Shown: positions 1 through 63,557 of the stretch, piece after piece | How positions within the stretch are numbered: position 1 is the stretch's first letter | Layout of the letters: each line of letters starts with the position of its first letter | IMG/VR virus record: IMGVR_UViG_3300046782_000096 | Coordinates: 1 to 63,557 of that record | Direction: 5' to 3' (one strand) | From: a virus | Lineage: Duplodnaviria; Caudoviricetes | Length of the DNA: 63,557 bases | Notes under the pieces: model-generated | Told to the model about the DNA's origin: nothing | Seen by the model: the letters and a program-made list of their open reading frames with translations, nothing else | The model's database searches: none | Made by a program: the position numbers and the translations under genes

Positions 1-137
1 TCTATGTTTGTTAAGTCAATGGGCTTTGGATCATTTAAATTTAATACAGGACAGGTAGAGGCAGGAGTAACATTTCAAAGTAATACTAGTTATGGTGTTC
101 AAGGAACGATAAGTGTTAGTACAATACCGGGAGATTT
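1..137. repeat. Terminal direct repeat, copy 1 (assembly circularity overlap)
   Basis: 1-137 equals 63421-63557 except C127 vs A63547; falls inside a CDS. Confidence 0.95.
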
Positions 138-339
138 TGAAGACACAACATCAGTTTGTAAAGGATCAGCAGTTAGTATATCAAGTAAAGCTGGAACTAG
201 AGCAACATGTAAACTACAATTGAATACAGATTATTTCTTAAATATATCCAATGCAAATTACTTCCCACCGCATGAAACTATGTGTGAAGGTGGTAACCAA
301 TGTAATATAGCTTGGACTGTCTATAGCTACGGAAACTAA
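1..339 (+). CDS. C-terminal part of a 245-aa exported Cys-rich protein starting at 63022
   Basis: In frame with the 63022 ATG across the circular junction. Confidence 0.85.
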   Translation, partial: SMFVKSMGFGSFKFNTGQVEAGVTFQSNTSYGVQGTISVSTIPGDFEDTTSVCKGSAVSISSKAGTRATCKLQLNTDYFLNISNANYFPPHETMCEGGNQCNIAWTVYSYGN

Positions 340-350
340 AGGATAGTGTT

Positions 351-740
351 ATGCCCACCCCAAAAGTAGAAGATGTAATTAACAAGTTTATAGAACTTAG
401 GGAAAAGCGTTCTGAAATTAAAAAGAAGTATGAAGAAAAGGATTTGGTTTTGAAAGACGCTATGGAGAAAATTGAAGTATTCCTCTCTCGATACTTAGTT
501 AAAGAGGGACTTCAAAGTGCTAATATTGGACTCTATACAGCTTACTTTGCCAAAGAGTATAAAGTGGGTTGTGCAGATTGGCCCAATTTTTGGTTGTGGA
601 TGGCTACCAATAACCGTTGTGACATGACGGAAAAACGTGTAGCCGTTGGTGTTATTAAAGACTATTTGGAAGAAAAGAAGGAATTGCCGCCGTTTGTCAA
701 TTTAACCGTTGAAAAAGTTGTCCGAGTGAGGAGAGTATAA
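351..740 (+). CDS. Conserved phage replication-module protein (coiled-coil N-terminus)
   Basis: 129-aa ORF, AAGGA RBS, position upstream of SSB-like gene. Confidence 0.7.
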   Translation: MPTPKVEDVINKFIELREKRSEIKKKYEEKDLVLKDAMEKIEVFLSRYLVKEGLQSANIGLYTAYFAKEYKVGCADWPNFWLWMATNNRCDMTEKRVAVGVIKDYLEEKKELPPFVNLTVEKVVRVRRV

Positions 741-1048
741 TGGCTAGCAAAAAGAAACCGTCAAAGAGAATCCATGCAGAAGGTCCAGAAGTAGGCGCGG
801 TTATAGACCGGGCTATAGAGCGTATGGGAAAGGAACAAGAAACATCAAAGAATCTTGAACCGGGCTTGCACGTTCGCCGGTATAGAGTGGCACCAGAAGG
901 CAAAGTACATTACTCCGTTGTTAGAGTAATCGGAGTGGATCGTGGTCATGGTATGTTTATTAAAGTCTATGTTCTCTGTGAAGAATGTAACGTTAAACTT
1001 ACCAATTACGAAATTGAAACCAGTGACTTCCAGAGGATAGGTGAATGA
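740..1048 (+). CDS. Hypothetical protein (CxxC)
   Basis: GGAGAGT RBS; TAATG coupling to upstream gene. Confidence 0.7.
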   Translation: MASKKKPSKRIHAEGPEVGAVIDRAIERMGKEQETSKNLEPGLHVRRYRVAPEGKVHYSVVRVIGVDRGHGMFIKVYVLCEECNVKLTNYEIETSDFQRIGE

Positions 1049-1479
1049 GTACTAAACCTGTTAAACCAGCAGCACCTAAAGAAAACATGACTACTTACCT
1101 TCTTAATATGAAAGATGGTACAAGGCAAAAGATTACTTGTCCTACAGAATGGACTGTTACATTTGGTCCATTAACACCGGGTACTAAGGATTCAAACAAC
1201 GGACATTTTGGGATCGCACTTAGAATTAGGGATGGACAACGCCAGAAGGCAGTCTTTACCGGTGTTGAATCATTCCGAGATATGTCAATGGCGATTGAAA
1301 CGGAAGTAACTAAGACTAAAGAAGAAACGTTTTATCGGGATGAAGATGGTGAAAAGAAACAGGTTATTGTCCAAGGTGCTATTAAAGAGTGGACTAATCC
1401 TGATGCACCGGGAGTACGAGAAGTACCAACAAGTAACATGCCTAAAGTCTTAAATGCACTGGAGGTGCAACGTGGATAA
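1045..1479 (+). CDS. Hypothetical protein
   Basis: ATGA overlap, 144 aa. Confidence 0.7.
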   Translation: MSTKPVKPAAPKENMTTYLLNMKDGTRQKITCPTEWTVTFGPLTPGTKDSNNGHFGIALRIRDGQRQKAVFTGVESFRDMSMAIETEVTKTKEETFYRDEDGEKKQVIVQGAIKEWTNPDAPGVREVPTSNMPKVLNALEVQRG

Positions 1480-1780
1480 TGACCAGTTAGAACAAGCTAT
1501 ACAAGACAAGGGTTTAACCGCGCCACGTATTACTGTAGATCATATTAAGTCTATAGTACACTCTGTATATTATCATGTTCCACCGGCTACCACCCTTACA
1601 CTTTGCGTTTTAACACTTAAAAATGGTTTTACGGTAGTAGGCCAAAGTGCTTGCGCTCATGCAGCTAATTTTGATCGTGAATTAGGTGAACGGCTTGCAC
1701 GGGATGATGCCGAAAATAAGATTTGGGTACTGGAGGGTTACTTACTCCGTGATCGTCTTTTCAATAGCAGGAGTGTTTAA
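1472..1780 (+). CDS. N4 gp49/Sf6 gp66 family protein (candidate Acb4-like nucleotide sponge)
   Basis: TAPRIT..HI, TLCVLTLKNGFTVVGQSAC...NFD.ELG..LA..DA..KIW.LEGYLL motifs; GTG start after GGAGG. Confidence 0.85.
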   Translation: MDNDQLEQAIQDKGLTAPRITVDHIKSIVHSVYYHVPPATTLTLCVLTLKNGFTVVGQSACAHAANFDRELGERLARDDAENKIWVLEGYLLRDRLFNSRSV

Positions 1781-1781
1781 C

Positions 1782-2840
1782 ATGTCACAAGAAATTAGTT
1801 TGTTTGACCAACCCACACAGTTGCCGGCATATTTGAGTGCCTTTGATAGTAGTCTTGGTACTGATATGGCTCTAGGTGGTTTCTCTGGAAACCGTATTGG
1901 TTTGAAAGGTAGTCGGTTCCGTTTGTTAGTTAATGGTCAAGAAGAAGCTATTCTTGAAACGTTTCATCTGGACATTATCATTGTTGGTGCATCGCCGGGT
2001 GTAGGCCGCATTTTCTTTGGTGGTAACTATGATCCTGATGAAAAAGCGCATCCGCTTTGCTATAGTGCCGATGGCATAACACCGGGAGCAGACGTAATTA
2101 ATCCTCAGTCTGTTAAGTGTGCTATTTGTCCACAGAATGAGAAGGGTAGTAAAATTACACAAGAGGGTGTTAAAACCAAGGCGTGTAATTACTTTAAACG
2201 TCTGGTAGTTGCACTGGCAGACGGTAGCGATCCTGAACATCGTTTGTTTAGACTGGACGCAAAAGCAATGACCATTTTTGGTGAAGGCTTGCCAGCGCAG
2301 AATAAGTTTACTCTTAATGAGTATTCTAAGAAATTTTCTACGCGGGGTCTTGATCCAGCTAAATTTGTTACTCGTTTGTCTTTTGATCCAGAGAGTTCTG
2401 TACCTAAATTGTACTTCTCTCCTCTTCGTGTTATTACTGAAGATGAAGTGCCGTGGGTGATGGACTTAGTACATAGTGAAGATACTAAGATTAATGCTAC
2501 TATTACCGCTATTACTGATGCTTCAGACGCAGAAGCGGAGGCACCAGCAGCGGCGCAGCCAGCCCCGGCAGTCAAATCGAACGCTAGCGCCCCTGCCGCG
2601 ACCGTAGCGCCCCGCGCAGCCCCCGGCCTTACGCCTAAGATCGTGACCACCGGCAAGCCTGCTGCGCCTGCTCCTGTGGCCGCACCGGTAATTGTAAAGA
2701 CAGCACCACTAGCAGCAGTTAGACCCGCAACACCGGCACCGGCAGTAGCGGCACCAGTACAAGAGATTGGCGCAGCGGATGATGTAGACTTAAATGATTT
2801 TTTGAAGAATCTAGAGCTAGATGAAAGTAGGAGTGCATAA
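1782..2840 (+). CDS. Putative ssDNA-binding/annealing protein with Ala/Pro linker and acidic tail
   Basis: CYSADGITP, C..CPQN.KGS, KAC motifs; DDVDLNDFL acidic C-terminus; AGGAG RBS before ATG 1782. Confidence 0.7.
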   Translation: MSQEISLFDQPTQLPAYLSAFDSSLGTDMALGGFSGNRIGLKGSRFRLLVNGQEEAILETFHLDIIIVGASPGVGRIFFGGNYDPDEKAHPLCYSADGITPGADVINPQSVKCAICPQNEKGSKITQEGVKTKACNYFKRLVVALADGSDPEHRLFRLDAKAMTIFGEGLPAQNKFTLNEYSKKFSTRGLDPAKFVTRLSFDPESSVPKLYFSPLRVITEDEVPWVMDLVHSEDTKINATITAITDASDAEAEAPAAAQPAPAVKSNASAPAATVAPRAAPGLTPKIVTTGKPAAPAPVAAPVIVKTAPLAAVRPATPAPAVAAPVQEIGAADDVDLNDFLKNLELDESRSA

Positions 2841-3190
2841 TGAGTGAAGTATATGACTTGCAACAGAAGTTGCAGGAGCTGGCTGCAATGTCTAATGTTT
2901 CGCTCAAGAACTTTAAATCATTGCACCATGTTTCTTATGTTACTCTGTATCAATTTATAAAAGAACCAAGTCTTGCAAGGCCGCGCACTCTAACGAGTGT
3001 GCGGTTAATTTGTGAATTTTTATCTTCTGCACTTAAAGCCCGGTTACTACCACTACCAAGAGATAACAATGTTGATGTTAGTCATGCCATAAATGTATTG
3101 TATGAACGTTGGTGGGCTAATGGAAAGAAGTTTCCTGAGCGGCTAGAAACAAACGGAGTAGAACCTACAGTAAGTAATCAGGGAACTTAA
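2840..3190 (+). CDS. Putative HTH DNA-binding protein
   Basis: VSYVTLYQF HTH-like segment; sits between SSB and primase. Confidence 0.5.
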   Translation: MSEVYDLQQKLQELAAMSNVSLKNFKSLHHVSYVTLYQFIKEPSLARPRTLTSVRLICEFLSSALKARLLPLPRDNNVDVSHAINVLYERWWANGKKFPERLETNGVEPTVSNQGT

Positions 3191-3203
3191 TAGGAGAAAG
3201 ATA

Positions 3204-6104
3204 ATGCTGGACTTTCTCAGGACCGTCTTACCTAAAGACGGGCCTTTCTGTATTGCTTACCGAAACAAGGAAAGAAAGGGATTTTTTCACCGGGTAGGTA
3301 AAGATCATTTAGCGGCTGCTAAACTATCAGCATGGGGCGCAATAAGAGGATGGGACGTTTATTTCTGTATCTCTAGTCTTAAAGCGCCTGAATGGGTAGA
3401 TGCTGCCGGAAAACCGCATAAACGTAAAAAAGAGAATTGTGCTAAAACGGGGGTTCTAGTTCTTGATGTGGATATCGGAGCTAGTGCAAGCAAATATCAT
3501 ACGAAAGATGAAGCACTAGAAGCATTAACTAAATTTACAACAGCACTTGACTTTAAACCACCGCTTATTGTAGATAGCGGATATGGTTTGCATGTCTATT
3601 GGCTAATTAAAAACCCAATGGACTCAAAAAAATGGGAAATATTAGCAGACTATTTTAAAAAGATAGCGATTGTACTTGATCCGAAATTAACAGCGGACAC
3701 TACTCGCATTGCAGATTCAGCGGGAGTTCTGCGTGTACCGGGAACTAGAAACTATAGAAAGACAGACGATCCACAAGGAGTAAAACTATTACAATTTACA
3801 GAAGATGGTGATACTGCATTAGACATATCTAAAAAACTATTTACAAAAGGGCGTGAACTTAATATTGCTGTTATTAGACCAAAAGCAAAACAATTAATAC
3901 CTGCTGCTAGTTCTAAGCTCGCTAGTGATTTAGGCTTAGATGTTCCGCATAATATAGATGCAATAATGCAAAAATGCAACTGGATGCGGAGATATGCAGT
4001 AGATATTAAAATAGCATCTGAAAGTGAATGGTATGCAGTTCTTGGACTTCTAAAACACTGTTATCATCCAAAAAAGACGGCGCGAGAATTAGCACACTAT
4101 TTTTCACGGGGGCATCCCGGTTATAGTGAAGAGGAAACAGATCGCAAATTTGAACAAGTAAGACTAGCGCAATCTGGTCCATCCATGTGTGCTAGATTTG
4201 GTAAAATTGTACCAGAACGTTGTGTGGGTTGTAAGTTTGCTTCTATGGTAACTTCACCAGCGCAACTAGACCAAGTAGATTTACCAGATGATAGACCCAT
4301 ACTGATAGAAAAACCTTATAAGGATATTAATGGTCATATATCTAAGTTTGTAGCAGAAGCACTACCTATGCCACAACCTTATTTTAGAGGTAAATCAGGT
4401 GGCATCTATATGAACTTAGATGGTCATAGTGTAAATCCTAATCAAGATGATACTAATACTGTTAGGAAAATTTACGAGTATGATATTCTGCCGCTTGCGA
4501 GGTTACAAAACGAAGATACTGGAGAAGAAGAAATAGAGATAATACTATACTTACCAAAGGATGGACAGAAAATAATCAGAGTTCCTATTGAGTATACTAC
4601 AGAACCTAAGCGATTTGCAACGTACCTTGCTGCTAGGGGTGTATTACTAAAACAACATGAGATTTTGCCTCTTATAAACTACATGATTGATTATATTAGA
4701 CTGATACAAAAGACAAGCGAAGCAAGGGGAATCTATACTCGTTTTGGCTGGCGGCATCCACAAACACCTGATCCTATATTTGTTCTAGGTGATGGAGTAA
4801 TTAAAGCAGATGGTACGTTTATTCCCGGTGGTACGGCTAATTGGTTACAAGAACTAAAACAGTTTGCTTCTGCTACAGGAAACATTACTGAATGGAGAAA
4901 AGCATTTGAAATTAATTTACAATATTCAATACCAGCCTACCAGTTTACTATGATGCTAGGGTTTGCCTCTCCATTATTTGCTTTAACACCATATAGTGGA
5001 ATGATGTTTAATATCCTTGGTGCTGGTGGTATCGGTAAATCTACTGCATTGAAATTTATGACCAGTATTTGGGGTAAGCCTACATATACTCATATTCTTC
5101 AAAAGGATAACAGTATACCTGTTTTTAATAAGATCGGATATCTTAACTCGCTACCGGTAGCTTATGATGAAATTACTAATTTGCCTGCGGACCAAACTGC
5201 CGACTTGGCTTATAGCATCACTGAGGGAAGAGGTAAAGAAAGAGCTGACCGCTCAGGTAACACTAAAATTAATTTCATCAAATGGTCCACCATACTTGTA
5301 TCGTGCTCAAATTTATCCCTCTACGAAAAAATCGGACTTGCAAAAAAAGGCAATACTGCTCCTGCTTATAGAATTTTTGAAGCAAAAATTGAAGAAACCG
5401 TTAAAGAGGAAAACAGGCTCAAAATAGAAGAAGCCATACGTATATTAGATAGTAATTACGGAGTTGCAGGCAGAATGTTTATGCAGTATGCAGTATCACA
5501 TAATACAGAGATTATAGAAAAACTAGTAAAAGAAGAAGAGAGAATAAGTGTAGAGTTCGGATTAAAAAATGTAGAACGTTTTTGGGGAGGTATGTTTGCT
5601 GCTGTAAGTGTTAGCATGGATATCTGCCATGAGCTAGGTATACATAGTTTTGAGAAAGAAAAAGTATTACAATGGGCGCATAAAGAAATAACTAGCACTA
5701 GGGGTAATCTTGTAGAATCCCAAGGTGATGCACTCAGTATTTTTACTGACTATCTTAATAGTAATCTACATGCAACCATATACGTAATAGATGGACGTGT
5801 TACCGCACATGGTATAGCTAATACACCTAATAAAGAATTACATATACGATTTGAGAAAAAGAATGGTAAATTTACATCTGGTTATATATCTTCGCAAGCT
5901 TTCAAAAGATACTGTATAAATAACAAAATAGAATATGGATGGTTTAAAGAAGAACTAAAACAACTAGACATGATAATAGCGGGTATAACATCTAAACGTC
6001 TAGGCGCAGGAACAGATTTTTTTACTTCGCCAATTAACTGTTTAAAGTTAAATTTAGAGTCACCACACTTTGACCAGAGTATAATACAGGAACCAACACA
6101 ATGA
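3204..6104 (+). CDS. Primase-helicase (N-terminal primase, DUF927/Cch-like helicase)
   Basis: LDVD, DSGYGLHVYW and LRVPGTRN primase motifs; C-x8-CxxC; Walker A GAGGIGKST; YDE Walker B; GRGKER. Confidence 0.9.
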   Translation: MLDFLRTVLPKDGPFCIAYRNKERKGFFHRVGKDHLAAAKLSAWGAIRGWDVYFCISSLKAPEWVDAAGKPHKRKKENCAKTGVLVLDVDIGASASKYHTKDEALEALTKFTTALDFKPPLIVDSGYGLHVYWLIKNPMDSKKWEILADYFKKIAIVLDPKLTADTTRIADSAGVLRVPGTRNYRKTDDPQGVKLLQFTEDGDTALDISKKLFTKGRELNIAVIRPKAKQLIPAASSKLASDLGLDVPHNIDAIMQKCNWMRRYAVDIKIASESEWYAVLGLLKHCYHPKKTARELAHYFSRGHPGYSEEETDRKFEQVRLAQSGPSMCARFGKIVPERCVGCKFASMVTSPAQLDQVDLPDDRPILIEKPYKDINGHISKFVAEALPMPQPYFRGKSGGIYMNLDGHSVNPNQDDTNTVRKIYEYDILPLARLQNEDTGEEEIEIILYLPKDGQKIIRVPIEYTTEPKRFATYLAARGVLLKQHEILPLINYMIDYIRLIQKTSEARGIYTRFGWRHPQTPDPIFVLGDGVIKADGTFIPGGTANWLQELKQFASATGNITEWRKAFEINLQYSIPAYQFTMMLGFASPLFALTPYSGMMFNILGAGGIGKSTALKFMTSIWGKPTYTHILQKDNSIPVFNKIGYLNSLPVAYDEITNLPADQTADLAYSITEGRGKERADRSGNTKINFIKWSTILVSCSNLSLYEKIGLAKKGNTAPAYRIFEAKIEETVKEENRLKIEEAIRILDSNYGVAGRMFMQYAVSHNTEIIEKLVKEEERISVEFGLKNVERFWGGMFAAVSVSMDICHELGIHSFEKEKVLQWAHKEITSTRGNLVESQGDALSIFTDYLNSNLHATIYVIDGRVTAHGIANTPNKELHIRFEKKNGKFTSGYISSQAFKRYCINNKIEYGWFKEELKQLDMIIAGITSKRLGAGTDFFTSPINCLKLNLESPHFDQSIIQEPTQ

Positions 6105-6319
6105 GATACGATATAACACCAACGGAAAGACTAGGACCGGGTAGTCCTTTATCAGATGCAGGATTCCTAAATGATATGCCGCGAATGTTGATACAGCTTA
6201 AACGACCAGCGGAAGAGGTTAAAAACTTATTAATAGCAATGAAACTTATTGCAGAATATCTAGATGGGATTAAAGATAGAAAAGCGTTGCTTGAAGCAAG
6301 AACACACATAAACTACTAA
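6101..6319 (+). CDS. Hypothetical protein
   Basis: ATGA overlap with primase stop. Confidence 0.6.
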   Translation: MRYDITPTERLGPGSPLSDAGFLNDMPRMLIQLKRPAEEVKNLLIAMKLIAEYLDGIKDRKALLEARTHINY

Positions 6320-6326
6320 AAAACTA

Positions 6327-6411
6327 GCCCCTATGACGTAATTGGTAGCCGTGATGGACTTAAAATCCATTGGCGTTAGCCGTGCCGGTTCGACTCCGGC
6401 TAGGGGCACCA
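6327..6411 (+). tRNA. tRNA-Leu (anticodon TAA)
   Basis: Acceptor GCCCCTA/TAGGGGC, discriminator A plus CCA, anticodon arm ATGGA-CTTAAAA-TCCAT, long variable arm, GGTTCGACTCC T arm. Confidence 0.96.
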
Positions 6412-6421
6412 CTATAGGAGA

Positions 6422-6640
6422 ATGAAAATGGAACCGTGGCAAGAGAGAGTAATACAAGAGAAAAAAGAACTGGATGAAAAAATAGAGAAGTTAAAAAAGT
6501 TTATAAAAAATGCACCAGAAAAATTAGCAACTGAAACAGAGATGTTAAGATTAGAAGTACAATTTACGATAATGCAAAGCTATTCTAATATACTGGATGT
6601 ACGTATTAAATCTTGGGAGAAACCAAATGATAACGGATAG
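6422..6640 (+). CDS. Small helical protein of crAss001_48 / T4 rIIB.1-like family (candidate Sequestin-like sponge)
   Basis: WQERV..EK.ELDEKIEKL..FI ... Q..IM.SY..IL..RI pattern; AGGAG RBS. Confidence 0.75.
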   Translation: MKMEPWQERVIQEKKELDEKIEKLKKFIKNAPEKLATETEMLRLEVQFTIMQSYSNILDVRIKSWEKPNDNG

Positions 6641-6794
6641 AATAAACAAAATTAAAAAAGTTATAGAAGAACAGTTACCTAATTGTGAAATTGATTTACG
6701 AACTATGGATAATGAAACGGAAAGAAGTTTTATTTTACAGATTAGAGTTACAGTCCCATTAACATTTGTAATGGAGATAGCACATGAGTCCTAA
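6627..6794 (+). CDS. Hypothetical protein
   Basis: GGGAG RBS then ATG 6627. Confidence 0.55.
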   Translation: MITDRINKIKKVIEEQLPNCEIDLRTMDNETERSFILQIRVTVPLTFVMEIAHES

Positions 6795-7125
6795 ATGGCA
6801 AAATGAAGCCGCAAAAATACATGCGGCTTTAACAAAACACTTATTTGTTACATGGGATGAAGAAGATAAACGCTTTTTAGCTTTAGCGTTATGTGGTGAA
6901 GCGGGGGAATTGGCTAATCTAGTTAAAAAACAATGGCGCGATGGGTTTAACCCTGAACGACGCCACGAAATAACTATGGAGTTAGCAGATATACGAATTT
7001 ACTTAGAGTTACAAGCTATTGCTTATGGTGTAGACCTAGATACTATTTGTGAACACAAATTAGCTGAACTGTACAAACGTTGGCCGGATAAGCTTAACTC
7101 TTCCACTTCCGCCATAAAGGTTTAG
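6784..7125 (+). CDS. mazG: MazG-like NTP pyrophosphohydrolase
   Basis: LCGEAGELANLVKK...ELADIRIYL (EAGE/ELAD motifs). Confidence 0.88.
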   Translation: MSPKWQNEAAKIHAALTKHLFVTWDEEDKRFLALALCGEAGELANLVKKQWRDGFNPERRHEITMELADIRIYLELQAIAYGVDLDTICEHKLAELYKRWPDKLNSSTSAIKV

Positions 7126-7267
7126 AACCGGAAGATTGGGCCTTAGATTTATCAGCCCGGTGGAAGTCACACCCTACTCTTTGGGGTATACCAATTTTCA
7201 AGGCGAAAGCCGGGCTTTTACACACCGCTAACATAGTATGACTTTGTTTAGGAGTTGAAGATGGCAT
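7094..7267 (-). CDS. 57-aa basic conserved phage protein (not in ORF track)
   Basis: MPSSTPKQSHTMLAVCKSPAFALKIGIPQRVGCDFHRADK; resembles a common podophage late-region family (MPS.S..Q..M.A....P.FAKK.GIPQ.V..EF..AD). Confidence 0.7.
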   Translation of the reverse strand: MPSSTPKQSHTMLAVCKSPAFALKIGIPQRVGCDFHRADKSKAQSSGSKPLWRKWKS

Positions 7268-7599
7268 ATGATTACCGTCCAGAAGTAGATGAATCTTCTA
7301 AGTTTGAAATTACCAATGAAGTTGATGCTGAACTTATGAAAGATTTAGAGGTAATAAAAGAAAAACATGGTTTTAGTAGTATGATACTTATAGCCACTAC
7401 ATGTACAGAAGACAAATCTAGTTCTAAAATTGCACTTATAGAAAATCGTAGAGAACCATTCTTTTTACTGGAATGTGCAGTCTCTATGCAAGAGTACTAT
7501 TTAGAAAGAGAAATTAAAGTTTACAAACAACGTATAGAAAAAGTACATGGTATAATGGCTCAAATTGAAAAAGTGTTTACCCACCCTAAAGATAATTAA
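7261..7599 (+). CDS. Hypothetical protein
   Basis: AGGAG RBS, ATG 7261; stop overlaps stop of the giant gene. Confidence 0.65.
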   Translation: MAYDYRPEVDESSKFEITNEVDAELMKDLEVIKEKHGFSSMILIATTCTEDKSSSKIALIENRREPFFLLECAVSMQEYYLEREIKVYKQRIEKVHGIMAQIEKVFTHPKDN

Positions 7600-10500
7600 T
7601 GTTCTAATCTAGCAGCTTGTTTAGAGAAGTCTTCTTGTATTTTACTCCAATCTCTTTGGACCGCAGCAAGTCTGGAAGTTTTAATTGATCCAGCTAAAAG
7701 AGCATTACTAGTTATAGCTTTTACAGCCTTGCTGTGTTCTCTTGATGCTTTTATAAACTCTTTATCTAAATCTACTTTTTCTTGAATTGAATCTGGAACA
7801 TCCTTATCTTGACTCTTCAATAACTCTGCTTCTTTCTTAGCGTCTTCTAAACCAAGTTTACTTTGATAGTATTCTTTACCTGCCGCGAATTTTAGATCGT
7901 GGTTAAATATAGCAGAAAATACAGTAGCTTGAGACTCATCTACATCTAATCCCGCTTCCCGTATTTCTTCTTTTTCTACGTTCTTAAATAAAAGGTTAAG
8001 TACACCGGGATCATAAGACGATAATAAATGTCTAAGTGTTTCTGGATATACGTCTAAACCAATACTACTACGTAAACCACGCGCCCAAGTTTTATACATA
8101 TCACCGGTAGTCAATCGTCCAGCTTCAGAAGCGTATCCCTGAGTGTATTGTGGTGCCTCATGGATTTGTGATCCAAAAGCGGTTTGATTAAGGAAAGACT
8201 CATAACCGGGCCTAGCGATCGACGGCACCAACGCCCCGGCCAGATCGGCGGCAATCGTACCACTATCAGCACCCTCTTTACTCTCTATCGGATGCAACGG
8301 ACTAACGTTTTCTAATAGTAGATTCTTTAGTGTCCTACCAGCACTAGCCGCTGTTGTATCCCCCTCCGCAAGTCTAGTAGCCAACATACTTATTCCCCAT
8401 GCCAATCTAGGCATACCTAAACCTATTGGCAATTGGAATGGTGTATTTTCATCCCAAGGATTTGGTAAAACTACATTCTTAGCTAACGCATCATCGCTAA
8501 GCTTCTTAGCTTTATCATCTCCCATTATAGCCTTAACTGCTGCATACGCGCCAGCGGTACCTACTCCCATAAGCATCATACCCATAGCTGCACGCTTTGG
8601 TTCAATCTGTCCTTTCTCATTTTTAAGAGCAGACATTAATGCATCTAAACTAGTAATACCCACACGACTAAACGCAAACCAGCTATTTAAAATACGGCTA
8701 CCTTCTGAAGTCTGTTGATAGTCCAAAAGCCGCTTAGAGTAAAATGCCGCTTCTTTATCACTCATACCTTTAGCTAACGCAGACTCAAATGCAGCCACGC
8801 GACCCGCCATCATAGACCCGGTAGCAACTGCATCTTGAAAAGCTACTATATTCTTTAATCCACGTTTAATACTGTTAATTGTTCCCGGTTCCTGTCTATG
8901 CATCTCATCTCGTAATTTTTCTAATTTTTTAGCATTACTAAATTCATCACGAAAATTAAATCCACCACCAGCTTTCTCTAACCGATATAGTTTACCAGCA
9001 AAAGAATTTGGATTTGCTAAAGCATATTTTTCCATGTCTCCAATAGTAGCCGCTTCTGGAAGTACTCTATCCCATTTTAAATAAGCTGCCCATGCACCCA
9101 TAGGCCCGCCATATTTCATATAATTACCGATATAGCCCGGTATTAATTCTGATTTTCCCTGAAGCGCCATCATAGCCGGAATATATAAAGCATCGCGTAT
9201 GGCTGCATTAACCATAGCAAACGATGGTGACATTGCTGTATGAACACGACCATACGCCCCAGTTACTTTACCTATTCCTTTATGTAAACCCTCTAATGAT
9301 ACTGGGTTTTGCGATTCTTTAATCGCTCGCAGTTGTTGTGAGTCTTCTGGTAAAGTAATTACATACCGTTTATTTCCTTCATTATGTATAATTGATCTTG
9401 GTCCAGCAGCTACTTTTTTCATTTCACCTAGTAACTTACCACCCTTAATAGCATCTTCAGCTATATTGTCCATATCAAAAGAATGTACAGTTGCATTTAA
9501 CTTTTGATTTGGGTCTTGAGCCATATTTAGTAATACTTTAGTAGCTTCATTATCTGCTGCATCTTTAGATGAAAACAGCAGTTTATTAAAAATAGCTTGA
9601 ACAGGATCATCTATTGGTGTCTCTCGACCAGCATAAGCCATGCGATCAAAAGCACCTAACGGACTACCAAATACTTTTTGTGGTACTCGTATATCCTCAT
9701 CTGCCCAATCAGATTTAGGCATATAATATGGATTATCTTGCGCTCTCTGTTGTCGTACATCCGCCTCAGAGAAAGACCCACTCCGTAATTGATTCTCTGT
9801 TATACGCCTTCTAAGTTTATGAAATGCTTTATTAAAATCTTCTCCCATAGCATCAGAGAAACCTGCTTTATTGACACCTTTAATCGCTTTATATGCTTCT
9901 ACATTATTCATTCCCGTTATTGGGTCTACGTGTTGTTCTAACTTAGCCCCCGGTGCATCTACAATTGCTTTAAGCGCATGTAAATAATTACCAGTGAACG
10001 TACCCCGCCGCATTGCTAACTTAAGCGGAATACGCTTTGCGTCCGCTTCTGGTGTAAGCTTAATATTTTCTAATTCATATTTATCATTTGTTTTAAGAGC
10101 ATCTTTGCCTCTAATCCATTGAGAAAACATAGCCATATACTGACCTTCAGACATTCCATGTTTTTTAGATGCTGTTCTTAAAGCGTCCATAATAGGAGCA
10201 ATATAATTAGCTCCATCAGTATCTATTTCATGTTTCTGTCGCCCACGAAGTACAGTAAACGCCATGTACCCGTTTTTATCAGTTGTTACTTTAATACCAA
10301 GTCGTTCTAAATGCTCATTATAATTCTTTAAAGGCTCTATGGTATTAGACGCATATTGAAGAAACTTCTGTACCGCAGTTGGTTTTAGCGAATCCGGTCC
10401 TCTATTTAGTAAAGCTTTTCCGGTAGCTATTAACGACGGTGGTCTTTTCTCCCATTCTTTCGCTGCTTCTTTAGCCTCTTCCGCTGTAGTTATTGTTGGA

Positions 10501-13500
10501 CGAGAGAAACTAAGGTCTGTTTTACCAGTAAGTCTTTCATGCAGTTTTTGCAGTAAACTTGCTCTTTTAGGTTGATATTTTGCTAAAACATCCAAAAGTT
10601 TGTTGTTAAATGCTTCTACATCATTTAAATAATCTTTAGCACCTAAATGTCCTTTTCCGCCAACAAGTGAACGTACAAATTTTAAAAAGGCACTAACAAT
10701 TCTACCAAATACAGTAGGATTACGTTGTGCTAGCTTATTCAAAAATGCTTCATCGGTAAACGCATCACCTGTTAGATTAGCAACCATTTCTTCAATAGCT
10801 TTTTCAGTTTTTATATCTCCATAACCTTGATTTTCCCGCAGATGTTCTGCATAGTCTACTATTCTAGCATTTTGACGGTGCAACTCACGTACAAGTTCTT
10901 TGTATAATGCTGGATTCTCTTTTGCTAAATGGTGTATAAATTCGTGTGCTGCTATTGCTGTAGCTGGATGCGATGCAGTAGAACTAATCCATATATTTCC
11001 ATCACTATCAGCCATACCTTCAACTTTTGATATATGCGGTGTAAGATTTTTAAATACTCTAATCGAATGTCCTACAGCTTCTTTCCACCGATTTACTACA
11101 TCTCTAAGTTCTGGAGACAATGAATTAGTACGAATTTCTTCAAATTTTACATTGCTATTTTTCCCCGGCTTTGTAGCTTCTATATATTCTTTAAACATTT
11201 TCGACAACTTATTCGCAGCAGTTGTAGGCTGCGATATAAGATCAGAACGTACACCTAACTCACCCGATTTTGGATGCCCCGGTCCTCTATCCTCTAATAA
11301 CGCTAAATCTAATTTTGGTTTGGCGGATTTATTTTTGGCCGCCGCCCCGGCCTCACCTTTTTTTGGTATTGTCTTTTTTGGTGCCGGTGGTTGTTTCTTT
11401 AACTCATTTTTAGGCGGAACCTTTTTTCTTTCCGCATCTCTTTTAGCTGCATTAGCTTTTTCTTTCTGCCTAGCTGCCTCTTTCTTAGCTTCATCTGCCG
11501 CTGCCTTTGCCGCATCTTCTTTCTTTTTTTCCGCTAATGTTTTCTTTTGTAATGGTTTAGTTTTCTTTAACTTATCAGCTTCTTTCTGTGCCTTATCTGC
11601 CGCAGCTTGTGCATCCGCCGCTGCCTTATCAGCCTTATCTACTACCTTTAACGCCTCTTTATATTCCGCTTGCCGCCGCTGATAGTTAGTTTCTTCATCT
11701 TCTGCTTGTGCAGTTTCTTCAGCTTCTATTCTCGGATGCTGTCTATCATATTCATCTTGACGTTTTTTATACGCCTCTTGTTCTGCTGCTTCTCTTTCCT
11801 TTTCAGCCGCAATTCTCTTTTTCGCTTCTTCTGCAATACTATCCCTCTTAGCTGCATCAGCTTCTCTAAGTAAAACATTCTGTAATCTAATCTTAGGATG
11901 TTTATCCCGTTGTGCTACACGTTCTGCAAAGACATGTCTAACAGTACGCTTTTTTGCTGGATCAAGATACTCACCCGCTTTTGTTCTAATATCATTTTTT
12001 GATGGTGAAGAATCCGGTTTATCTTCCAGTAACTCACCAAGAGCCTCTACTTCTCTTGTATCTTTAGGATCAACTTCATGCAGTCTAATAAGCTCATCTG
12101 CTTGTCTTTCAATTTGCTCCTTTACTGGGTCTTGAGTTTTATATATTTCTCTCGCCCTAGTAAGTGCCGCCCGTAGTATTCCCAATGGATACCGAACGTC
12201 CATATGTGGCGCAGTTACTATTTCATGGTCAGAATACTTTGGACCCGGTTTAGTTGCTTTAAGTGTTTCAGCACGAGTTAAAGGTTCTGGTTCACTCTTA
12301 GCACCAGTTAACTCTTTTTCAAGTCTCGCTATTGTTTCTTTAAGATCACTTATATTTCTTTCAACTCTTGGTAAATGCTGTTTAGAACCTTCGCTCTTAG
12401 AATACTGTACATGACTAGCTTGTTCTGAAGCTAGTAACTTCTTAAATGTATCAATACTACGTTGTATAGATTCAGCACTTCTCGGTGCTGGTTGAGCTTT
12501 TAAAACATTAGTTGCCGCCGGTGGTTGTTCTACCGGTTTTGTTTCTCCTGTTTCCACTGGTGTTTCAACTGCACCCGTTGTACCTGTTGCTATTTCAGTT
12601 TCAAGTTGTTTTATTTGTCTAGCATAATCATCCATTGCAAGAGTTGTTGTTTTTGTACCAAATTTATCATGTATTTCTTTTGTATGAGCAGCTAATTTAG
12701 CTTTTAATTCCGCTAATTGCGCTTCTTTACCAGTTGCACCCGCTGTACGCTTTCTACCTGCATCTATAACATCTTGTGCCTGCTTTAATGACAGATTATC
12801 AATAAACGCATCTTTATACCCAAGTGATTTTAACTCATCTTTCATTTCTTGAGTAACAGCACCACCAATTTCTGCCTCTGGTCCAGTACCATTCGCTATA
12901 TGATCTTTTGCCTCATCTAAAGACATTTCTTTAAATATTTGGGCATCATCCCAACCCAGTTCTTTTAACTGAGCTAACATCTCTTTTGTAATACCAGTAT
13001 CACCAATACCACCGGGCATTCCCGCTAGCATTTTATCAGCCGCAATTGTGGCGTCACTTCTAACTGGTTGTCCAGTTTCTGTTGGTGGTCCACCCGGTGG
13101 TGTAACCGGTGCAGTTTTCTTTGCTGCTGCTTCTGCTTCTATTTGCGATGTTTGTTGTTCTGTTTTAAGTTCAAGTATTTTATCATCTATAGCTTTAATT
13201 CTAAGTTCTGCTTCATGTGCATAATCAGGGTTACCATTCTGTAATCTAACTTGTTTTTCACGTTCTATATTTAACTTATCTATTAAAGCACTATTATCTA
13301 CTACCTTTGGTGCAGTTGATTCCGGTGCTACTCCCGGTGCTGCTTGCGTACCTCCAGCATGTCTTTCACGCCACTGAGTAGTAAAATCTGCTTTAGCTTT
13401 ATCTCTATCAGCTTTAGATACACCATCAGCATCTAGTCTTTCATTTAATTCTTTTAATGCTGAATCTAGTGCAACATCTGCCATTGCTGGCGAAGTATCT

Positions 13501-15122
13501 GGTGCTGCTGCACTCTTATCAAATACCTCTTTAAATACCGCTTGTGCTTCTAGATTAAGGTGTATACTTGGCGTAACGGTAAAGCCTCCTGCCGCCGCGC
13601 CGCCCCCACCCGCGCCCGCAGCACCCGCACCACCCTCCGCGCCCGCTGTAGCCGTTCCTGTTGCCTTCTCAGGGGCTTTCTCCCCGGCGCGCAGACCACC
13701 CGGCACACCCAGTATCGAACCTGCGGCACCAGCCTCTTCATAAGCTTGTAACGCTTCTGGACTAGCTAAGTCTTCTCCACGACCTAAACGACCAGCCGCA
13801 GTACCTGCCACATTAGCAGTAGCCGCAGCAGCAGCACTCTTACCAGTACGAGTTAAAATATTACCAGTATAACCACCGGGACCACCACCAAATGCACGTT
13901 TAATTCCCTTAGCTTCAACAGCTAATGGTAATGCACCTTGTGCAAAACCACCTGTAGCAGATTTTAAAACATCTATACCAGAAGGTGTTTCACCTTTCTC
14001 CATACCCGCAGTAACAGTTTGACCCGCACTACTAATAGCACCCTGTGCGCCAAATGTACCAACCTCACCTACTGTTGCCGCAGTTTTACCAACAGTTGAA
14101 CTTACAAAGTCTTTTACTGCTTGTTTACCAGCCAATTCAGCCGCTGCCGCTGTACCACCTTCTGCGAGAACTTTATCAGCCGCTATTTTAGCTGCCTTAC
14201 CAGCAAGAGAGTCCGCAGCAGTACTGCCTAACATTGTAACAGCTTTAGTAGTAAGACCTTTAGCTACTTTACCAACACCACCACCTAAAGCAAGAAATGG
14301 GATAACTTCTCCTATAACACCACCTGCCCAATCAGTCCAACTAGCTCTATCATTCATTACATCATGGAAACTCGGTGTACCATGCTTCTGTTGATACGCT
14401 TCTATTTCTTTTTGACTCGCTATTGATTTTGACGCTGACTCCATGTCAGTCTTACCGGGTCCATACATTTGATATATTAAATTCGCTTTATCAGCAGTAG
14501 CACCTAAATCAGCTACAGCATTTTTTGCACCTTGAAGCATATTACCAAAAAATCCCGATGACGCTGGTGGTGCGCTAGTCCTTGATTTAAACTTTGCTTC
14601 TTCTGCGGCTATTCTATTTCTTACTTGCGGTAAAAAATTATATACATCATTTTTAAAATCTGCTATCATCGCTTTCTTTTTATCTGCATCTAATGTTATT
14701 CCTTGAGAAGTAGCAGTACCTAAAATATCTTCCATATACGGTTTAACATAAGAATATATATCGCTATCTTTCAGATTAGCAGTAGTATTATGTCCATTCT
14801 CATCGCTTAATAATTGCTGTACAACATATTCTTCAAATCTTGGAGCTTTTATAATTGGTTGCTGTATCGGTGGCTTATTCAAACGTCCACCACGACCAAC
14901 TGTGTAGCCGGGTTGTATATAACCAGCAGTATGTTGCGGTGGAGTAGGCATAGCACTTGGTGGTGCTGGACCATATTGTGTTGGTTGTGGAGCAGCACTA
15001 GTACCATCCATTTGAGATGGTGTACCAGCACCAAAACCTCCTCCCGGTCCACCATAGGGATTAGGCGCAGTATTTAAATTATCTAACTCTACATGCGGAA
15101 TATAGGAGTTTGTATCATCCAT
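7596..15122 (-). CDS. 2508-aa internal virion / large polyvalent protein (zincin-like HExxH, LPD38-like C-terminus)
   Basis: Gly/Ala-rich membrane-like segments, coiled coils, AHEFIHH motif, C-terminal LPD38-like region; last gene of podophage morphogenesis arm. Confidence 0.8.
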   Translation of the reverse strand: MDDTNSYIPHVELDNLNTAPNPYGGPGGGFGAGTPSQMDGTSAAPQPTQYGPAPPSAMPTPPQHTAGYIQPGYTVGRGGRLNKPPIQQPIIKAPRFEEYVVQQLLSDENGHNTTANLKDSDIYSYVKPYMEDILGTATSQGITLDADKKKAMIADFKNDVYNFLPQVRNRIAAEEAKFKSRTSAPPASSGFFGNMLQGAKNAVADLGATADKANLIYQMYGPGKTDMESASKSIASQKEIEAYQQKHGTPSFHDVMNDRASWTDWAGGVIGEVIPFLALGGGVGKVAKGLTTKAVTMLGSTAADSLAGKAAKIAADKVLAEGGTAAAAELAGKQAVKDFVSSTVGKTAATVGEVGTFGAQGAISSAGQTVTAGMEKGETPSGIDVLKSATGGFAQGALPLAVEAKGIKRAFGGGPGGYTGNILTRTGKSAAAAATANVAGTAAGRLGRGEDLASPEALQAYEEAGAAGSILGVPGGLRAGEKAPEKATGTATAGAEGGAGAAGAGGGGAAAGGFTVTPSIHLNLEAQAVFKEVFDKSAAAPDTSPAMADVALDSALKELNERLDADGVSKADRDKAKADFTTQWRERHAGGTQAAPGVAPESTAPKVVDNSALIDKLNIEREKQVRLQNGNPDYAHEAELRIKAIDDKILELKTEQQTSQIEAEAAAKKTAPVTPPGGPPTETGQPVRSDATIAADKMLAGMPGGIGDTGITKEMLAQLKELGWDDAQIFKEMSLDEAKDHIANGTGPEAEIGGAVTQEMKDELKSLGYKDAFIDNLSLKQAQDVIDAGRKRTAGATGKEAQLAELKAKLAAHTKEIHDKFGTKTTTLAMDDYARQIKQLETEIATGTTGAVETPVETGETKPVEQPPAATNVLKAQPAPRSAESIQRSIDTFKKLLASEQASHVQYSKSEGSKQHLPRVERNISDLKETIARLEKELTGAKSEPEPLTRAETLKATKPGPKYSDHEIVTAPHMDVRYPLGILRAALTRAREIYKTQDPVKEQIERQADELIRLHEVDPKDTREVEALGELLEDKPDSSPSKNDIRTKAGEYLDPAKKRTVRHVFAERVAQRDKHPKIRLQNVLLREADAAKRDSIAEEAKKRIAAEKEREAAEQEAYKKRQDEYDRQHPRIEAEETAQAEDEETNYQRRQAEYKEALKVVDKADKAAADAQAAADKAQKEADKLKKTKPLQKKTLAEKKKEDAAKAAADEAKKEAARQKEKANAAKRDAERKKVPPKNELKKQPPAPKKTIPKKGEAGAAAKNKSAKPKLDLALLEDRGPGHPKSGELGVRSDLISQPTTAANKLSKMFKEYIEATKPGKNSNVKFEEIRTNSLSPELRDVVNRWKEAVGHSIRVFKNLTPHISKVEGMADSDGNIWISSTASHPATAIAAHEFIHHLAKENPALYKELVRELHRQNARIVDYAEHLRENQGYGDIKTEKAIEEMVANLTGDAFTDEAFLNKLAQRNPTVFGRIVSAFLKFVRSLVGGKGHLGAKDYLNDVEAFNNKLLDVLAKYQPKRASLLQKLHERLTGKTDLSFSRPTITTAEEAKEAAKEWEKRPPSLIATGKALLNRGPDSLKPTAVQKFLQYASNTIEPLKNYNEHLERLGIKVTTDKNGYMAFTVLRGRQKHEIDTDGANYIAPIMDALRTASKKHGMSEGQYMAMFSQWIRGKDALKTNDKYELENIKLTPEADAKRIPLKLAMRRGTFTGNYLHALKAIVDAPGAKLEQHVDPITGMNNVEAYKAIKGVNKAGFSDAMGEDFNKAFHKLRRRITENQLRSGSFSEADVRQQRAQDNPYYMPKSDWADEDIRVPQKVFGSPLGAFDRMAYAGRETPIDDPVQAIFNKLLFSSKDAADNEATKVLLNMAQDPNQKLNATVHSFDMDNIAEDAIKGGKLLGEMKKVAAGPRSIIHNEGNKRYVITLPEDSQQLRAIKESQNPVSLEGLHKGIGKVTGAYGRVHTAMSPSFAMVNAAIRDALYIPAMMALQGKSELIPGYIGNYMKYGGPMGAWAAYLKWDRVLPEAATIGDMEKYALANPNSFAGKLYRLEKAGGGFNFRDEFSNAKKLEKLRDEMHRQEPGTINSIKRGLKNIVAFQDAVATGSMMAGRVAAFESALAKGMSDKEAAFYSKRLLDYQQTSEGSRILNSWFAFSRVGITSLDALMSALKNEKGQIEPKRAAMGMMLMGVGTAGAYAAVKAIMGDDKAKKLSDDALAKNVVLPNPWDENTPFQLPIGLGMPRLAWGISMLATRLAEGDTTAASAGRTLKNLLLENVSPLHPIESKEGADSGTIAADLAGALVPSIARPGYESFLNQTAFGSQIHEAPQYTQGYASEAGRLTTGDMYKTWARGLRSSIGLDVYPETLRHLLSSYDPGVLNLLFKNVEKEEIREAGLDVDESQATVFSAIFNHDLKFAAGKEYYQSKLGLEDAKKEAELLKSQDKDVPDSIQEKVDLDKEFIKASREHSKAVKAITSNALLAGSIKTSRLAAVQRDWSKIQEDFSKQAARLEH

Positions 15123-15131
15123 AGATAATTC

Positions 15132-15512
15132 CTAAACTTCGTCAACGATCCGGCGCAATGCCGAACGTACTAAATCTCTACCATAACCACGATATGTTGC
15201 AATATCTTTAGAAGAAGACTTATCTATAAGAGCCATTGGCTCTATTTCTTCAGCAACTAAAGTAGGTTTTTTACCATACATGTCAGCTATATGTTTACTA
15301 TTTTTAGATACAGGTTTTGCTTTAATACCCTTATCGCCAACAGTTACATACGCTTTTTTAATACCATCTACATCACTAGGCGAAACATACTCAAGGTAAT
15401 TGTACAGAAGCTTGGTTGTTGCCGCCCGTTCTATGAGGGTTCGCCCCTTGGATGTATTTGTTAAATCTTTCCCCTGCGGGGTTATCTCCGGCTTGTAAGA
15501 TTGAGTGGACAT
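15132..15512 (-). CDS. Hypothetical protein (start uncertain, overlaps upstream gene)
   Basis: Fills the gap between 15391 and 15122. Confidence 0.5.
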   Translation of the reverse strand: MSTQSYKPEITPQGKDLTNTSKGRTLIERAATTKLLYNYLEYVSPSDVDGIKKAYVTVGDKGIKAKPVSKNSKHIADMYGKKPTLVAEEIEPMALIDKSSSKDIATYRGYGRDLVRSALRRIVDEV

Positions 15513-16149
15513 ATTCGCTCACCGTTTGTGGTTTTCTACCTGATTTATAAACTAAATCACTACCATCAGCATTTTTAATATTATCATTCCAAACTGCGGG
15601 ATTATGTGCTAATCCCGGTTGATAGTGATTAGCTATTGCTTTATAAGGATCATTACCGTGTTTAGCTAATGATAATGCTAAATCAGCCCGCATTTTTTCT
15701 TCTTGTATTTCTGGCGGCGCATCCATTGCCCTTGGATATCCCTTATAATTATTCCATGTTCCTTCCGTATATTGATATAAACCAGAAGCACTACTATCAC
15801 CATGATTATAAGGTAATCTATCTTTTTTACCCGGATAATTTTTAGGATCACCACCAGATTCTACTGCCTTAAATTTTGGTAATAAATAATCAACTATATC
15901 ATTTGGTGTTGTATCTGGATGTATACCAAAACCATTTGGTCCAATACCTTTTTGCGTAGGATACGCCTGTTGTGGCACTTGTTGTGATATAGGTGGTGGC
16001 AACCCTCTTGGTGCATTAGCAGGACTCGGTGGCGCACCCGATGGACTACCATAAGGCATAGAATGATCTGAAGGCATAGGTGGCGGCAATGCAGACGCTC
16101 CCGGTGCTTGTCCCGGTGTTGGTGAACTACCATAAGGCATAGGATTCAT
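15391..16149 (-). CDS. Virion-associated lytic transglycosylase/lysozyme-fold ejection protein
   Basis: AVESGG catalytic Glu, SASGLYQYTEGTW, A.DAPPEIQE; Pro-rich N-terminus. Confidence 0.85.
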   Translation of the reverse strand: MNPMPYGSSPTPGQAPGASALPPPMPSDHSMPYGSPSGAPPSPANAPRGLPPPISQQVPQQAYPTQKGIGPNGFGIHPDTTPNDIVDYLLPKFKAVESGGDPKNYPGKKDRLPYNHGDSSASGLYQYTEGTWNNYKGYPRAMDAPPEIQEEKMRADLALSLAKHGNDPYKAIANHYQPGLAHNPAVWNDNIKNADGSDLVYKSGRKPQTVSEYVHSILQAGDNPAGERFNKYIQGANPHRTGGNNQASVQLP

Positions 16150-17315
16150 ACACCACCTACTGTTCGCTTAACTTGTCCCCTCACTCTATCTGTATTATAT
16201 GGACTTACAGGCATATCATCAGGAGTTTTTGTTGGAACCCACGGTGGCGTTACCGATCTTGGAACAGTAATAGGCTGTCCTACCGTTACCGATGGTGTAC
16301 CATATTGTTTTGTTGCCGGATGACTTACCGCTGTACTATATCCAACTTCTGGATTTGTTTCAACTGCACCTTCTCCCGGTCCACTAAAACCATATGCATC
16401 ATTAGGTGTTTGAAGTGAAGTACGCTGCTCTACAGGTGCAAATGGTTCAGGTGCATAATCTTGTCCTTTTAAAAATTGACTCGTAATATCTGGTAATCCA
16501 CTATAATTTGATTTAAGGCTAATTGGTGATTGTGATTGTCCCGGTACTATTGTTCTAGGTATTGCTGCTTGTGCTGGCACTCCACCTGCTACTGTTCCTG
16601 TTTGCGTAGGCGTTACTAATGCTCCTGCCGGTGCTGTAGGCGCTGCTGGTGGTTGCGGTGGTCCTGTATTAGTTGCTCCCGGTCCTGTTCCATCAGCCCA
16701 TCTAAATCCTCCTGTTTTTCCCGGTGTTGGTACTGGCATACCCGGTCCCGATTGTCCTCGCTGTGATTGCCCACTATCATCTTCTTCTTCCCCTAAACCG
16801 GGATTTAACATTCTACCAAGACTCATTCCAGTTGTTGGGTCTACATTACCAGACCCACCATATGGGTATCCAGCATACGGTGACCATCCAAATTTATGCG
16901 TATCCCCCGCAGATAATATACCTTTAAACCCCAATACTGGATTAATTTTTCCTGATGCTACTCCCGTTGCCCAAATACGCTCTGCTGGTTTTAAATTATT
17001 AAAATTCAGATTTACCTTACCACCAGTCATTTGAGAAACGTAATCGCTAAATTCTTTTTGGGCACCTGCATCTCCCATCATTGCAAAATTTGCTATCATT
17101 TGCATATGAGCTGTTTGAGTCGCAAGTTGTCTTTGTTGTTCTTCTTGTTCAACTTCTTTCTGTCTATGTGGCATATACCATTTAGCAAATTCAGCATTTA
17201 AATCTGAATCTCTAAAAGTACGTTGCGCTGTAGCTAAATCAATAGCCTGTTTTTGTCCTTCCTGCTGTCCTTGGACGTAGGAGCCAAATGGATTAGCATA
17301 AACTATATTAGCCAT
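16146..17315 (-). CDS. Putative internal virion (ejection) protein
   Basis: Q/G/P-rich, NPFGSYVQGQQ N-terminus, position. Confidence 0.65.
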   Translation of the reverse strand: MANIVYANPFGSYVQGQQEGQKQAIDLATAQRTFRDSDLNAEFAKWYMPHRQKEVEQEEQQRQLATQTAHMQMIANFAMMGDAGAQKEFSDYVSQMTGGKVNLNFNNLKPAERIWATGVASGKINPVLGFKGILSAGDTHKFGWSPYAGYPYGGSGNVDPTTGMSLGRMLNPGLGEEEDDSGQSQRGQSGPGMPVPTPGKTGGFRWADGTGPGATNTGPPQPPAAPTAPAGALVTPTQTGTVAGGVPAQAAIPRTIVPGQSQSPISLKSNYSGLPDITSQFLKGQDYAPEPFAPVEQRTSLQTPNDAYGFSGPGEGAVETNPEVGYSTAVSHPATKQYGTPSVTVGQPITVPRSVTPPWVPTKTPDDMPVSPYNTDRVRGQVKRTVGGV

Positions 17316-17325
17316 AATAAATCTC

Positions 17326-18219
17326 CTACGCTACATTCGCTGCTCGGTTTAAGTTTTCATTAGATTGTTCTACTTCACCAGCTTTACCTTCTCTACCTTT
17401 ATTATAATCTTTTACATCATATTTTTCTCTATAGTTTTTAAGGTCTTGTGTAAATTGTTCTCTACCAGCCATAGTAGCAAGTCCATTAGATAATTGACCA
17501 AACTGACCAGCCTTTTGTGCTCTTACTTCACTAAGACCCTTAACAGAAGTAGCTAAACCTTCTCGCGCAGCATTACCAACATGAATACCTATATTAAGTA
17601 TTTCAGCTTGATGAGCATGACGTTGTTCATCATACATCATTTTACGATTATCCTCAAATCTAAATCCTAAATTCCATCCTTCAAGTTCAGAATTAAAACG
17701 TGCTATTGCGAATTTGTAATCAACTCTTCGTCCATGTCCTACATTATAGCGTCCTACTTTACGACGTGTATTTAACCATTCTCTATCTAATTGAAATGCT
17801 GCCTTAGATTGACCGCGACCAACAGCAGCACGATAATCTAACTGTCCAAATTGAGGAGTGTAAGTTCCAGCAGTATAATAAGGACGATTTCTAGATTCAG
17901 CTAAAGAATCACCTAAGTATTTTTTATATCCTTGAAATGTTCCTGCCGGTGCAGTTGGTGGATTAGGTAATAAAAATCCATCATTATCTACACTTTCGCT
18001 AAGTACCCCTCTTTCCCAAAAATTAAAGTCTTTACTATTTTCGTTATAATATCCTCTTGCTAAAGTTACATCTCTTTCAAGTTGTAATACTTGTTCAAAA
18101 GCAGTAAGACCAGCAGCAACATTAGCTCCCATTGAAAAAGCAGAAACAGCCGGATTACTACTTCTAGCTGGTGATTCAGTTGTCCATTTAGAAGTAGTAG
18201 AAGCTTCTGGACTAGCCAT
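17326..18219 (-). CDS. Putative virion protein
   Basis: Position; C-terminal similarity to neighbouring 18212-18949. Confidence 0.6.
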   Translation of the reverse strand: MASPEASTTSKWTTESPARSSNPAVSAFSMGANVAAGLTAFEQVLQLERDVTLARGYYNENSKDFNFWERGVLSESVDNDGFLLPNPPTAPAGTFQGYKKYLGDSLAESRNRPYYTAGTYTPQFGQLDYRAAVGRGQSKAAFQLDREWLNTRRKVGRYNVGHGRRVDYKFAIARFNSELEGWNLGFRFEDNRKMMYDEQRHAHQAEILNIGIHVGNAAREGLATSVKGLSEVRAQKAGQFGQLSNGLATMAGREQFTQDLKNYREKYDVKDYNKGREGKAGEVEQSNENLNRAANVA

Positions 18220-18949
18220 GATATTTATTACTCTCTAAAAAGAAATTATTCATAAGAATAGGATTTGTACCTAAATCATTTTCTAAAGCTTCTTGCATAC
18301 GGCGATAACCGGCATGAGTTGCAAGACCATTTGCTATTGTATCTAGTGAACTAGTAAGTTGCCCTTGTGCTGTATCAAATATTTCAAAACTAGTAGCTAA
18401 TCCACGTTCTATTGCATATCCCTCTTTAGTTCCAAACTGTAATGCACCTATTTGACTAGCCCAACGACGTTCATTTAAAACGTCTCGTTTATGTTCTTCA
18501 TACCGATTCATGTAGCTATTCCAATCATCTAGTACACAAGCTAAATCCATTGCATAACTGCTTGTATCCAATGTAAGAGCGCCATATGGGCTATATCGTC
18601 TTGCATATCCTTGCCAATAACCAGCAACACTATTACTACCAATAGCATTTATACGAAATGATAATTCTGAATTAAATAAATACCACGCACCGGGAGGGAA
18701 ATAACCACTTCTAAAAGTTCCTACATAATCAGGTACATAAAATGGAATACTAAATTGCTCATAAGTAAACGGTCCTTCTCCTTGTGTTTCAAATGTATTA
18801 AAATAAAATTCTCGTAATTGATAGTAGTGTGAATAATAACTAATAGATATTCTAGTATATTCTTCTTGAACTGATCTAAGTCTTGCTGCAATTATAATTG
18901 CAATACCCGATTGTATTGCATCTGAAGCAATTTTACCCCAATCAGCCAT
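18212..18949 (-). CDS. Putative virion protein
   Basis: Position in morphogenesis arm. Confidence 0.6.
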   Translation of the reverse strand: MADWGKIASDAIQSGIAIIIAARLRSVQEEYTRISISYYSHYYQLREFYFNTFETQGEGPFTYEQFSIPFYVPDYVGTFRSGYFPPGAWYLFNSELSFRINAIGSNSVAGYWQGYARRYSPYGALTLDTSSYAMDLACVLDDWNSYMNRYEEHKRDVLNERRWASQIGALQFGTKEGYAIERGLATSFEIFDTAQGQLTSSLDTIANGLATHAGYRRMQEALENDLGTNPILMNNFFLESNKYHG

Positions 18950-19467
18950 CACATTCTCCGTAAAAGGGGTTCAAAAGCTTGTTTCATTTCAAGAGATACT
19001 TTACGCATCTCTGGATAACCTTTTAAACAGAATACTATAGCGGGAAGTAGTTCAAGCCAACAATTACAACAATGGTATTCTAAATTTTTCCATAACGGTT
19101 CGTTTTTTATTTGCAATTCTTGAGCATCTGTGAATGCATTAACTGCTGCATTCATAAGAGGAACTAAATACGTAGCATTTTGAACCCAAAAGGTATTTGT
19201 GTTAAGTACAAATACTAAATCAGCTATTGCTATCTGACTACTAAAATTTTGATAATTAGACATAACTCCAAAAGCATTAACTAAACTACATACAACCTCA
19301 ATAGCAGCAGTAGCGTTAGCCATTTTACGAATAAAATCAGGTGAACTACGCTCTTGGTCAGTAGGCTTTAATGGTATTAAATAATAAGTTGCTAATTCTC
19401 GCGTTTTAGCAGCAGTACTAACTAATACTGATTCATATTCCTCTCTACTAGGCGATAGCACTTGCAT
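18949..19467 (-). CDS. Hypothetical protein
   Basis: 172-aa ORF coupled to neighbours. Confidence 0.65.
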   Translation of the reverse strand: MQVLSPSREEYESVLVSTAAKTRELATYYLIPLKPTDQERSSPDFIRKMANATAAIEVVCSLVNAFGVMSNYQNFSSQIAIADLVFVLNTNTFWVQNATYLVPLMNAAVNAFTDAQELQIKNEPLWKNLEYHCCNCWLELLPAIVFCLKGYPEMRKVSLEMKQAFEPLLRRM

Positions 19468-21346
19468 TGGTAGCCTCTTCTATTAAATCCTGATAAGAAG
19501 TTGAAAGATGAACTTCTTCAACTACAGCTTTACCTTCTAACTTTATTTCCCATTCTAAACATTTATGTTGATGGGGTATTCTAAACGGTTTACTATGACC
19601 AACTTGACGAGTAAATATAAAATCAGGATTACCTATTCTACCTGGCCCTTGTCCACTTGTTCTATAACCATACAATGTTACTGTTAAAGCTCCGCTATTA
19701 TCATTAACTATTTTCATTCCAGCAAATGTTGTAAGTCCCGGCATTACATAACGCTTAGAAAGCCACGTATACGGAGCTAATGGCGATGAGTCATATCCAT
19801 ATCCCGGTAAAGGAAATGTATATATAACATTATCAAATGCTATAAAAAGTCCTTTTCCAGTAGTTACACTATCAACAAAATTACCATGTGGTATATCTAT
19901 AGTAACTAACTGTCCTAATGGAAACTCTTGATTACTTGGTGAAGGCTGATTAAGTATATATCCATTAATTTGACTATTTCCATTATTCACAAAACCAAAA
20001 TAATTACCATTCCACCATGCTGCATGTTTTGCATCAGATAGTTTTAAACCTATAAATGAATTAAAAATAGGAAAAGGTACAATTAAATCATCACCGGGAC
20101 TTGCTACAGATTTAGATGTAACTCTATCATCATCTGAAGTTAAAGCAATAAGTCCATCTACTGAAGCATACATAGCCCCAAAATTAGTAGTAACCATTGT
20201 ATTTGGAATACATGCATATTCGTTAGCAAATCTTCTAACTTGCATATTAAGAACTTCAGTTTCACCTGCTTCTACTCTTATATGATATGATGTATTTTGT
20301 GTACCTATAAATATATCATCATAATAAACTGCAACTCCTGTTACTGCTTCTGGTAAACTTATAGTATTCTGCATCGGCCATGCATGATTCATATACCGTT
20401 CTGAAAACTGTATAACACAAGGTGCGCCAAGTGCGCTACCAAAAACACCAGAAGAGCTATCATATCTCGCTAAAACATTCCATCCACCTTCTGTCTGACC
20501 AAAGAAAATAGCCGATTTATTTGGGTCTGATGGCGGCGGAATCCATTGATCGCTAATTAGTAAATCACCTTGTATTTCAGAAGAATTACCAGCATCATAA
20601 AAACTAAATGAGCTACTAGCTACCCCCACGTTACCTATAAAATGAAACCCAGTTTCTAAAGGATTACCTAACTGTTCTGCTGTATCAAATCCCGGTATAC
20701 TTCTGTATACATTTATTGAAGTTATACCATATTGTAATATTTGCGCTCGATCTATTGTAGCATTTAACGTAATACCATCACCTTCACATATAAAATTCCC
20801 ATATTGATCTTTAGTTAGTTGTTCAAATACTGTTGGTGGTCCTTCTTGATTAAAACACACAGCCGTTATAGCATACGTCCGTGATATTGGGTATACACTA
20901 GCATTTCCTTTTGATATATTAAAATTATAAGACATAACATTAGGTGCCGGAGCACCTAAATACACAATTTTAGGGTTATTTGTAGTACCACCCGGTATAT
21001 AATGTCCTAAATATGTATTACCTGCTGGTGCTCTTTTAAAAATACCAGATATGTAAGCGCTATTAAAAGGCTCTCCAATAGTCATTACCGCATTAGCAAA
21101 ATAATAATCAGAACTAAATCCTAATGGTTGTCCAGCAACAGCAGCTAAACTATTAACAGTAGGATTTTTATAAAGTCCAGCCGGTGTATTAGAAAGATTT
21201 ATGATTGGTTTCCATTGTGGCATAGGATGTAACCAACCATCCCATAATAAACAATTATGAGCTACTTGAGCATGATCGTTTGCAAGTTCTTTTGGATTTA
21301 CTTGTGGTAGTAAACCTGCAAACCGAGTTATACGAATACTTGCCAT
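19448..21346 (-). CDS. Tail nozzle/stabilisation protein (beta-propeller-like)
   Basis: ITRFAGLLP..P..L....AQ.A.NC N-terminus; FSE.Y..HAWP; YAS.DGL; YTW.SK.Y motifs. Confidence 0.75.
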   Translation of the reverse strand: MASIRITRFAGLLPQVNPKELANDHAQVAHNCLLWDGWLHPMPQWKPIINLSNTPAGLYKNPTVNSLAAVAGQPLGFSSDYYFANAVMTIGEPFNSAYISGIFKRAPAGNTYLGHYIPGGTTNNPKIVYLGAPAPNVMSYNFNISKGNASVYPISRTYAITAVCFNQEGPPTVFEQLTKDQYGNFICEGDGITLNATIDRAQILQYGITSINVYRSIPGFDTAEQLGNPLETGFHFIGNVGVASSSFSFYDAGNSSEIQGDLLISDQWIPPPSDPNKSAIFFGQTEGGWNVLARYDSSSGVFGSALGAPCVIQFSERYMNHAWPMQNTISLPEAVTGVAVYYDDIFIGTQNTSYHIRVEAGETEVLNMQVRRFANEYACIPNTMVTTNFGAMYASVDGLIALTSDDDRVTSKSVASPGDDLIVPFPIFNSFIGLKLSDAKHAAWWNGNYFGFVNNGNSQINGYILNQPSPSNQEFPLGQLVTIDIPHGNFVDSVTTGKGLFIAFDNVIYTFPLPGYGYDSSPLAPYTWLSKRYVMPGLTTFAGMKIVNDNSGALTVTLYGYRTSGQGPGRIGNPDFIFTRQVGHSKPFRIPHQHKCLEWEIKLEGKAVVEEVHLSTSYQDLIEEATNASAIA

Positions 21347-21347
21347 A

Positions 21348-22712
21348 TCAAAAGTTCTTAGTTACACTAGCGTAATAACTACCAAGTATCCCTACAAGCG
21401 GTGTAGTTTTTACTGTTAATGATGTTGCTAAAGACGTTGGACCATTTATTTTCCATTTAAGATTTTTTAAACTACCCACTACAGTAGATGTACCTGTTAA
21501 AAGAGTAGAACTATCAAAAAGACCCACACCAAAAGATTGTACTACAGTTGGATTCGCTGGATCGTATGATTCTACATATAAATCTATTAATACAGATTTA
21601 CCCGCAGCTATAACAGGTATTGGAATCACAAAAGATGGAATTACATTAGTATAAGCGGCTGAAGAAAGAGTATTTTGAACCCCGACTACATCAAAAGATG
21701 CTGGAGTATTGATAATCGCTAAAGCAGATACTACATTACTAATACCTGCTGGAGTAACCGCTTGCGTATTATTAGCAGGATCATTTGACGCAGCAGTTGG
21801 AGCTAATGCTACTAAACCTTGTTGTGAGACACTAGCTGGTGCAATATTAATTGTTAAAACACCAGCCGTTGGACCACCAATAGTTACGCCACTAGTACTT
21901 GTACCAACACTTGTAATTAATGAACCAGCAAACGCTATAACTTGACCATATGCGTTAAGCTGTATACCGCCATAAGTACCCGCACCGGGACCAACAGGTG
22001 TAAGTCCAACAGTTGGATTAACATTTGGAGCAGCACCAGAAATTGTAATACCCGGACCAGCAACAAGATTAGTTACAGTGCCAGTACCACCGGGAGTTAT
22101 TGTAGATGCAATTGTAAAATTAGGATACGTACCGGATATAGAAATACCCGCACCTGATGTAAGTACTACACCATCAACATTTATATTAAAATTATACGGA
22201 CCACCTGTAACTTCAGCAATACCAGTACCAGTAAATGTAAATGGAGTACCAATACTAGTTTGGGAAATTAAAACATCGTATGGCCCCGGTCCAAAAGTAA
22301 CATCAATACCAGCACCAGCAGTAAATGTCCATGCTGGTGAATCGACATTATAAGCAGGACCACCAGTAACTGTACTTCCGCCACTACCAGTTAATGTAGT
22401 CGATCCACCGGGGGCAACATCACCAATACCGGCTGTAGTCCAAACAAATCTAACTTGTGATCCAGCAGCAAGTGGTACGGCTACAGTGCCATCCTGCCCA
22501 CGTACTACATCAGCAGCACCAGCAGTTACACTAACAATATTCATTACTTCATAACCAACACCATCAGTTACAGATACTGCGGTATAGTAACCCCCCGCAA
22601 GCTGTGTTGAAAGCATAGCAATGACAGATGCAGGTAATGCTATCTGCGATGCCCCAACAGCCGTGTATGCTGTGGTATTAGTTATAAGATTTTGAAGGGC
22701 TTTAAAAGTCAT
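21348..22712 (-). CDS. Tail fibre/structural protein
   Basis: EVM.I.......VVRGQDGT.A motif; repeated AG.GI.I.G..P beta repeats. Confidence 0.7.
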   Translation of the reverse strand: MTFKALQNLITNTTAYTAVGASQIALPASVIAMLSTQLAGGYYTAVSVTDGVGYEVMNIVSVTAGAADVVRGQDGTVAVPLAAGSQVRFVWTTAGIGDVAPGGSTTLTGSGGSTVTGGPAYNVDSPAWTFTAGAGIDVTFGPGPYDVLISQTSIGTPFTFTGTGIAEVTGGPYNFNINVDGVVLTSGAGISISGTYPNFTIASTITPGGTGTVTNLVAGPGITISGAAPNVNPTVGLTPVGPGAGTYGGIQLNAYGQVIAFAGSLITSVGTSTSGVTIGGPTAGVLTINIAPASVSQQGLVALAPTAASNDPANNTQAVTPAGISNVVSALAIINTPASFDVVGVQNTLSSAAYTNVIPSFVIPIPVIAAGKSVLIDLYVESYDPANPTVVQSFGVGLFDSSTLLTGTSTVVGSLKNLKWKINGPTSLATSLTVKTTPLVGILGSYYASVTKNF

Positions 22713-22720
22713 GGCTATGC

Positions 22721-23101
22721 CTACTGAGAATAGGGAGAAAACACAGTATTATTGTCACCAACCAGCATCTCAATTGAGCCGCACGGATTACCCCTAATTA
22801 CCACATCCCCTACGTAATAACCCGGTGCAGCTTCTTTAAGTAAATCATCAATAAAGAATTGAACATCAATACCCTGTATATGATATGCGGGATATTGTAT
22901 AAAATACTGTTTATCAGGTATAAGTCCTTTTCGATATACATTCATTACAATGTCATTTACAGTTAAATTAGTACAAAATATACAGTCAACACAACCTAAA
23001 CAAGCTGCACAACTACAATTACAGCCTGTAAGTTTCATAGAAGCACCGACTATATTAGTATCGGCATTAACATAAGGAATCTTAACTTGTGTTTGTAACA
23101 T
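22721..23101 (-). CDS. Cys-rich hypothetical virion protein
   Basis: CNCSCAACLGCVDCIFC cluster; TAATG coupling. Confidence 0.6.
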   Translation of the reverse strand: MLQTQVKIPYVNADTNIVGASMKLTGCNCSCAACLGCVDCIFCTNLTVNDIVMNVYRKGLIPDKQYFIQYPAYHIQGIDVQFFIDDLLKEAAPGYYVGDVVIRGNPCGSIEMLVGDNNTVFSPYSQ

Positions 23102-23787
23102 TATCGACCCCCACCCGGCCAATAACCGGCACCACCACCCCATCCACGATTAGCTGGACCAACCCAAGGATTAGTTTTTGCAATAGATGTTGTACCAAAA
23201 GCACGGTCTGCTTCAGCACGACACCGAACTTTTTCCTTTCGGAACTTTAACTCGTATCTATCTGCTTCTTTTGGATTATACCAATTCGTATTAGGAAGTG
23301 CTATTAAAGTAGAAATAGCACCATATGCTATTCCTTGCACCCACTGTTCATATAAATAGTTATCTAAAACACACGAATCTTGTTTAGGTGCAACAATCGC
23401 TTCAACTTCTAATCCTTGCGGATCATCTTTATTCGGTGGACGGCGTAAATGTATCATTGTAGGTGAAGTCATTTGATACAGATATGCACCTATTCCAGCC
23501 GGTAATTTAGCTGTAACTGGCGTATAATCCCAACGTTCGTCTACAGTAACTCGTTTTATTCGTATTATATTATAATTACAATCAGTAATAAGCTGATAAT
23601 CTTGTACACCCTTTTGTAAATCGTATTTATTTATATCGTGTATAATACCTGACCAATTGCATAACTCTATTGCCGCCATACGAATATGATGTAAAATTAA
23701 CTCCGGTGGCGCACCAATTACATACGGTACTACATATGGCAATGCCGCATCCCAAGAAAGAGTAGCATTTGGATTAATAAAACTCAT
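23101..23787 (-). CDS. Head-tail adaptor / tail tubular protein
   Basis: LPYVVPYV.G.P......IR.AAIE.C; I.YGA...L...P...W.NP. Confidence 0.7.
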   Translation of the reverse strand: MSFINPNATLSWDAALPYVVPYVIGAPPELILHHIRMAAIELCNWSGIIHDINKYDLQKGVQDYQLITDCNYNIIRIKRVTVDERWDYTPVTAKLPAGIGAYLYQMTSPTMIHLRRPPNKDDPQGLEVEAIVAPKQDSCVLDNYLYEQWVQGIAYGAISTLIALPNTNWYNPKEADRYELKFRKEKVRCRAEADRAFGTTSIAKTNPWVGPANRGWGGGAGYWPGGGR

Positions 23788-24509
23788 GGCACTCTCGCTT
23801 TAGTCATTTGGTTAGAACCACCTTGACCAGCAAATGTTCCTGAATTATATTTAGTCTCTTGCGAGAACTTCACACCTAACGAATTATAAAACTTTTTATA
23901 AAATGCTGTACTTTCAGCTTGGGATGTTGCTGATTCAGTATCAACTTCAAATGCTTTTGCCGCTATAAAGAAACCTAACGCTGTAAGATACACACTGTCT
24001 ATTACAACAGTAACATTAGGGTCTGTATATGCAACTGGAGCAAGCACCATTGTACCCGTTACTTTTATTGTTGTTGGAAACCCTATTGGTACCATCGGTG
24101 TTACATAAAAATTCTTTGGGTCTTTTACATCATAAGCATAAGATAAAATACGAAAACTATTTTGTCCACCACTTGGCAAACACGGCTTTTTAGAAAATGC
24201 CCGCATTAACTGTAAATCACACTGAGTAATAGGCTCCCCCGGACTATAATTTGACGTAAGACTCATTGCGTCAATAGATTTTAATAACCTATATCTAGGG
24301 TCTAATACTTGTCTATATCTCCCTGTAATTATATTCAAATCTGCCGTTTCTAAAAAGGCATCCGGTCTATAATTATTAATCTCTAATAATCCTTTATTCA
24401 TATAGTCCATTAGATCATTCTGAGTCCATCTTGTAAAAGCGTTCCCCGCCTCTTGGTCATTAAGAGGCGAGGATGATACAGAAGTAATAATTTGCAGCCC
24501 GGTAGACAT
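23784..24509 (-). CDS. Head-tail adaptor (DUF6682-like)
   Basis: LND......RWT..DL.DY.N.G..EI..YRPDAF; YD..DPK.FYV.P. Confidence 0.72.
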   Translation of the reverse strand: MSTGLQIITSVSSSPLNDQEAGNAFTRWTQNDLMDYMNKGLLEINNYRPDAFLETADLNIITGRYRQVLDPRYRLLKSIDAMSLTSNYSPGEPITQCDLQLMRAFSKKPCLPSGGQNSFRILSYAYDVKDPKNFYVTPMVPIGFPTTIKVTGTMVLAPVAYTDPNVTVVIDSVYLTALGFFIAAKAFEVDTESATSQAESTAFYKKFYNSLGVKFSQETKYNSGTFAGQGGSNQMTKARVP

Positions 24510-24811
24510 TATCCTATCCGTTCTTGTGGTAATGGACCTTCGTAATTAACAGCCCTATCACGTTCAAAAGGACTCTTCTTTACTTTCTTTGGCTTGATAA
24601 TCTTAGTTTCATTACCAGCCGCATCACGCCTAAAAATCTCTACATCTTCACGTTTTGCACCTTCTCTTTCAAATGGATATACGCGACCAGACTCAATATG
24701 TCGCATATAAAGACCAACACTTAATACCGTTGGCCCACCAATATCCAAACTATTATCAACTAAATTTTTACGGTTAGAAATTACTACTCTTGCAATATTT
24801 GGCTGATCCAT
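24509..24811 (-). CDS. Hypothetical protein
   Basis: GAGG RBS, 100 aa. Confidence 0.65.
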   Translation of the reverse strand: MDQPNIARVVISNRKNLVDNSLDIGGPTVLSVGLYMRHIESGRVYPFEREGAKREDVEIFRRDAAGNETKIIKPKKVKKSPFERDRAVNYEGPLPQERIG

Positions 24812-24828
24812 TGTAAAATCCTCTTGTT

Positions 24829-24862
24829 TAAAAAGGAGGGAGCCGGGATGCGACCCCCTCCA
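24829..24862 (-). terminator. Intrinsic terminator after capsid genes
   Basis: GGAGGG...CCCTCC stem followed by TTTTT on the minus strand. Confidence 0.65.
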
Positions 24863-24878
24863 CTACCACCCCACTTAC

Positions 24879-25463
24879 TCAGTTCATCATACCACTTTGG
24901 AAATTAAAGTACACTGGTGTAAGTGTGATACTAAAAGCAGACCACACATTTGGCGTTGGAAGCGCCGTAACTACAAGATCAACAATATCCGGTGCTGTAA
25001 AAAGATGCTGCATACCAGCAAGAATAGTACCAAAATTGGTAATAGCCGCACCACTATTATAAGGTACAAACCCAGTTGTTGGAGTAACGTGTGGATCAAG
25101 AGCAGTAACCAAATCTTGTGCTACTCCACGTATCCGAAGTTTAAATGTACCACCCGTACCTGCAATGATACTATTTACCTTATACCAAAGACCAAAAAAC
25201 AGAGAGTTTGAAGGAATAACAACAGCTCCAAACGCATCACCATTAACAACCGCACCAGTAACTAAATTCTTCCTTAGAAAATAACTTAACGCTTTATCAT
25301 TAGTAAAATCCAGAGTACGCGACGCACCATATACAACTGGATGTTTACTCGGTGGTGCTAAATTCGACGTATTTGCCGAACTAAAAGGAGCCGCTGGAAA
25401 GATAGCCCAATCAGTATTTTGCTGACGAGGACCACCCAAATACAACTCATATACACTAGCCAT
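24879..25463 (-). CDS. Capsid decoration/cement protein
   Basis: Directly after major capsid, AGGAG RBS, beta-rich. Confidence 0.6.
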   Translation of the reverse strand: MASVYELYLGGPRQQNTDWAIFPAAPFSSANTSNLAPPSKHPVVYGASRTLDFTNDKALSYFLRKNLVTGAVVNGDAFGAVVIPSNSLFFGLWYKVNSIIAGTGGTFKLRIRGVAQDLVTALDPHVTPTTGFVPYNSGAAITNFGTILAGMQHLFTAPDIVDLVVTALPTPNVWSAFSITLTPVYFNFQSGMMN

Positions 25464-25475
25464 GTCTATCTCCTA

Positions 25476-26411
25476 TCAGCTAAAGCGGGCATAGAGTGCT
25501 GCAACACCTTTCGGGTACAGTACTTTAAAGCCATACACCGCTAAACCTTGATAGTAGCGGTCCCATGAGTCTTTATCTTCAATTACGCGCGTTTGGTCAA
25601 TCTGTGCAGCAAACGCAGTTGCCATCTTAACACCGGCAATAACTTGATAGCAGTTCGCACTAACAGCCGCATCAAAGAACGGTGGTAAGAAGTTAGAAAT
25701 ATAGATATTAAATCCGGCAACATTGGGCGGCAAACGCCCGTTAATCATCGGAGAAATATCCATACCGGTTAAATACGCAGCGCGTAAGTCACTATTCAAG
25801 AGCGTAGTATATGCAATAGCTGGCATCACTACATAGCGGTTCTCTCGCGGCGCACACTGTTCATCTAAAACACCATGCAGGTAAGTAAGCACCTGATTAA
25901 TGTTAGACGATGTAACAGCTACCGGATTACCTGTAGCTCCAAGATTATACGCATGAGATACATAACCCGCAGACGTACCCGCATTATCTAAGTCTACATC
26001 CATATAAACAGATGCAAACAAAGACGTATCAATTGCTTGCGCTAACCGATACGCAGCACGCTTCAGGAAACTCTCACGCCAAGACGGCCAATTACAAATC
26101 TGCTTCTCATCAATCTGACTAATGACCATACTAAAGTCCTTAGCCTTATCAATAACAAGCGTAGTCGGCTCACTATCAATCGTATCATGTACAATCGTGC
26201 CACCTTTCTCGTAGTCACGAATGGTAACTTCAGGCTCACGCCAGAACGTTACTTGGTCACCACATTTTTCAATAGTACCACTATATTCTGTAGTACTAAT
26301 CTCGCCATAGACACTAGAGCAATAAAACAACTCCAGCAAGTCCATGCTGAACATCGGTGATATAAGGTTACCACTATATTGAGGGTAACTAGATGCTACG
26401 GCAACGGCCAT
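25476..26411 (-). CDS. Major capsid protein (HK97 fold, P22-coat-like)
   Basis: I.TTEYSG.I...GDQV, LVIDKAK.F, LDEQ.AP.ENRYVV, G.AVYG.KVL.P; follows scaffold. Confidence 0.9.
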   Translation of the reverse strand: MAVAVASSYPQYSGNLISPMFSMDLLELFYCSSVYGEISTTEYSGTIEKCGDQVTFWREPEVTIRDYEKGGTIVHDTIDSEPTTLVIDKAKDFSMVISQIDEKQICNWPSWRESFLKRAAYRLAQAIDTSLFASVYMDVDLDNAGTSAGYVSHAYNLGATGNPVAVTSSNINQVLTYLHGVLDEQCAPRENRYVVMPAIAYTTLLNSDLRAAYLTGMDISPMINGRLPPNVAGFNIYISNFLPPFFDAAVSANCYQVIAGVKMATAFAAQIDQTRVIEDKDSWDRYYQGLAVYGFKVLYPKGVAALYARFS

Positions 26412-26421
26412 GATTTAGTCC

Positions 26422-27390
26422 TCATGCATTAAAATCAATTCGACCTTCTGCCTCAGCTTCTTTAAACAGTTTATCCCACTCATCGCGTACTTGCTTAGTA
26501 ATTTTGCCTTTCACAAAATCATCACTGACCTTTTTACGGTCAGATAATTTAAGCATTGGCTTTCGACTCCCGTTTAAGTTTACAGGAGGAGCGCCACCGC
26601 CAAGATTAGGAGTAACCATTGCAGCTAAGGCATCCTTAGAGGGTTTAAAACCCCCAAAAATTTCAACTATGGTATCTAAATCCCGATCCACATGTGCCTG
26701 CGCTAACATGTCATAGACAGTCTTGCGCGAGTATGGAGCCTTTGTAGCAATATACTGTTTCCATTCATCACTTGCGACTATATCATCGAAGTGCTTAATT
26801 CTAGACTTTACGTGCGACATAAACTGTTCTTCACTGGTCGATGTTAGATCAGTTTGAACACGAGTATTTGCTTCACGTAACTCTTTCAATTCTTTTTTAA
26901 TATCTGCCATAGCGGCAGAAGTTTCACCTTTTGCTATCTTACGGGCTATCTTGGTGATTACACCTTGAGATTCGCCATATGTTGCTAACTCTTCTTCCGT
27001 TAAATCATCAGGATCAGGAATCGCCGGTGGTGGCGGTAGGGCTTCACGTACCTCCTTTAATTCCTTCTCTAATCTTTCACGTTCTGCTTTCTCTCTTTTC
27101 AGAGTCGGTTCTAAACTATCAATAACACCCTGCAAAGACTTCCATCTTTGCTCGTTTTTCTGCGCTTCCGCTTTCCACTGCTGCTCTAACGTAAGCTCCG
27201 GTTTTGTCTCTACTGGAGCCGGTGTTGGTTCTGGTATTGGAGTTACTACAGGTGGTTTAGCCGCTGGACCATCCATATGTGGAATAACTACTTCTTTCGG
27301 TTGCACAACTTCAGCCGGTGGTGTTTCACCAGCTAGTTGTGCTCTTAAAATCTCTCGCTTTTGAACCATTGCTTGCGGTAAACCCGGCAT
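26422..27390 (-). CDS. Scaffolding protein
   Basis: Pro-rich N-terminus, RWKSLQG, coiled coil, EGRI C-terminus; upstream of MCP. Confidence 0.8.
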   Translation of the reverse strand: MPGLPQAMVQKREILRAQLAGETPPAEVVQPKEVVIPHMDGPAAKPPVVTPIPEPTPAPVETKPELTLEQQWKAEAQKNEQRWKSLQGVIDSLEPTLKREKAERERLEKELKEVREALPPPPAIPDPDDLTEEELATYGESQGVITKIARKIAKGETSAAMADIKKELKELREANTRVQTDLTSTSEEQFMSHVKSRIKHFDDIVASDEWKQYIATKAPYSRKTVYDMLAQAHVDRDLDTIVEIFGGFKPSKDALAAMVTPNLGGGAPPVNLNGSRKPMLKLSDRKKVSDDFVKGKITKQVRDEWDKLFKEAEAEGRIDFNA

Positions 27391-27392
27391 GT

Positions 27393-27614
27393 CTATTCTC
27401 CACTAGGCTCTTTAGCTTTAAGAGCCTCTAGTAATGAATCAATTTCCAATGCCCTACCTTTAATTTCTAAAAAATTTTCAGGTAAAGCACGCCTAAACGC
27501 ATCATTTAACTGTTGCTCTCTCTCACGTAGTATTTCTGCCAAAAGTTCAGCAAAATTAGATCGAGCAAAATGCTCTATCTTTCTTGCTTGGTTTGGCGTA
27601 ATACGGTATTTCAT
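27393..27614 (-). CDS. Small conserved head-assembly protein
   Basis: EIKGRA..ID.LLE motif between portal and scaffold. Confidence 0.6.
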   Translation of the reverse strand: MKYRITPNQARKIEHFARSNFAELLAEILREREQQLNDAFRRALPENFLEIKGRALEIDSLLEALKAKEPSGE

Positions 27615-27820
27615 CCGCAGGTTGCACAACCAGCAGACTTCTTACTATTACGCTGTTCATTATTACCGGGATTCTTACCTAAGAAAGAACCACCCGATTT
27701 AGCACCACCAACAGTACCACCAAAACCACCCTTCCAAATCTTGGAAGTATCACCACGCGCCTGTGGTGTCCACATAGAACTACCACTTGTTGAGGCATTT
27801 GGCATTAGACCCTTACCCAT
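27611..27820 (-). CDS. Gly-rich small hypothetical protein
   Basis: GAGGAG RBS; ATGA overlap. Confidence 0.55.
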   Translation of the reverse strand: MGKGLMPNASTSGSSMWTPQARGDTSKIWKGGFGGTVGGAKSGGSFLGKNPGNNEQRNSKKSAGCATCG

Positions 27821-27863
27821 TTCATTTACTCCTCAGTTATGAGCTTTCGCCCGGTTAAGCTAA

Positions 27864-29450
27864 TTACGCCAAATCTATTGACGTAGTAGTTACTAAATTT
27901 CTATAGCATCTATATCTAGCATCACCAGAACCAACACCACTTTGATCTGGACCAAAAACAGTTAACCCAATCCATTTTGCTCTATTTCGTAAAAAGTCTT
28001 CTGGAGTATCAGGATTATGTGTATATGGTAAACCTGACGCCGGTATAAGCGTATTTCCACCAGCGCTATAAGGATTAGTAACTATAGTAAGTCTTGACCC
28101 TAAAGATGCAATTTTCATTGCTACAGATGGTGGTGAATGATCTTTTATATTAACATTACTAAAAGCTAAATTCGCTGCAAATCCTGCTTGTCCCATAGGT
28201 TTTCCAAACATTGGTATTTCTGCTAATGTAATCTGACCACCACCAAATAATATAATACCAGCATGTCCAAATCCACTACCTGAAAAACCCGAAGTTGCAT
28301 TACCTGTCTTCGGCATTTCCACATTCACGGCTAAAAACGACAATACTCCATTAGATTCTATAGCGATAGACGATGGAACATACGTAGTAGGACCATCAGA
28401 TGCTTGAAACAAGCTTATTACAATTCGTGGAAACTGTATCTCTGCTGCTAAATATGGATTATTTAGTGTTCCAGATGATGCGCTATAGTCATTAATAGCT
28501 TTAATACATGGATCATCATACGGCTGAATAGTTACAAGTCTATTTCCAACTGATATTAATGTTGAATAATGTACTATACTATCAATGAATGTATGTCCTG
28601 TAACTATACTTGTATCTCTAGGTCCACCACTTATAGGAGCACTATCTGGTGAGTACGTATAAAATGTTTCCCCAAAACGTAACCATATAGTAGCTGTTGT
28701 ACCTTCCGGTATTCGATTCATCGCATGTGCAATTGAATAGAATGGTGCATCATGTGAACCATCTCCAGTAACATCATTTCCTAGTGTTGTAGATACATAC
28801 TGATTTCTAACATCAACTGGTGCTGTTATACCATAATATAAACCACCAGCATCATATTCATCTTTTTGACCAACAAGAGCAGGTGGTAAAACTGGACCTA
28901 AAGGATCATCTACAATAGAAGGTTCATCACGCATTTGTAATAAATTACTAGGATCGTTAGATATTTTTGCATATAACTTAATTGTATTTTCTACCATAAC
29001 TGGTTTAATCGTTTCAGTTTCAACAAATTCCAGCATTCCATTAGCTACAGCAAAAGCACTTAATCCAAATGACCATAAGCCTAAACCGGATTCATGGTAA
29101 GCACACGTAGTAACACCCAATCCATCCGAAAGCTGGAATGTATACTTACCGGTCATATCAATGACCAACACATTATTCCTATTTGATAACTGTACATGCC
29201 GTCCATTTAAGACCATAGGACTAGCATAGTTTTTACCATCTCTTTCGGTAGTAACTGTACAAACAGTAATAGTACTGGCATCATTCAAAAATCCATACGC
29301 TTTTACAATTATAGCTGTCTCAGATACGTCAATAATATGAGACATTAAATTCTTACTACCGGCATGAAAAATCGCATTGGGGGGCTGGTTCTCAGTCCCC
29401 TGTGGATCAACCGGTGTATTGAAAATAGGTATGCCAGTACTAATTTTCAT
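27864..29450 (-). CDS. Structural/spike-like protein with beta-helix cap motif
   Basis: YVSTTLGNDVTGDGSHDAPFYSIAHAM motif typical of the start of pectin-lyase-like folds. Confidence 0.6.
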   Translation of the reverse strand: MKISTGIPIFNTPVDPQGTENQPPNAIFHAGSKNLMSHIIDVSETAIIVKAYGFLNDASTITVCTVTTERDGKNYASPMVLNGRHVQLSNRNNVLVIDMTGKYTFQLSDGLGVTTCAYHESGLGLWSFGLSAFAVANGMLEFVETETIKPVMVENTIKLYAKISNDPSNLLQMRDEPSIVDDPLGPVLPPALVGQKDEYDAGGLYYGITAPVDVRNQYVSTTLGNDVTGDGSHDAPFYSIAHAMNRIPEGTTATIWLRFGETFYTYSPDSAPISGGPRDTSIVTGHTFIDSIVHYSTLISVGNRLVTIQPYDDPCIKAINDYSASSGTLNNPYLAAEIQFPRIVISLFQASDGPTTYVPSSIAIESNGVLSFLAVNVEMPKTGNATSGFSGSGFGHAGIILFGGGQITLAEIPMFGKPMGQAGFAANLAFSNVNIKDHSPPSVAMKIASLGSRLTIVTNPYSAGGNTLIPASGLPYTHNPDTPEDFLRNRAKWIGLTVFGPDQSGVGSGDARYRCYRNLVTTTSIDLA

Positions 29451-29459
29451 GTCTTATCC

Positions 29460-29819
29460 TTAAACAATTTCAGCTTTAACTAATAAATTCCAACTACCAA
29501 TCGTAATTGCTGCCGCTGCATTAGTTGAAGGATTAATAAGTGTTGGAATAGTAACAGTAAGTGCTACTGTAATATTAACATTATTAAAGCTTACTGAAGC
29601 CGATGCAGGAGCAACAAAACTAACTCTGTCACCTACTGCATATCCTATATCTGCAACAGTACATCTAAGTTCTAACCATACCTGTTTCGGACGTACTCCA
29701 AGTCCATGAGGAATTACCGTTGTAGTAGTAACTGCATATACATATTCATCTGTATAATATGAGTTTTCCGGTGCTGCATTTTCACGCCCGGTTTGACCTA
29801 CTTTTACTAATGCTGGCAT
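29460..29819 (-). CDS. Fibre-tip-like structural protein
   Basis: IPHGLGVRP.....L.C..AD.GY.VGD motif. Confidence 0.6.
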   Translation of the reverse strand: MPALVKVGQTGRENAAPENSYYTDEYVYAVTTTTVIPHGLGVRPKQVWLELRCTVADIGYAVGDRVSFVAPASASVSFNNVNITVALTVTIPTLINPSTNAAAAITIGSWNLLVKAEIV

Positions 29820-29849
29820 TGTAAATTACTCCTCTCTACGGTTGTTGAA

Positions 29850-31979
29850 CTACGACCCTGAAGGCATGTTGACTGGTGTCTGGCTCCCTGCCCCGCTAGG
29901 CGGCGCGGTTGGGGCTGTAGGCGACGGCAAGCCCCCCGGCGTGCTTGGGACAGCGGATCGAGCGTCGAGCTTAGGCGCGCTGCTGGAGCCTGTTAGCATG
30001 GCATTAGCCGATGAAGGACTACCACCCGCCATACCTTGTATTAACTGCGCTATCATCTGTGGATTACCACCTACAGAACCTAGACTTGTTAAAAGCGCAC
30101 TTAGTTTATCTGGATTAGGTATAATCTCATCCACTGGTAAACCAGTAGTCTTAAGCACTTCACGTAGTAAAATCTGCATACCTTCTGCTGGTACAAGTGG
30201 TGCAACACCCGGTTGCGGTATAGCATACGGAGCAAGTGCTTGCAATAGCTCAAGAGTTTTAGCTTGTGCCAACTCACGTTGCAGAAGTCCAGTAGCGCCA
30301 CGCGCAATAACTTGAACATCTGCTTTAATATCTGGATCATCATCAAATCGCATATTCATGTTATAATAGAACGTTATTACATCTTCTATAACATCACGAT
30401 CCAAATTTAAAATACTATTCTTAATACCCTTAGCAGCATTAGCCATTAACATGCTAAGACCGCCCATTGTACGACCAGCACCCTGTGCTTGCATATTACC
30501 CATTATATACGGCGGAACACCACTTAAATCATCCGCTATTTGACTAAATTTATCCCATACTTGTAATAATTCCGGTACTACTGTGGGTATAACAAACCAA
30601 CGATAAGCAGGATTACCCTTACCTGTTGGGTCTGTTTCCACATGATATAGTTTATATGGGAATACTTCATCTGGTATTTCTCCAGCAGTTAAACGATCTA
30701 CATCAACTTCACCTACTGGACCAGACGAATAACTCATATTACGTACAATAGACCGCGCAGCAGAGTTAACTACTCTCTGCGTATCTCGTAATATGTCTGC
30801 TAAACCTTCGCCCCATAACGCGCCCGGTACTTTAACAAACGACGATGAGAATATAGGACGTGCTTGTAATGGATACGGATTAATAACCGCTTTAACAGTA
30901 TAGTTATTAATTGTCCAAATCTCGCACTCATACTGTGCCTCCGGGTCTTTTACTAATATATTACGTTCTATAAGATACTTACCCGGTATTTTGCCATTAT
31001 AAATAATTAAATCTAAAGTCTTTCGATCTAAAGTAGGCGTAAATGTGTCTTGAAGAAACTTTCTTTGATAATCCGGCCTTAGTTGTTCTTCAAAACCAGT
31101 ATTAGCATATTTTTCTAATACCGTTCTAATAGTCTCATCATTAAATCCTTGTAGTCCAAGACACAAATGTAATTCATCCATCTGTATCTTACGACGTTCT
31201 ATAAAGAACCGTCCATTCTGTGGAGTAGTACTCTCCATAGATGGATATGCATCAAATGGGCTTATTCTCCGAGATACATAAATTGTATCAACTTTTTCAA
31301 CAACTTTCTTACCATTCCATTCTAGTCTTCTTTTATTCTCTATAACCGGCGCTCGCATAAAAGCCGCTGGAAACGTACAAAAATCTTGTATAAACTCTGC
31401 AAACGCTGGACGCCAATCACCTTCTAATAACTGATCTTCTATTTTTAATTCCATTCCATCACAAGCAGACTTAGCTTTTTCTCTAGCATATTTTAAAGCT
31501 GCGTCTTTAAGCTGTTTCGCTCTAGCACGTAAATCTTCTGGTACACCTGATTGCTGTAACTCTAATTCCAGAGCGTCTACAACTTGCTCTTTCATCCACG
31601 GCGGAAGTTCTGGAATTGGAGTAGGAGATAACGTCCAAGGTTTATCTATCGCACTAAGTAAAATGTCATTAATCCAACTCTCAGCAGCCCGACACTTAAG
31701 AGCAGTAAGACCAATATATACATCAATCGCACCAACAAGTCCTGCGTCTTCTGGATCATATACATACCGTCTTGCTCTTAATGCCCGTAAAAGCCGTTCT
31801 TCTACCCCCGATACCCGGCGATACATTTCTGCTTCAATAAAAGCACTTCTTACATAACGAGCTAAATCATCTTGTATCTCCTCTTGCATTACCGGCGCTA
31901 CCGGTGTTGCCAATGGTGACACGCCTCCCGATGGCGGAGAGGATGGCATGTAACTCATACCAGCAGTTGATAAGCTCAT
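29850..31979 (-). CDS. Portal protein
   Basis: [22 protein letters not shown]...D.Q...N..AR....N...SSGP, GAGRT.GGLSMLM.NA.K.IK. Confidence 0.9.
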
Positions 31980-33529
31980 TGGTTATTACATCCACCTATA
32001 TAATAAAAAATAGCATTACCATCCCAAAAAAACCTAAATATTGAATTCTTTCCTGCAACTAAAGTAGCTCCCGGTGATCCATGAACACTTGCTGGAAACG
32101 TAGGAATACCCGCAACACCTGCATAAACATTAAGAGTAAGTATACCGGGATATAACGGAGGACTAAATGTAAAAGTAAGCGCAGCACTATTATTTGGAGC
32201 AATAGCCTGAATAGAACCATTATTCCAAGCAATATTACTTGTTGTGGTAGTTATACCATTATCATAAAACTGGTAATATAAATTAGCAAGTAAAACATCA
32301 GTAAACGTTTTCCGTCCAGAAGGCAATACTTGATTACCGGGAATAATTACACCACCAAAAGTTGCACTTGCTGGCTGTAAATTAAGAACTGTTCCTGATA
32401 TCGAAGCCGCATTAGCATTCGGAGTAACACCAATAGCACTAAGTGCATTAATTCCTGCACCACCGGGAAAATTTGCTGCGGTAATATTACCACTAAAAGC
32501 AGCACTACCAGCAATTTGTAGTCTATTTACGCCATCATCTACATTAGTACCTATACAAATTCGTCCAGTAGATACAGTATTTAAAACACCTGTATTACCA
32601 AAACCGTAAATAATATTTTGTATATTAAGTTGACCATTCGCTGTCGCACTAGGAAGATTAATATTGTAACCAATACATATATTTTGGGCACCAGTAGTTA
32701 CATTAACTGCACTTAAAGAACCTAATATAGTATTACTAGCCCCACTTGAAAGCGCTACACCAGCTTGATAACCAATTAAAGTGTTACTATTAGCAGTAGT
32801 TAAGCTATTACCACTAGCAGCACCTATACAAGTATTTCTATTTCCAGTAAGAGTAAAATTACCAGCAGACAATCCTAAAAACGTATTTGGTTGTACACCA
32901 CCACCAAACGTATGTAAAAGACTATTTCCACCTTGATTAATAACACCAGTAATACCATCAGAAGTAGTTTGAATTAGTTCTATTGATTTTTGTATATAAA
33001 CTGAATCATTAAATGTTTTACTTCCAGCAAACGTCTGTGCTATTGCCGTCATTACACCGGGAAAAGACTGGTTCGCTGGTTGTAAAGTTAAAACTCCTGC
33101 TGCTATAGTACCAGCAAACGCATTCGGTGCAGCCCCTACAGCAGCGAGACTCGCAATACCAGTAGCGCCAGTAGCACCGGTGGCACCTGTAGGACCAGTA
33201 GTACCTGTAGCACCAGTAGGTCCAGCACCAGTAGCCCCGGTAGGCCCAGTAGGCCCAATAGAACCAGTTGTACCTGTAGCACCTGTTGCCCCCTGTAAAC
33301 CTATTCCTGTAGCTCCTGTAGCTCCTGTTGGACCTTGTACGCCTATTCCGGTAGCGCCTGTAGGCCCGGTAGCACCTATTCCCGTTGCGCCTGTAGCTCC
33401 TGTTGGACCCGGTAAGCCTATGCCTGTAGCGCCTGTTGGACCCGTTGGTCCTGCGCCGGTAGCTCCCGTTGCGCCCGTTGCTCCGGTCGCACCTACACCA
33501 ACAGCAGGGAGCGCAGAACTACTACCCAT
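31976..33529 (-). CDS. Collagen-like fibre protein with YadA-head-like repeats
   Basis: (G-X-T)n tract at the N-terminus, then NT.IG..AG repeats. Confidence 0.8.
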
Positions 33530-33837
33530 TACGGTTGTAACACCACATAATCAATGCCTATTAATGTGTGTCCACTAGGTGGGACTGTACTAGGCGCACC
33601 TACTGTAACCCAAGACTCTTCTACTCCTCCTGCTACATACCAGCCACGATTTTTGTATTTATAGACTGTTGCACCAGAAGTACCCGGATTAGTGGCTTCA
33701 GTACTAAATAATGAAACTCCTCCAACACCAATAAGTAAGTAACCATCATCTTTACTAGCAGTCATCTCACTACTAAAAAGCTGCGCCATAGTAGTACTTG
33801 CGCCTGCATTCTGTAAGTAGCCATCACGCGCTGTCAC
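33529..33837 (-). CDS. Hypothetical virion protein
   Basis: Coupled ORF in fibre cluster. Confidence 0.6.
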
Positions 33838-34844
33838 GACAAATTCACCGGTCCATTATTCCAAGGCATAACAACTTGTCCGATTTGTATAAATTGATTA
33901 ATTGGTGTACCGGTTGCAGGATATACATCACCAGTAGCTATACCACTAGAACCAACCCACATATCTTGGAACGTACCCAGTCTACCTCTACCCCCCACAG
34001 ACATTCCACATGCAGCCATTGGAAATAAATCCCATGCCCCACTTATTTCACTTGGTATTGCAAGAGCTGACGCAGATTCCCATGATGCATTTACTGTTGT
34101 TGAAACACCATTATGGTTTGATGTTCCAGCATTAATTAATGCAAGTCCAGCACTTGGAGTAAACCCTATAACTCCTCCATTAGCATACCCCGGCGTTCCT
34201 GCTGTTGGATTTGCTAATTTATCAATAAATCCAGCCATTACAAGATTACCACCAGCAAAAATTATAATACGTGTACACTGTCCATCCGTTGTTTCTTCAA
34301 TTGTCCATCGCATTGCCAAATCAGTAGAAAAATTTGGTGTATTACTTGCTATAACTGCTACTGCATCCGTCGCAGTTGGATCATTTGAAGTAGTTCCACC
34401 AGTAAATCCAGCATTAGAAATTGCATATCTAAAGTTTTGTTGATTACCACCACTAACAGGAGATAATGAAATTAAAATCTGAGTTGTAGATAAAATTGCC
34501 GGTTGTCCTAAAACTATCCATGAATGCGCGCCGCCCGCTTGATTCCATACTAGGTTAGAATCAGTAACCCAACGATCAACACCATCACCCGGCACACCAG
34601 CAGTTACACTATTACAACTATATTTCACATTCCAAGGAAATAAACCAATAGCAAGCATCTGATTTTTAATTGTTCGCCATAATAGACGCATATCAGCAAG
34701 ATTAGCTCCTTGCGCTGCTATAAGATTGTTGCAATTAAATTGCCAACTCTTAGAGTAAACTGGAAGCGCAAAAGGAGTTATAATCGCCTTTTCTTGTGGA
34801 AGAATTAGCTTTTTATCTGGTACAATAATCTTACGGGTAACCAT
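33834..34844 (-). CDS. Hypothetical virion protein (beta-rich)
   Basis: TAATG coupling at 34844. Confidence 0.65.
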   Translation of the reverse strand: MVTRKIIVPDKKLILPQEKAIITPFALPVYSKSWQFNCNNLIAAQGANLADMRLLWRTIKNQMLAIGLFPWNVKYSCNSVTAGVPGDGVDRWVTDSNLVWNQAGGAHSWIVLGQPAILSTTQILISLSPVSGGNQQNFRYAISNAGFTGGTTSNDPTATDAVAVIASNTPNFSTDLAMRWTIEETTDGQCTRIIIFAGGNLVMAGFIDKLANPTAGTPGYANGGVIGFTPSAGLALINAGTSNHNGVSTTVNASWESASALAIPSEISGAWDLFPMAACGMSVGGRGRLGTFQDMWVGSSGIATGDVYPATGTPINQFIQIGQVVMPWNNGPVNLS

Positions 34845-35815
34845 TACGGCTGTATCTCCAACCACGATCCACGGTTAGTTACTTGATCACCAGCCGTAGT
34901 AATCCAACAACGTGTAGTGAATATGCCCGCGACCGCCCCCGGTCTAAATGCTGTAGATACATCTACAGTCACTAGCGTAGCATTTAAACCAGCAGTTGTA
35001 GGCGTACTAGCTATAATCACTGGTGATCCTGCCCCGGTTTCACGTAATAAATCTCCACCTACTAAGTTTGCCCCGTTTGTTGTCTCTAATAACATGCAAA
35101 GCTTAACTATAGATGCTGCACCTAATCCCCAACTAGCATCATTCGGATCAAAATATTTAGACCCTAACGCAAGTTTAGTTGTAGCATCATACTTTGAAGA
35201 CTGTGTTGAATCACTAAAGGTAAAAGGATATTTTCTCGGAACTGGCGCGGCTGATACAGTCAAGCCACGCATGTTAAAAAAGTAACCGCTATTCGGATAA
35301 TCAGCCCATATAAGCGGTTTAGATACTTGACCTACTGCTATAGGTTCTGTAAGTGTAAGCGCTCCCGGTGTTATTGGACTTAAAAAGTAAACAGAATTAG
35401 GCGTTAAGCCTGTAAAGACAAGTAAAGTAGGATCAATGTAACCACCATAACAAATAGTAAACGTATTAGCATCTATTACGGCTACTACTATTCCTACTAC
35501 TTCAGCGTTTACTGCATTATTAGCTTGTGCTTTTGTGTAAGTACCAGCACCACTTAATCTAACAACATTACCTACCAGTAATCCATGTGCTGTCTGTATT
35601 ATATTCTCTACAAAATCAGTACCACTACCCCCGCTACCACCCCCTCCACCTGTAGTTCCTTTAACTGTTCCTGTTATAAGTGATACACCAGAACCCAAAT
35701 TTTGTAGCGCATTTACAATAAAAGCAACACTATTACCATCATTAAGTCCATTAAAACGTAATGTACCCTGTCCATTAGGGTATACTTCTCCCTCAAATAA
35801 AAGATTTAAAGACAT
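34844..35815 (-). CDS. Fibre/capsid-associated structural protein
   Basis: HGL..G..V......Y.KAQA....AE..GIV and GLTP...YFLS...PG.LT motifs. Confidence 0.7.
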   Translation of the reverse strand: MSLNLLFEGEVYPNGQGTLRFNGLNDGNSVAFIVNALQNLGSGVSLITGTVKGTTGGGGGSGGSGTDFVENIIQTAHGLLVGNVVRLSGAGTYTKAQANNAVNAEVVGIVVAVIDANTFTICYGGYIDPTLLVFTGLTPNSVYFLSPITPGALTLTEPIAVGQVSKPLIWADYPNSGYFFNMRGLTVSAAPVPRKYPFTFSDSTQSSKYDATTKLALGSKYFDPNDASWGLGAASIVKLCMLLETTNGANLVGGDLLRETGAGSPVIIASTPTTAGLNATLVTVDVSTAFRPGAVAGIFTTRCWITTAGDQVTNRGSWLEIQP

Positions 35816-36114
35816 TATCTTTGCTTAACATTCACATACACACCGCAAAGACCAGCAGTAATTGTCTTATCAAATACGTAAAATGTACCACCTTGAAGAT
35901 ATAAAGATGGAACAGTGGCAGTCAGTTTAATAGCAACACCCGCAGCATCTGTAAGCACTTTATTTGTTGACCCCGCTACAACCGAAATATTTACTACTTC
36001 TGCTGCTGCTAAATTATCTGCACTTACATGAAACCCATCACATCCCCTTGCATCAAATACAGGAGACGTTTTAGCCGCAGTCTGTGGTGAAATATAAGCA
36101 AAGTCAGCAGACAT
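35815..36114 (-). CDS. Small beta-rich structural protein
   Basis: AGGAGAGG RBS. Confidence 0.6.
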   Translation of the reverse strand: MSADFAYISPQTAAKTSPVFDARGCDGFHVSADNLAAAEVVNISVVAGSTNKVLTDAAGVAIKLTATVPSLYLQGGTFYVFDKTITAGLCGVYVNVKQR

Positions 36115-36123
36115 TATCCTCTC

Positions 36124-36282
36124 CTAAATTTTACCCAATATAAGTAAAATAATAAGAATTACAACAATTAAACCTAAACCACCACTAGGAAAGTACCCCC
36201 AGTTTGCACTGTGCGGCCAAGTAGGTAACGCGCCAATAAGTATCAATATTAAAACAATTAAAAGGATAGTACCTAATGACAT
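36124..36282 (-). CDS. DUF3309-family small membrane protein, 52 aa (not in ORF track)
   Basis: MSLGTILLIVLILILIGALPTWPHSANWGYFPSGGLGLIVVILIILLILGKI; AGGAGAG RBS. Confidence 0.9.
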   Translation of the reverse strand: MSLGTILLIVLILILIGALPTWPHSANWGYFPSGGLGLIVVILIILLILGKI

Positions 36283-36291
36283 AATACTCTC

Positions 36292-36543
36292 CTATTTCAT
36301 AAATACAAACTTAACCAAAGTAGCAACAATAGCTGCCACAGCACCCACAATAGCCGCAATACTAAACAAAATTTTCCACTTTACTCTAGCTGTTGCAATT
36401 GCTGTGACAACTAATGTTTTTAGATCATTATGACTAGTGACTAAGCCATCAATCTTACTCTCTATCCTTAACTCTACTTTCTCATGGCTTTCTTCTAGGA
36501 TTTTGGTCCTAGCTTGCAAGTCAGCTATGTCTCTATCGGGCAT
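36292..36543 (-). CDS. Coiled-coil protein with one C-terminal TM helix (holin-like)
   Basis: Soluble coiled coil followed by ILFSIAAIVGAVAAIVATLV. Confidence 0.6.
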   Translation of the reverse strand: MPDRDIADLQARTKILEESHEKVELRIESKIDGLVTSHNDLKTLVVTAIATARVKWKILFSIAAIVGAVAAIVATLVKFVFMK

Positions 36544-37124
36544 TATTTAACAGCTTTCTTTACCGGACCACCCTCTGTAGGAGTCGCAGCAGGAGTATAA
36601 ATACCCTGCCGTACATCACTGATTAAAGACTCAAATGCTAATTCCTTAGCATCCGCTGGACCCTTTTCCGAACTAGTCTGTCCAAGGAAACTACTATCCC
36701 CTTCATTGAAATTAGCTGCAAAACCTAATCCTTTAAGCGCTTGTGCGCGACCCGCTACATAACCCCACACAACCGGAAGCAAACGACGACCACCAAAAAA
36801 TACACCTGCCGAAACGCAAGATAACTGGATACTACGCTTCTGTTCTTCATCAAGCTCTTTCTGATAATCACGTAGTGTCGCAGCCCATGCACAATGATTA
36901 ACAGTATCCTTAGCCCAATTAAGAGCAATCTTCTGCTGGTCCTTGGTATCCCAGTTATAAGACCCTGCAAATGCAATAACACTAGCAACACCCAATGACT
37001 GTACTAAACCTCCCGGTCCATTCGGTGCGCTCGCATATCCTACCGGATACGCCGGGTCTTGCGGTAAATCCGATACATCTTCGAGTTTCGGTAAACGCAT
37101 ACGTAAAGCTTCTACATGTTCCAT
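36543..37124 (-). CDS. Hypothetical protein
   Basis: 193 aa, AAGGA RBS, preceded by promoter. Confidence 0.7.
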   Translation of the reverse strand: MEHVEALRMRLPKLEDVSDLPQDPAYPVGYASAPNGPGGLVQSLGVASVIAFAGSYNWDTKDQQKIALNWAKDTVNHCAWAATLRDYQKELDEEQKRSIQLSCVSAGVFFGGRRLLPVVWGYVAGRAQALKGLGFAANFNEGDSSFLGQTSSEKGPADAKELAFESLISDVRQGIYTPAATPTEGGPVKKAVK

Positions 37125-37188
37125 GACATTAGTTCCTTTATATTAAAAGTGGGGGAAACGCGCACGGACAACCCCGGCGCGGGGTAGC

Positions 37189-37237
37189 TCCTTACCACAA
37201 AAATTGCCCCTTGTCAAGCTGGAAAATCAATAACTTG
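37189..37237 (-). promoter_or_regulatory. sigma70-like promoter with upstream IHF site
   Basis: Minus strand TTGACA(37217-37212)-N17-TAAGGA with TGTG; AATCAATAACTTG at 37225-37237 matches WATCAANNNNTTR. Confidence 0.5.
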
Positions 37238-37267
37238 GAAATTCAGTTGTCCCCGAACCCCTGCGAA

Positions 37268-37678
37268 CTACTCCGCTAGGTTTGGCCTAGCCCATACGGT
37301 CGCATCCTCACCGGGAGCATAGTAGTTTGGTCTTGTACCTTGTTTCATAAAACCATAATGCAATAATAAAGCTATTACTTCAGTACTACTCTTATGTGTT
37401 TCAGCCCATAACGTATCTATTCCTGCTTCCAGTGCTTCTTTTTTCCACTGGTTATAAAGCATTAAAGCTGCATATGGATTACTCGTTGCTATATTACGTG
37501 CATGACCTTTATCAGCTACTCCATAGCCTAAAATTTTACCATTTTCTTCAACTACCGCAACTCTATGACCAAGACGTACAGCTTGATAAAAACTAATACG
37601 ATCCCAAGGTTTAAATTTTTTGTTCTCCAGTACCATCACTTGGTCTAAGTCCTCCGGTACCATGTCTCGAATCTGCAT
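37268..37678 (-). CDS. RimI-like GNAT acetyltransferase
   Basis: IRDM...DLDQV..LE...F.PW, ILGY, GF...GTRPNYY..GEDA. Confidence 0.8.
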   Translation of the reverse strand: MQIRDMVPEDLDQVMVLENKKFKPWDRISFYQAVRLGHRVAVVEENGKILGYGVADKGHARNIATSNPYAALMLYNQWKKEALEAGIDTLWAETHKSSTEVIALLLHYGFMKQGTRPNYYAPGEDATVWARPNLAE

Positions 37679-37808
37679 GTTGCTCCTTACATTTCTCTAA
37701 GTGTTTAGCTATTTTACTTCTCGCATGTTTCATGTCTATTCCACGAAAAGTCAATCGCTTCATACAGTAAGGACAAGTCACTCTTTCCCAAGCTAATTTT
37801 ATGCCCAT
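37611..37808 (-). CDS. Small Zn-finger-like protein (CPYC...H...C)
   Basis: Between TerL and the GNAT gene; overlaps both. Confidence 0.45.
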   Translation of the reverse strand: MGIKLAWERVTCPYCMKRLTFRGIDMKHARSKIAKHLEKCKEQHADSRHGTGGLRPSDGTGEQKI

Positions 37809-39286
37809 AAGAATTTTTTCTTTGGTGCCTCATCATTGCCCATACCGTTCAACATTCTACCTGCTCGTTGAACGCCACTACCCTTTCTTACAAACAACGC
37901 TACATACTGTTCTGCATCTTGTCCATGACTATATCTATTCTTCTCTGCCTTCTCTTTATATCTAGTCGCACCTGCCATTGTGTTACTCATCTTTTCATAG
38001 ACATACCCGCCCGCACACCCCTCAATCATATACTGACAGTGCGGGGATATTAAAAAACCATCATTACGGTTTAAAAAGAAGTCAACTGCCTCTTTGCGAG
38101 GAGCAAAATTATTTGTCGGCGCTAGTTGTAACTTTAGATGAAAGTCTGCGAGAACATCAAACGCAGTTCTCTTATCTAAACCAGACCTACCCCGCGCCGC
38201 TGGATCACCTACGCAAACATAGGTATAACCAGAATATTTTTGATTTAATAAAGGCATTACATACTCCATGCAGAAGGACTCTAAATCCTCATCTGCTGGA
38301 GCTAATTCATCTATTATTCTTAATCCCCCTCTTCTAGATAACTGATTAATTATACATGCTGGATTAAGACCAAAATCCCACCCTAGTATAAGCGGTAATC
38401 CTCTTTCTCCTCTTAATATCTCCTTCGCTACATGCCGATTTTGGCTAAACTGTGGATATATAGGTTTGCCAAATAACTGTACACCATACTCATTTGCCAG
38501 CATTACCCTGATATAAGACTCAGAATTACCCTGAATCTGGTTTTTATAGTAGTTTGGAGGCAGATTTTTAAGGTTTTCAGCATCTGGATTCGGTACCCAT
38601 ATACTAGTTTTATTGTCCCAAAACACCGCCGCAGGGTACTCAAATAGCTTAAAATCGTCTAGTTTTTCCTCTCCTTCAAACAACATATACAGCCAATGAC
38701 CCACTTTTGGCCTATTTGTGTCTGCTATAATACCAGACCAAGTAGCTCCACCCTCTTTTATAGCTGGATATCGGGGTATACGACCACGTAGAAAGTCAAT
38801 TATTGCCTTTGGAACCTCTCTTACCTCGTTTATCCATGCTCCAGTAAGCTCTAAAGACAATAATTTCTTAATATCATCCTCAGTTTCCAGTGCTAAAAAG
38901 ATAAATTCTATGTCCGCTATGGTCCCATCATTTAATCTTTGTCTAAAATTCGCTCTAATCGGTACATCAAAGACTACTGGACATATATTATTCGGTACCC
39001 ATTCTTGGAAAGTCTTAATAGTTGTCGATTTTAACTCTGGATATGTGTTACGTATGATAGCCCAACGTGATTTCCTTACCCCTTGGAACGGTGCTTGCTC
39101 AAAGCCACGCATTAAAAGCTCCATAACGCATCCAGCAGACTTGCCACATCCCACTGGACCCATTAAGAACCGGTAAAGTGTATCATCATTATGAAATAAA
39201 CGGGCAGTAGGCTCTGCATCATACGTCAATAAGCCTGTCCTGCCCGTTGGTTTTAGCTCTATATTACGTGGATGAGCTGCACTCAC
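37799..39286 (-). CDS. terL: Terminase large subunit
   Basis: Walker A MGPVGCGKS, IIRNTYPEL..TT, SLELTGAWINE, GWDFGLNPA nuclease Asp, SH.QDA.QY. Confidence 0.95.
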   Translation of the reverse strand: MSAAHPRNIELKPTGRTGLLTYDAEPTARLFHNDDTLYRFLMGPVGCGKSAGCVMELLMRGFEQAPFQGVRKSRWAIIRNTYPELKSTTIKTFQEWVPNNICPVVFDVPIRANFRQRLNDGTIADIEFIFLALETEDDIKKLLSLELTGAWINEVREVPKAIIDFLRGRIPRYPAIKEGGATWSGIIADTNRPKVGHWLYMLFEGEEKLDDFKLFEYPAAVFWDNKTSIWVPNPDAENLKNLPPNYYKNQIQGNSESYIRVMLANEYGVQLFGKPIYPQFSQNRHVAKEILRGERGLPLILGWDFGLNPACIINQLSRRGGLRIIDELAPADEDLESFCMEYVMPLLNQKYSGYTYVCVGDPAARGRSGLDKRTAFDVLADFHLKLQLAPTNNFAPRKEAVDFFLNRNDGFLISPHCQYMIEGCAGGYVYEKMSNTMAGATRYKEKAEKNRYSHGQDAEQYVALFVRKGSGVQRAGRMLNGMGNDEAPKKKFLWA

Positions 39287-39464
39287 TAAATTCTCCTGAT
39301 TCTTCCAAGTCTACTAAAAACTCTGCCAAATCCTTATCTACCTGTCTATCTTCCATTTCCTTTAGTATCCTTGCTTCCCTTGATGTTTGCACCTGACTTT
39401 TACATATGCTACGCTTACCGTTTTCCAGTCTCTTTTGCACTACGTATATTACTTCTCCCATCAC
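39264..39464 (-). CDS. Hypothetical protein
   Basis: GGGAG RBS; overlaps TerL start. Confidence 0.45.
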   Translation of the reverse strand: MMGEVIYVVQKRLENGKRSICKSQVQTSREARILKEMEDRQVDKDLAEFLVDLEESGEFSECSSST

Positions 39465-39625
39465 ATTCTCCCCGTTGGGGGTCCACCGGGATTAGGCGTA
39501 AAACCACGCTTTCTACTTTTACTCTTCTCAAACTTCTCTTTTACTGTCTTACCTTTAGATTTCTTTTTCACGTCTTAATTCCTCTCTTTCGCTCTGCTCT
39601 CTCCTGCGCAGGAGTGTCTTTAGGA

Positions 39626-40342
39626 TTATCCTTGCGGTTCTTGTTCTGGCTCGAAAAGGGGGGTTTCTTGGGCTTTTGCTTCTTCATAATTCATATCCTC
39701 TTTCGGTATGGTTAAGTCAATCGCGTTTAACCCCGATCCCAAATAGTTCGTAAAGTCAAATGATACCGGTGGATTGGGATCACCTTTATGCTCTATTACA
39801 CTTGCTTTTTCTCTAACCAATCTCTCTTGCTGTTCTGGCAACAGCCCTACATTGAAATTATACGTAACCGTTGCCCCCGCTGCTATCCCCGACACGTCCA
39901 CCTTCTGACCCCATCTCTTCTGTCCAAAACCCTTTGCCATTATCCGTTTATGGTTAGCTATTTTCTCTGCTTTATCTAACTGTTTATCTGACGGTACAAA
40001 TACTTCTTCTAACTTATCCCTTGCTTCAAACATTAAGTTATCCGCTTCATGGTTTAACGCCCACTCCCATTCTGCTTTCCTCTCTGCGTCATTGTCTATC
40101 CATCGCATTAAAATATGCTGAGATATCTGTAACGCTGTCGCTATTTGTTTAGGAGAGAATTGATTTAATAATAGGTCTGTTATTATCTCCATCCCTATTG
40201 CTTCAAGATACTGTAAAGGGTGAGTATGCTTAGAATAAAAGGCGTCATAAGACCGAGGGTCAAAATGCTTAAACGGTGCCTTGTACTGTATTTTATCTAG
40301 TATCTGTAACGGAGTTTCCTTTTCTTTGACTAAAGCGTTCAT
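39626..40342 (-). CDS. terS: Terminase small subunit
   Basis: HTH (IATALQIS...LMRWI), ...EADNL..EA...L, RWGQKVDV; upstream of TerL. Confidence 0.7.
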   Translation of the reverse strand: MNALVKEKETPLQILDKIQYKAPFKHFDPRSYDAFYSKHTHPLQYLEAIGMEIITDLLLNQFSPKQIATALQISQHILMRWIDNDAERKAEWEWALNHEADNLMFEARDKLEEVFVPSDKQLDKAEKIANHKRIMAKGFGQKRWGQKVDVSGIAAGATVTYNFNVGLLPEQQERLVREKASVIEHKGDPNPPVSFDFTNYLGSGLNAIDLTIPKEDMNYEEAKAQETPLFEPEQEPQG

Positions 40343-40665
40343 AACTCACCCGCATCCTCTGTCTCTTCTAGGGCTTCAAGAACAGTGATACGCTTTAATA
40401 AGGCATCATGTACAACTGCCGGTGTCAGACTTCTCCCTATTGATCCCCTAGCAGCCCAAAAAGACGTACCTATTGTACCGTCCATGTTCCAGACGACCAA
40501 AGCATAACCCGCTGCATGACCCTGTGACAAAAGTTCATTCTTGGCATGTTGTAAATGCCTAGTAATCTCCTCATGCGTTTTATCTGGTAGACTAGTCAAA
40601 TCTACCAATTTCGGCTTCGGTAACGGTTTGTTTTTGACTATCTTTATCTCTCTCTTTTTGCTCAT
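40339..40665 (-). CDS. Hypothetical protein
   Basis: AGGAG RBS, ATGA overlap. Confidence 0.65.
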   Translation of the reverse strand: MSKKREIKIVKNKPLPKPKLVDLTSLPDKTHEEITRHLQHAKNELLSQGHAAGYALVVWNMDGTIGTSFWAARGSIGRSLTPAVVHDALLKRITVLEALEETEDAGEL

Positions 40666-40933
40666 CTAATTTCTCCTGAAACCTTGCTCTGTAATGCTCT
40701 ATGTGTAAATCTTCCAGCCACTTGCTAAACTCTCCCGGCTTGCGAACTTCAAACTCTATAACTCTTGATAAAGCTCTTTTGATTTTAGGTGCATAAAGAT
40801 TAAATTGCGGTATAGTGTTTGGTAAGAGCCTAGTGTTTTTCGTTACAGGTTTAATTAACCTATTTTCTTTCTTTAACCTTTTATACATTGCCCGCTTCGC
40901 TTTCCTTCTTGAAGATGATCTGCTCATTACCAT
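40592..40933 (-). CDS. Basic hypothetical protein
   Basis: AAGGA RBS. Confidence 0.55.
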   Translation of the reverse strand: MVMSRSSSRRKAKRAMYKRLKKENRLIKPVTKNTRLLPNTIPQFNLYAPKIKRALSRVIEFEVRKPGEFSKWLEDLHIEHYRARFQEKLDEQKERDKDSQKQTVTEAEIGRFD

Positions 40934-41106
40934 TTTCCTTTAGGACATACCTGATCTTTTAGCCAAGTCTTGCCTTCCACCACGCATAAGCATACCGAAC
41001 ATAACGAAAGAACCGCAGGAAAAGCCCTTCTGTAAAACGGACAAGTCTTACAGATTTTAAGCCTCTTTTCCCGTTCATCGTCCATTGCAAATCTAAAACG
41101 CATCTT

Positions 41107-41514
41107 TTAACCCCTAAGTGCCGGGGGTGGCTGTGTGTCTTGTCCAGCTAAAGGAGGATCGGTTACCGCTTCTTTAGGTGCATGTCCTTTTATTAACTCT
41201 TCCGGTCCTATTGAACTTCTTACTCTACCTAATACCTCTTCTGTCTTTGCCGCCTGTCCTAACTGGTACGGCATCCACATAGCATAACCACCTTTTGCCG
41301 GTCTTTCTTTTCCTGACTCCATTTGCCAAAGAGGCACTTTAGAAATATACCTTGTTTGACCAGAAGCACTTATTACGAAAAGACTTACTTCTTCTGGACT
41401 GTGAACTGCAATTATATCTGCCTTTAAGGGATCATTATTATGCTGTTCTAAATTGTCTACGTTCTTTGGTATGTACCACACTACTCTTCCAACAGTTGGT
41501 TTAATAAAGCTCAT
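41107..41514 (-). CDS. Conserved phage protein (first gene of late arm)
   Basis: IKPTVGRVVWY, P..A.I.AVH....V.L.V, YA.WMPYQ.GQA; AAGGAG RBS. Confidence 0.8.
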   Translation of the reverse strand: MSFIKPTVGRVVWYIPKNVDNLEQHNNDPLKADIIAVHSPEEVSLFVISASGQTRYISKVPLWQMESGKERPAKGGYAMWMPYQLGQAAKTEEVLGRVRSSIGPEELIKGHAPKEAVTDPPLAGQDTQPPPALRG

Positions 41515-41545
41515 TGGGATTCTCCTTGGGGTGGGTCAACCGGCC

Positions 41546-41574
41546 TACGTATCACAGTTCTGCCGAGCTGTCAA
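41546..41574 (-). promoter_or_regulatory. Putative sigma70 promoter for late arm
   Basis: Minus strand TTGACA(41574-41569)-N17-TACGTA. Confidence 0.4.
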
Positions 41575-41778
41575 GGGGTTTCGAGCGCGGGGATAACGAA
41601 AAAAATTTATTTTTTAGCATATGGAGATAATGAGGACTACCGGGTTTAGCTTACCGAGATTTTAAATTATTATTTTTTGGCGCGACTCAAACCAATTGTG
41701 CGAGTTATAGAGGTACCTTCGGTACCTGTTCGGCGCTACGCGACTACGGGTCCGCATGGGGGGTCTAGTATACTAATA

Positions 41779-41957
41779 CACAACGCCGGGTTTAGCCATC
41801 TATACGTCTATACGTTTAGCCATCTATATGTCTATACGTTTATACCGCTGTCCGACTGCCATTGTATACAATGTCACAACGCCGGGTTTAGCCGTCTAAA
41901 CGTCTAGCCGTCTAACAGCACCGGGAGCATATCGTTTGGCCGTCTAAACGTCTAATA
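41779..41957. repeat. Degenerate 8-mer tandem repeats plus a 19-bp direct repeat
   Basis: GTTTAGCC/ATCTATAC/GTCTATAC/GTCTAAAC units; CACAACGCCGGGTTTAGCC at 41779 and 41875. Confidence 0.85.
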
Positions 41958-41963
41958 ACAACC

Positions 41964-42030
41964 TGTGGATAACCGGTGAATTGGTGATAGCATAAGCTGT
42001 TAGTAACCCTGTGGATAACCCTGTGGATAA
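41964..42030 (-). promoter_or_regulatory. Three perfect DnaA boxes (TTATCCACA on minus strand)
   Basis: TGTGGATAA at 41964-41972, 42010-42018, 42022-42030. Confidence 0.75.
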
Positions 42031-42199
42031 CTGTTTTTGTCTCCTTTTCGCAACGTGTCTAAAACCGCATAGGACGACCGGAGCGGCTCACCGGGTTTGG
42101 GGAATAGCACGGTTAGGGGTCAAATGCGCCGGCCTTGTAGAGCGTTCTAGGGGCATTAGCGTCGATTCTGATTTAGTGCAAAATAACCCTTAAACCCTA

Positions 42200-42227
42200 T
42201 TGCTTTTAGCTTCAATCGGAGTATTAT
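42200..42227 (+). promoter_or_regulatory. Putative first early sigma70 promoter
   Basis: TTGCTT-N16-TATTAT. Confidence 0.5.
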
Positions 42228-42439
42228 CGGCAATGCGGGCAACTGAGCGAAAGGCTCCCCGCCTCAGAACCGGGACGCGCTGTTAGCGTTTCGGTTGCTA
42301 CGGGCTGACAACGGGCATTGGATAAATCCCCCCCTCAGCGAAATTGGTACCGGCTCTTTTACAATTCCCAAGGGTAACCGCGACTTTAACGAATAGGCGT
42401 TAAGGCGCGTTTTTGCATTCCTAAACCGGAGAGTTTCAA

Positions 42440-43492
42440 ATGGCACACGCATTGGATTTTAGTAAGGGTTTCGCAGCAGTTGCTGCGATCGGTGGACGCA
42501 AGTCTATGTGGCATCAGAACGGGCAGGAGATTCTGCCCACTGATTCACCGGAGGATATTCAAACGAAAGCGGGCGCTGATTTTAGCGTCAAGATTGCATC
42601 CGCTAAGTTTGACCGCGAAATTGTCGGATTGGACGGTAAGCCGTTCTATCAGGAGGAGATTGCGGAAAATGTCTTTCACCTGTATCGCAGCGATACCGGG
42701 CGCGTAATGAATACTGTTACCGAACGGTATAAGCCTGTACAGCCTGCGACTATCTTTCAATTTTTCAAGCAACTGTGCGCCAAGCACGGATACCAGATCG
42801 AAACCGCAGGCGTATTGGCTAATGGTGGACGTTACTGGGTCACGGCTAACACGCGCAACGTGTTGCAGCTTCCGGGCAAGGATAAAATGCAACAGTTTGT
42901 CACCATTGCTACATCGTGCGATGGCAGTATGTCCACGGAAGGATTCACAACCGAGTTTCGAGTAGTGTGTGATAACACACTACAAAGCGCACGGCATGAC
43001 AACGTGCTAAGCGTTAAAAACCGGCACTCTACGGTTGTGGATTGGGACAAAATCAGTATTAAGCTAGAACTAGTCTCAGACGCATGGTCTAAGTTTAGCG
43101 CTCATGCGAAAGAGATGGCTAAGTTCAAGGTGAGCGAGGGGCAGGCAATGAAATTGCTGTTAAACGCTTACTACAGTTTGGATACTGAAGAGAAAGTTGC
43201 CAAATTCTTAGCGGCTGAAAAGCTGTCTGAGAAACAGGCAGCGCGCAGGGAGACTGACACAAAGCAAATGCTGAACCGGTTGCAAGCGCATCTCAATAAT
43301 GCACCGGGCGCAAAGGTCGAATCCTCAGACGGTACGCTTTGGGGAATCATCAATGCCGTGACCTACGATGTAGATCATGCAGCAGGCAAGGGCCGCACCG
43401 ATGAAGCCAAGTTTGTATCGTCACAATGGGGTGACGGTTCCAAGGTCAAAGACCGTGCTTGGACTGCGGCAGTAGCGCTGGTGACGGCATAG
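42440..43492 (+). CDS. DUF932 / TIGR03299 phage-plasmid protein
   Basis: YRSDTG.....V.ERYKPVQP, ETAGVL..G...W, TSCDGS.ST, RVVCDNTL, GTLWG..NAVT..VDH, K.RAW. Confidence 0.92.
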   Translation: MAHALDFSKGFAAVAAIGGRKSMWHQNGQEILPTDSPEDIQTKAGADFSVKIASAKFDREIVGLDGKPFYQEEIAENVFHLYRSDTGRVMNTVTERYKPVQPATIFQFFKQLCAKHGYQIETAGVLANGGRYWVTANTRNVLQLPGKDKMQQFVTIATSCDGSMSTEGFTTEFRVVCDNTLQSARHDNVLSVKNRHSTVVDWDKISIKLELVSDAWSKFSAHAKEMAKFKVSEGQAMKLLLNAYYSLDTEEKVAKFLAAEKLSEKQAARRETDTKQMLNRLQAHLNNAPGAKVESSDGTLWGIINAVTYDVDHAAGKGRTDEAKFVSSQWGDGSKVKDRAWTAAVALVTA

Positions 43493-43551
43493 CAGCATGA
43501 TTGGGGAGCATGGATGCTCCCACCTTTTAATCCTAAATCGGAGAGTGTTAA

Positions 43552-43722
43552 ATGGCACATACCGCACAAGAAATCCGGCAAGCTATCATCAAGCTGGAAG
43601 CAATATTGGATTATTCAACTATCAAGTTGATGGTCCAAATCGAAGAAGTAAGAAGGATCGAAGTCAAGATTGCATCGCTGGAAGCGATGTTGAAACCGGT
43701 GGCAACCAATGAACCGGCTTAG
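43552..43722 (+). CDS. 56-aa early protein (not in ORF track)
   Basis: GGAGAG RBS; MAHTAQEIRQAIIKLEAILD... Confidence 0.7.
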   Translation: MAHTAQEIRQAIIKLEAILDYSTIKLMVQIEEVRRIEVKIASLEAMLKPVATNEPA

Positions 43723-43879
43723 AGTACCGCAATACTGCGGTAATCACCTGCAATCGCCTTACACCGGAGTCTGGGAAGAACGCCGCAAGGTTAGCCCGAA
43801 AGAAGCGCAAGAGTTTCTTGACAAGCTAGCAAACCGGCACATGCAGTCTGGTGGCAAGCGTAAGCGAGTCAGCAAGTAG
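43709..43879 (+). CDS. 56-aa basic early protein (not in ORF track)
   Basis: MNRLRVPQYCGNHLQSPY...; overlaps upstream stop. Confidence 0.5.
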   Translation: MNRLRVPQYCGNHLQSPYTGVWEERRKVSPKEAQEFLDKLANRHMQSGGKRKRVSK

Positions 43880-43927
43880 GACTGAAACCAAGGGAGCATG
43901 GACGCTCCCGCAATTGGAGTTAAAGCA

Positions 43928-44353
43928 ATGGCACATGAATACAAAGTGGTCCAACCGACTGAGGTAATGGCGCGAGTCATGGGAACGAAGACGATAGACC
44001 AGTATTGTCACGAACTAAGCGAACAGGCTTTTAAGCTGGCAAAGCAAGTCTTCGAAGACAAAGCAAACGAAGACGGCTTTTATCCCGTTTGTCACTTTTG
44101 CGATGGAGAGTGTTTCGCGCAATGCCACGCTGACACGATAATCGCATTTAGGACTAACCCGCCGTGGCATGGGTTAGTTGATCCTCGCAGACTGCCAGAC
44201 TGGTACGAAGACAGAAACCACCAGATTGAAGCACGCATAAACCAAGCGCACCGGGCATCAAAAGTTTGCAGTAACAAGCTGATTTGGGGTCAAGACAAGA
44301 AGTCCGAAACCAAGCAGGACCGGGTGAAGAGGCTCCGCAAGAGCCGGTGGTGA
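43928..44353 (+). CDS. Early protein with Cys/His cluster
   Basis: GGAG RBS, MAHEYK start, CHFC..EC..QCH. Confidence 0.7.
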   Translation: MAHEYKVVQPTEVMARVMGTKTIDQYCHELSEQAFKLAKQVFEDKANEDGFYPVCHFCDGECFAQCHADTIIAFRTNPPWHGLVDPRRLPDWYEDRNHQIEARINQAHRASKVCSNKLIWGQDKKSETKQDRVKRLRKSRW

Positions 44354-44364
44354 TGGTATACTGA

Positions 44365-44397
44365 GGGGGATCGGGAAACCGGTCCCCCTTTTTTTGT
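44365..44397 (+). terminator. Intrinsic terminator
   Basis: AGGGGGATCGG-GAAA-CCGGTCCCCCT then T-tract. Confidence 0.9.
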
Positions 44398-44445
44398 TTT
44401 AAGTTTTACTAAATTAATATGTAGAGCAAACTAGTTTGCTCTAGT

Positions 44446-44560
44446 TACGCGCCAGCGCCAAGGTACGCGCCAGCGCAATTTAGTTTGTTTAGCTACGCGC
44501 CAGCGCGTAGCTACGCGCCAGCGATTAAAGTACGCGCCAGCGAAACTAAAATACGCGACC
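44446..44560. repeat. TACGCGCCAGCG repeat cluster 1
   Basis: Perfect copies at 44446, 44464, 44494, 44512, 44531; partial at 44552. Confidence 0.95.
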
Positions 44561-44697
44561 GGTATAATTGTATACTTCTGCATTACTCCACCTCTTTATA
44601 GTTACACAACACCACATCTCCATTACTCCACTTGTATACATGTTCACAGTTATCACACCTAAAACTAAAATCGCCTAAGTTAATTAAGCAAATGTTG

Positions 44698-44726
44698 TTG
44701 ACACCGGGTCCGAAATATGAGACGAT
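44698..44726 (+). promoter_or_regulatory. sigma70-like promoter
   Basis: TTGACA-N17-GACGAT, TG upstream of -10. Confidence 0.6.
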
Positions 44727-44764
44727 CACTGGGCAAGACCAACCAAACGAGGAGTTAAATTAAG

Positions 44765-44968
44765 ATGGCAATTAAAATACTACATAACGGCGCGATCCTT
44801 CTAGAGCGTAGATTGAAAGCAGAAGGCACAGATATCGTACTTTGTTTTATGCCAGACAACGCTCAGAAGTTTGTAACTTGGCAAATGGATTGTTCTAGCA
44901 TGGGTACGTACTGGGGACATTACTTCAACGACATAGAAAAAGCCGTAGAAGATTTCAAAACTCGTTAA
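44765..44968 (+). CDS. Small early phage protein
   Basis: FVTW.......YWGHYF..I..A..DF..R motif; GAGGAG RBS. Confidence 0.75.
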   Translation: MAIKILHNGAILLERRLKAEGTDIVLCFMPDNAQKFVTWQMDCSSMGTYWGHYFNDIEKAVEDFKTR

Positions 44969-44983
44969 TTTAGGAGAAACGCA

Positions 44984-45187
44984 ATGTCACATAGTTATGA
45001 AATAAACTGCAATTGTCCAAGATGTACAAAAGAAAGAACACGCCGCGCTATTCAATCGGCGGCAAATCCCAAACCGATTAAACCTATTCGCCGGTACAAG
45101 AAAAAAAGGACAGATGTAGCAAGCCGCGAAGAACAAAACGCTACACTACTGGAATGCGGCTATGGCGCGTGGGATGATCGGGATTAA
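44984..45187 (+). CDS. Small early protein (CNCPRC)
   Basis: AGGAG RBS. Confidence 0.7.
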   Translation: MSHSYEINCNCPRCTKERTRRAIQSAANPKPIKPIRRYKKKRTDVASREEQNATLLECGYGAWDDRD

Positions 45188-45204
45188 TTTAACTGGAGAG
45201 TGCT

Positions 45205-45498
45205 ATGGCAACTATTAAATGTAACTATCACGTAAGACTGTTAATCAATTGGGAAGATTTGACAGATAAAGAGAAAAAGGAATTTGATTGGATGGACCAA
45301 GAAAAACAACAGAGCGCAGACTTTGTAAGATATAAAGGATGGGTGTACTATATTAATGATTTTATGGCATGTCCCAAAGGTAATGAGATGGAAGGATGGG
45401 ACGGCTATGAAGCCGATTCTTATTTTAGCGGTATCCTGCTTAAATGGCCGGATAAGTTTGATATGGATCGCGTAATAATGGCGCGTATTTATTCTTAG
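45205..45498 (+). CDS. Small early phage protein
   Basis: GGAGAG RBS; F.RYKG..Y...DFM, WDGY..DSYFSG.L. Confidence 0.75.
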   Translation: MATIKCNYHVRLLINWEDLTDKEKKEFDWMDQEKQQSADFVRYKGWVYYINDFMACPKGNEMEGWDGYEADSYFSGILLKWPDKFDMDRVIMARIYS

Positions 45499-45507
45499 GA
45501 GAATGCA

Positions 45508-45705
45508 ATGTTAGACAATTCTATCGAAGACGCAGATAGTCCAGAAGCTTTTATTAGGGCGCTGCGTAAACAAAGTGAGAAATGCATGGAAGCGAGTTTA
45601 GAACTAAGCGCAGCATGGCAGACCAGAACCGCAGGACATTTTTGGGTATTCGCCAGTCGAGAACTAGAACGCATGGCAATTAGACTGGAGAAACACGTAC
45701 CATAA
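45508..45705 (+). CDS. Small early protein
   Basis: AGGAG RBS. Confidence 0.7.
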   Translation: MLDNSIEDADSPEAFIRALRKQSEKCMEASLELSAAWQTRTAGHFWVFASRELERMAIRLEKHVP

Positions 45706-45733
45706 TTTAGTTTTGTGCCGTTGCACCCTCCGA

Positions 45734-45766
45734 AGCGCCGCTAACATAGGGCGCTCTTTTTGTTTT
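45734..45766 (+). terminator. Intrinsic terminator
   Basis: AGCGCC...GGCGCT then CTTTTTGTTTT. Confidence 0.6.
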
Positions 45767-45803
45767 AGATCGTTTTACCCCTAACGGGGTGGGTTTTGGT
45801 AGC

Positions 45804-45857
45804 TACGCGCCAGCGCCTAGCTACGCGACAGCGCTTTAGTTTAGTTACGCGCCAGCG
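45804..45857. repeat. TACGCGCCAGCG repeat cluster 2
   Basis: Copies at 45804, 45822 (one mismatch), 45846. Confidence 0.95.
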
Positions 45858-46218
45858 GATTTATAATCTATGTTAGCGCCGGTTTTACTGCGAAGTACCA
45901 TTGCGTATATGTGCGAAGCTAACCAATTTTGTCCCCTAGTGACTTTAAAAAGTGTAATTTTTCGGCTTAACATGACCCAAATTCAGAGAGAAAAAAACTA
46001 AGTGGGGGGACAGGGGGTCCAAAGTAGAATAATGTAATGAGTTAAGTACGTATATATACCCCCGCGTGTGTCTCCTTGTATATAGTCGTATCTAACCTAG
46101 CTTAACCTTAACATCTCTGTCCCCCCCTAAGCGTGTGAGTCTTCTGCTTTTGAACGGCGACACCTCGATAAGTTTAGAGGGGACTTTATAACTCCTTGTT
46201 TTTGTTTTACTGAAATGC

Positions 46219-46288
46219 TAAGTCATTGATATACAAATTTACCCCCCCGCAACAAGTCCTTGACCCCCCGCCCGGTCTGTGCTACGCT
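46219..46288 (+). promoter_or_regulatory. sigma70-like promoter with upstream IHF site
   Basis: TTGACC(46260)-N17-TACGCT; TAAGTCATTGATA (46219-46231) reads TATCAATGACTTA on minus, matching IHF consensus. Confidence 0.55.
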
Positions 46289-46328
46289 CGATCCAACGCC
46301 ATTCCTTGGGCGAAATAGGAGTTTTAAA

Positions 46329-46601
46329 ATGGCACTTAGATTTCACAAAATAGAAGTAGATAAAAGTCTGCCCATAAGCGAAGAGACTCAAAAGGGTATT
46401 AAATTAGAAAAAGCTATGCTTAAACACGTTTGGAAAATGTACGAAGCATTCCAATTAGTGGAGATGTTACCAATAAGCCAAAGCAATCCTTGGAATAGTG
46501 CAGTTCAGTATAGAGGATTGATCTTAAGAGTTAAAAAGCTTATAGATGACTTGGCAAACAGCGAAAGAGGCAAGATTCACTTCTCTGGAGAGACAAAATG
46601 A
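46329..46601 (+). CDS. Hypothetical early protein
   Basis: AGGAG RBS, ATG 46329. Confidence 0.7.
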   Translation: MALRFHKIEVDKSLPISEETQKGIKLEKAMLKHVWKMYEAFQLVEMLPISQSNPWNSAVQYRGLILRVKKLIDDLANSERGKIHFSGETK

Positions 46602-46837
46602 AAACAGCGGATATTAAAACTCTACGGATGGAAAAAGATTTTACTCCAGTTCAAGCGGTAGCAACAAAAGTCTCTAATCTTCTTTTGGACGAACTAAACC
46701 GCATAAATACAAGAAACACCGATTTTTATTATGATCGGTCAGAATATAAGCGCAGAGTAAAAGAGATTATTACACGGCATTTAATTAAGCTAAAGCAAAA
46801 ACATAATCTAAACTTCCAGATACCAAAAGAGGTTTAA
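46598..46837 (+). CDS. Hypothetical early protein
   Basis: GGAG RBS, ATGA overlap. Confidence 0.65.
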   Translation: MKTADIKTLRMEKDFTPVQAVATKVSNLLLDELNRINTRNTDFYYDRSEYKRRVKEIITRHLIKLKQKHNLNFQIPKEV

Positions 46838-46838
46838 A

Positions 46839-47015
46839 ATGATTACTACTGAAGAGATGGCAAAAGAACTAATTAAAGAAAATAAGAAAATGAAAGCGGC
46901 AATTAGCGCCACGCTGCGCCGGTCTGAAGGCAATCTTTATAGTACCGATCAATTAACCGGGGAAACGTTTTATAACATTTTAAACCAATCCATAGGCAAC
47001 ACTCATGGAAAATAA
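46839..47015 (+). CDS. 58-aa early protein (not in ORF track)
   Basis: GAGG RBS; MITTEEMAKELIK... Confidence 0.55.
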   Translation: MITTEEMAKELIKENKKMKAAISATLRRSEGNLYSTDQLTGETFYNILNQSIGNTHGK

Positions 47016-47229
47016 GCAGTTAGACCTATTCTTAAGACCACAAGATAAAAAAGAGCAATCTAAATTCCCAAGTGAGCCTTTAATCTCTTGCTCTTGCTGT
47101 CCGGCCAGATTACCTCGTTTTTACTTCGTCGCCACACAGTGGGGGCGCTTGTGTCCAGAGTGCTACAAGAGCTATAATGACCACCGGGACCAAGGGCGCT
47201 TGCCACGGGAGTTAAGAGACTATGACTGA
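47005..47229 (+). CDS. Small Zn-ribbon protein
   Basis: CSCC...CPEC. Confidence 0.6.
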   Translation: MENKQLDLFLRPQDKKEQSKFPSEPLISCSCCPARLPRFYFVATQWGRLCPECYKSYNDHRDQGRLPRELRDYD

Positions 47230-47389
47230 TTTAAAAGAGTATAGGTTTAGTTATGTAGTGGGAGGAGTGCGGCTTAGTACTACCATTGTGGCAAATAATA
47301 TGGAAGAAGCACACGAAAAGGGAAAGAATAAAGCTTTAGAACTGTTTTCAACCGCGCATGGGTTTTTAACTGAAGAGATGGGAGATTAA
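47222..47389 (+). CDS. 55-aa early protein (not in ORF track)
   Basis: MTDLKEYRFSYVVGG...; fills gap. Confidence 0.55.
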   Translation: MTDLKEYRFSYVVGGVRLSTTIVANNMEEAHEKGKNKALELFSTAHGFLTEEMGD

Positions 47390-47390
47390 A

Positions 47391-47591
47391 ATGTTAGATA
47401 ACGATGGAGGATTTGCAACCCCTGTTCCGCCGGTCCCAAGCCGCGAGGTGGTAGAGGCATACTTTAAGCGCGGCCCAAAGGATGGAATGTTTATGGTTTG
47501 GGTAGCGGAAGGTCATGCCATGCTCCGCACCCTTCTCGCGGAAGTCGAGCGGTTGACTAAACTGGTCGCCGAGCAAGGGAGATTAAAATGA
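47391..47591 (+). CDS. Hypothetical protein
   Basis: GGGAG RBS. Confidence 0.65.
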   Translation: MLDNDGGFATPVPPVPSREVVEAYFKRGPKDGMFMVWVAEGHAMLRTLLAEVERLTKLVAEQGRLK

Positions 47592-48019
47592 GTAGACCAG
47601 AGTTTGACGATAAGGATAGAGAGCTTCTAATTCAAAGAGAAGCTAAAAGAAGTCTTTTGATTGGTCCACAAGTGGGCGATTACGTTGTCTTTCCAGACAG
47701 TTTAGGTGGTGGAATAAGGCAATTCACCCATGACTGGGGCAAAGACATACAAACAACGGTTAGTACAATGCCAAGGAAAGATGGGACAATCCATCCCTGT
47801 GCCGGTGACGTTTCGTTTTACATTGACCGAGACGGAGAGTGTAATTTTAGTGGCAGTTTGGACAAAGCGATACCCAAAAACAAAATCTTTCCAAGCTATA
47901 ATGGAACTAACCAAGCTTTAAGATACGGCAATGTCTGGTTTTTCCACCATGACCAGCCGGGAGCGCACCGGGGCGTCCATGCAATGATTACCTTTAAGAT
48001 TTGGGAATACAAGCCATGA
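47588..48019 (+). CDS. Conserved hypothetical protein
   Basis: GP.VGD.V, FSGSL, WFFHHD..GA..GV motifs. Confidence 0.75.
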   Translation: MSRPEFDDKDRELLIQREAKRSLLIGPQVGDYVVFPDSLGGGIRQFTHDWGKDIQTTVSTMPRKDGTIHPCAGDVSFYIDRDGECNFSGSLDKAIPKNKIFPSYNGTNQALRYGNVWFFHHDQPGAHRGVHAMITFKIWEYKP

Positions 48020-48099
48020 GAGCCACACAAGCGCAATTAAAATACAGAACAAACATGGTCCAACAAGGCGTAAAACGGATTAGAATAAGGAAAGGCATA

Positions 48100-48387
48100 A
48101 TGAACGCGAGAATTAAAAAAGCAGAAGTAGATATTGCCCCTGAAATGAAAGGGCTTAAGGTCTTTTCTACTGAATACGAAAAACAGCTATTTTTAGCCGT
48201 GGAGAAATACCCCGGCGAGTATGCTTTTAAGGCTGATGTGGTCTTTAAAGTAGCGGAGCGTATGTGTGCTGCGTTTAAGAACAAAACGTATAATAAAGAT
48301 GGCAGAGCAGTAAAAGCAACATGTAAAGCTTTGAATATTCCTTGGACCTATACGGCAATTAACCGGTTCTTAAATGAAGGGGTGTAA
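48100..48387 (+). CDS. Conserved phage hypothetical protein (start uncertain)
   Basis: P.EY, NKDG.A.K.TCK.L.I..TY.AI..FL. Confidence 0.7.
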   Translation: MNARIKKAEVDIAPEMKGLKVFSTEYEKQLFLAVEKYPGEYAFKADVVFKVAERMCAAFKNKTYNKDGRAVKATCKALNIPWTYTAINRFLNEGV

Positions 48388-48388
48388 A

Positions 48389-48772
48389 ATGATAATGTCA
48401 GAAAAAGAGTTTAAAGTCAGGTTCCGTCCATCGGCCAAAGCGAACGGGGAATTGTTTAAATATGAAGAGATATTAGAAACACCGATAAACAAGCTTTGGT
48501 CAATTATGGAAGCGGGAGAGAAGGGAGAGCATTTAACAGCGTTGCCGGGATTAACTTACGGCATGGACAATATAGGTTTTGTCATAGCTGAAGTGCCGTG
48601 GAACGTTGGCGATGAAGTTATAGAAGCGTATTGGAAAGGACCAAAAGAGAATAAAACTACATACGAAAAAGTACTAGCCGGGGAATTAAATCTGCCTTAT
48701 CCATTCTGCCGGTATCCAGACAAGTGCGGTAAAACTGGGCGTTGTGAATCCGATCCCTGCTGTGCGGATTAA
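48389..48772 (+). CDS. Hypothetical protein with Cys-rich C-terminus
   Basis: CRYPDKC...GRC...PCC. Confidence 0.65.
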   Translation: MIMSEKEFKVRFRPSAKANGELFKYEEILETPINKLWSIMEAGEKGEHLTALPGLTYGMDNIGFVIAEVPWNVGDEVIEAYWKGPKENKTTYEKVLAGELNLPYPFCRYPDKCGKTGRCESDPCCAD

Positions 48773-48784
48773 AGAGATAATAAA

Positions 48785-48961
48785 ATGAACCCAACAGAGG
48801 TAAAAGCAGTAAAACAAACGATTGCTGGCTTTATGATGGTATGGGCTGGCTGTTGGGTGTTTATAGATGCTTTTAACAAGGACTATTTTAGTTCAATGGT
48901 GACTGCTGTACTGGGTGCGATCTGGACAACGTATTATTTCAAATTGAGAAAACAAAAATGA
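48785..48961 (+). CDS. Small two-TM membrane protein (not in ORF track)
   Basis: 58-aa hydrophobic ORF, ATGA overlap downstream. Confidence 0.55.
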   Translation: MNPTEVKAVKQTIAGFMMVWAGCWVFIDAFNKDYFSSMVTAVLGAIWTTYYFKLRKQK

Positions 48962-49164
48962 CAGATAAACTAAGAGAGCTAAGAATGAGAGAGCAGCAAT
49001 TAGCGGTGGCACGCAATTTAAGTGACGAAGAACTAAATGCACAGATACACCTAACCGATCCTAACCGTGATCCGAATCATAAATGCCTTTCCTGTTTTTA
49101 CTGCGCTTGTGTGGTAGTGTTAAAAGAACGCTGGTGGATACAACATAAAAAGGTGACAGAATGA
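48958..49164 (+). CDS. Hypothetical protein
   Basis: Coupled ORF, CLSCFYC. Confidence 0.6.
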   Translation: MTDKLRELRMREQQLAVARNLSDEELNAQIHLTDPNRDPNHKCLSCFYCACVVVLKERWWIQHKKVTE

Positions 49165-49489
49165 GAAGCATAAAAATAGACAGAAAAGCGATACGGTTTA
49201 TCTATACCGGTGGGCAAACTAACGCTCATTGGAACCTAATTACTTTCCATCTAAAAATGTTCTTGCTTCTGTGCAAAGATGGGCTTGTTAATATTTGGTA
49301 TAGTAAGAGGGTAAAATGAAAAACTATACGTATACGTATACAAATCACAAACTAAAAGATGACGATAAACAAAAGAAAATAGTAATAGAAGCTGATGGAA
49401 TAATAGAGGCAGATGAAATATACAAAGAAAAAACAGGCTTAGACCCTGTTAAATGTACCTATATTGGCTGTTCTGTTGGTGTAAAATGA
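49161..49489 (+). CDS. Two short coupled ORFs (49161-49319 and 49316-49489)
   Basis: Consecutive ATGA overlaps. Confidence 0.5.
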
Positions 49490-49977
49490 AGCGGTTTTAC
49501 TTCTTGAAATACCTTGGTCAAGTGTTTGCCCTTGAGCCTAAGACCCGAACCCTGCTGCAAGCCTCACCAGCGGGCGCAGGAGCGCCGCGCCTGACTATCG
49601 CGACCCTCGACACACTGGCGATCCCGCCGGGGCGCAGGCACACACGCAAAGCGGCTATCTGGGAGCTAACCCCGTTGCGGCTTTTAATAGAGTACGAATT
49701 AAATAAGAAAAGAAAGATAGGAGAACCACTAGAGGTAGTTTATCCTTATGTTACTCCATTGCCTAAACCATTGGTAGCGTTTTTATCCAGAGAAGAGTGG
49801 ACAGAGCAAAACCAAAAGGATTGGGATCAATATCAAAGAGATAAAGACAATAAGAAAAAGAAACAACAACGGGATAGGAACAGGCACCCACATCATCGCG
49901 TAATAAAACTAAGTAGTCAACAAGCTAGTTCGGCATTAGAAGGATATACCACTGTTTTAGATGAGGAGACAGAATAA
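49486..49977 (+). CDS. Hypothetical protein
   Basis: ATGA overlap at 49486. Confidence 0.6.
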   Translation: MKRFYFLKYLGQVFALEPKTRTLLQASPAGAGAPRLTIATLDTLAIPPGRRHTRKAAIWELTPLRLLIEYELNKKRKIGEPLEVVYPYVTPLPKPLVAFLSREEWTEQNQKDWDQYQRDKDNKKKKQQRDRNRHPHHRVIKLSSQQASSALEGYTTVLDEETE

Positions 49978-50168
49978 TGTGGAATAGATTAAGGCGTATA
50001 GTAATGCGGTGGGTATGGATGAAACAATATGAAAAGTCTTTAAATGATAGAGCAGAAGTAGAACAAATACTTTTAGATGTATCTAGGGGAGTGCGGCATA
50101 TGCTTACGCCTAAAGAGTGTCGCATGTTAGCAATGAAGCTAGGTGTACCTAAAGAGTGGAGAGACTAA
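49977..50168 (+). CDS. Hypothetical protein
   Basis: GAGGAG RBS. Confidence 0.65.
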   Translation: MWNRLRRIVMRWVWMKQYEKSLNDRAEVEQILLDVSRGVRHMLTPKECRMLAMKLGVPKEWRD

Positions 50169-50169
50169 A

Positions 50170-50370
50170 ATGCATTTTGAAATAAAGAAAGCTGGTATAA
50201 ATAGAGAGGGTAATAGTCGTTACTACTGGTTTCTTTTTGATGATGATAATCTATTTGTATGTTCTAGTCAAAGAGATTATAAAGAGCCAGAACTAGCTTA
50301 CCAAGCTTGTGAAGAATTAATAAGCACAATGCGGAACCCAAGCGAAGAAATTAAAATTCGGGTGACATAA
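50170..50370 (+). CDS. YegP/DUF1508-like small protein
   Basis: FEI.K......YYW.L...N...C.S...Y.....A...C pattern. Confidence 0.55.
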   Translation: MHFEIKKAGINREGNSRYYWFLFDDDNLFVCSSQRDYKEPELAYQACEELISTMRNPSEEIKIRVT

Positions 50371-50380
50371 GAAAAAGTGC

Positions 50381-50408
50381 TTGACGATGGTATTGGTTGT
50401 GCTATACT
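50381..50408 (+). promoter_or_regulatory. sigma70-like promoter
   Basis: TTGACG-N16-TATACT with TG. Confidence 0.7.
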
Positions 50409-50439
50409 GAGAGGGTAAGGCAGTCTTTTGGAGAGTGCT

Positions 50440-51186
50440 ATGCGGAGAAGTTTTAAAAGATCAAACGTTGTCCCGCAATGGGCAAGAGAAATAACAGACG
50501 CAGAAGCGGGAAGCGATGTTAAAATAATCTGGTACTCCTATAAAAATGGATACCGTGGACATGGGAAAGGTAGTCCTTGGGACAAAAGAATTACGTGTCA
50601 CGCAGATGATGATAGAACAAGAGCTAGTGTGTGTTTAGTTTTACATGAGATTACCCATGTAATAACTCCGATTGACGCAGTTAGGAATAGAGAAAGATGG
50701 GCATGGCATGGTCCAGAGTTTATTAAAAGAGTAATTAAACTGTACGAGAAGTATGGTGTATTAGAATATGCTTCTAAATGGGAACACTACGCGCGAATCC
50801 GTAGCGCAATAAAGAGGTATTTACTTATGAACAAATACAAAAATGCAGGTGGTGACAGTAATACGTATGTCCAAGTCAAATGCCCGGTATGTGGCTATAA
50901 GGATATCACACAAGATAAAGCTAACTGGACTTGCTCAGAGTGTGCAGATAAAAAAGAGATGAAAGCGAGGATAATTACAGGTGCAAAAGCAATACAAGAA
51001 AGTCCAGTTACTTCAGTAGCTTTAAAGAAAGCTTTGGACACATTAATAGAACCAGTAAAAGAAACAGGTTTACTAGCTGAGTATTACCGGATGACTGGAC
51101 GCAAGCCAGAAGAACCGGCAAAGGTAATAAAAGAGTATACAGTGAATGGACTCCAGTGTAAGATAGTGAGTACCAAGAGGAATTAA
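50440..51186 (+). CDS. SprT-like zinc metalloprotease domain plus Zn ribbon
   Basis: LHEITH, HGPEF, CPVC...CSEC; GGAGAG RBS. Confidence 0.75.
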   Translation: MRRSFKRSNVVPQWAREITDAEAGSDVKIIWYSYKNGYRGHGKGSPWDKRITCHADDDRTRASVCLVLHEITHVITPIDAVRNRERWAWHGPEFIKRVIKLYEKYGVLEYASKWEHYARIRSAIKRYLLMNKYKNAGGDSNTYVQVKCPVCGYKDITQDKANWTCSECADKKEMKARIITGAKAIQESPVTSVALKKALDTLIEPVKETGLLAEYYRMTGRKPEEPAKVIKEYTVNGLQCKIVSTKRN

Positions 51187-51199
51187 GAGGAGAGGTAGA

Positions 51200-51445
51200 A
51201 TGAGAATTAAAGTACCAGTCTGTGAAATGGAGATAGATGTAGAAGGAAAAACGATTTGGATTCATTCGCCGTTAGGTGCGACAGTGCTTAGAATTAAGTG
51301 CTGGAGTGGAATAGAACTAAGTAAGTGTACAGATAACCCAGTAACACATTTTGATTTAAATATAGGTTTGCCACCGGGGAATACTTACGGGGATCGTGGA
51401 GGTAGAGTTGGTATTTGTCTTGGTCCAGATGCAGTAGAGGAGTAA
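51200..51445 (+). CDS. Hypothetical protein
   Basis: TIWIHSP.GATVLRIKC; strong RBS. Confidence 0.7.
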   Translation: MRIKVPVCEMEIDVEGKTIWIHSPLGATVLRIKCWSGIELSKCTDNPVTHFDLNIGLPPGNTYGDRGGRVGICLGPDAVEE

Positions 51446-51450
51446 ACAAA

Positions 51451-51597
51451 ATGGCAATCAGAAACAGGCGTCGCGGATACATTGTCAGTACCAGAGCAAA
51501 AGACGACAGTGCGAAACCGAACAGAAAGCGGCACATGGGAAATAAACACAGAAAGAAAGCAAGAAACAAAGTTAAAATGAGAAGTCATAGACATTAA
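51451..51597 (+). CDS. Highly basic small protein
   Basis: GAGGAG RBS; R/K-rich. Confidence 0.5.
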   Translation: MAIRNRRRGYIVSTRAKDDSAKPNRKRHMGNKHRKKARNKVKMRSHRH

Positions 51598-51683
51598 TAG
51601 ACAGCGCGGCAGGAATGAAAGCTAACTGTTTTTGCCCCAGTTAGTGAGTAGTTCTTGCTGCGCCGTCATGGCTAGGAGGATTT

Positions 51684-51878
51684 ATGTTATCAGGTGTAGT
51701 AGTTTTAAGTGTATGGGTACTTGGTTTTGTTTTACTTCTATTGGTCCCAGTACATAAGCGCTGGAAGGATGATGGTGACTGTAGAGAGGTAGTGTGGCAT
51801 ACTTTAAGAATCCCGACAAATTTAGAGCGTTTTACTTTATGGCGTTCTAAGATTTATATTAAGGAGGATGTAAAGTGA
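51684..51878 (+). CDS. Small membrane-anchored protein
   Basis: AGGAGG RBS, N-terminal TM. Confidence 0.6.
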   Translation: MLSGVVVLSVWVLGFVLLLLVPVHKRWKDDGDCREVVWHTLRIPTNLERFTLWRSKIYIKEDVK

Positions 51879-52051
51879 AAGTGAGGCGTGAAGACCGGGT
51901 AGACTTTGACCAGACGGCCCTAGCTGTACAGGCGATGAAGGAACGCCAGAGGCAACGGGCGCGGCAGAGGGTGTTGCTGGTGATCGGTACGGTGTCCCTG
52001 CTGGTTGCCGTGCTGATCGCAGTAGGGGTGAAAATATTTTTCTAAAAGGTG

Positions 52052-52080
52052 TTGACAACCGGAAAAGATAGGCGTAGAGT
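52052..52080 (+). promoter_or_regulatory. sigma70-like promoter
   Basis: TTGACA-N17-TAGAGT. Confidence 0.7.
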
Positions 52081-52140
52081 CAGCACTGAGCTAGGGGAAG
52101 ACCTTAGCCGCTACCCCTAAACAAACATAAAGGAAAGACA

Positions 52141-52548
52141 ATGGAATTTCAGATTTTCTCAAAGGTACCAGCACCCCCGCAGAAGCGTGGTCCCGGCTTT
52201 GGTGTACGTGAAAGCAAGTACCCGTTCGATAAGCTGGACGTAGACGACGTACTGGTGATCCCCGGTACGACCAGCAAGAATTTTGGTCCTACTGTTCGCG
52301 CAGCGGAGCAACGTCTAAAGGGTTTTTACTTTACTGTCCGCACCGGTCCAGTAATGGTCAAGGGTGAAGACGGTTCCGATATCGAAGTGGTCCCGGCTGG
52401 TGCCGTTGGCGTATGGCGCATTGCCGTGAAGGCTCCGCGTAAGCCGCAGAAGGCGCGCAGTGCCGAGGATAAGGCCGCTGCGACGGCGAAGGCGAAGGCG
52501 ACACGGGAAGCGAATAAGGCCGCTAAGCTGGCTGCGAAAGCCGGGTAA
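52141..52548 (+). CDS. Putative DNA-binding protein with Lys/Ala histone-like tail
   Basis: SKYPF..L.V.D and GVWR motifs; KA-rich C-terminus; GC-richer codons. Confidence 0.7.
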   Translation: MEFQIFSKVPAPPQKRGPGFGVRESKYPFDKLDVDDVLVIPGTTSKNFGPTVRAAEQRLKGFYFTVRTGPVMVKGEDGSDIEVVPAGAVGVWRIAVKAPRKPQKARSAEDKAAATAKAKATREANKAAKLAAKAG

Positions 52549-52554
52549 TAGATT

Positions 52555-52778
52555 TAAAACAAGGATGGTACTAGACTACAGGGATGGGCAAACTAAGTTA
52601 TGAATAGAGGAAAGTAGAATAGCAAGACGTGACGAAACGCCTTGTGAGTGGAGACTAAAATTAGCCTCTCATTCTACAAAAAACGGGGCAAATCAGGACA
52701 CCCTTGCGAGGGAGCTAAGTCCGCCGCACGCTGTAAGCGGCCCGGTAGTGGAAGTAATTCATTAGGAGATAAAACCCT
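52555..52778 (+). ncRNA. Candidate structured RNA / 5' leader
   Basis: Multiple complementary segments (see findings). Confidence 0.5.
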
Positions 52779-52931
52779 ATGAAGACTGAAATTGAAATTG
52801 CTATTAGAGCATTGCTAGTTAAGATGACCGCAAGTGTAACAACGGAAGAGGCTTTAAAGTTTACACAATCAATGTTAAATTTAGCTCATACAGCCGTTAC
52901 ATTAGCTGCGCTAAAGGACAAGCAAGAGTAA
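52779..52931 (+). CDS. 50-aa protein (not in ORF track)
   Basis: AGGAG RBS; MKTEIEIAIRALL...EALKFTQSMLNLAH. Confidence 0.65.
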   Translation: MKTEIEIAIRALLVKMTASVTTEEALKFTQSMLNLAHTAVTLAALKDKQE

Positions 52932-52968
52932 GGAGTTTTTACTACCAAAACACCGGCAAAAAAAGGGC

Positions 52969-52997
52969 TTGACAAGGCTTCCCGGTAGGCGTATACA
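52969..52997 (+). promoter_or_regulatory. sigma70-like promoter of sRNA
   Basis: TTGACA-N17-TATACA preceded by an A-tract. Confidence 0.7.
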
Positions 52998-53002
52998 GGC
53001 GG

Positions 53003-53108
53003 ATTCCCCGGCTCAGGATCACTCTCCGATTAAGGCCGTCGAGCGCTCCGTCTCCCCTGCGCTCCGGTCTGTGCAAGTCAAAGCACAACCCTTAGCCGGG
53101 TTTTTTTT
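53003..53108 (+). ncRNA. Stand-alone ~105-nt small RNA with anti-SD loops
   Basis: Own promoter; closing stem CCCGGCT.AGG/CCT.AGCCGGG; three internal hairpins; T8 tail; no ORF. Confidence 0.7.
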
Positions 53109-53169
53109 ACTAAGTTTCTAAACTAGACTCACCTAACATAATCCTAGACAACCAAAAGAGAGAAATAAA

Positions 53170-53340
53170 ATGAGCAATGCGATGACGGAATTTAAATCCT
53201 ATACCGATGCAGATAAAGTAGCTTTGCGTGAACTGACTGCTTACGCAAAAGAGAAGACTGGTAAAGACGTGAAGACCGGGGATATGATCTGTGCATTGAC
53301 ACCGGGATTGGAGACTCCAAAAGAGTTGATGGGCATCTAA
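53170..53340 (+). CDS. 56-aa protein (not in ORF track)
   Basis: MSNAMTEFKSYTDADK... Confidence 0.55.
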   Translation: MSNAMTEFKSYTDADKVALRELTAYAKEKTGKDVKTGDMICALTPGLETPKELMGI

Positions 53341-53388
53341 TCTAAACCACAACTAAAGGTAGGTGATCCTAAATCTGTTCCAAAGCGA

Positions 53389-53422
53389 AGCCCCGGCGCT
53401 TAATCCGGGGCTGTTTTATTTT
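53389..53422 (+). terminator. Hairpin/terminator
   Basis: AGCCCCGG...CCGGGGCT then GTTTTATTTT. Confidence 0.6.
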
Positions 53423-53434
53423 GGAGGGTTGCAA

Positions 53435-55114
53435 ATGAAAATGAAGAGAGTGTTAGCGGGGGGCTTACTACTGCTTGCTAGTAGTTTAGCTTTCGCAGTA
53501 CACAACGAAGGGGTATTAGAGTTAGATGGTAACGCTGTTAATGATCCTGCGGTACCGGGGATCGACTGGCAAGATGTTTTTCTTACTCCCGCTGTAGGTC
53601 AGAGTTTTATTAATGACCTTTTTAATTCAAGTGCTGATAATGCTTTTATCGGTGGCGGGTCCAAAGATGTACGAGATATTCCTTTATGGGGACAGACTTT
53701 AACCGGGTCACCAGACAAGGATGATTTAGAACACGCAATGGCTGCTTTATTTACCGTTAATGGTGATGAAGTAGTTTATTTTGCTGCGGATCGTGATAGC
53801 AATAACGGAGACAGTGCGATTGGTTTCTGGTTCTTTCGTTCAGCAGTAAAAGTAAATGGTAGTGGTGGGTTTGATGGAGTCCATACCGTAGGGGACATTT
53901 TAGTTACGTCCGATTTTCTACAGGGTGGCGGCGCTTCTGTAATCAATGTGTTTAAGTGGGTGGGTGGTGCTAATCCATTATCACTTTTGGCCCATTCTGA
54001 AATTAAGAATGGCGTACCGATTGGCGGGACCGTTGATCCTGTAACGGGATTGTTCTGTATTAGCAGCGATATTGCTTGTGCAGTAACAAACAAAGCCGCT
54101 ACACCGGCACCTTGGTCTTATACGTTCAAAGGATCGGCTCCCCCTAATACATTCCCACAAGGTACATTCTTTGAAGGTGGAGTTAATCTAACGCAGCTTT
54201 TAGGTGGGTCTGAGTGCTTTAGTAACTTTCTTGTAATGACCCGTACCTCTGCTAGTACAACGGCACAGCTAAAAGATTTTGTTTTAGGACCGTTTAAGAA
54301 TTGTTCTATCGCAGTGTCTAAAACTTGTAACGTAACTCGTTTAACCACTGCCTCAGACAATACGTCTCTTCTGTACTCTGTGGACTATTCTGGAACGGTA
54401 ACAAATACGTCTGATGGTTCTTTACCGATTGGTACGATTATCACTGTGCGGGATGATGTTGGAACACCGGACCCGGCGACTAGTGACGACCAAAGTCAAT
54501 CATTTACTTTAGCTGCGCCATTAGCTAAGAATGGAACACAAGCTTTTACTGGTAGTTTCTTTAGCAATGACAATCCGCCACATAATACTGTCTATGCAAC
54601 AGCGGCATTTAGTGGCAATTCGCTAACAGCTAACTTTAGTATTGACTGTTCTCCGCTTTCCTTAAGTCCAGCTTTATCAGTGACCAAGGTTTGCGGTACA
54701 CCGGCTGGTGCGCCGGGAGTAGAGTTAGTCCTTAGTGGTGGTAAATTAGTTACACAAGTAAATGTTTCTGGTACTGTATGCAATACTAGCACTACGGCAG
54801 GTTTAAATCTATCGGTAACTGTAGCCGATGACGCAGTAGGTATTGCTAATCCGCCCGATCCAACGCAATTGTTTAATGGTACGTTAGTACAAGGTGCTGT
54901 TGGTACACCGGGGCGTTGCGCTGATTACACGTACAGCTATCAGCCTACAGCAGGCGACGGTAACACGACACCGGCAAGCGTGGCAATGTTTAGCGATACG
55001 GTAACGGCAATGGGTAGTAGTCCTGCGCTGCCAGCGGCACAACAGCCTACAGCTACGGCAACGGCACACTGTGCAGTATGTCCATGCAATGGGTTGAATT
55101 GTCCTACTCCGTAA
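53435..55114 (+). CDS. Exported multi-domain beta-rich protein of cellular type
   Basis: Signal peptide MKMKRVLAGGLLLLASSLAFA; ELDGNA, GGGSKD, PDKDD, GFWFF, FFEGG.NLT; two Ig-like repeats (VSKTC/VTKVC...GTV.NT); GGAGG RBS. Confidence 0.85.
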   Translation: MKMKRVLAGGLLLLASSLAFAVHNEGVLELDGNAVNDPAVPGIDWQDVFLTPAVGQSFINDLFNSSADNAFIGGGSKDVRDIPLWGQTLTGSPDKDDLEHAMAALFTVNGDEVVYFAADRDSNNGDSAIGFWFFRSAVKVNGSGGFDGVHTVGDILVTSDFLQGGGASVINVFKWVGGANPLSLLAHSEIKNGVPIGGTVDPVTGLFCISSDIACAVTNKAATPAPWSYTFKGSAPPNTFPQGTFFEGGVNLTQLLGGSECFSNFLVMTRTSASTTAQLKDFVLGPFKNCSIAVSKTCNVTRLTTASDNTSLLYSVDYSGTVTNTSDGSLPIGTIITVRDDVGTPDPATSDDQSQSFTLAAPLAKNGTQAFTGSFFSNDNPPHNTVYATAAFSGNSLTANFSIDCSPLSLSPALSVTKVCGTPAGAPGVELVLSGGKLVTQVNVSGTVCNTSTTAGLNLSVTVADDAVGIANPPDPTQLFNGTLVQGAVGTPGRCADYTYSYQPTAGDGNTTPASVAMFSDTVTAMGSSPALPAAQQPTATATAHCAVCPCNGLNCPTP

Positions 55115-55164
55115 TAGTTCTAGAACCGGGGCGCAAGGATGCGCCCACTAGGAGTTAAATCTAA

Positions 55165-55368
55165 ATGACTAAGCCTTTTGCGTTCTTTAATAGAGATAAC
55201 GGGTCACTTAGATTTGAAACTTTGCGTGAATTAAGAAATGCTCGTATAGGTGAGCCAAGAGAGATATCGCTTTATACTCAGGAACAGGTAGATACATTAC
55301 TGAATGAAATTAAAGGACTAAAGGAACTAGCGGGTACTAATAATGTAAAACGCTTACCCTTTGACTAG
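55165..55368 (+). CDS. Hypothetical protein
   Basis: AGGAG RBS. Confidence 0.65.
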   Translation: MTKPFAFFNRDNGSLRFETLRELRNARIGEPREISLYTQEQVDTLLNEIKGLKELAGTNNVKRLPFD

Positions 55369-55378
55369 GAGTAAACTA

Positions 55379-55540
55379 ATGATTATTGCACTTAGTTTGT
55401 TAGTATGTATAATTGGTCTTCTAATGTATGCTTTATCAGCTAATCCTAAGCTGGTCCGTGTAGGTGAAATTATGTTCGCTGCTGGTCTATTAGCGTTCCT
55501 TATAAACGCTAGAGAAATTTTACAGGTAATAGGACATTAA
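55379..55540 (+). CDS. 53-aa two-TM membrane protein (not in ORF track)
   Basis: MIIALSLLVCIIGLLMYALSANPKLVRVGEIMFAAGLLAFL; AGGAG RBS. Confidence 0.7.
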   Translation: MIIALSLLVCIIGLLMYALSANPKLVRVGEIMFAAGLLAFLINAREILQVIGH

Positions 55541-55561
55541 CAAGAAAGGACCATCCCACTT

Positions 55562-57466
55562 ATGATTCCTATATTTCTAGATTTTGAAACACATTACTCG
55601 AAAGAGTATTCGCTTAAGCGAATGTCAAATCAAGAGTATATATACGACCCTCGATTTAAAACACATGGTTGCGGTGTGGCTATTGGCCGCGACTCTCCCC
55701 GCTGGTTTAGCGGGCCTACCTTAATAGCGCTTTTACAGCGTGCCGTGCCGGGTAATGTAGTCGTCTGCCATCATGCAGCGTTCGACGTATCTATCTTAGC
55801 ATGGCGCTTTAAACTCCGTCCTCGTTTTATAATTGACACACTGGGTATGTCGCGTGCTTTAATTGGCGAGCGCTTACGATCCCATAGTTTAGATTCAATT
55901 GCTCATTATCTACTTGGCAAAGAGAAAGGACATTATTTAGCTTCTACTATGGGAATTAAAGACTTACGGAAAGATGAAGAGGCGAAATTAGCGGAGTACT
56001 GTCTAGACGATGTTAGATTATGTCGAGAGATTTTTTATGCCTTAATTCCTTACATGCCTAAGCCAGAACTACCGGTAATAGATATGGTAGCACGCATGTA
56101 TACGGAACCTAAGCTACTTTTAGATCAAGAACTATTAATGCAATATCACTCAGAAGTAGTAGCCAAAAGACTGTGTGCATTAGATGAAGCAGGTATAGAA
56201 AATCCAACGGAAGTTAGGTCTAATCCGCAGTTTGCAGCGGCGCTACAGCGGCTAGGGGTCATACCCCCTATGAAGACCAGCCCCACGACCGGGAAGCTCA
56301 CCTATGCCTTTGCCAAGACGGATGAAGGGCTACAGGCGCTAGAGGATCACCCCGACGAACGGGTACAGGCACTGGTTGCCGCTAGACTGGAGAATAGAAG
56401 TACTTTAGCAGAAACAAGAGCAGAGAGTTTTATTACTGCTAGTCGATATGGTGAGTTACCTATTGGTTATAATTATAGTGGCGCACAAACTACACATAGA
56501 TTCTCCGGTGCTTATGGTATGAATTTACAGAACCTACCTAGAGGGGGAGCGTTACGTAAATCTATTATGGCACCAGAAGGCTATGAACTAGTAGTAGGTG
56601 ACCAAAGTCAAATTGAACTTAGAATTACTTTTGCACTGGCAATACATCTATATTTAAAACGATATCCAGATAATGGGTACGAACATTTACCAGAAGTGGA
56701 AGCATTACAAATACTAGCTGGTGGTGGCGATCTTTATGCTACGTTTGGTAGTTACATTTACCAGACAGAGATAACAAAAGAAACTCATCCTTATGAACGT
56801 CAAGTTAGTAAGAGCGCAGTTTTAGGTCTAGGTTTTGGAATGGGTAAAGATAAGTTTATCGCCTATTGTAGACAGCAGAATATTGAAATGGACGATGGAC
56901 TAGCAGCATATATAGTAAAATTTTATAGAGAAAAATACAGCTTAGTTCCGCAGTTGTGGAAATACCTTAATGACTGTTTTAAAGAGTTCTGTGCTTTTAA
57001 TGACCCAATACAGCTTTTCAATGAACCTAATATTACAATCGAATTTACTAGAACGCCACGTAGTGTAATAGCCGGTGCTGTTACTGCATGGGCTAACGAT
57101 GTATCCATAGGACTGCCGGGACAACTAAGAGTAAAATATCCTCAATTAATGTTCCATCCCGGTAGTCGCCAGTTTACTTATGAAAGAGCCAATGGAACGA
57201 CACACCTTTTCGCTGGCAAGTTCGTTGAAAATCTGGTACAGTACCTAGCGCGGCAGATCATCATGGAGCAGACCGTAAGAGTTAATCGCCGGTATCCTGT
57301 TGTGATGAGTACCCATGATGAGATAGCAGCGCTTCCAGAGAAAAGTAAAACAGAACAGTGTAAAGTTGAAATGAAAGAAATAATGGAAGAAAGAATGTCG
57401 TGGTGGCCGAGTTTACCTTTAAATGCAGATATACATAGCGCAATCAGATACGGAGAAGCAAAGTGA
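55562..57466 (+). CDS. polA: DNA polymerase family A with 3'-5' exonuclease
   Basis: LDFET ExoI, H.A.FD ExoII, YC.DD ExoIII, NLQNLPR, motif A DQSQIELR, motif B RQVSKSAVLGLGFG, motif C HDE. Confidence 0.95.
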   Translation: MIPIFLDFETHYSKEYSLKRMSNQEYIYDPRFKTHGCGVAIGRDSPRWFSGPTLIALLQRAVPGNVVVCHHAAFDVSILAWRFKLRPRFIIDTLGMSRALIGERLRSHSLDSIAHYLLGKEKGHYLASTMGIKDLRKDEEAKLAEYCLDDVRLCREIFYALIPYMPKPELPVIDMVARMYTEPKLLLDQELLMQYHSEVVAKRLCALDEAGIENPTEVRSNPQFAAALQRLGVIPPMKTSPTTGKLTYAFAKTDEGLQALEDHPDERVQALVAARLENRSTLAETRAESFITASRYGELPIGYNYSGAQTTHRFSGAYGMNLQNLPRGGALRKSIMAPEGYELVVGDQSQIELRITFALAIHLYLKRYPDNGYEHLPEVEALQILAGGGDLYATFGSYIYQTEITKETHPYERQVSKSAVLGLGFGMGKDKFIAYCRQQNIEMDDGLAAYIVKFYREKYSLVPQLWKYLNDCFKEFCAFNDPIQLFNEPNITIEFTRTPRSVIAGAVTAWANDVSIGLPGQLRVKYPQLMFHPGSRQFTYERANGTTHLFAGKFVENLVQYLARQIIMEQTVRVNRRYPVVMSTHDEIAALPEKSKTEQCKVEMKEIMEERMSWWPSLPLNADIHSAIRYGEAK

Positions 57467-57759
57467 ATTATATTAAAGAGTTTCCTTTTGTACAAATGAA
57501 TGGTTCTATTAAAGTTTATAATGAACAACCGTGGTGGATGGGGTTGCCGATGCAGAAGCATGAGTACCGGGTTACTCCTCCGTCTAAGAGAAAAACTAAA
57601 GCGGAAAAGATTAGTGATACCATGACTAAGATCGGGCGCATGAACCGGGATACTCATATTACAGCGCTTTTGAGTCAAGGTATTGTTAGGCGCAAGCGTG
57701 AGACTGGCAGGGTTACTATTCGGGATGTAATAGATAAACAAGACAAAAGCTGGACTTAA
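57463..57759 (+). CDS. Hypothetical protein
   Basis: GTGA overlap, GGAG RBS. Confidence 0.6.
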   Translation: MNYIKEFPFVQMNGSIKVYNEQPWWMGLPMQKHEYRVTPPSKRKTKAEKISDTMTKIGRMNRDTHITALLSQGIVRRKRETGRVTIRDVIDKQDKSWT

Positions 57760-57765
57760 GGAAAA

Positions 57766-57900
57766 GTGAAAAAGATTGTATTCATGGCGTTGTTTTTTGT
57801 ACTGATAATGGCAGGATTAGCTTACTGGGACTGGCTTGTATACGGTGAATGTATACAAGCTGGTAATCCTTGGTGGTACTGTGCGAGGGTAGCCTCATAA
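57766..57900 (+). CDS. 44-aa membrane peptide (not in ORF track)
   Basis: MKKIVFMALFFVLIMAGLAYWDW...C...WWYC. Confidence 0.55.
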   Translation: MKKIVFMALFFVLIMAGLAYWDWLVYGECIQAGNPWWYCARVAS

Positions 57901-58595
57901 TGCTAGATGCAGATGGAGGGTTTGCAAAACCCGTAATTTATACTTGGTCTTTAATAGAACAGTATGAGACTTGCCCTTTTAAAGCTTATCACCAGAATGT
58001 GATAAAAGACATTCCTTGGGTAGAAACAGTAGAAAATAAATGGGGCAATGAAGTACATAGCGCACTAGAACGTTGTGCTAGATTAAGAGTATTACCAGAA
58101 GATAGATTTAAAGAATTAAGCTATATAGCCGCAGCGTTTTTATCTGCAACTGGAGAGCTACGACCGGAAGTAAAACTAGGAGTAGATAGAAGGTTACACG
58201 CTTGTGACTTTTACGATCCAAATGTTTTTATACGAGGTAACAACGCAGACTTAATTATAGATTACGATACATGGGCTGTGGTGTGGGACTACAAGACTGG
58301 TAAAAAGAAAACCGGATCAAAACAATTAATGCTTACTGCTCTTATGGTCTTCGCCAAGTTTCCACGTTTAGAAAAATTGATATGCTCTTTTATTTGGACA
58401 CAAGCTAAGACACTAAAACCAGAAAAAGAAATTTACTATAGACACCAGATACCCGAAATGTGGAAACGCTTTCTAGTCATAATAGGAGAGATTGAACATT
58501 GTAATACAGCGAATATCTGGTACAAAAGACAGAATGGGCTTTGCCGTGCCTATTGCCCCGTAACCGGGTGTGAATACAACGGGAAACACAAATGA
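57900..58595 (+). CDS. PD-(D/E)XK (Cas4/RecB-like) exonuclease
   Basis: YETCP, WG..VH..LE, ADL, DYKTGK, QL, C..YCPV..C. Confidence 0.9.
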   Translation: MLDADGGFAKPVIYTWSLIEQYETCPFKAYHQNVIKDIPWVETVENKWGNEVHSALERCARLRVLPEDRFKELSYIAAAFLSATGELRPEVKLGVDRRLHACDFYDPNVFIRGNNADLIIDYDTWAVVWDYKTGKKKTGSKQLMLTALMVFAKFPRLEKLICSFIWTQAKTLKPEKEIYYRHQIPEMWKRFLVIIGEIEHCNTANIWYKRQNGLCRAYCPVTGCEYNGKHK

Positions 58596-58801
58596 GATGG
58601 AAAAACAAAATAATTCCAAAAGAGGGAGATGTTAGAGAAAGAAATGAGTTTCTTCTATTTCCAAAAACTATTAATGGAGAAACCCGTTGGCTTGAGTTTG
58701 CTATGTATCGCCAAGTTTTAAAACTGCAAAAGGGTGATATGAGAGATATGGTAGATTCAGATTTATGGTATTGGAAAAATTTAGATTGGATAACGCCATG
58801 A
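58592..58801 (+). CDS. Hypothetical protein
   Basis: FLLFPKTINGETRWLE motif. Confidence 0.65.
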   Translation: MRWKNKIIPKEGDVRERNEFLLFPKTINGETRWLEFAMYRQVLKLQKGDMRDMVDSDLWYWKNLDWITP

Positions 58802-59166
58802 TAAATTTAAATGCTCTTAATTACGCTCGAAACTCAGAATTTGAAAAGAGGGTTTATGGCGTTACTGGCAATGCGGGTAATGGTGTATTCGTATTTAAGT
58901 CTTGTGTGGATGGTGATCCTTTGCGTGTTATTGCTAGCGATGGCGACGGATGGGATCATGTTAGTGTGTCACGCATTGACCGGATACCCACGTATGAAGA
59001 GATGGAACAAATAGCATCTTTAATTTTTCAACCGGATGAAACAGCAGTACAATACCATGTTCCTAAAAGCGAACATGTAAATTACCATCCTTTTTGTTTA
59101 CATTGGTGGCGTCCAACAAGAGACTATCTGCCAAAACCACCTTTTATTATGGTAGCGCCAAAATGA
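58798..59166 (+). CDS. Conserved phage protein (WDHVSVS family)
   Basis: GWDHVSVS...PTYEEM; Q.H.P....VN.HP.CLH.W. Confidence 0.8.
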   Translation: MINLNALNYARNSEFEKRVYGVTGNAGNGVFVFKSCVDGDPLRVIASDGDGWDHVSVSRIDRIPTYEEMEQIASLIFQPDETAVQYHVPKSEHVNYHPFCLHWWRPTRDYLPKPPFIMVAPK

Positions 59167-59462
59167 CAACGCCAGAAGGTAAAGTTAAAACAAAAGTAAA
59201 AGAAATTCTGGAGAGATATAAAATCTATTACTTTATGCCAGTCAAGCATCTATATGGCAGGGCTGGGATAGGAGATTTCATTTGTTGTGTTAACAGCAAG
59301 TTTCTAAGTATAGAAACTAAATCAAAAGATGGCACGGTAACAGAATTACAGGATGAAGATTTTAAAAACGTAAGGAAGTCAAAGGGGCTTAAACTGCTCA
59401 TTTGCAGCGAAGCTGATCTTAAGTATCTCGAAACTATAATTCAACAAATAATGGAGAGCTAA
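59163..59462 (+). CDS. VRR-NUC nuclease (Holliday junction resolvase-like)
   Basis: TPEGKVK, G..GI.D, F..IETK, T.LQ. Confidence 0.88.
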   Translation: MTTPEGKVKTKVKEILERYKIYYFMPVKHLYGRAGIGDFICCVNSKFLSIETKSKDGTVTELQDEDFKNVRKSKGLKLLICSEADLKYLETIIQQIMES

Positions 59463-59463
59463 A

Positions 59464-59895
59464 ATGACCGCTCTTAAGCAAGAAACTAAGCGCACCGCAG
59501 AAGCAATATTTGACGTGATTAGGGATAAAGAAAGTCCTGTAAGTGCAGGAGATATAGCAAGAGAATTTAATCTTGGCAATGGGCGACACGCAGACCTTGC
59601 CCAAGCTTTAAAGCTTTTAGTGAAACAAGATAAAGTAGAAAAGTTTGGCGAAGGTAGAGGTAGTAAATATCTTATAGTAAGAGATGCTAAACCCCTTACT
59701 AAAGCAGAAGCGCAAGAACAATTAAACGTCCCTCCGGTGCCAGAAGGCAAGAAAGGTAAAGCTGTACCGGTCCATATGGTGGAGGTACCAAGGGCTACGC
59801 TTAAGGTGCTGGTGAAAGCTGTGATGCAGTGCTGTACTCCAATGGATAACACGTTACTGCGTGCTACGATGCAATGCATGGAGAAATTAATCTAA
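59464..59895 (+). CDS. Winged-helix protein
   Basis: S..DIAREF...L..L.....V.K.G.GRG..Y. Confidence 0.65.
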   Translation: MTALKQETKRTAEAIFDVIRDKESPVSAGDIAREFNLGNGRHADLAQALKLLVKQDKVEKFGEGRGSKYLIVRDAKPLTKAEAQEQLNVPPVPEGKKGKAVPVHMVEVPRATLKVLVKAVMQCCTPMDNTLLRATMQCMEKLI

Positions 59896-60353
59896 TGAAC
59901 GCTACTTTAGAATTTGAAATTAATAAAGCAATTGAAAAATCTCTACCGTCTGAATTAGGTAATGCTTTAAAGAAACGGCTTGAAGATGCGGATAAATTTG
60001 AAACAGACTATAAAGGAATAATAGTAAAGTACGATATGGCGTTAAAAGAAAAAGGAGAATTAAAAGACCAACTAGAAAAAGCGCAAAGAGAAATAGCCAA
60101 ACATGCTGTTTTAGAAGCAAGGGAAAATGCAGTTAGGATAAGGGAAGAGAAAGCGGCTGTTACAGAATTGGAAACTAAGTTAAAAGCGGAAGAGAAGATA
60201 AGTGCCGCACTTGGTGGTGCTTTGGCTGGACTAGTACGCAATGCCGAGTATCGGACTCAAGTGTTTACTAGTGTACCTTTACCTATTGCACCGGGAGGTT
60301 ATGGTACACAAACCGGACAAGGTTCTGAAACCCGCGAACGCAAACAGGAGTAA
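59895..60353 (+). CDS. Coiled-coil protein
   Basis: TAATG coupling. Confidence 0.7.
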   Translation: MNATLEFEINKAIEKSLPSELGNALKKRLEDADKFETDYKGIIVKYDMALKEKGELKDQLEKAQREIAKHAVLEARENAVRIREEKAAVTELETKLKAEEKISAALGGALAGLVRNAEYRTQVFTSVPLPIAPGGYGTQTGQGSETRERKQE

Positions 60354-60356
60354 GCC

Positions 60357-60851
60357 ATGACACGCATGACTACTAAAGAAATTGATTTACTAACCTGTGC
60401 AAGTTTAATTGCACGATTGAATACTAGTGAAGAAACACCAGAACATAAGTTATTCAAAGCTGCGTATGATTTAATCAAGGATGAAAGGTACTGGTGTAAA
60501 TATCATATGAGACAGACTGTTAAAGAAATGGAATTTAGAGCAGTAGCTGTAAAAATGCCAATGGTTATGGAGTTTGTACACGGTTCTGAAGTAATGGAAG
60601 ATTTAGATTATACTTTTGAAATGCGATATATGCCAGTTTACTTTAACCAGTTTTGTACTTATGGTGCTTTACGGGAAGCTGCCCGTAATATAGATTGTTT
60701 TAGCATAGGTAAAGTAATGGAAATAGTAATCAATGCTTTATCTGATTCTATTGGTGGTCAACGTATTGACCAGTATAATGATATGCACACTCATGCAGAA
60801 GTAATGGGTATGTTTCATAGAACCGCTGAACGGATGGGGTGGTCACTATGA
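60357..60851 (+). CDS. Hypothetical protein (DUF6197-like)
   Basis: A..LI....W, FC..GAL, YND...H.EV..MF. Confidence 0.6.
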   Translation: MTRMTTKEIDLLTCASLIARLNTSEETPEHKLFKAAYDLIKDERYWCKYHMRQTVKEMEFRAVAVKMPMVMEFVHGSEVMEDLDYTFEMRYMPVYFNQFCTYGALREAARNIDCFSIGKVMEIVINALSDSIGGQRIDQYNDMHTHAEVMGMFHRTAERMGWSL

Positions 60852-61189
60852 GTACAGCACCAGTAAGAGAGAAGATTGAACTGAATGATAAAATAATAGA
60901 CGTGATGGCTAAAGTAGCAGAAGGCAATCTAGATGCTAGTACTATCCTTGCACATCTTGTTAGTATGTACCCTACTGAGGGAATTTATACTTTACTTACT
61001 CTTAACGATATGAATATGCGCGGTCCTCAAATTGTGGTAGCGTATAAAGACTTCTGTAAAGAAGATTTAGCTAAGTTTAAAGAGGTAATTGATAACCGCA
61101 GTCAAGAGGTAGTAGATGTAGTAAACTCTATTATGGGTCATTATGCAACCGCTGTAACTCATGGAGCAAGTTTTAATGCTCGCTCATAA
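60848..61189 (+). CDS. Hypothetical protein
   Basis: EGN..A, L.DM..RG.QI...YKD.C. Confidence 0.7.
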   Translation: MSTAPVREKIELNDKIIDVMAKVAEGNLDASTILAHLVSMYPTEGIYTLLTLNDMNMRGPQIVVAYKDFCKEDLAKFKEVIDNRSQEVVDVVNSIMGHYATAVTHGASFNARS

Positions 61190-62714
61190 AGGTCAACTTG
61201 TAATGCAGGTAGATCAACCATATGCGGTCTTAGATGCCGTACCCCACGGTATGATAACTTATGTTAATGGCAAACAGTTTGTAGTAGTTCCACACAACGC
61301 AGATGTAGTTAAGATTCTACGTAACATAGGATTAAAGCCACCACTTGTAGAGTTAGATGGGTTTCAATTTACTGGCAAAGATAAGCCATTTGACCATCAG
61401 AAAAGTAGTACACAGTTCCTAGTCACACATAAGAGAGCTTTTAATCTTAGTGACATGGGAACGGGTAAGACCAAATCGGCTTTATGGGCTGCGGAATACC
61501 TTAAACAACATGGGGTTATTAAAAGAATCCTAGTAGCTTGCCCCTTGTCTGTAATTAGTGTATGGGAAGAAGAGTGTTGGAATACTGTACCACATAGAAG
61601 CATCTCAAGGCTATTAGGCACTAGAGAGAGGAGAATAGAGAAACTTAAATTAGGTGCGGAGATTTGCGTTATTAACCATGATGGTGTTACTACTATCTTG
61701 GATGAATTGATAGCCGCTAATTTTGACTTGCTTATCATTGATGAGGCAAGTGCATACCGGAACGCTCAGACAAGGCGTACCAAACGAGTCAAGAGGCTCA
61801 CGCTAGGCATACCGTGGCTATGGCTAATGACCGGCACGCCAGCCCCTAAAGCGCCTACAGACGCTTTCTCTTTGATTAAACTAGTTAATCCTAGTAGCTT
61901 TCCTGCCGGGTTTACATTGTTTAAAGAAATAACAATGATGAAGGTAGCCAATTTTAAATGGATACCAAGAGCAATAGCTAAAGAATTTATATATAAACAT
62001 CTTCAACCGGCGATTAGGTTTAAGAAAAGCGAGTGTTTAGATTTACCACCAGTTACGCATGTCAACCGTATGTGTGAATTGACAGAACAGCAAAAGAAAG
62101 GATTTAAGTTAATGAAAGCCCGCATGGTGATGGAACAGCATGATGGTGAAAGAATCACAGCCGCTAATGCCGCAGTTAAACTAATTAAACTAGTTCAAAT
62201 ATGCTGTGGTGTTATTAAAGATAATAATGGATTACACTATAAATTAGACTCTGCTTTTAGGTTAAAACTTCTAAATGAAATAGTAGAAGAATCAGGAAAC
62301 AAAAATATTGTATTTGTACCATTCCTTGGTGTCATGGCAATGGTCCAAGAGTATTTAAAGAAACAAGGATATAGCACTGGACTTGTAAATGGCGATGTTA
62401 GTTTTACTGAAAGGACAAAAATATTTAATGAGTTTCAGAATGGCGATACACAAGTACTAATAGCTCATCCTAGAACTGCTGCCCACGGTTTGAATTTAAC
62501 TGCATCTGCCTATGTGACGTGGTATGCTCCTATTTTTAGTGCGGAACAATACTTACAAGCTAATAACAGAATAGATCGACCGGGGCAAACTAAGAATATG
62601 ACTATAGCACATATCATAGCTACCCCTTTAGAAGCTGGTTTATATCGTGCTTTATGGGGACAAGTTAGTATGCAGCAAGCTATTTTAGAACAATACGAGG
62701 GGCTAATAAAATGA
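61176..62714 (+). CDS. SNF2-like superfamily 2 helicase
   Basis: PFDHQ, DMGTGKT, IIDEA, MTGTP, LDLPP, HGLNLT, QAN.RI.R.GQ. Confidence 0.93.
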   Translation: MLAHKGQLVMQVDQPYAVLDAVPHGMITYVNGKQFVVVPHNADVVKILRNIGLKPPLVELDGFQFTGKDKPFDHQKSSTQFLVTHKRAFNLSDMGTGKTKSALWAAEYLKQHGVIKRILVACPLSVISVWEEECWNTVPHRSISRLLGTRERRIEKLKLGAEICVINHDGVTTILDELIAANFDLLIIDEASAYRNAQTRRTKRVKRLTLGIPWLWLMTGTPAPKAPTDAFSLIKLVNPSSFPAGFTLFKEITMMKVANFKWIPRAIAKEFIYKHLQPAIRFKKSECLDLPPVTHVNRMCELTEQQKKGFKLMKARMVMEQHDGERITAANAAVKLIKLVQICCGVIKDNNGLHYKLDSAFRLKLLNEIVEESGNKNIVFVPFLGVMAMVQEYLKKQGYSTGLVNGDVSFTERTKIFNEFQNGDTQVLIAHPRTAAHGLNLTASAYVTWYAPIFSAEQYLQANNRIDRPGQTKNMTIAHIIATPLEAGLYRALWGQVSMQQAILEQYEGLIK

Positions 62715-63022
62715 TAGACTTAGAAGCTAAAATCATGTATCAGTTAAAGGCGATTCTTGCCGGTGAAGCTACGTTACTGGAACAAGCACATTCATTTAAT
62801 ATTAATGTGGAAAGAGTAGAAGAACAAGTGCGCCGGTTACTAGCAGAGAAAAAGATTTTTGGATCGGATGACGTAATGGATGTTATCATGGCTGGCTATT
62901 GTATAGGTCGAAAGGATCAAGCACTAGCCTCATTCGCTGACTTAGTTGGTAAAGAGAAACTACAAGAATTATTTAGTAAAGTATGTATCGAACTGGGGAT
63001 ACAACCACAGAGGCTAAACTAA
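62711..63022 (+). CDS. Hypothetical protein
   Basis: ATGA overlap. Confidence 0.65.
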   Translation: MIDLEAKIMYQLKAILAGEATLLEQAHSFNINVERVEEQVRRLLAEKKIFGSDDVMDVIMAGYCIGRKDQALASFADLVGKEKLQELFSKVCIELGIQPQRLN

Positions 63023-63557
63023 TGAAACGTACTCTGCTTTACTCTTTAATCTTAGCTGCAACGGCAACAAGCGCTGCTCCTGTAGTTATTATCAATGGAA
63101 CTTGTACCGTCACGCCTTCTAGTGATATTACGGTAAAAGCTGATACGGGCAATATTATAGTGACTGGTACTTTTAGCAATGCTTGTGGTAATGTTGTTAC
63201 GCCACCCCCTGTAGAGCCACCACCGGTAGAAATACCCACTGCCTGTACGGAAGGGAGTCCAGTAGGCGAATTAGGTAAATTAGGCTATGGTAGACAATGC
63301 AGCGGAAGCATTCGTACTTATAATACTAGTATGAATCCTAAACCAAAATGGGATAATACTTATGAAGGATTAATGGCTGGTCCTTGGCCCGGTAATAAAG
63401 CTCAATTTGGATGGGCTTTATCTATGTTTGTTAAGTCAATGGGCTTTGGATCATTTAAATTTAATACAGGACAGGTAGAGGCAGGAGTAACATTTCAAAG
63501 TAATACTAGTTATGGTGTTCAAGGAACGATAAGTGTTAGTACAATAACGGGAGATTT
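63022..63557 (+). CDS. N-terminal part of 245-aa exported Cys-rich protein (continues at 1-339)
   Basis: MKRTLLYSLILAATATSA signal peptide; PPPVEPPPV linker; open to end of window. Confidence 0.85.
   Translation, partial: MKRTLLYSLILAATATSAAPVVIINGTCTVTPSSDITVKADTGNIIVTGTFSNACGNVVTPPPVEPPPVEIPTACTEGSPVGELGKLGYGRQCSGSIRTYNTSMNPKPKWDNTYEGLMAGPWPGNKAQFGWALSMFVKSMGFGSFKFNTGQVEAGVTFQSNTSYGVQGTISVSTITGD
63421..63557. repeat. Terminal direct repeat, copy 2
   Basis: Matches 1-137 with one mismatch. Confidence 0.95.

Follow-up and report, generated by a model that had tools for sequence, protein, structure and literature searches.

The window analysed here, a complete virus record of 63,557 bp, carries on its + strand a short structured element that is probably a stand-alone phage small RNA (sRNA) of the anti-Shine-Dalgarno (anti-SD) kind, as judged from its modelled fold and exposed CU-rich loops. 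In the reading that we favour, tentatively and at somewhat less than an even chance, this RNA would act in trans on SD regions with broad or GGAGAG-biased targeting. An initial annotation of this DNA had proposed an anti-SD sRNA aimed at the phage's own early ribosome binding sites (RBSs); the appearance of a discrete non-coding unit with accessible CU-rich anti-SD loops is borne out in silico, whereas the specific targeting of early RBSs is not.

The virus is a podovirus-like soil phage of lytic type with a genome GC of about 0.40. The phage is found in soil and rhizosphere DNA runs, roughly 20 of them, and the 23 runs listed include no RNA run containing the phage. The structural genes, encoding a portal/adaptor protein, an internal virion protein, tail fibre proteins and the terminase large subunit, lie on the - strand at 7.6-41.5 kb, and a + strand block extends from about 42.4 kb to the end of the record and on to 7.6 kb, encoding among others a T7-type DNA polymerase (55562-57466), a primase/helicase and a helicase. 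A scan of 30 proteins with PHROGs or Pfam identified no RNA polymerase, and host-type promoters are therefore to be expected. Amongst the labels given earlier to genes of the + strand block, that of DUF932 for the gene at 42440-43492 agrees with Pfam (E 7.2e-41), whereas the 'SprT-like' label for the gene at 50440-51186 is without Pfam support. The sole lead to a host is a 559-residue neighbour protein, whose look-alikes are mostly from Pseudomonadota.

The element occupies a gap of 238 nt between the genes at 52779-52931 and 53170-53340. Its parts and the promoter-like sites that precede it are the following.

52052..52080, + strand: sibling promoter-like site, TTGACAA-N10-TAGGCGTAGAGT, 5' of gene 52141; transcripts from here would read into the element
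52969..52997, + strand: promoter-like site, with -35 TTGACA at 52969-52974, a 17-nt spacer and -10 TATACA at 52992-52997
53003..53108, + strand: predicted non-coding RNA of ~100-106 nt, by fold statistics a four-way junction closed by its 5' and 3' ends
53007..53017, + strand: 5' strand of the closing stem, CCCGGCU, a bulged C and AGG, pairing with 53090-53100
53016..53032 (nt 14-30 of the RNA), + strand: look-alike of the 16S rRNA 3' tail, GGAUCACUCUCCGAUUA, alignment score 20.5
53018..53030, + strand: hairpin 1, a 3-bp AUC/GAU stem with the loop ACUCUCC (53021-53027), which holds an anti-SD motif
53033..53070, + strand: hairpin 2, a 6+6-bp stem with the loop UCCGUCUCCCCU (53047-53058), which holds two further CUCC
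53071..53086, + strand: hairpin 3, a GUGC/GCAC stem with the loop AAGUCAAA
53090..53108, + strand: 3' strand of the closing stem, CCU, U and AGCCGGG, followed by U8, resembling an intrinsic terminator

The site that had been read as a TTGACA-17-TATACA promoter is present as described, with a perfect -35 hexamer and the 17-nt spacer, and the predicted transcription start (~53003-53005) falls 2-4 nt 5' of the closing stem, which begins at 53007. Its absence from the list of the promoter scanner is due to the sixth -10 base, which is A in place of the usual final T. The site at 52052 is the only other + strand TTGACA site, and the two have TTGACAA-N10-TAGGCGTA in common at identical spacing, which argues for a real, shared promoter type. 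In the sister phage G001, the promoter-like site differs by one spacer base only (52980 T>C). Between the U8 tail and gene 53170, no strong promoter-like site was seen on reading the sequence and the scanner lists none, so that the downstream genes would need terminator read-through. Further along, at 53389-53412, a second terminator-like hairpin with a similar CCCCGGC stem was noticed.

Folding of the 106-nt RNA (53003-53108) gave a minimum free energy (MFE) of -41.2 kcal/mol with a z-score of -4.72, and none of 200 shuffles was equally stable; the centroid structure is nearly the same as the MFE structure, and the GC of the element is 0.58 as against about 0.40 for the genome. The closing stem (CCCGGCU.AGG/CCU.AGCCGGG), the three hairpins and the T8 tail (53101-53108) reported from the first inspection of the letters are all there, and the first two loops have exactly the sequences claimed for them, with an unpaired probability of 0.98 each. 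Loop 3 is unpaired too, the values for the three loops being 0.98-1.0 in the ensemble. An alternative local 5-bp hairpin may form at 53087-53102. In a 241-nt read-through context the z-score is only -0.97 and the junction is replaced by other pairings; as the fold is exceptional for the RNA alone and not in read-through, the neat fold would belong to the promoter-defined transcript. The + strand is favoured by one G-U pair, by the T-run and by the orientation of all neighbouring genes. A transcript of the - strand was considered and rejected, since its fold is weaker (z -3.41), no terminator-like site is listed on that strand and the neighbours are all on the + strand.

Several other identities were examined for the element and set aside. 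It had been described as free of open reading frames (ORFs); there is no credible ORF and the RNA is without AUG, however two mechanical ORFs with TTG starts overlap the element (52969-53121 on the + strand and 52942-53088 on the - strand). A protein-coding reading was rejected, as the + strand ORF has its start at the -35 hexamer, no SD precedes it and the RNA lacks an AUG. A scan against Rfam had been suggested as a check on the sRNA proposal. With release 15 at gathering thresholds, a tRNA was the only match in the whole window and no family was assigned to the element; at E-values up to 10, the region 52850-53250 gave three sub-threshold matches, namely mir-540, SNORD45 and RF02278. RF02278 is the one bacterial sRNA family of the three, and membership of it was rejected, as the match (13.7 bits, E 3.7) stays below the gathering score of 50. 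On these scans, membership of any known Rfam class was rejected too. The single tRNA gene of the window is a tRNA-Leu at 6327-6411, recognised by both ARAGORN and Rfam. A tRNA, tmRNA or tRNA-like identity was discarded for the element because neither ARAGORN nor the Rfam tRNA model recognises it and the junction is without T-loop or CCA features. Packaging RNAs of the phi29 type carry two loops that are complementary to each other, for ring formation; loops 1 and 2 of the element are both pyrimidine-rich and loop 3 is AAGUCAAA, therefore no complementary loop pair exists and this class was rejected as well. A replication origin was likewise dismissed, since the DnaA-box-like repeats and iterons map away from the element, to 41.77-42.03 kb.

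The motif CUCC occurs four times in the RNA (nt 22, 44, 50 and 60) against 1.36 copies expected (P=0.02, 5000 shuffles), and three of the copies are in or at loops. AbcR and NfeR1, as far as they are described in PMC7143759, and RF02278 (PMC5688073) represent an established kind of bacterial sRNA, in which two or three hairpins expose CU-rich anti-SD loops. The element has one of the features of this kind, CU-rich anti-SD motifs that are unpaired in hairpin loops (0.98 unpaired).

Going beyond the initial annotation, the segment around loop 1 resembles the 3' tail of 16S rRNA. All 14 bases of the tail of E. coli rrsA, which was used for the comparison and may not be the 16S tail of the host, are found in order within nt 14-30, with insertions of 1 nt (U) and 2 nt (GA). 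The alignment score of 20.5 was reached by none of 5000 dinucleotide shuffles, for a likeness that was noticed after the fact, and only one other site in the phage genome scores equally, the complement of 53356-53369. The stretch 53356-53369 itself is an orphan, very long SD-like sequence. This resemblance explains the complementarity of the RNA to SD sequences in general. The sequence GGAGAGUG pairs perfectly with the RNA, and with the 16S tail only through a bulge (bulged A). As a free oligonucleotide, the loop-1 segment (nt 13-31) pairs more stably than the 16S tail by at least 3 kcal/mol at 19 of the 87 translation start regions of the phage. The early block accounts for 10 of these, out of its 26 start regions, and the rest of the genome for 9 out of 61, in a comparison that favours the longer oligonucleotide (19 nt vs 14 nt).

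The same 87 start regions, with the starts of genes 43552 and 50440 set by hand, were scanned for sites at which the loops may pair. Four RBSs stand out as candidate targets.

42427..42434, + strand: CGGAGAGT, RBS of the DUF932 gene (42440-43492)
43531..43551, + strand: best candidate target, SD region of the 56-residue gene at 43552-43722, with 12 contiguous pairs at 43536-43547
45195..45202, + strand: GGAGAGTG, RBS of the gene at 45205-45498
50430..50437, + strand: GGAGAGTG, RBS of the gene at 50440-51186

The central observation of the initial annotation, a 12-nt exact complement to the RBS of gene 43552, holds: CACTCTCCGATT (53020-53031) is the exact reverse complement of AATCGGAGAGTG (43536-43547), with 0 expected, and the site ends 4 nt ahead of the ATG at 43552. 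To the 12 contiguous pairs, 3 more can be added past a 1x1 mismatch, and the pairing extends to 15-16 across two 1x1 mismatches. In the interaction scan over phage RBSs, which had also been proposed earlier, this start region ranks first of 87, with a duplex energy of -24.0 kcal/mol and an accessibility-corrected energy of -11.1 kcal/mol, and the target region is predicted to be largely unstructured. The 8-nt complements reported at 42427, 45195 and 50430 are all present, as is GGAGAGT ahead of genes 740 and 36282. Of the five + strand copies of GGAGAGTG, two are intragenic and encode Gly-Glu-Cys. The segments 42419-42447 and 43531-43559 form a 29-nt repeat with 90% identity, and genes 45205 and 50440 have a common 14-nt RBS, hence the candidate RBSs are not mutually independent. 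Loop 1 has four complements of 8 nt or longer on start regions, and every one of them is in the + strand block at 42.4-51.5 kb, which holds 26 of the 87 start regions.

Most of this complementarity is of the extent expected by chance. Of 3000 dinucleotide shuffles, 53 yielded an exact complement of 12 nt or longer to one or other of the 87 start regions (P=0.018), 11-mer complements to non-RBS sites also arise by chance in the same genome, and the 12-nt match is weak as statistics. The best total energy of the real RNA was reached by 55 of 90 shuffles (61%) and its duplex energy by 67 of 90 (74%); start regions at or below -8 kcal/mol number four for the real RNA, fewer than the shuffle mean of 7.4. 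Five start regions have 8-nt complements against 2.79 expected (P=0.17), and the counts for 7-nt and 9-nt complements are similarly at chance (P=0.49 and 0.48). In 159 loci of distant relatives (2.6 Mb), none of which gave a copy with the RNA model, there are 28 occurrences of GGAGAGTG, and 12 of these occurrences (8 distinct) are placed ahead of an ATG at RBS spacing; being found at this spacing in loci with no detected RNA, GGAGAGTG is an ordinary SD form. The proposed specificity for the phage's own early RBSs is therefore not upheld, as the 7-, 8- and 9-nt counts are at chance and shuffled RNAs pair equally stably. A caveat attached to that proposal allowed for generic targeting, and this is the better reading.

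The only other record found to carry the RNA is the sister phage G001 (60,230 bp), in which the copy is 100% identical. G001 is a mosaic relative to the window, with identities of about 97-99% for the replication genes, 69-96% for the structural genes and 74% for the DUF932 region. Since the RNA of this sole relative is identical and the early region has diverged, there is no covariation for structure or seed. Conservation of the loops, and their covariation with RBSs in related phages, had been put forward as a check: the loops are identical in G001, the only other carrier found, and no diverged homologue was found from which loop/RBS covariation could be read. The flanks of the RNA in G001 differ from the window by 6 changes in the 100 nt on the 5' side and 12 changes in 53214-53262. 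The difference-free stretch around the RNA spans 233 nt, comes only 13th in length among such stretches of the 14.5-kb G001 alignment, and weakly suggests constraint on the RNA. In a check of the population, contigs of four DNA runs were aligned to 51000-55000; a contig of run X20 (52757-53490) showed 27 differences, of which the 26 listed all fall outside 52981-53213. Within 52880-53404 this contig has the same differences as G001, so X20 is not independent.

The candidate target sites can also be compared between the two phages. The DUF932 RBS is ATCGGAGAC in G001 vs CCGGAGAGT in the window (GGAGAG to GGAGAC), and each allele keeps 8 contiguous complementary bases, shifted by two positions (CGGAGAGT in the window and ATCGGAGA in G001). 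The gene next to DUF932 in G001 differs from that of the window. The 12-mer site is absent from the whole 60,230-nt G001 contig, which ends near the DUF932 locus with part of the early region lying beyond it, and the best loop complements there are of 9-10 nt. Loop-1 complements are also found in G001 on two - strand sites, each followed by a start codon.

Wider searches returned no diverged homologue. Neither blastn of 52900-53200 nor megablast of 45000-63557 had a match among phage records, and blastn against plasmids had none either. The covariance model R1 had as its input the window and the identical G001 copy; it is effectively a single-sequence model and has limited reach accordingly. 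Only the identical copies were recovered by R1 from 81 sources totalling 813,513 bases (the window, 79 polymerase-relative loci and L003, an unrelated locus obtained through a search with a 135-residue neighbour) and from 18 loop-pattern loci. It detected nothing in 5 complete distant relatives, in 80 metagenome polymerase loci (557,156 bases, including a contig with a 75%-identical polymerase and only 986 nt 5' of the gene), in 3 loci with a 71% homologue of the 559-residue neighbour (filters off) or in 30 bacterial and archaeal loop-pattern loci (211,719 bases). A stricter loop pattern likewise gave nothing on metagenome contigs. Amongst the 30 genome matches to the loop pattern, 9 were of Verrucomicrobiota type, several of them with a shorter fixed gap; the one Verrucomicrobiota-type match examined lies in GC-rich sequence unlike the RNA.

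Taking these features together, the following course of events may be proposed for the trans-acting anti-SD RNA that we favour. Transcription would start from the sigma-70-like promoter, 2-4 nt before the closing stem, and the transcript would fold as a four-way junction and end at the closing stem and U8. Its two pyrimidine-rich loops would display three CUCC anti-SD motifs, with hairpin 1 and its flanks as an apparent copy of the 16S tail. In the cell, the loops could then pair with the SD regions of mRNAs, of the phage or of the host, and compete with the 30S subunit, which would presumably lower translation. The best fit would be to GGAGAG(UG) sites, such as those used on 43552, DUF932, 45205 and 50440, at which the 16S tail would need a bulge.

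The main competing reading, which we consider rather unlikely, is that the element acts only in cis, as an elaborate terminator or attenuator or as a 5' leader or 3' end that divides transcription between genes 52141 and 52779 and the genes running from 53170 to the polymerase, the CU-rich loops and the RBS match being incidental. Its position within a row of co-directional genes agrees with such a role, as do the reading of transcripts from 52052 into the element, the absence of a strong promoter-like site between U8 and 53170, the similar CCCCGGC-stem hairpin at 53389-53412 and the mostly chance-level targeting statistics. However, a 76-nt insert of three hairpins and a promoter 6 nt upstream would be superfluous for a plain terminator, the junction is not predicted to form in the read-through context, and both the enrichment of CUCC (P=0.02) and the likeness to the 16S tail (0/5000) would be left unexplained. 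An RNA that binds protein, be it a mimic of the 16S tail occupying a factor or nuclease or a U-tail titrating an RNA chaperone, would make use of that likeness, which covers GGAUCAC, outside the usual SD-pairing core, and of the compact, stable fold with its U8 end. We regard such a decoy or sponge as the least probable of the readings considered, as no candidate binding protein was identified, GGAUC is mostly base-paired in the RNA and not at a free 3' end, and the structure has no GGA-type loops as in CsrA sponges.

The remaining alternatives accept pairing with mRNA and differ in its specificity. A dedicated antisense silencer would switch off the phage's own early genes at the time of middle transcription, with 43552 as the main target and DUF932, 45205 and 50440 as further ones. 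The 12 contiguous pairs over the SD of 43552 (exact-match P 0.018), the confinement of the four longer loop-1 complements on start regions (8 nt or more) to the 42.4-51.5 kb block and the 8 complementary bases kept by both diverged DUF932 alleles point in this direction, and RBS-blocking antisense RNAs have precedents in phages, namely c4 (P1/P7) and sar (P22), as outlined in PMC12197685. Nevertheless, G001 has the identical RNA with no 12-mer site and with another gene after DUF932, its loop-1 complements also fall on two - strand sites with start codons, 11-mers to non-RBS sites arise by chance, and the energy and 8-mer tests are at chance level; such a silencer is accordingly judged improbable. 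Still a little less probable is an orthogonal anti-SD, in which the RNA would be an altered copy of the 16S tail whose extra U allows perfect pairing with GGAGAGUG, and would outcompete ribosomes at 43552, DUF932, 45205 and 50440 with canonical SDs being spared. If true, this would amount to a sequence-coded switch that silences one set of genes once the RNA accumulates.

Should the anti-SD RNA be confirmed, a soil phage of lytic type would possess a multi-loop RNA that copies the 16S tail, an added, RNA-only route to reprogram translation, and an SD variant would be linked to its silencer in a simple, testable way. As no more than a terminator or a leader, the element would be ordinary.

Known systems provide useful points of comparison. 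The 3' tail of 16S rRNA has the same 14 bases in the same order with an exposed CUCC; unlike it, the element has an inserted U and GA, holds the motif within a hairpin and not at a free 3' end, and would function outside the ribosome. In phage T4, the protein endoribonuclease RegB silences early mRNAs by cleaving them at GGAG SDs. The outcome proposed for the element is the same, however the element would mask the SD as an RNA whereas RegB cleaves it. The c4 RNA, which is excised by RNase P, engages two sites at an RBS with two of its loops. Both c4 (P1/P7) and sar (P22), according to the account given in PMC12197685, are small structured RNAs encoded by phages that block a phage gene through pairing with its mRNA, and on this comparison they are the nearest phage precedents. 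They differ in serving the immunity circuits of temperate phages and in acting on neighbouring transcripts, whereas ~9.5 kb separate the element from its best match. Most of the phage sRNAs in the tables of this 2025 review are from temperate phages or prophages, and anti-SD loop motifs are described for none of those in the main tabulation, to which its Supplementary Table S1 may add more (PMC12197685).

Amongst bacterial RNAs, the Betaproteobacteria toxic small RNAs (RF02278) are also short, have a terminator hairpin as well as unpaired stretches rich in C and U, and are noted in PMC5688073 to inhibit growth when expressed in E. coli; they are double hairpins of ~60 nt, as against the 106-nt four-way junction of the element. 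Closer in plan are NfeR1 (alpha-r14) and AbcR1/2 (alpha-r15) of rhizobia, which in the description of PMC7143759 are trans-acting sRNAs of ~80-120 nt with three stem-loops and CU-rich anti-SD loops, like the element. They pair with the translation start regions of many mRNAs, and the promoter given there for NfeR1 is of the sigma-70 type (PMC7143759). In contrast to the element, which is unmatched by Rfam, these RNAs are chromosomal and form conserved families, and the element is further set apart by the long closing stem that encloses its hairpins and doubles as a terminator.

The best-scoring complement of the 16S 3' tail (the last 14 bases of E. coli rrsA) in the whole genome is AAGGTAGGTGATCC at 53356-53369 (+), downstream of the predicted small RNA (53003-53108, +), where 13 of the 14 bases are matched with one inserted T. 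This site is intergenic, lying after the stop codon of the gene at 53170-53340 and before the next ATG (53435). No start codon stands at Shine-Dalgarno (SD) spacing from it, and a terminator-like hairpin (53389-53412) is found on its 3' side. Nucleotides 13-20 of the RNA are complementary to the site over 8 nt, and AAGGTAGGTGATCC may be a ribosome standby site.

The window carries several further non-coding elements, some of them near candidate target ribosome-binding sites (RBSs):

41768-42031, repeats and boxes within an 890-nt divergent non-coding region
42384-42415, terminator-like hairpin and T-run immediately 5' of the DUF932 RBS
44435-44552 and 45793-45867, repeated units of about 22-44 nt containing TACGCGCCAGCG, in two of the early block's non-coding gaps
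43504-43521, 43892-43909 and 55129-55146, three intergenic copies (83-100% identical) of the hairpin GGGAGCATGGATGCTCCC

The divergent region holds five copies of an iteron-like repeat of the GTTTAGCCGTCTAAACGTCTA family together with three DnaA-box-like sites, TGTGGATAA, and is probably a replication origin or control region. The TACGCGCCAGCG units could be operators or phage-specific promoters, and the GGGAGCATGGATGCTCCC hairpins could serve as terminators or processing sites. The hairpin and T-run close a GC-rich leader of ~200 nt upstream of the DUF932 gene; this leader differs in the sister phage G001, with AGCGAAAGGCT common to both.

Some RBS "cassettes" are used more than once in the window. 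A 29-nt repeat, 90% identical between 42419-42447 and 43531-43559, covers the SD and first codons (Met-Ala-His) of the DUF932 gene and gene 43552, while genes 45205 and 50440 have the same 14-nt TGGAGAGTGCTATG at their RBSs (45194-45207 and 50429-50442, identical).

Just 5' of gene 52779, 16 nt of the window at 52740-52757 are exchanged in G001 for a 142-nt segment, which is also present in contigs of the DNA runs X3 and X20. Elsewhere, the 2508-aa protein encoded at 7596-15122 (-) had no match in the PHROG search, the sole domain found being a C-terminal LPD38 (E 1.2e-10).

Nine of the 30 genome matches to the two-loop pattern came from Verrucomicrobiota-type genomes (loci L197, L200, L203, L207, L208, L217, L220, L224 and L225), and the covariance model of the RNA gave no match on these loci. 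Several of these loci share an 11-nt gap. Together the nine matches suggest that such genomes carry a conserved sequence unrelated to the phage RNA.

Adjoining the RNA is the gene for a secreted protein of 559 aa (53435-55114). Phage contigs of high GC content (loci L194-L196) carry homologues of it at 71% identity, placed after a collagen-like tail-fibre gene. The gene appears to be mobile cargo common to unrelated phages; the look-alikes of its product are bacterial surface proteins of the DUF7507 type.
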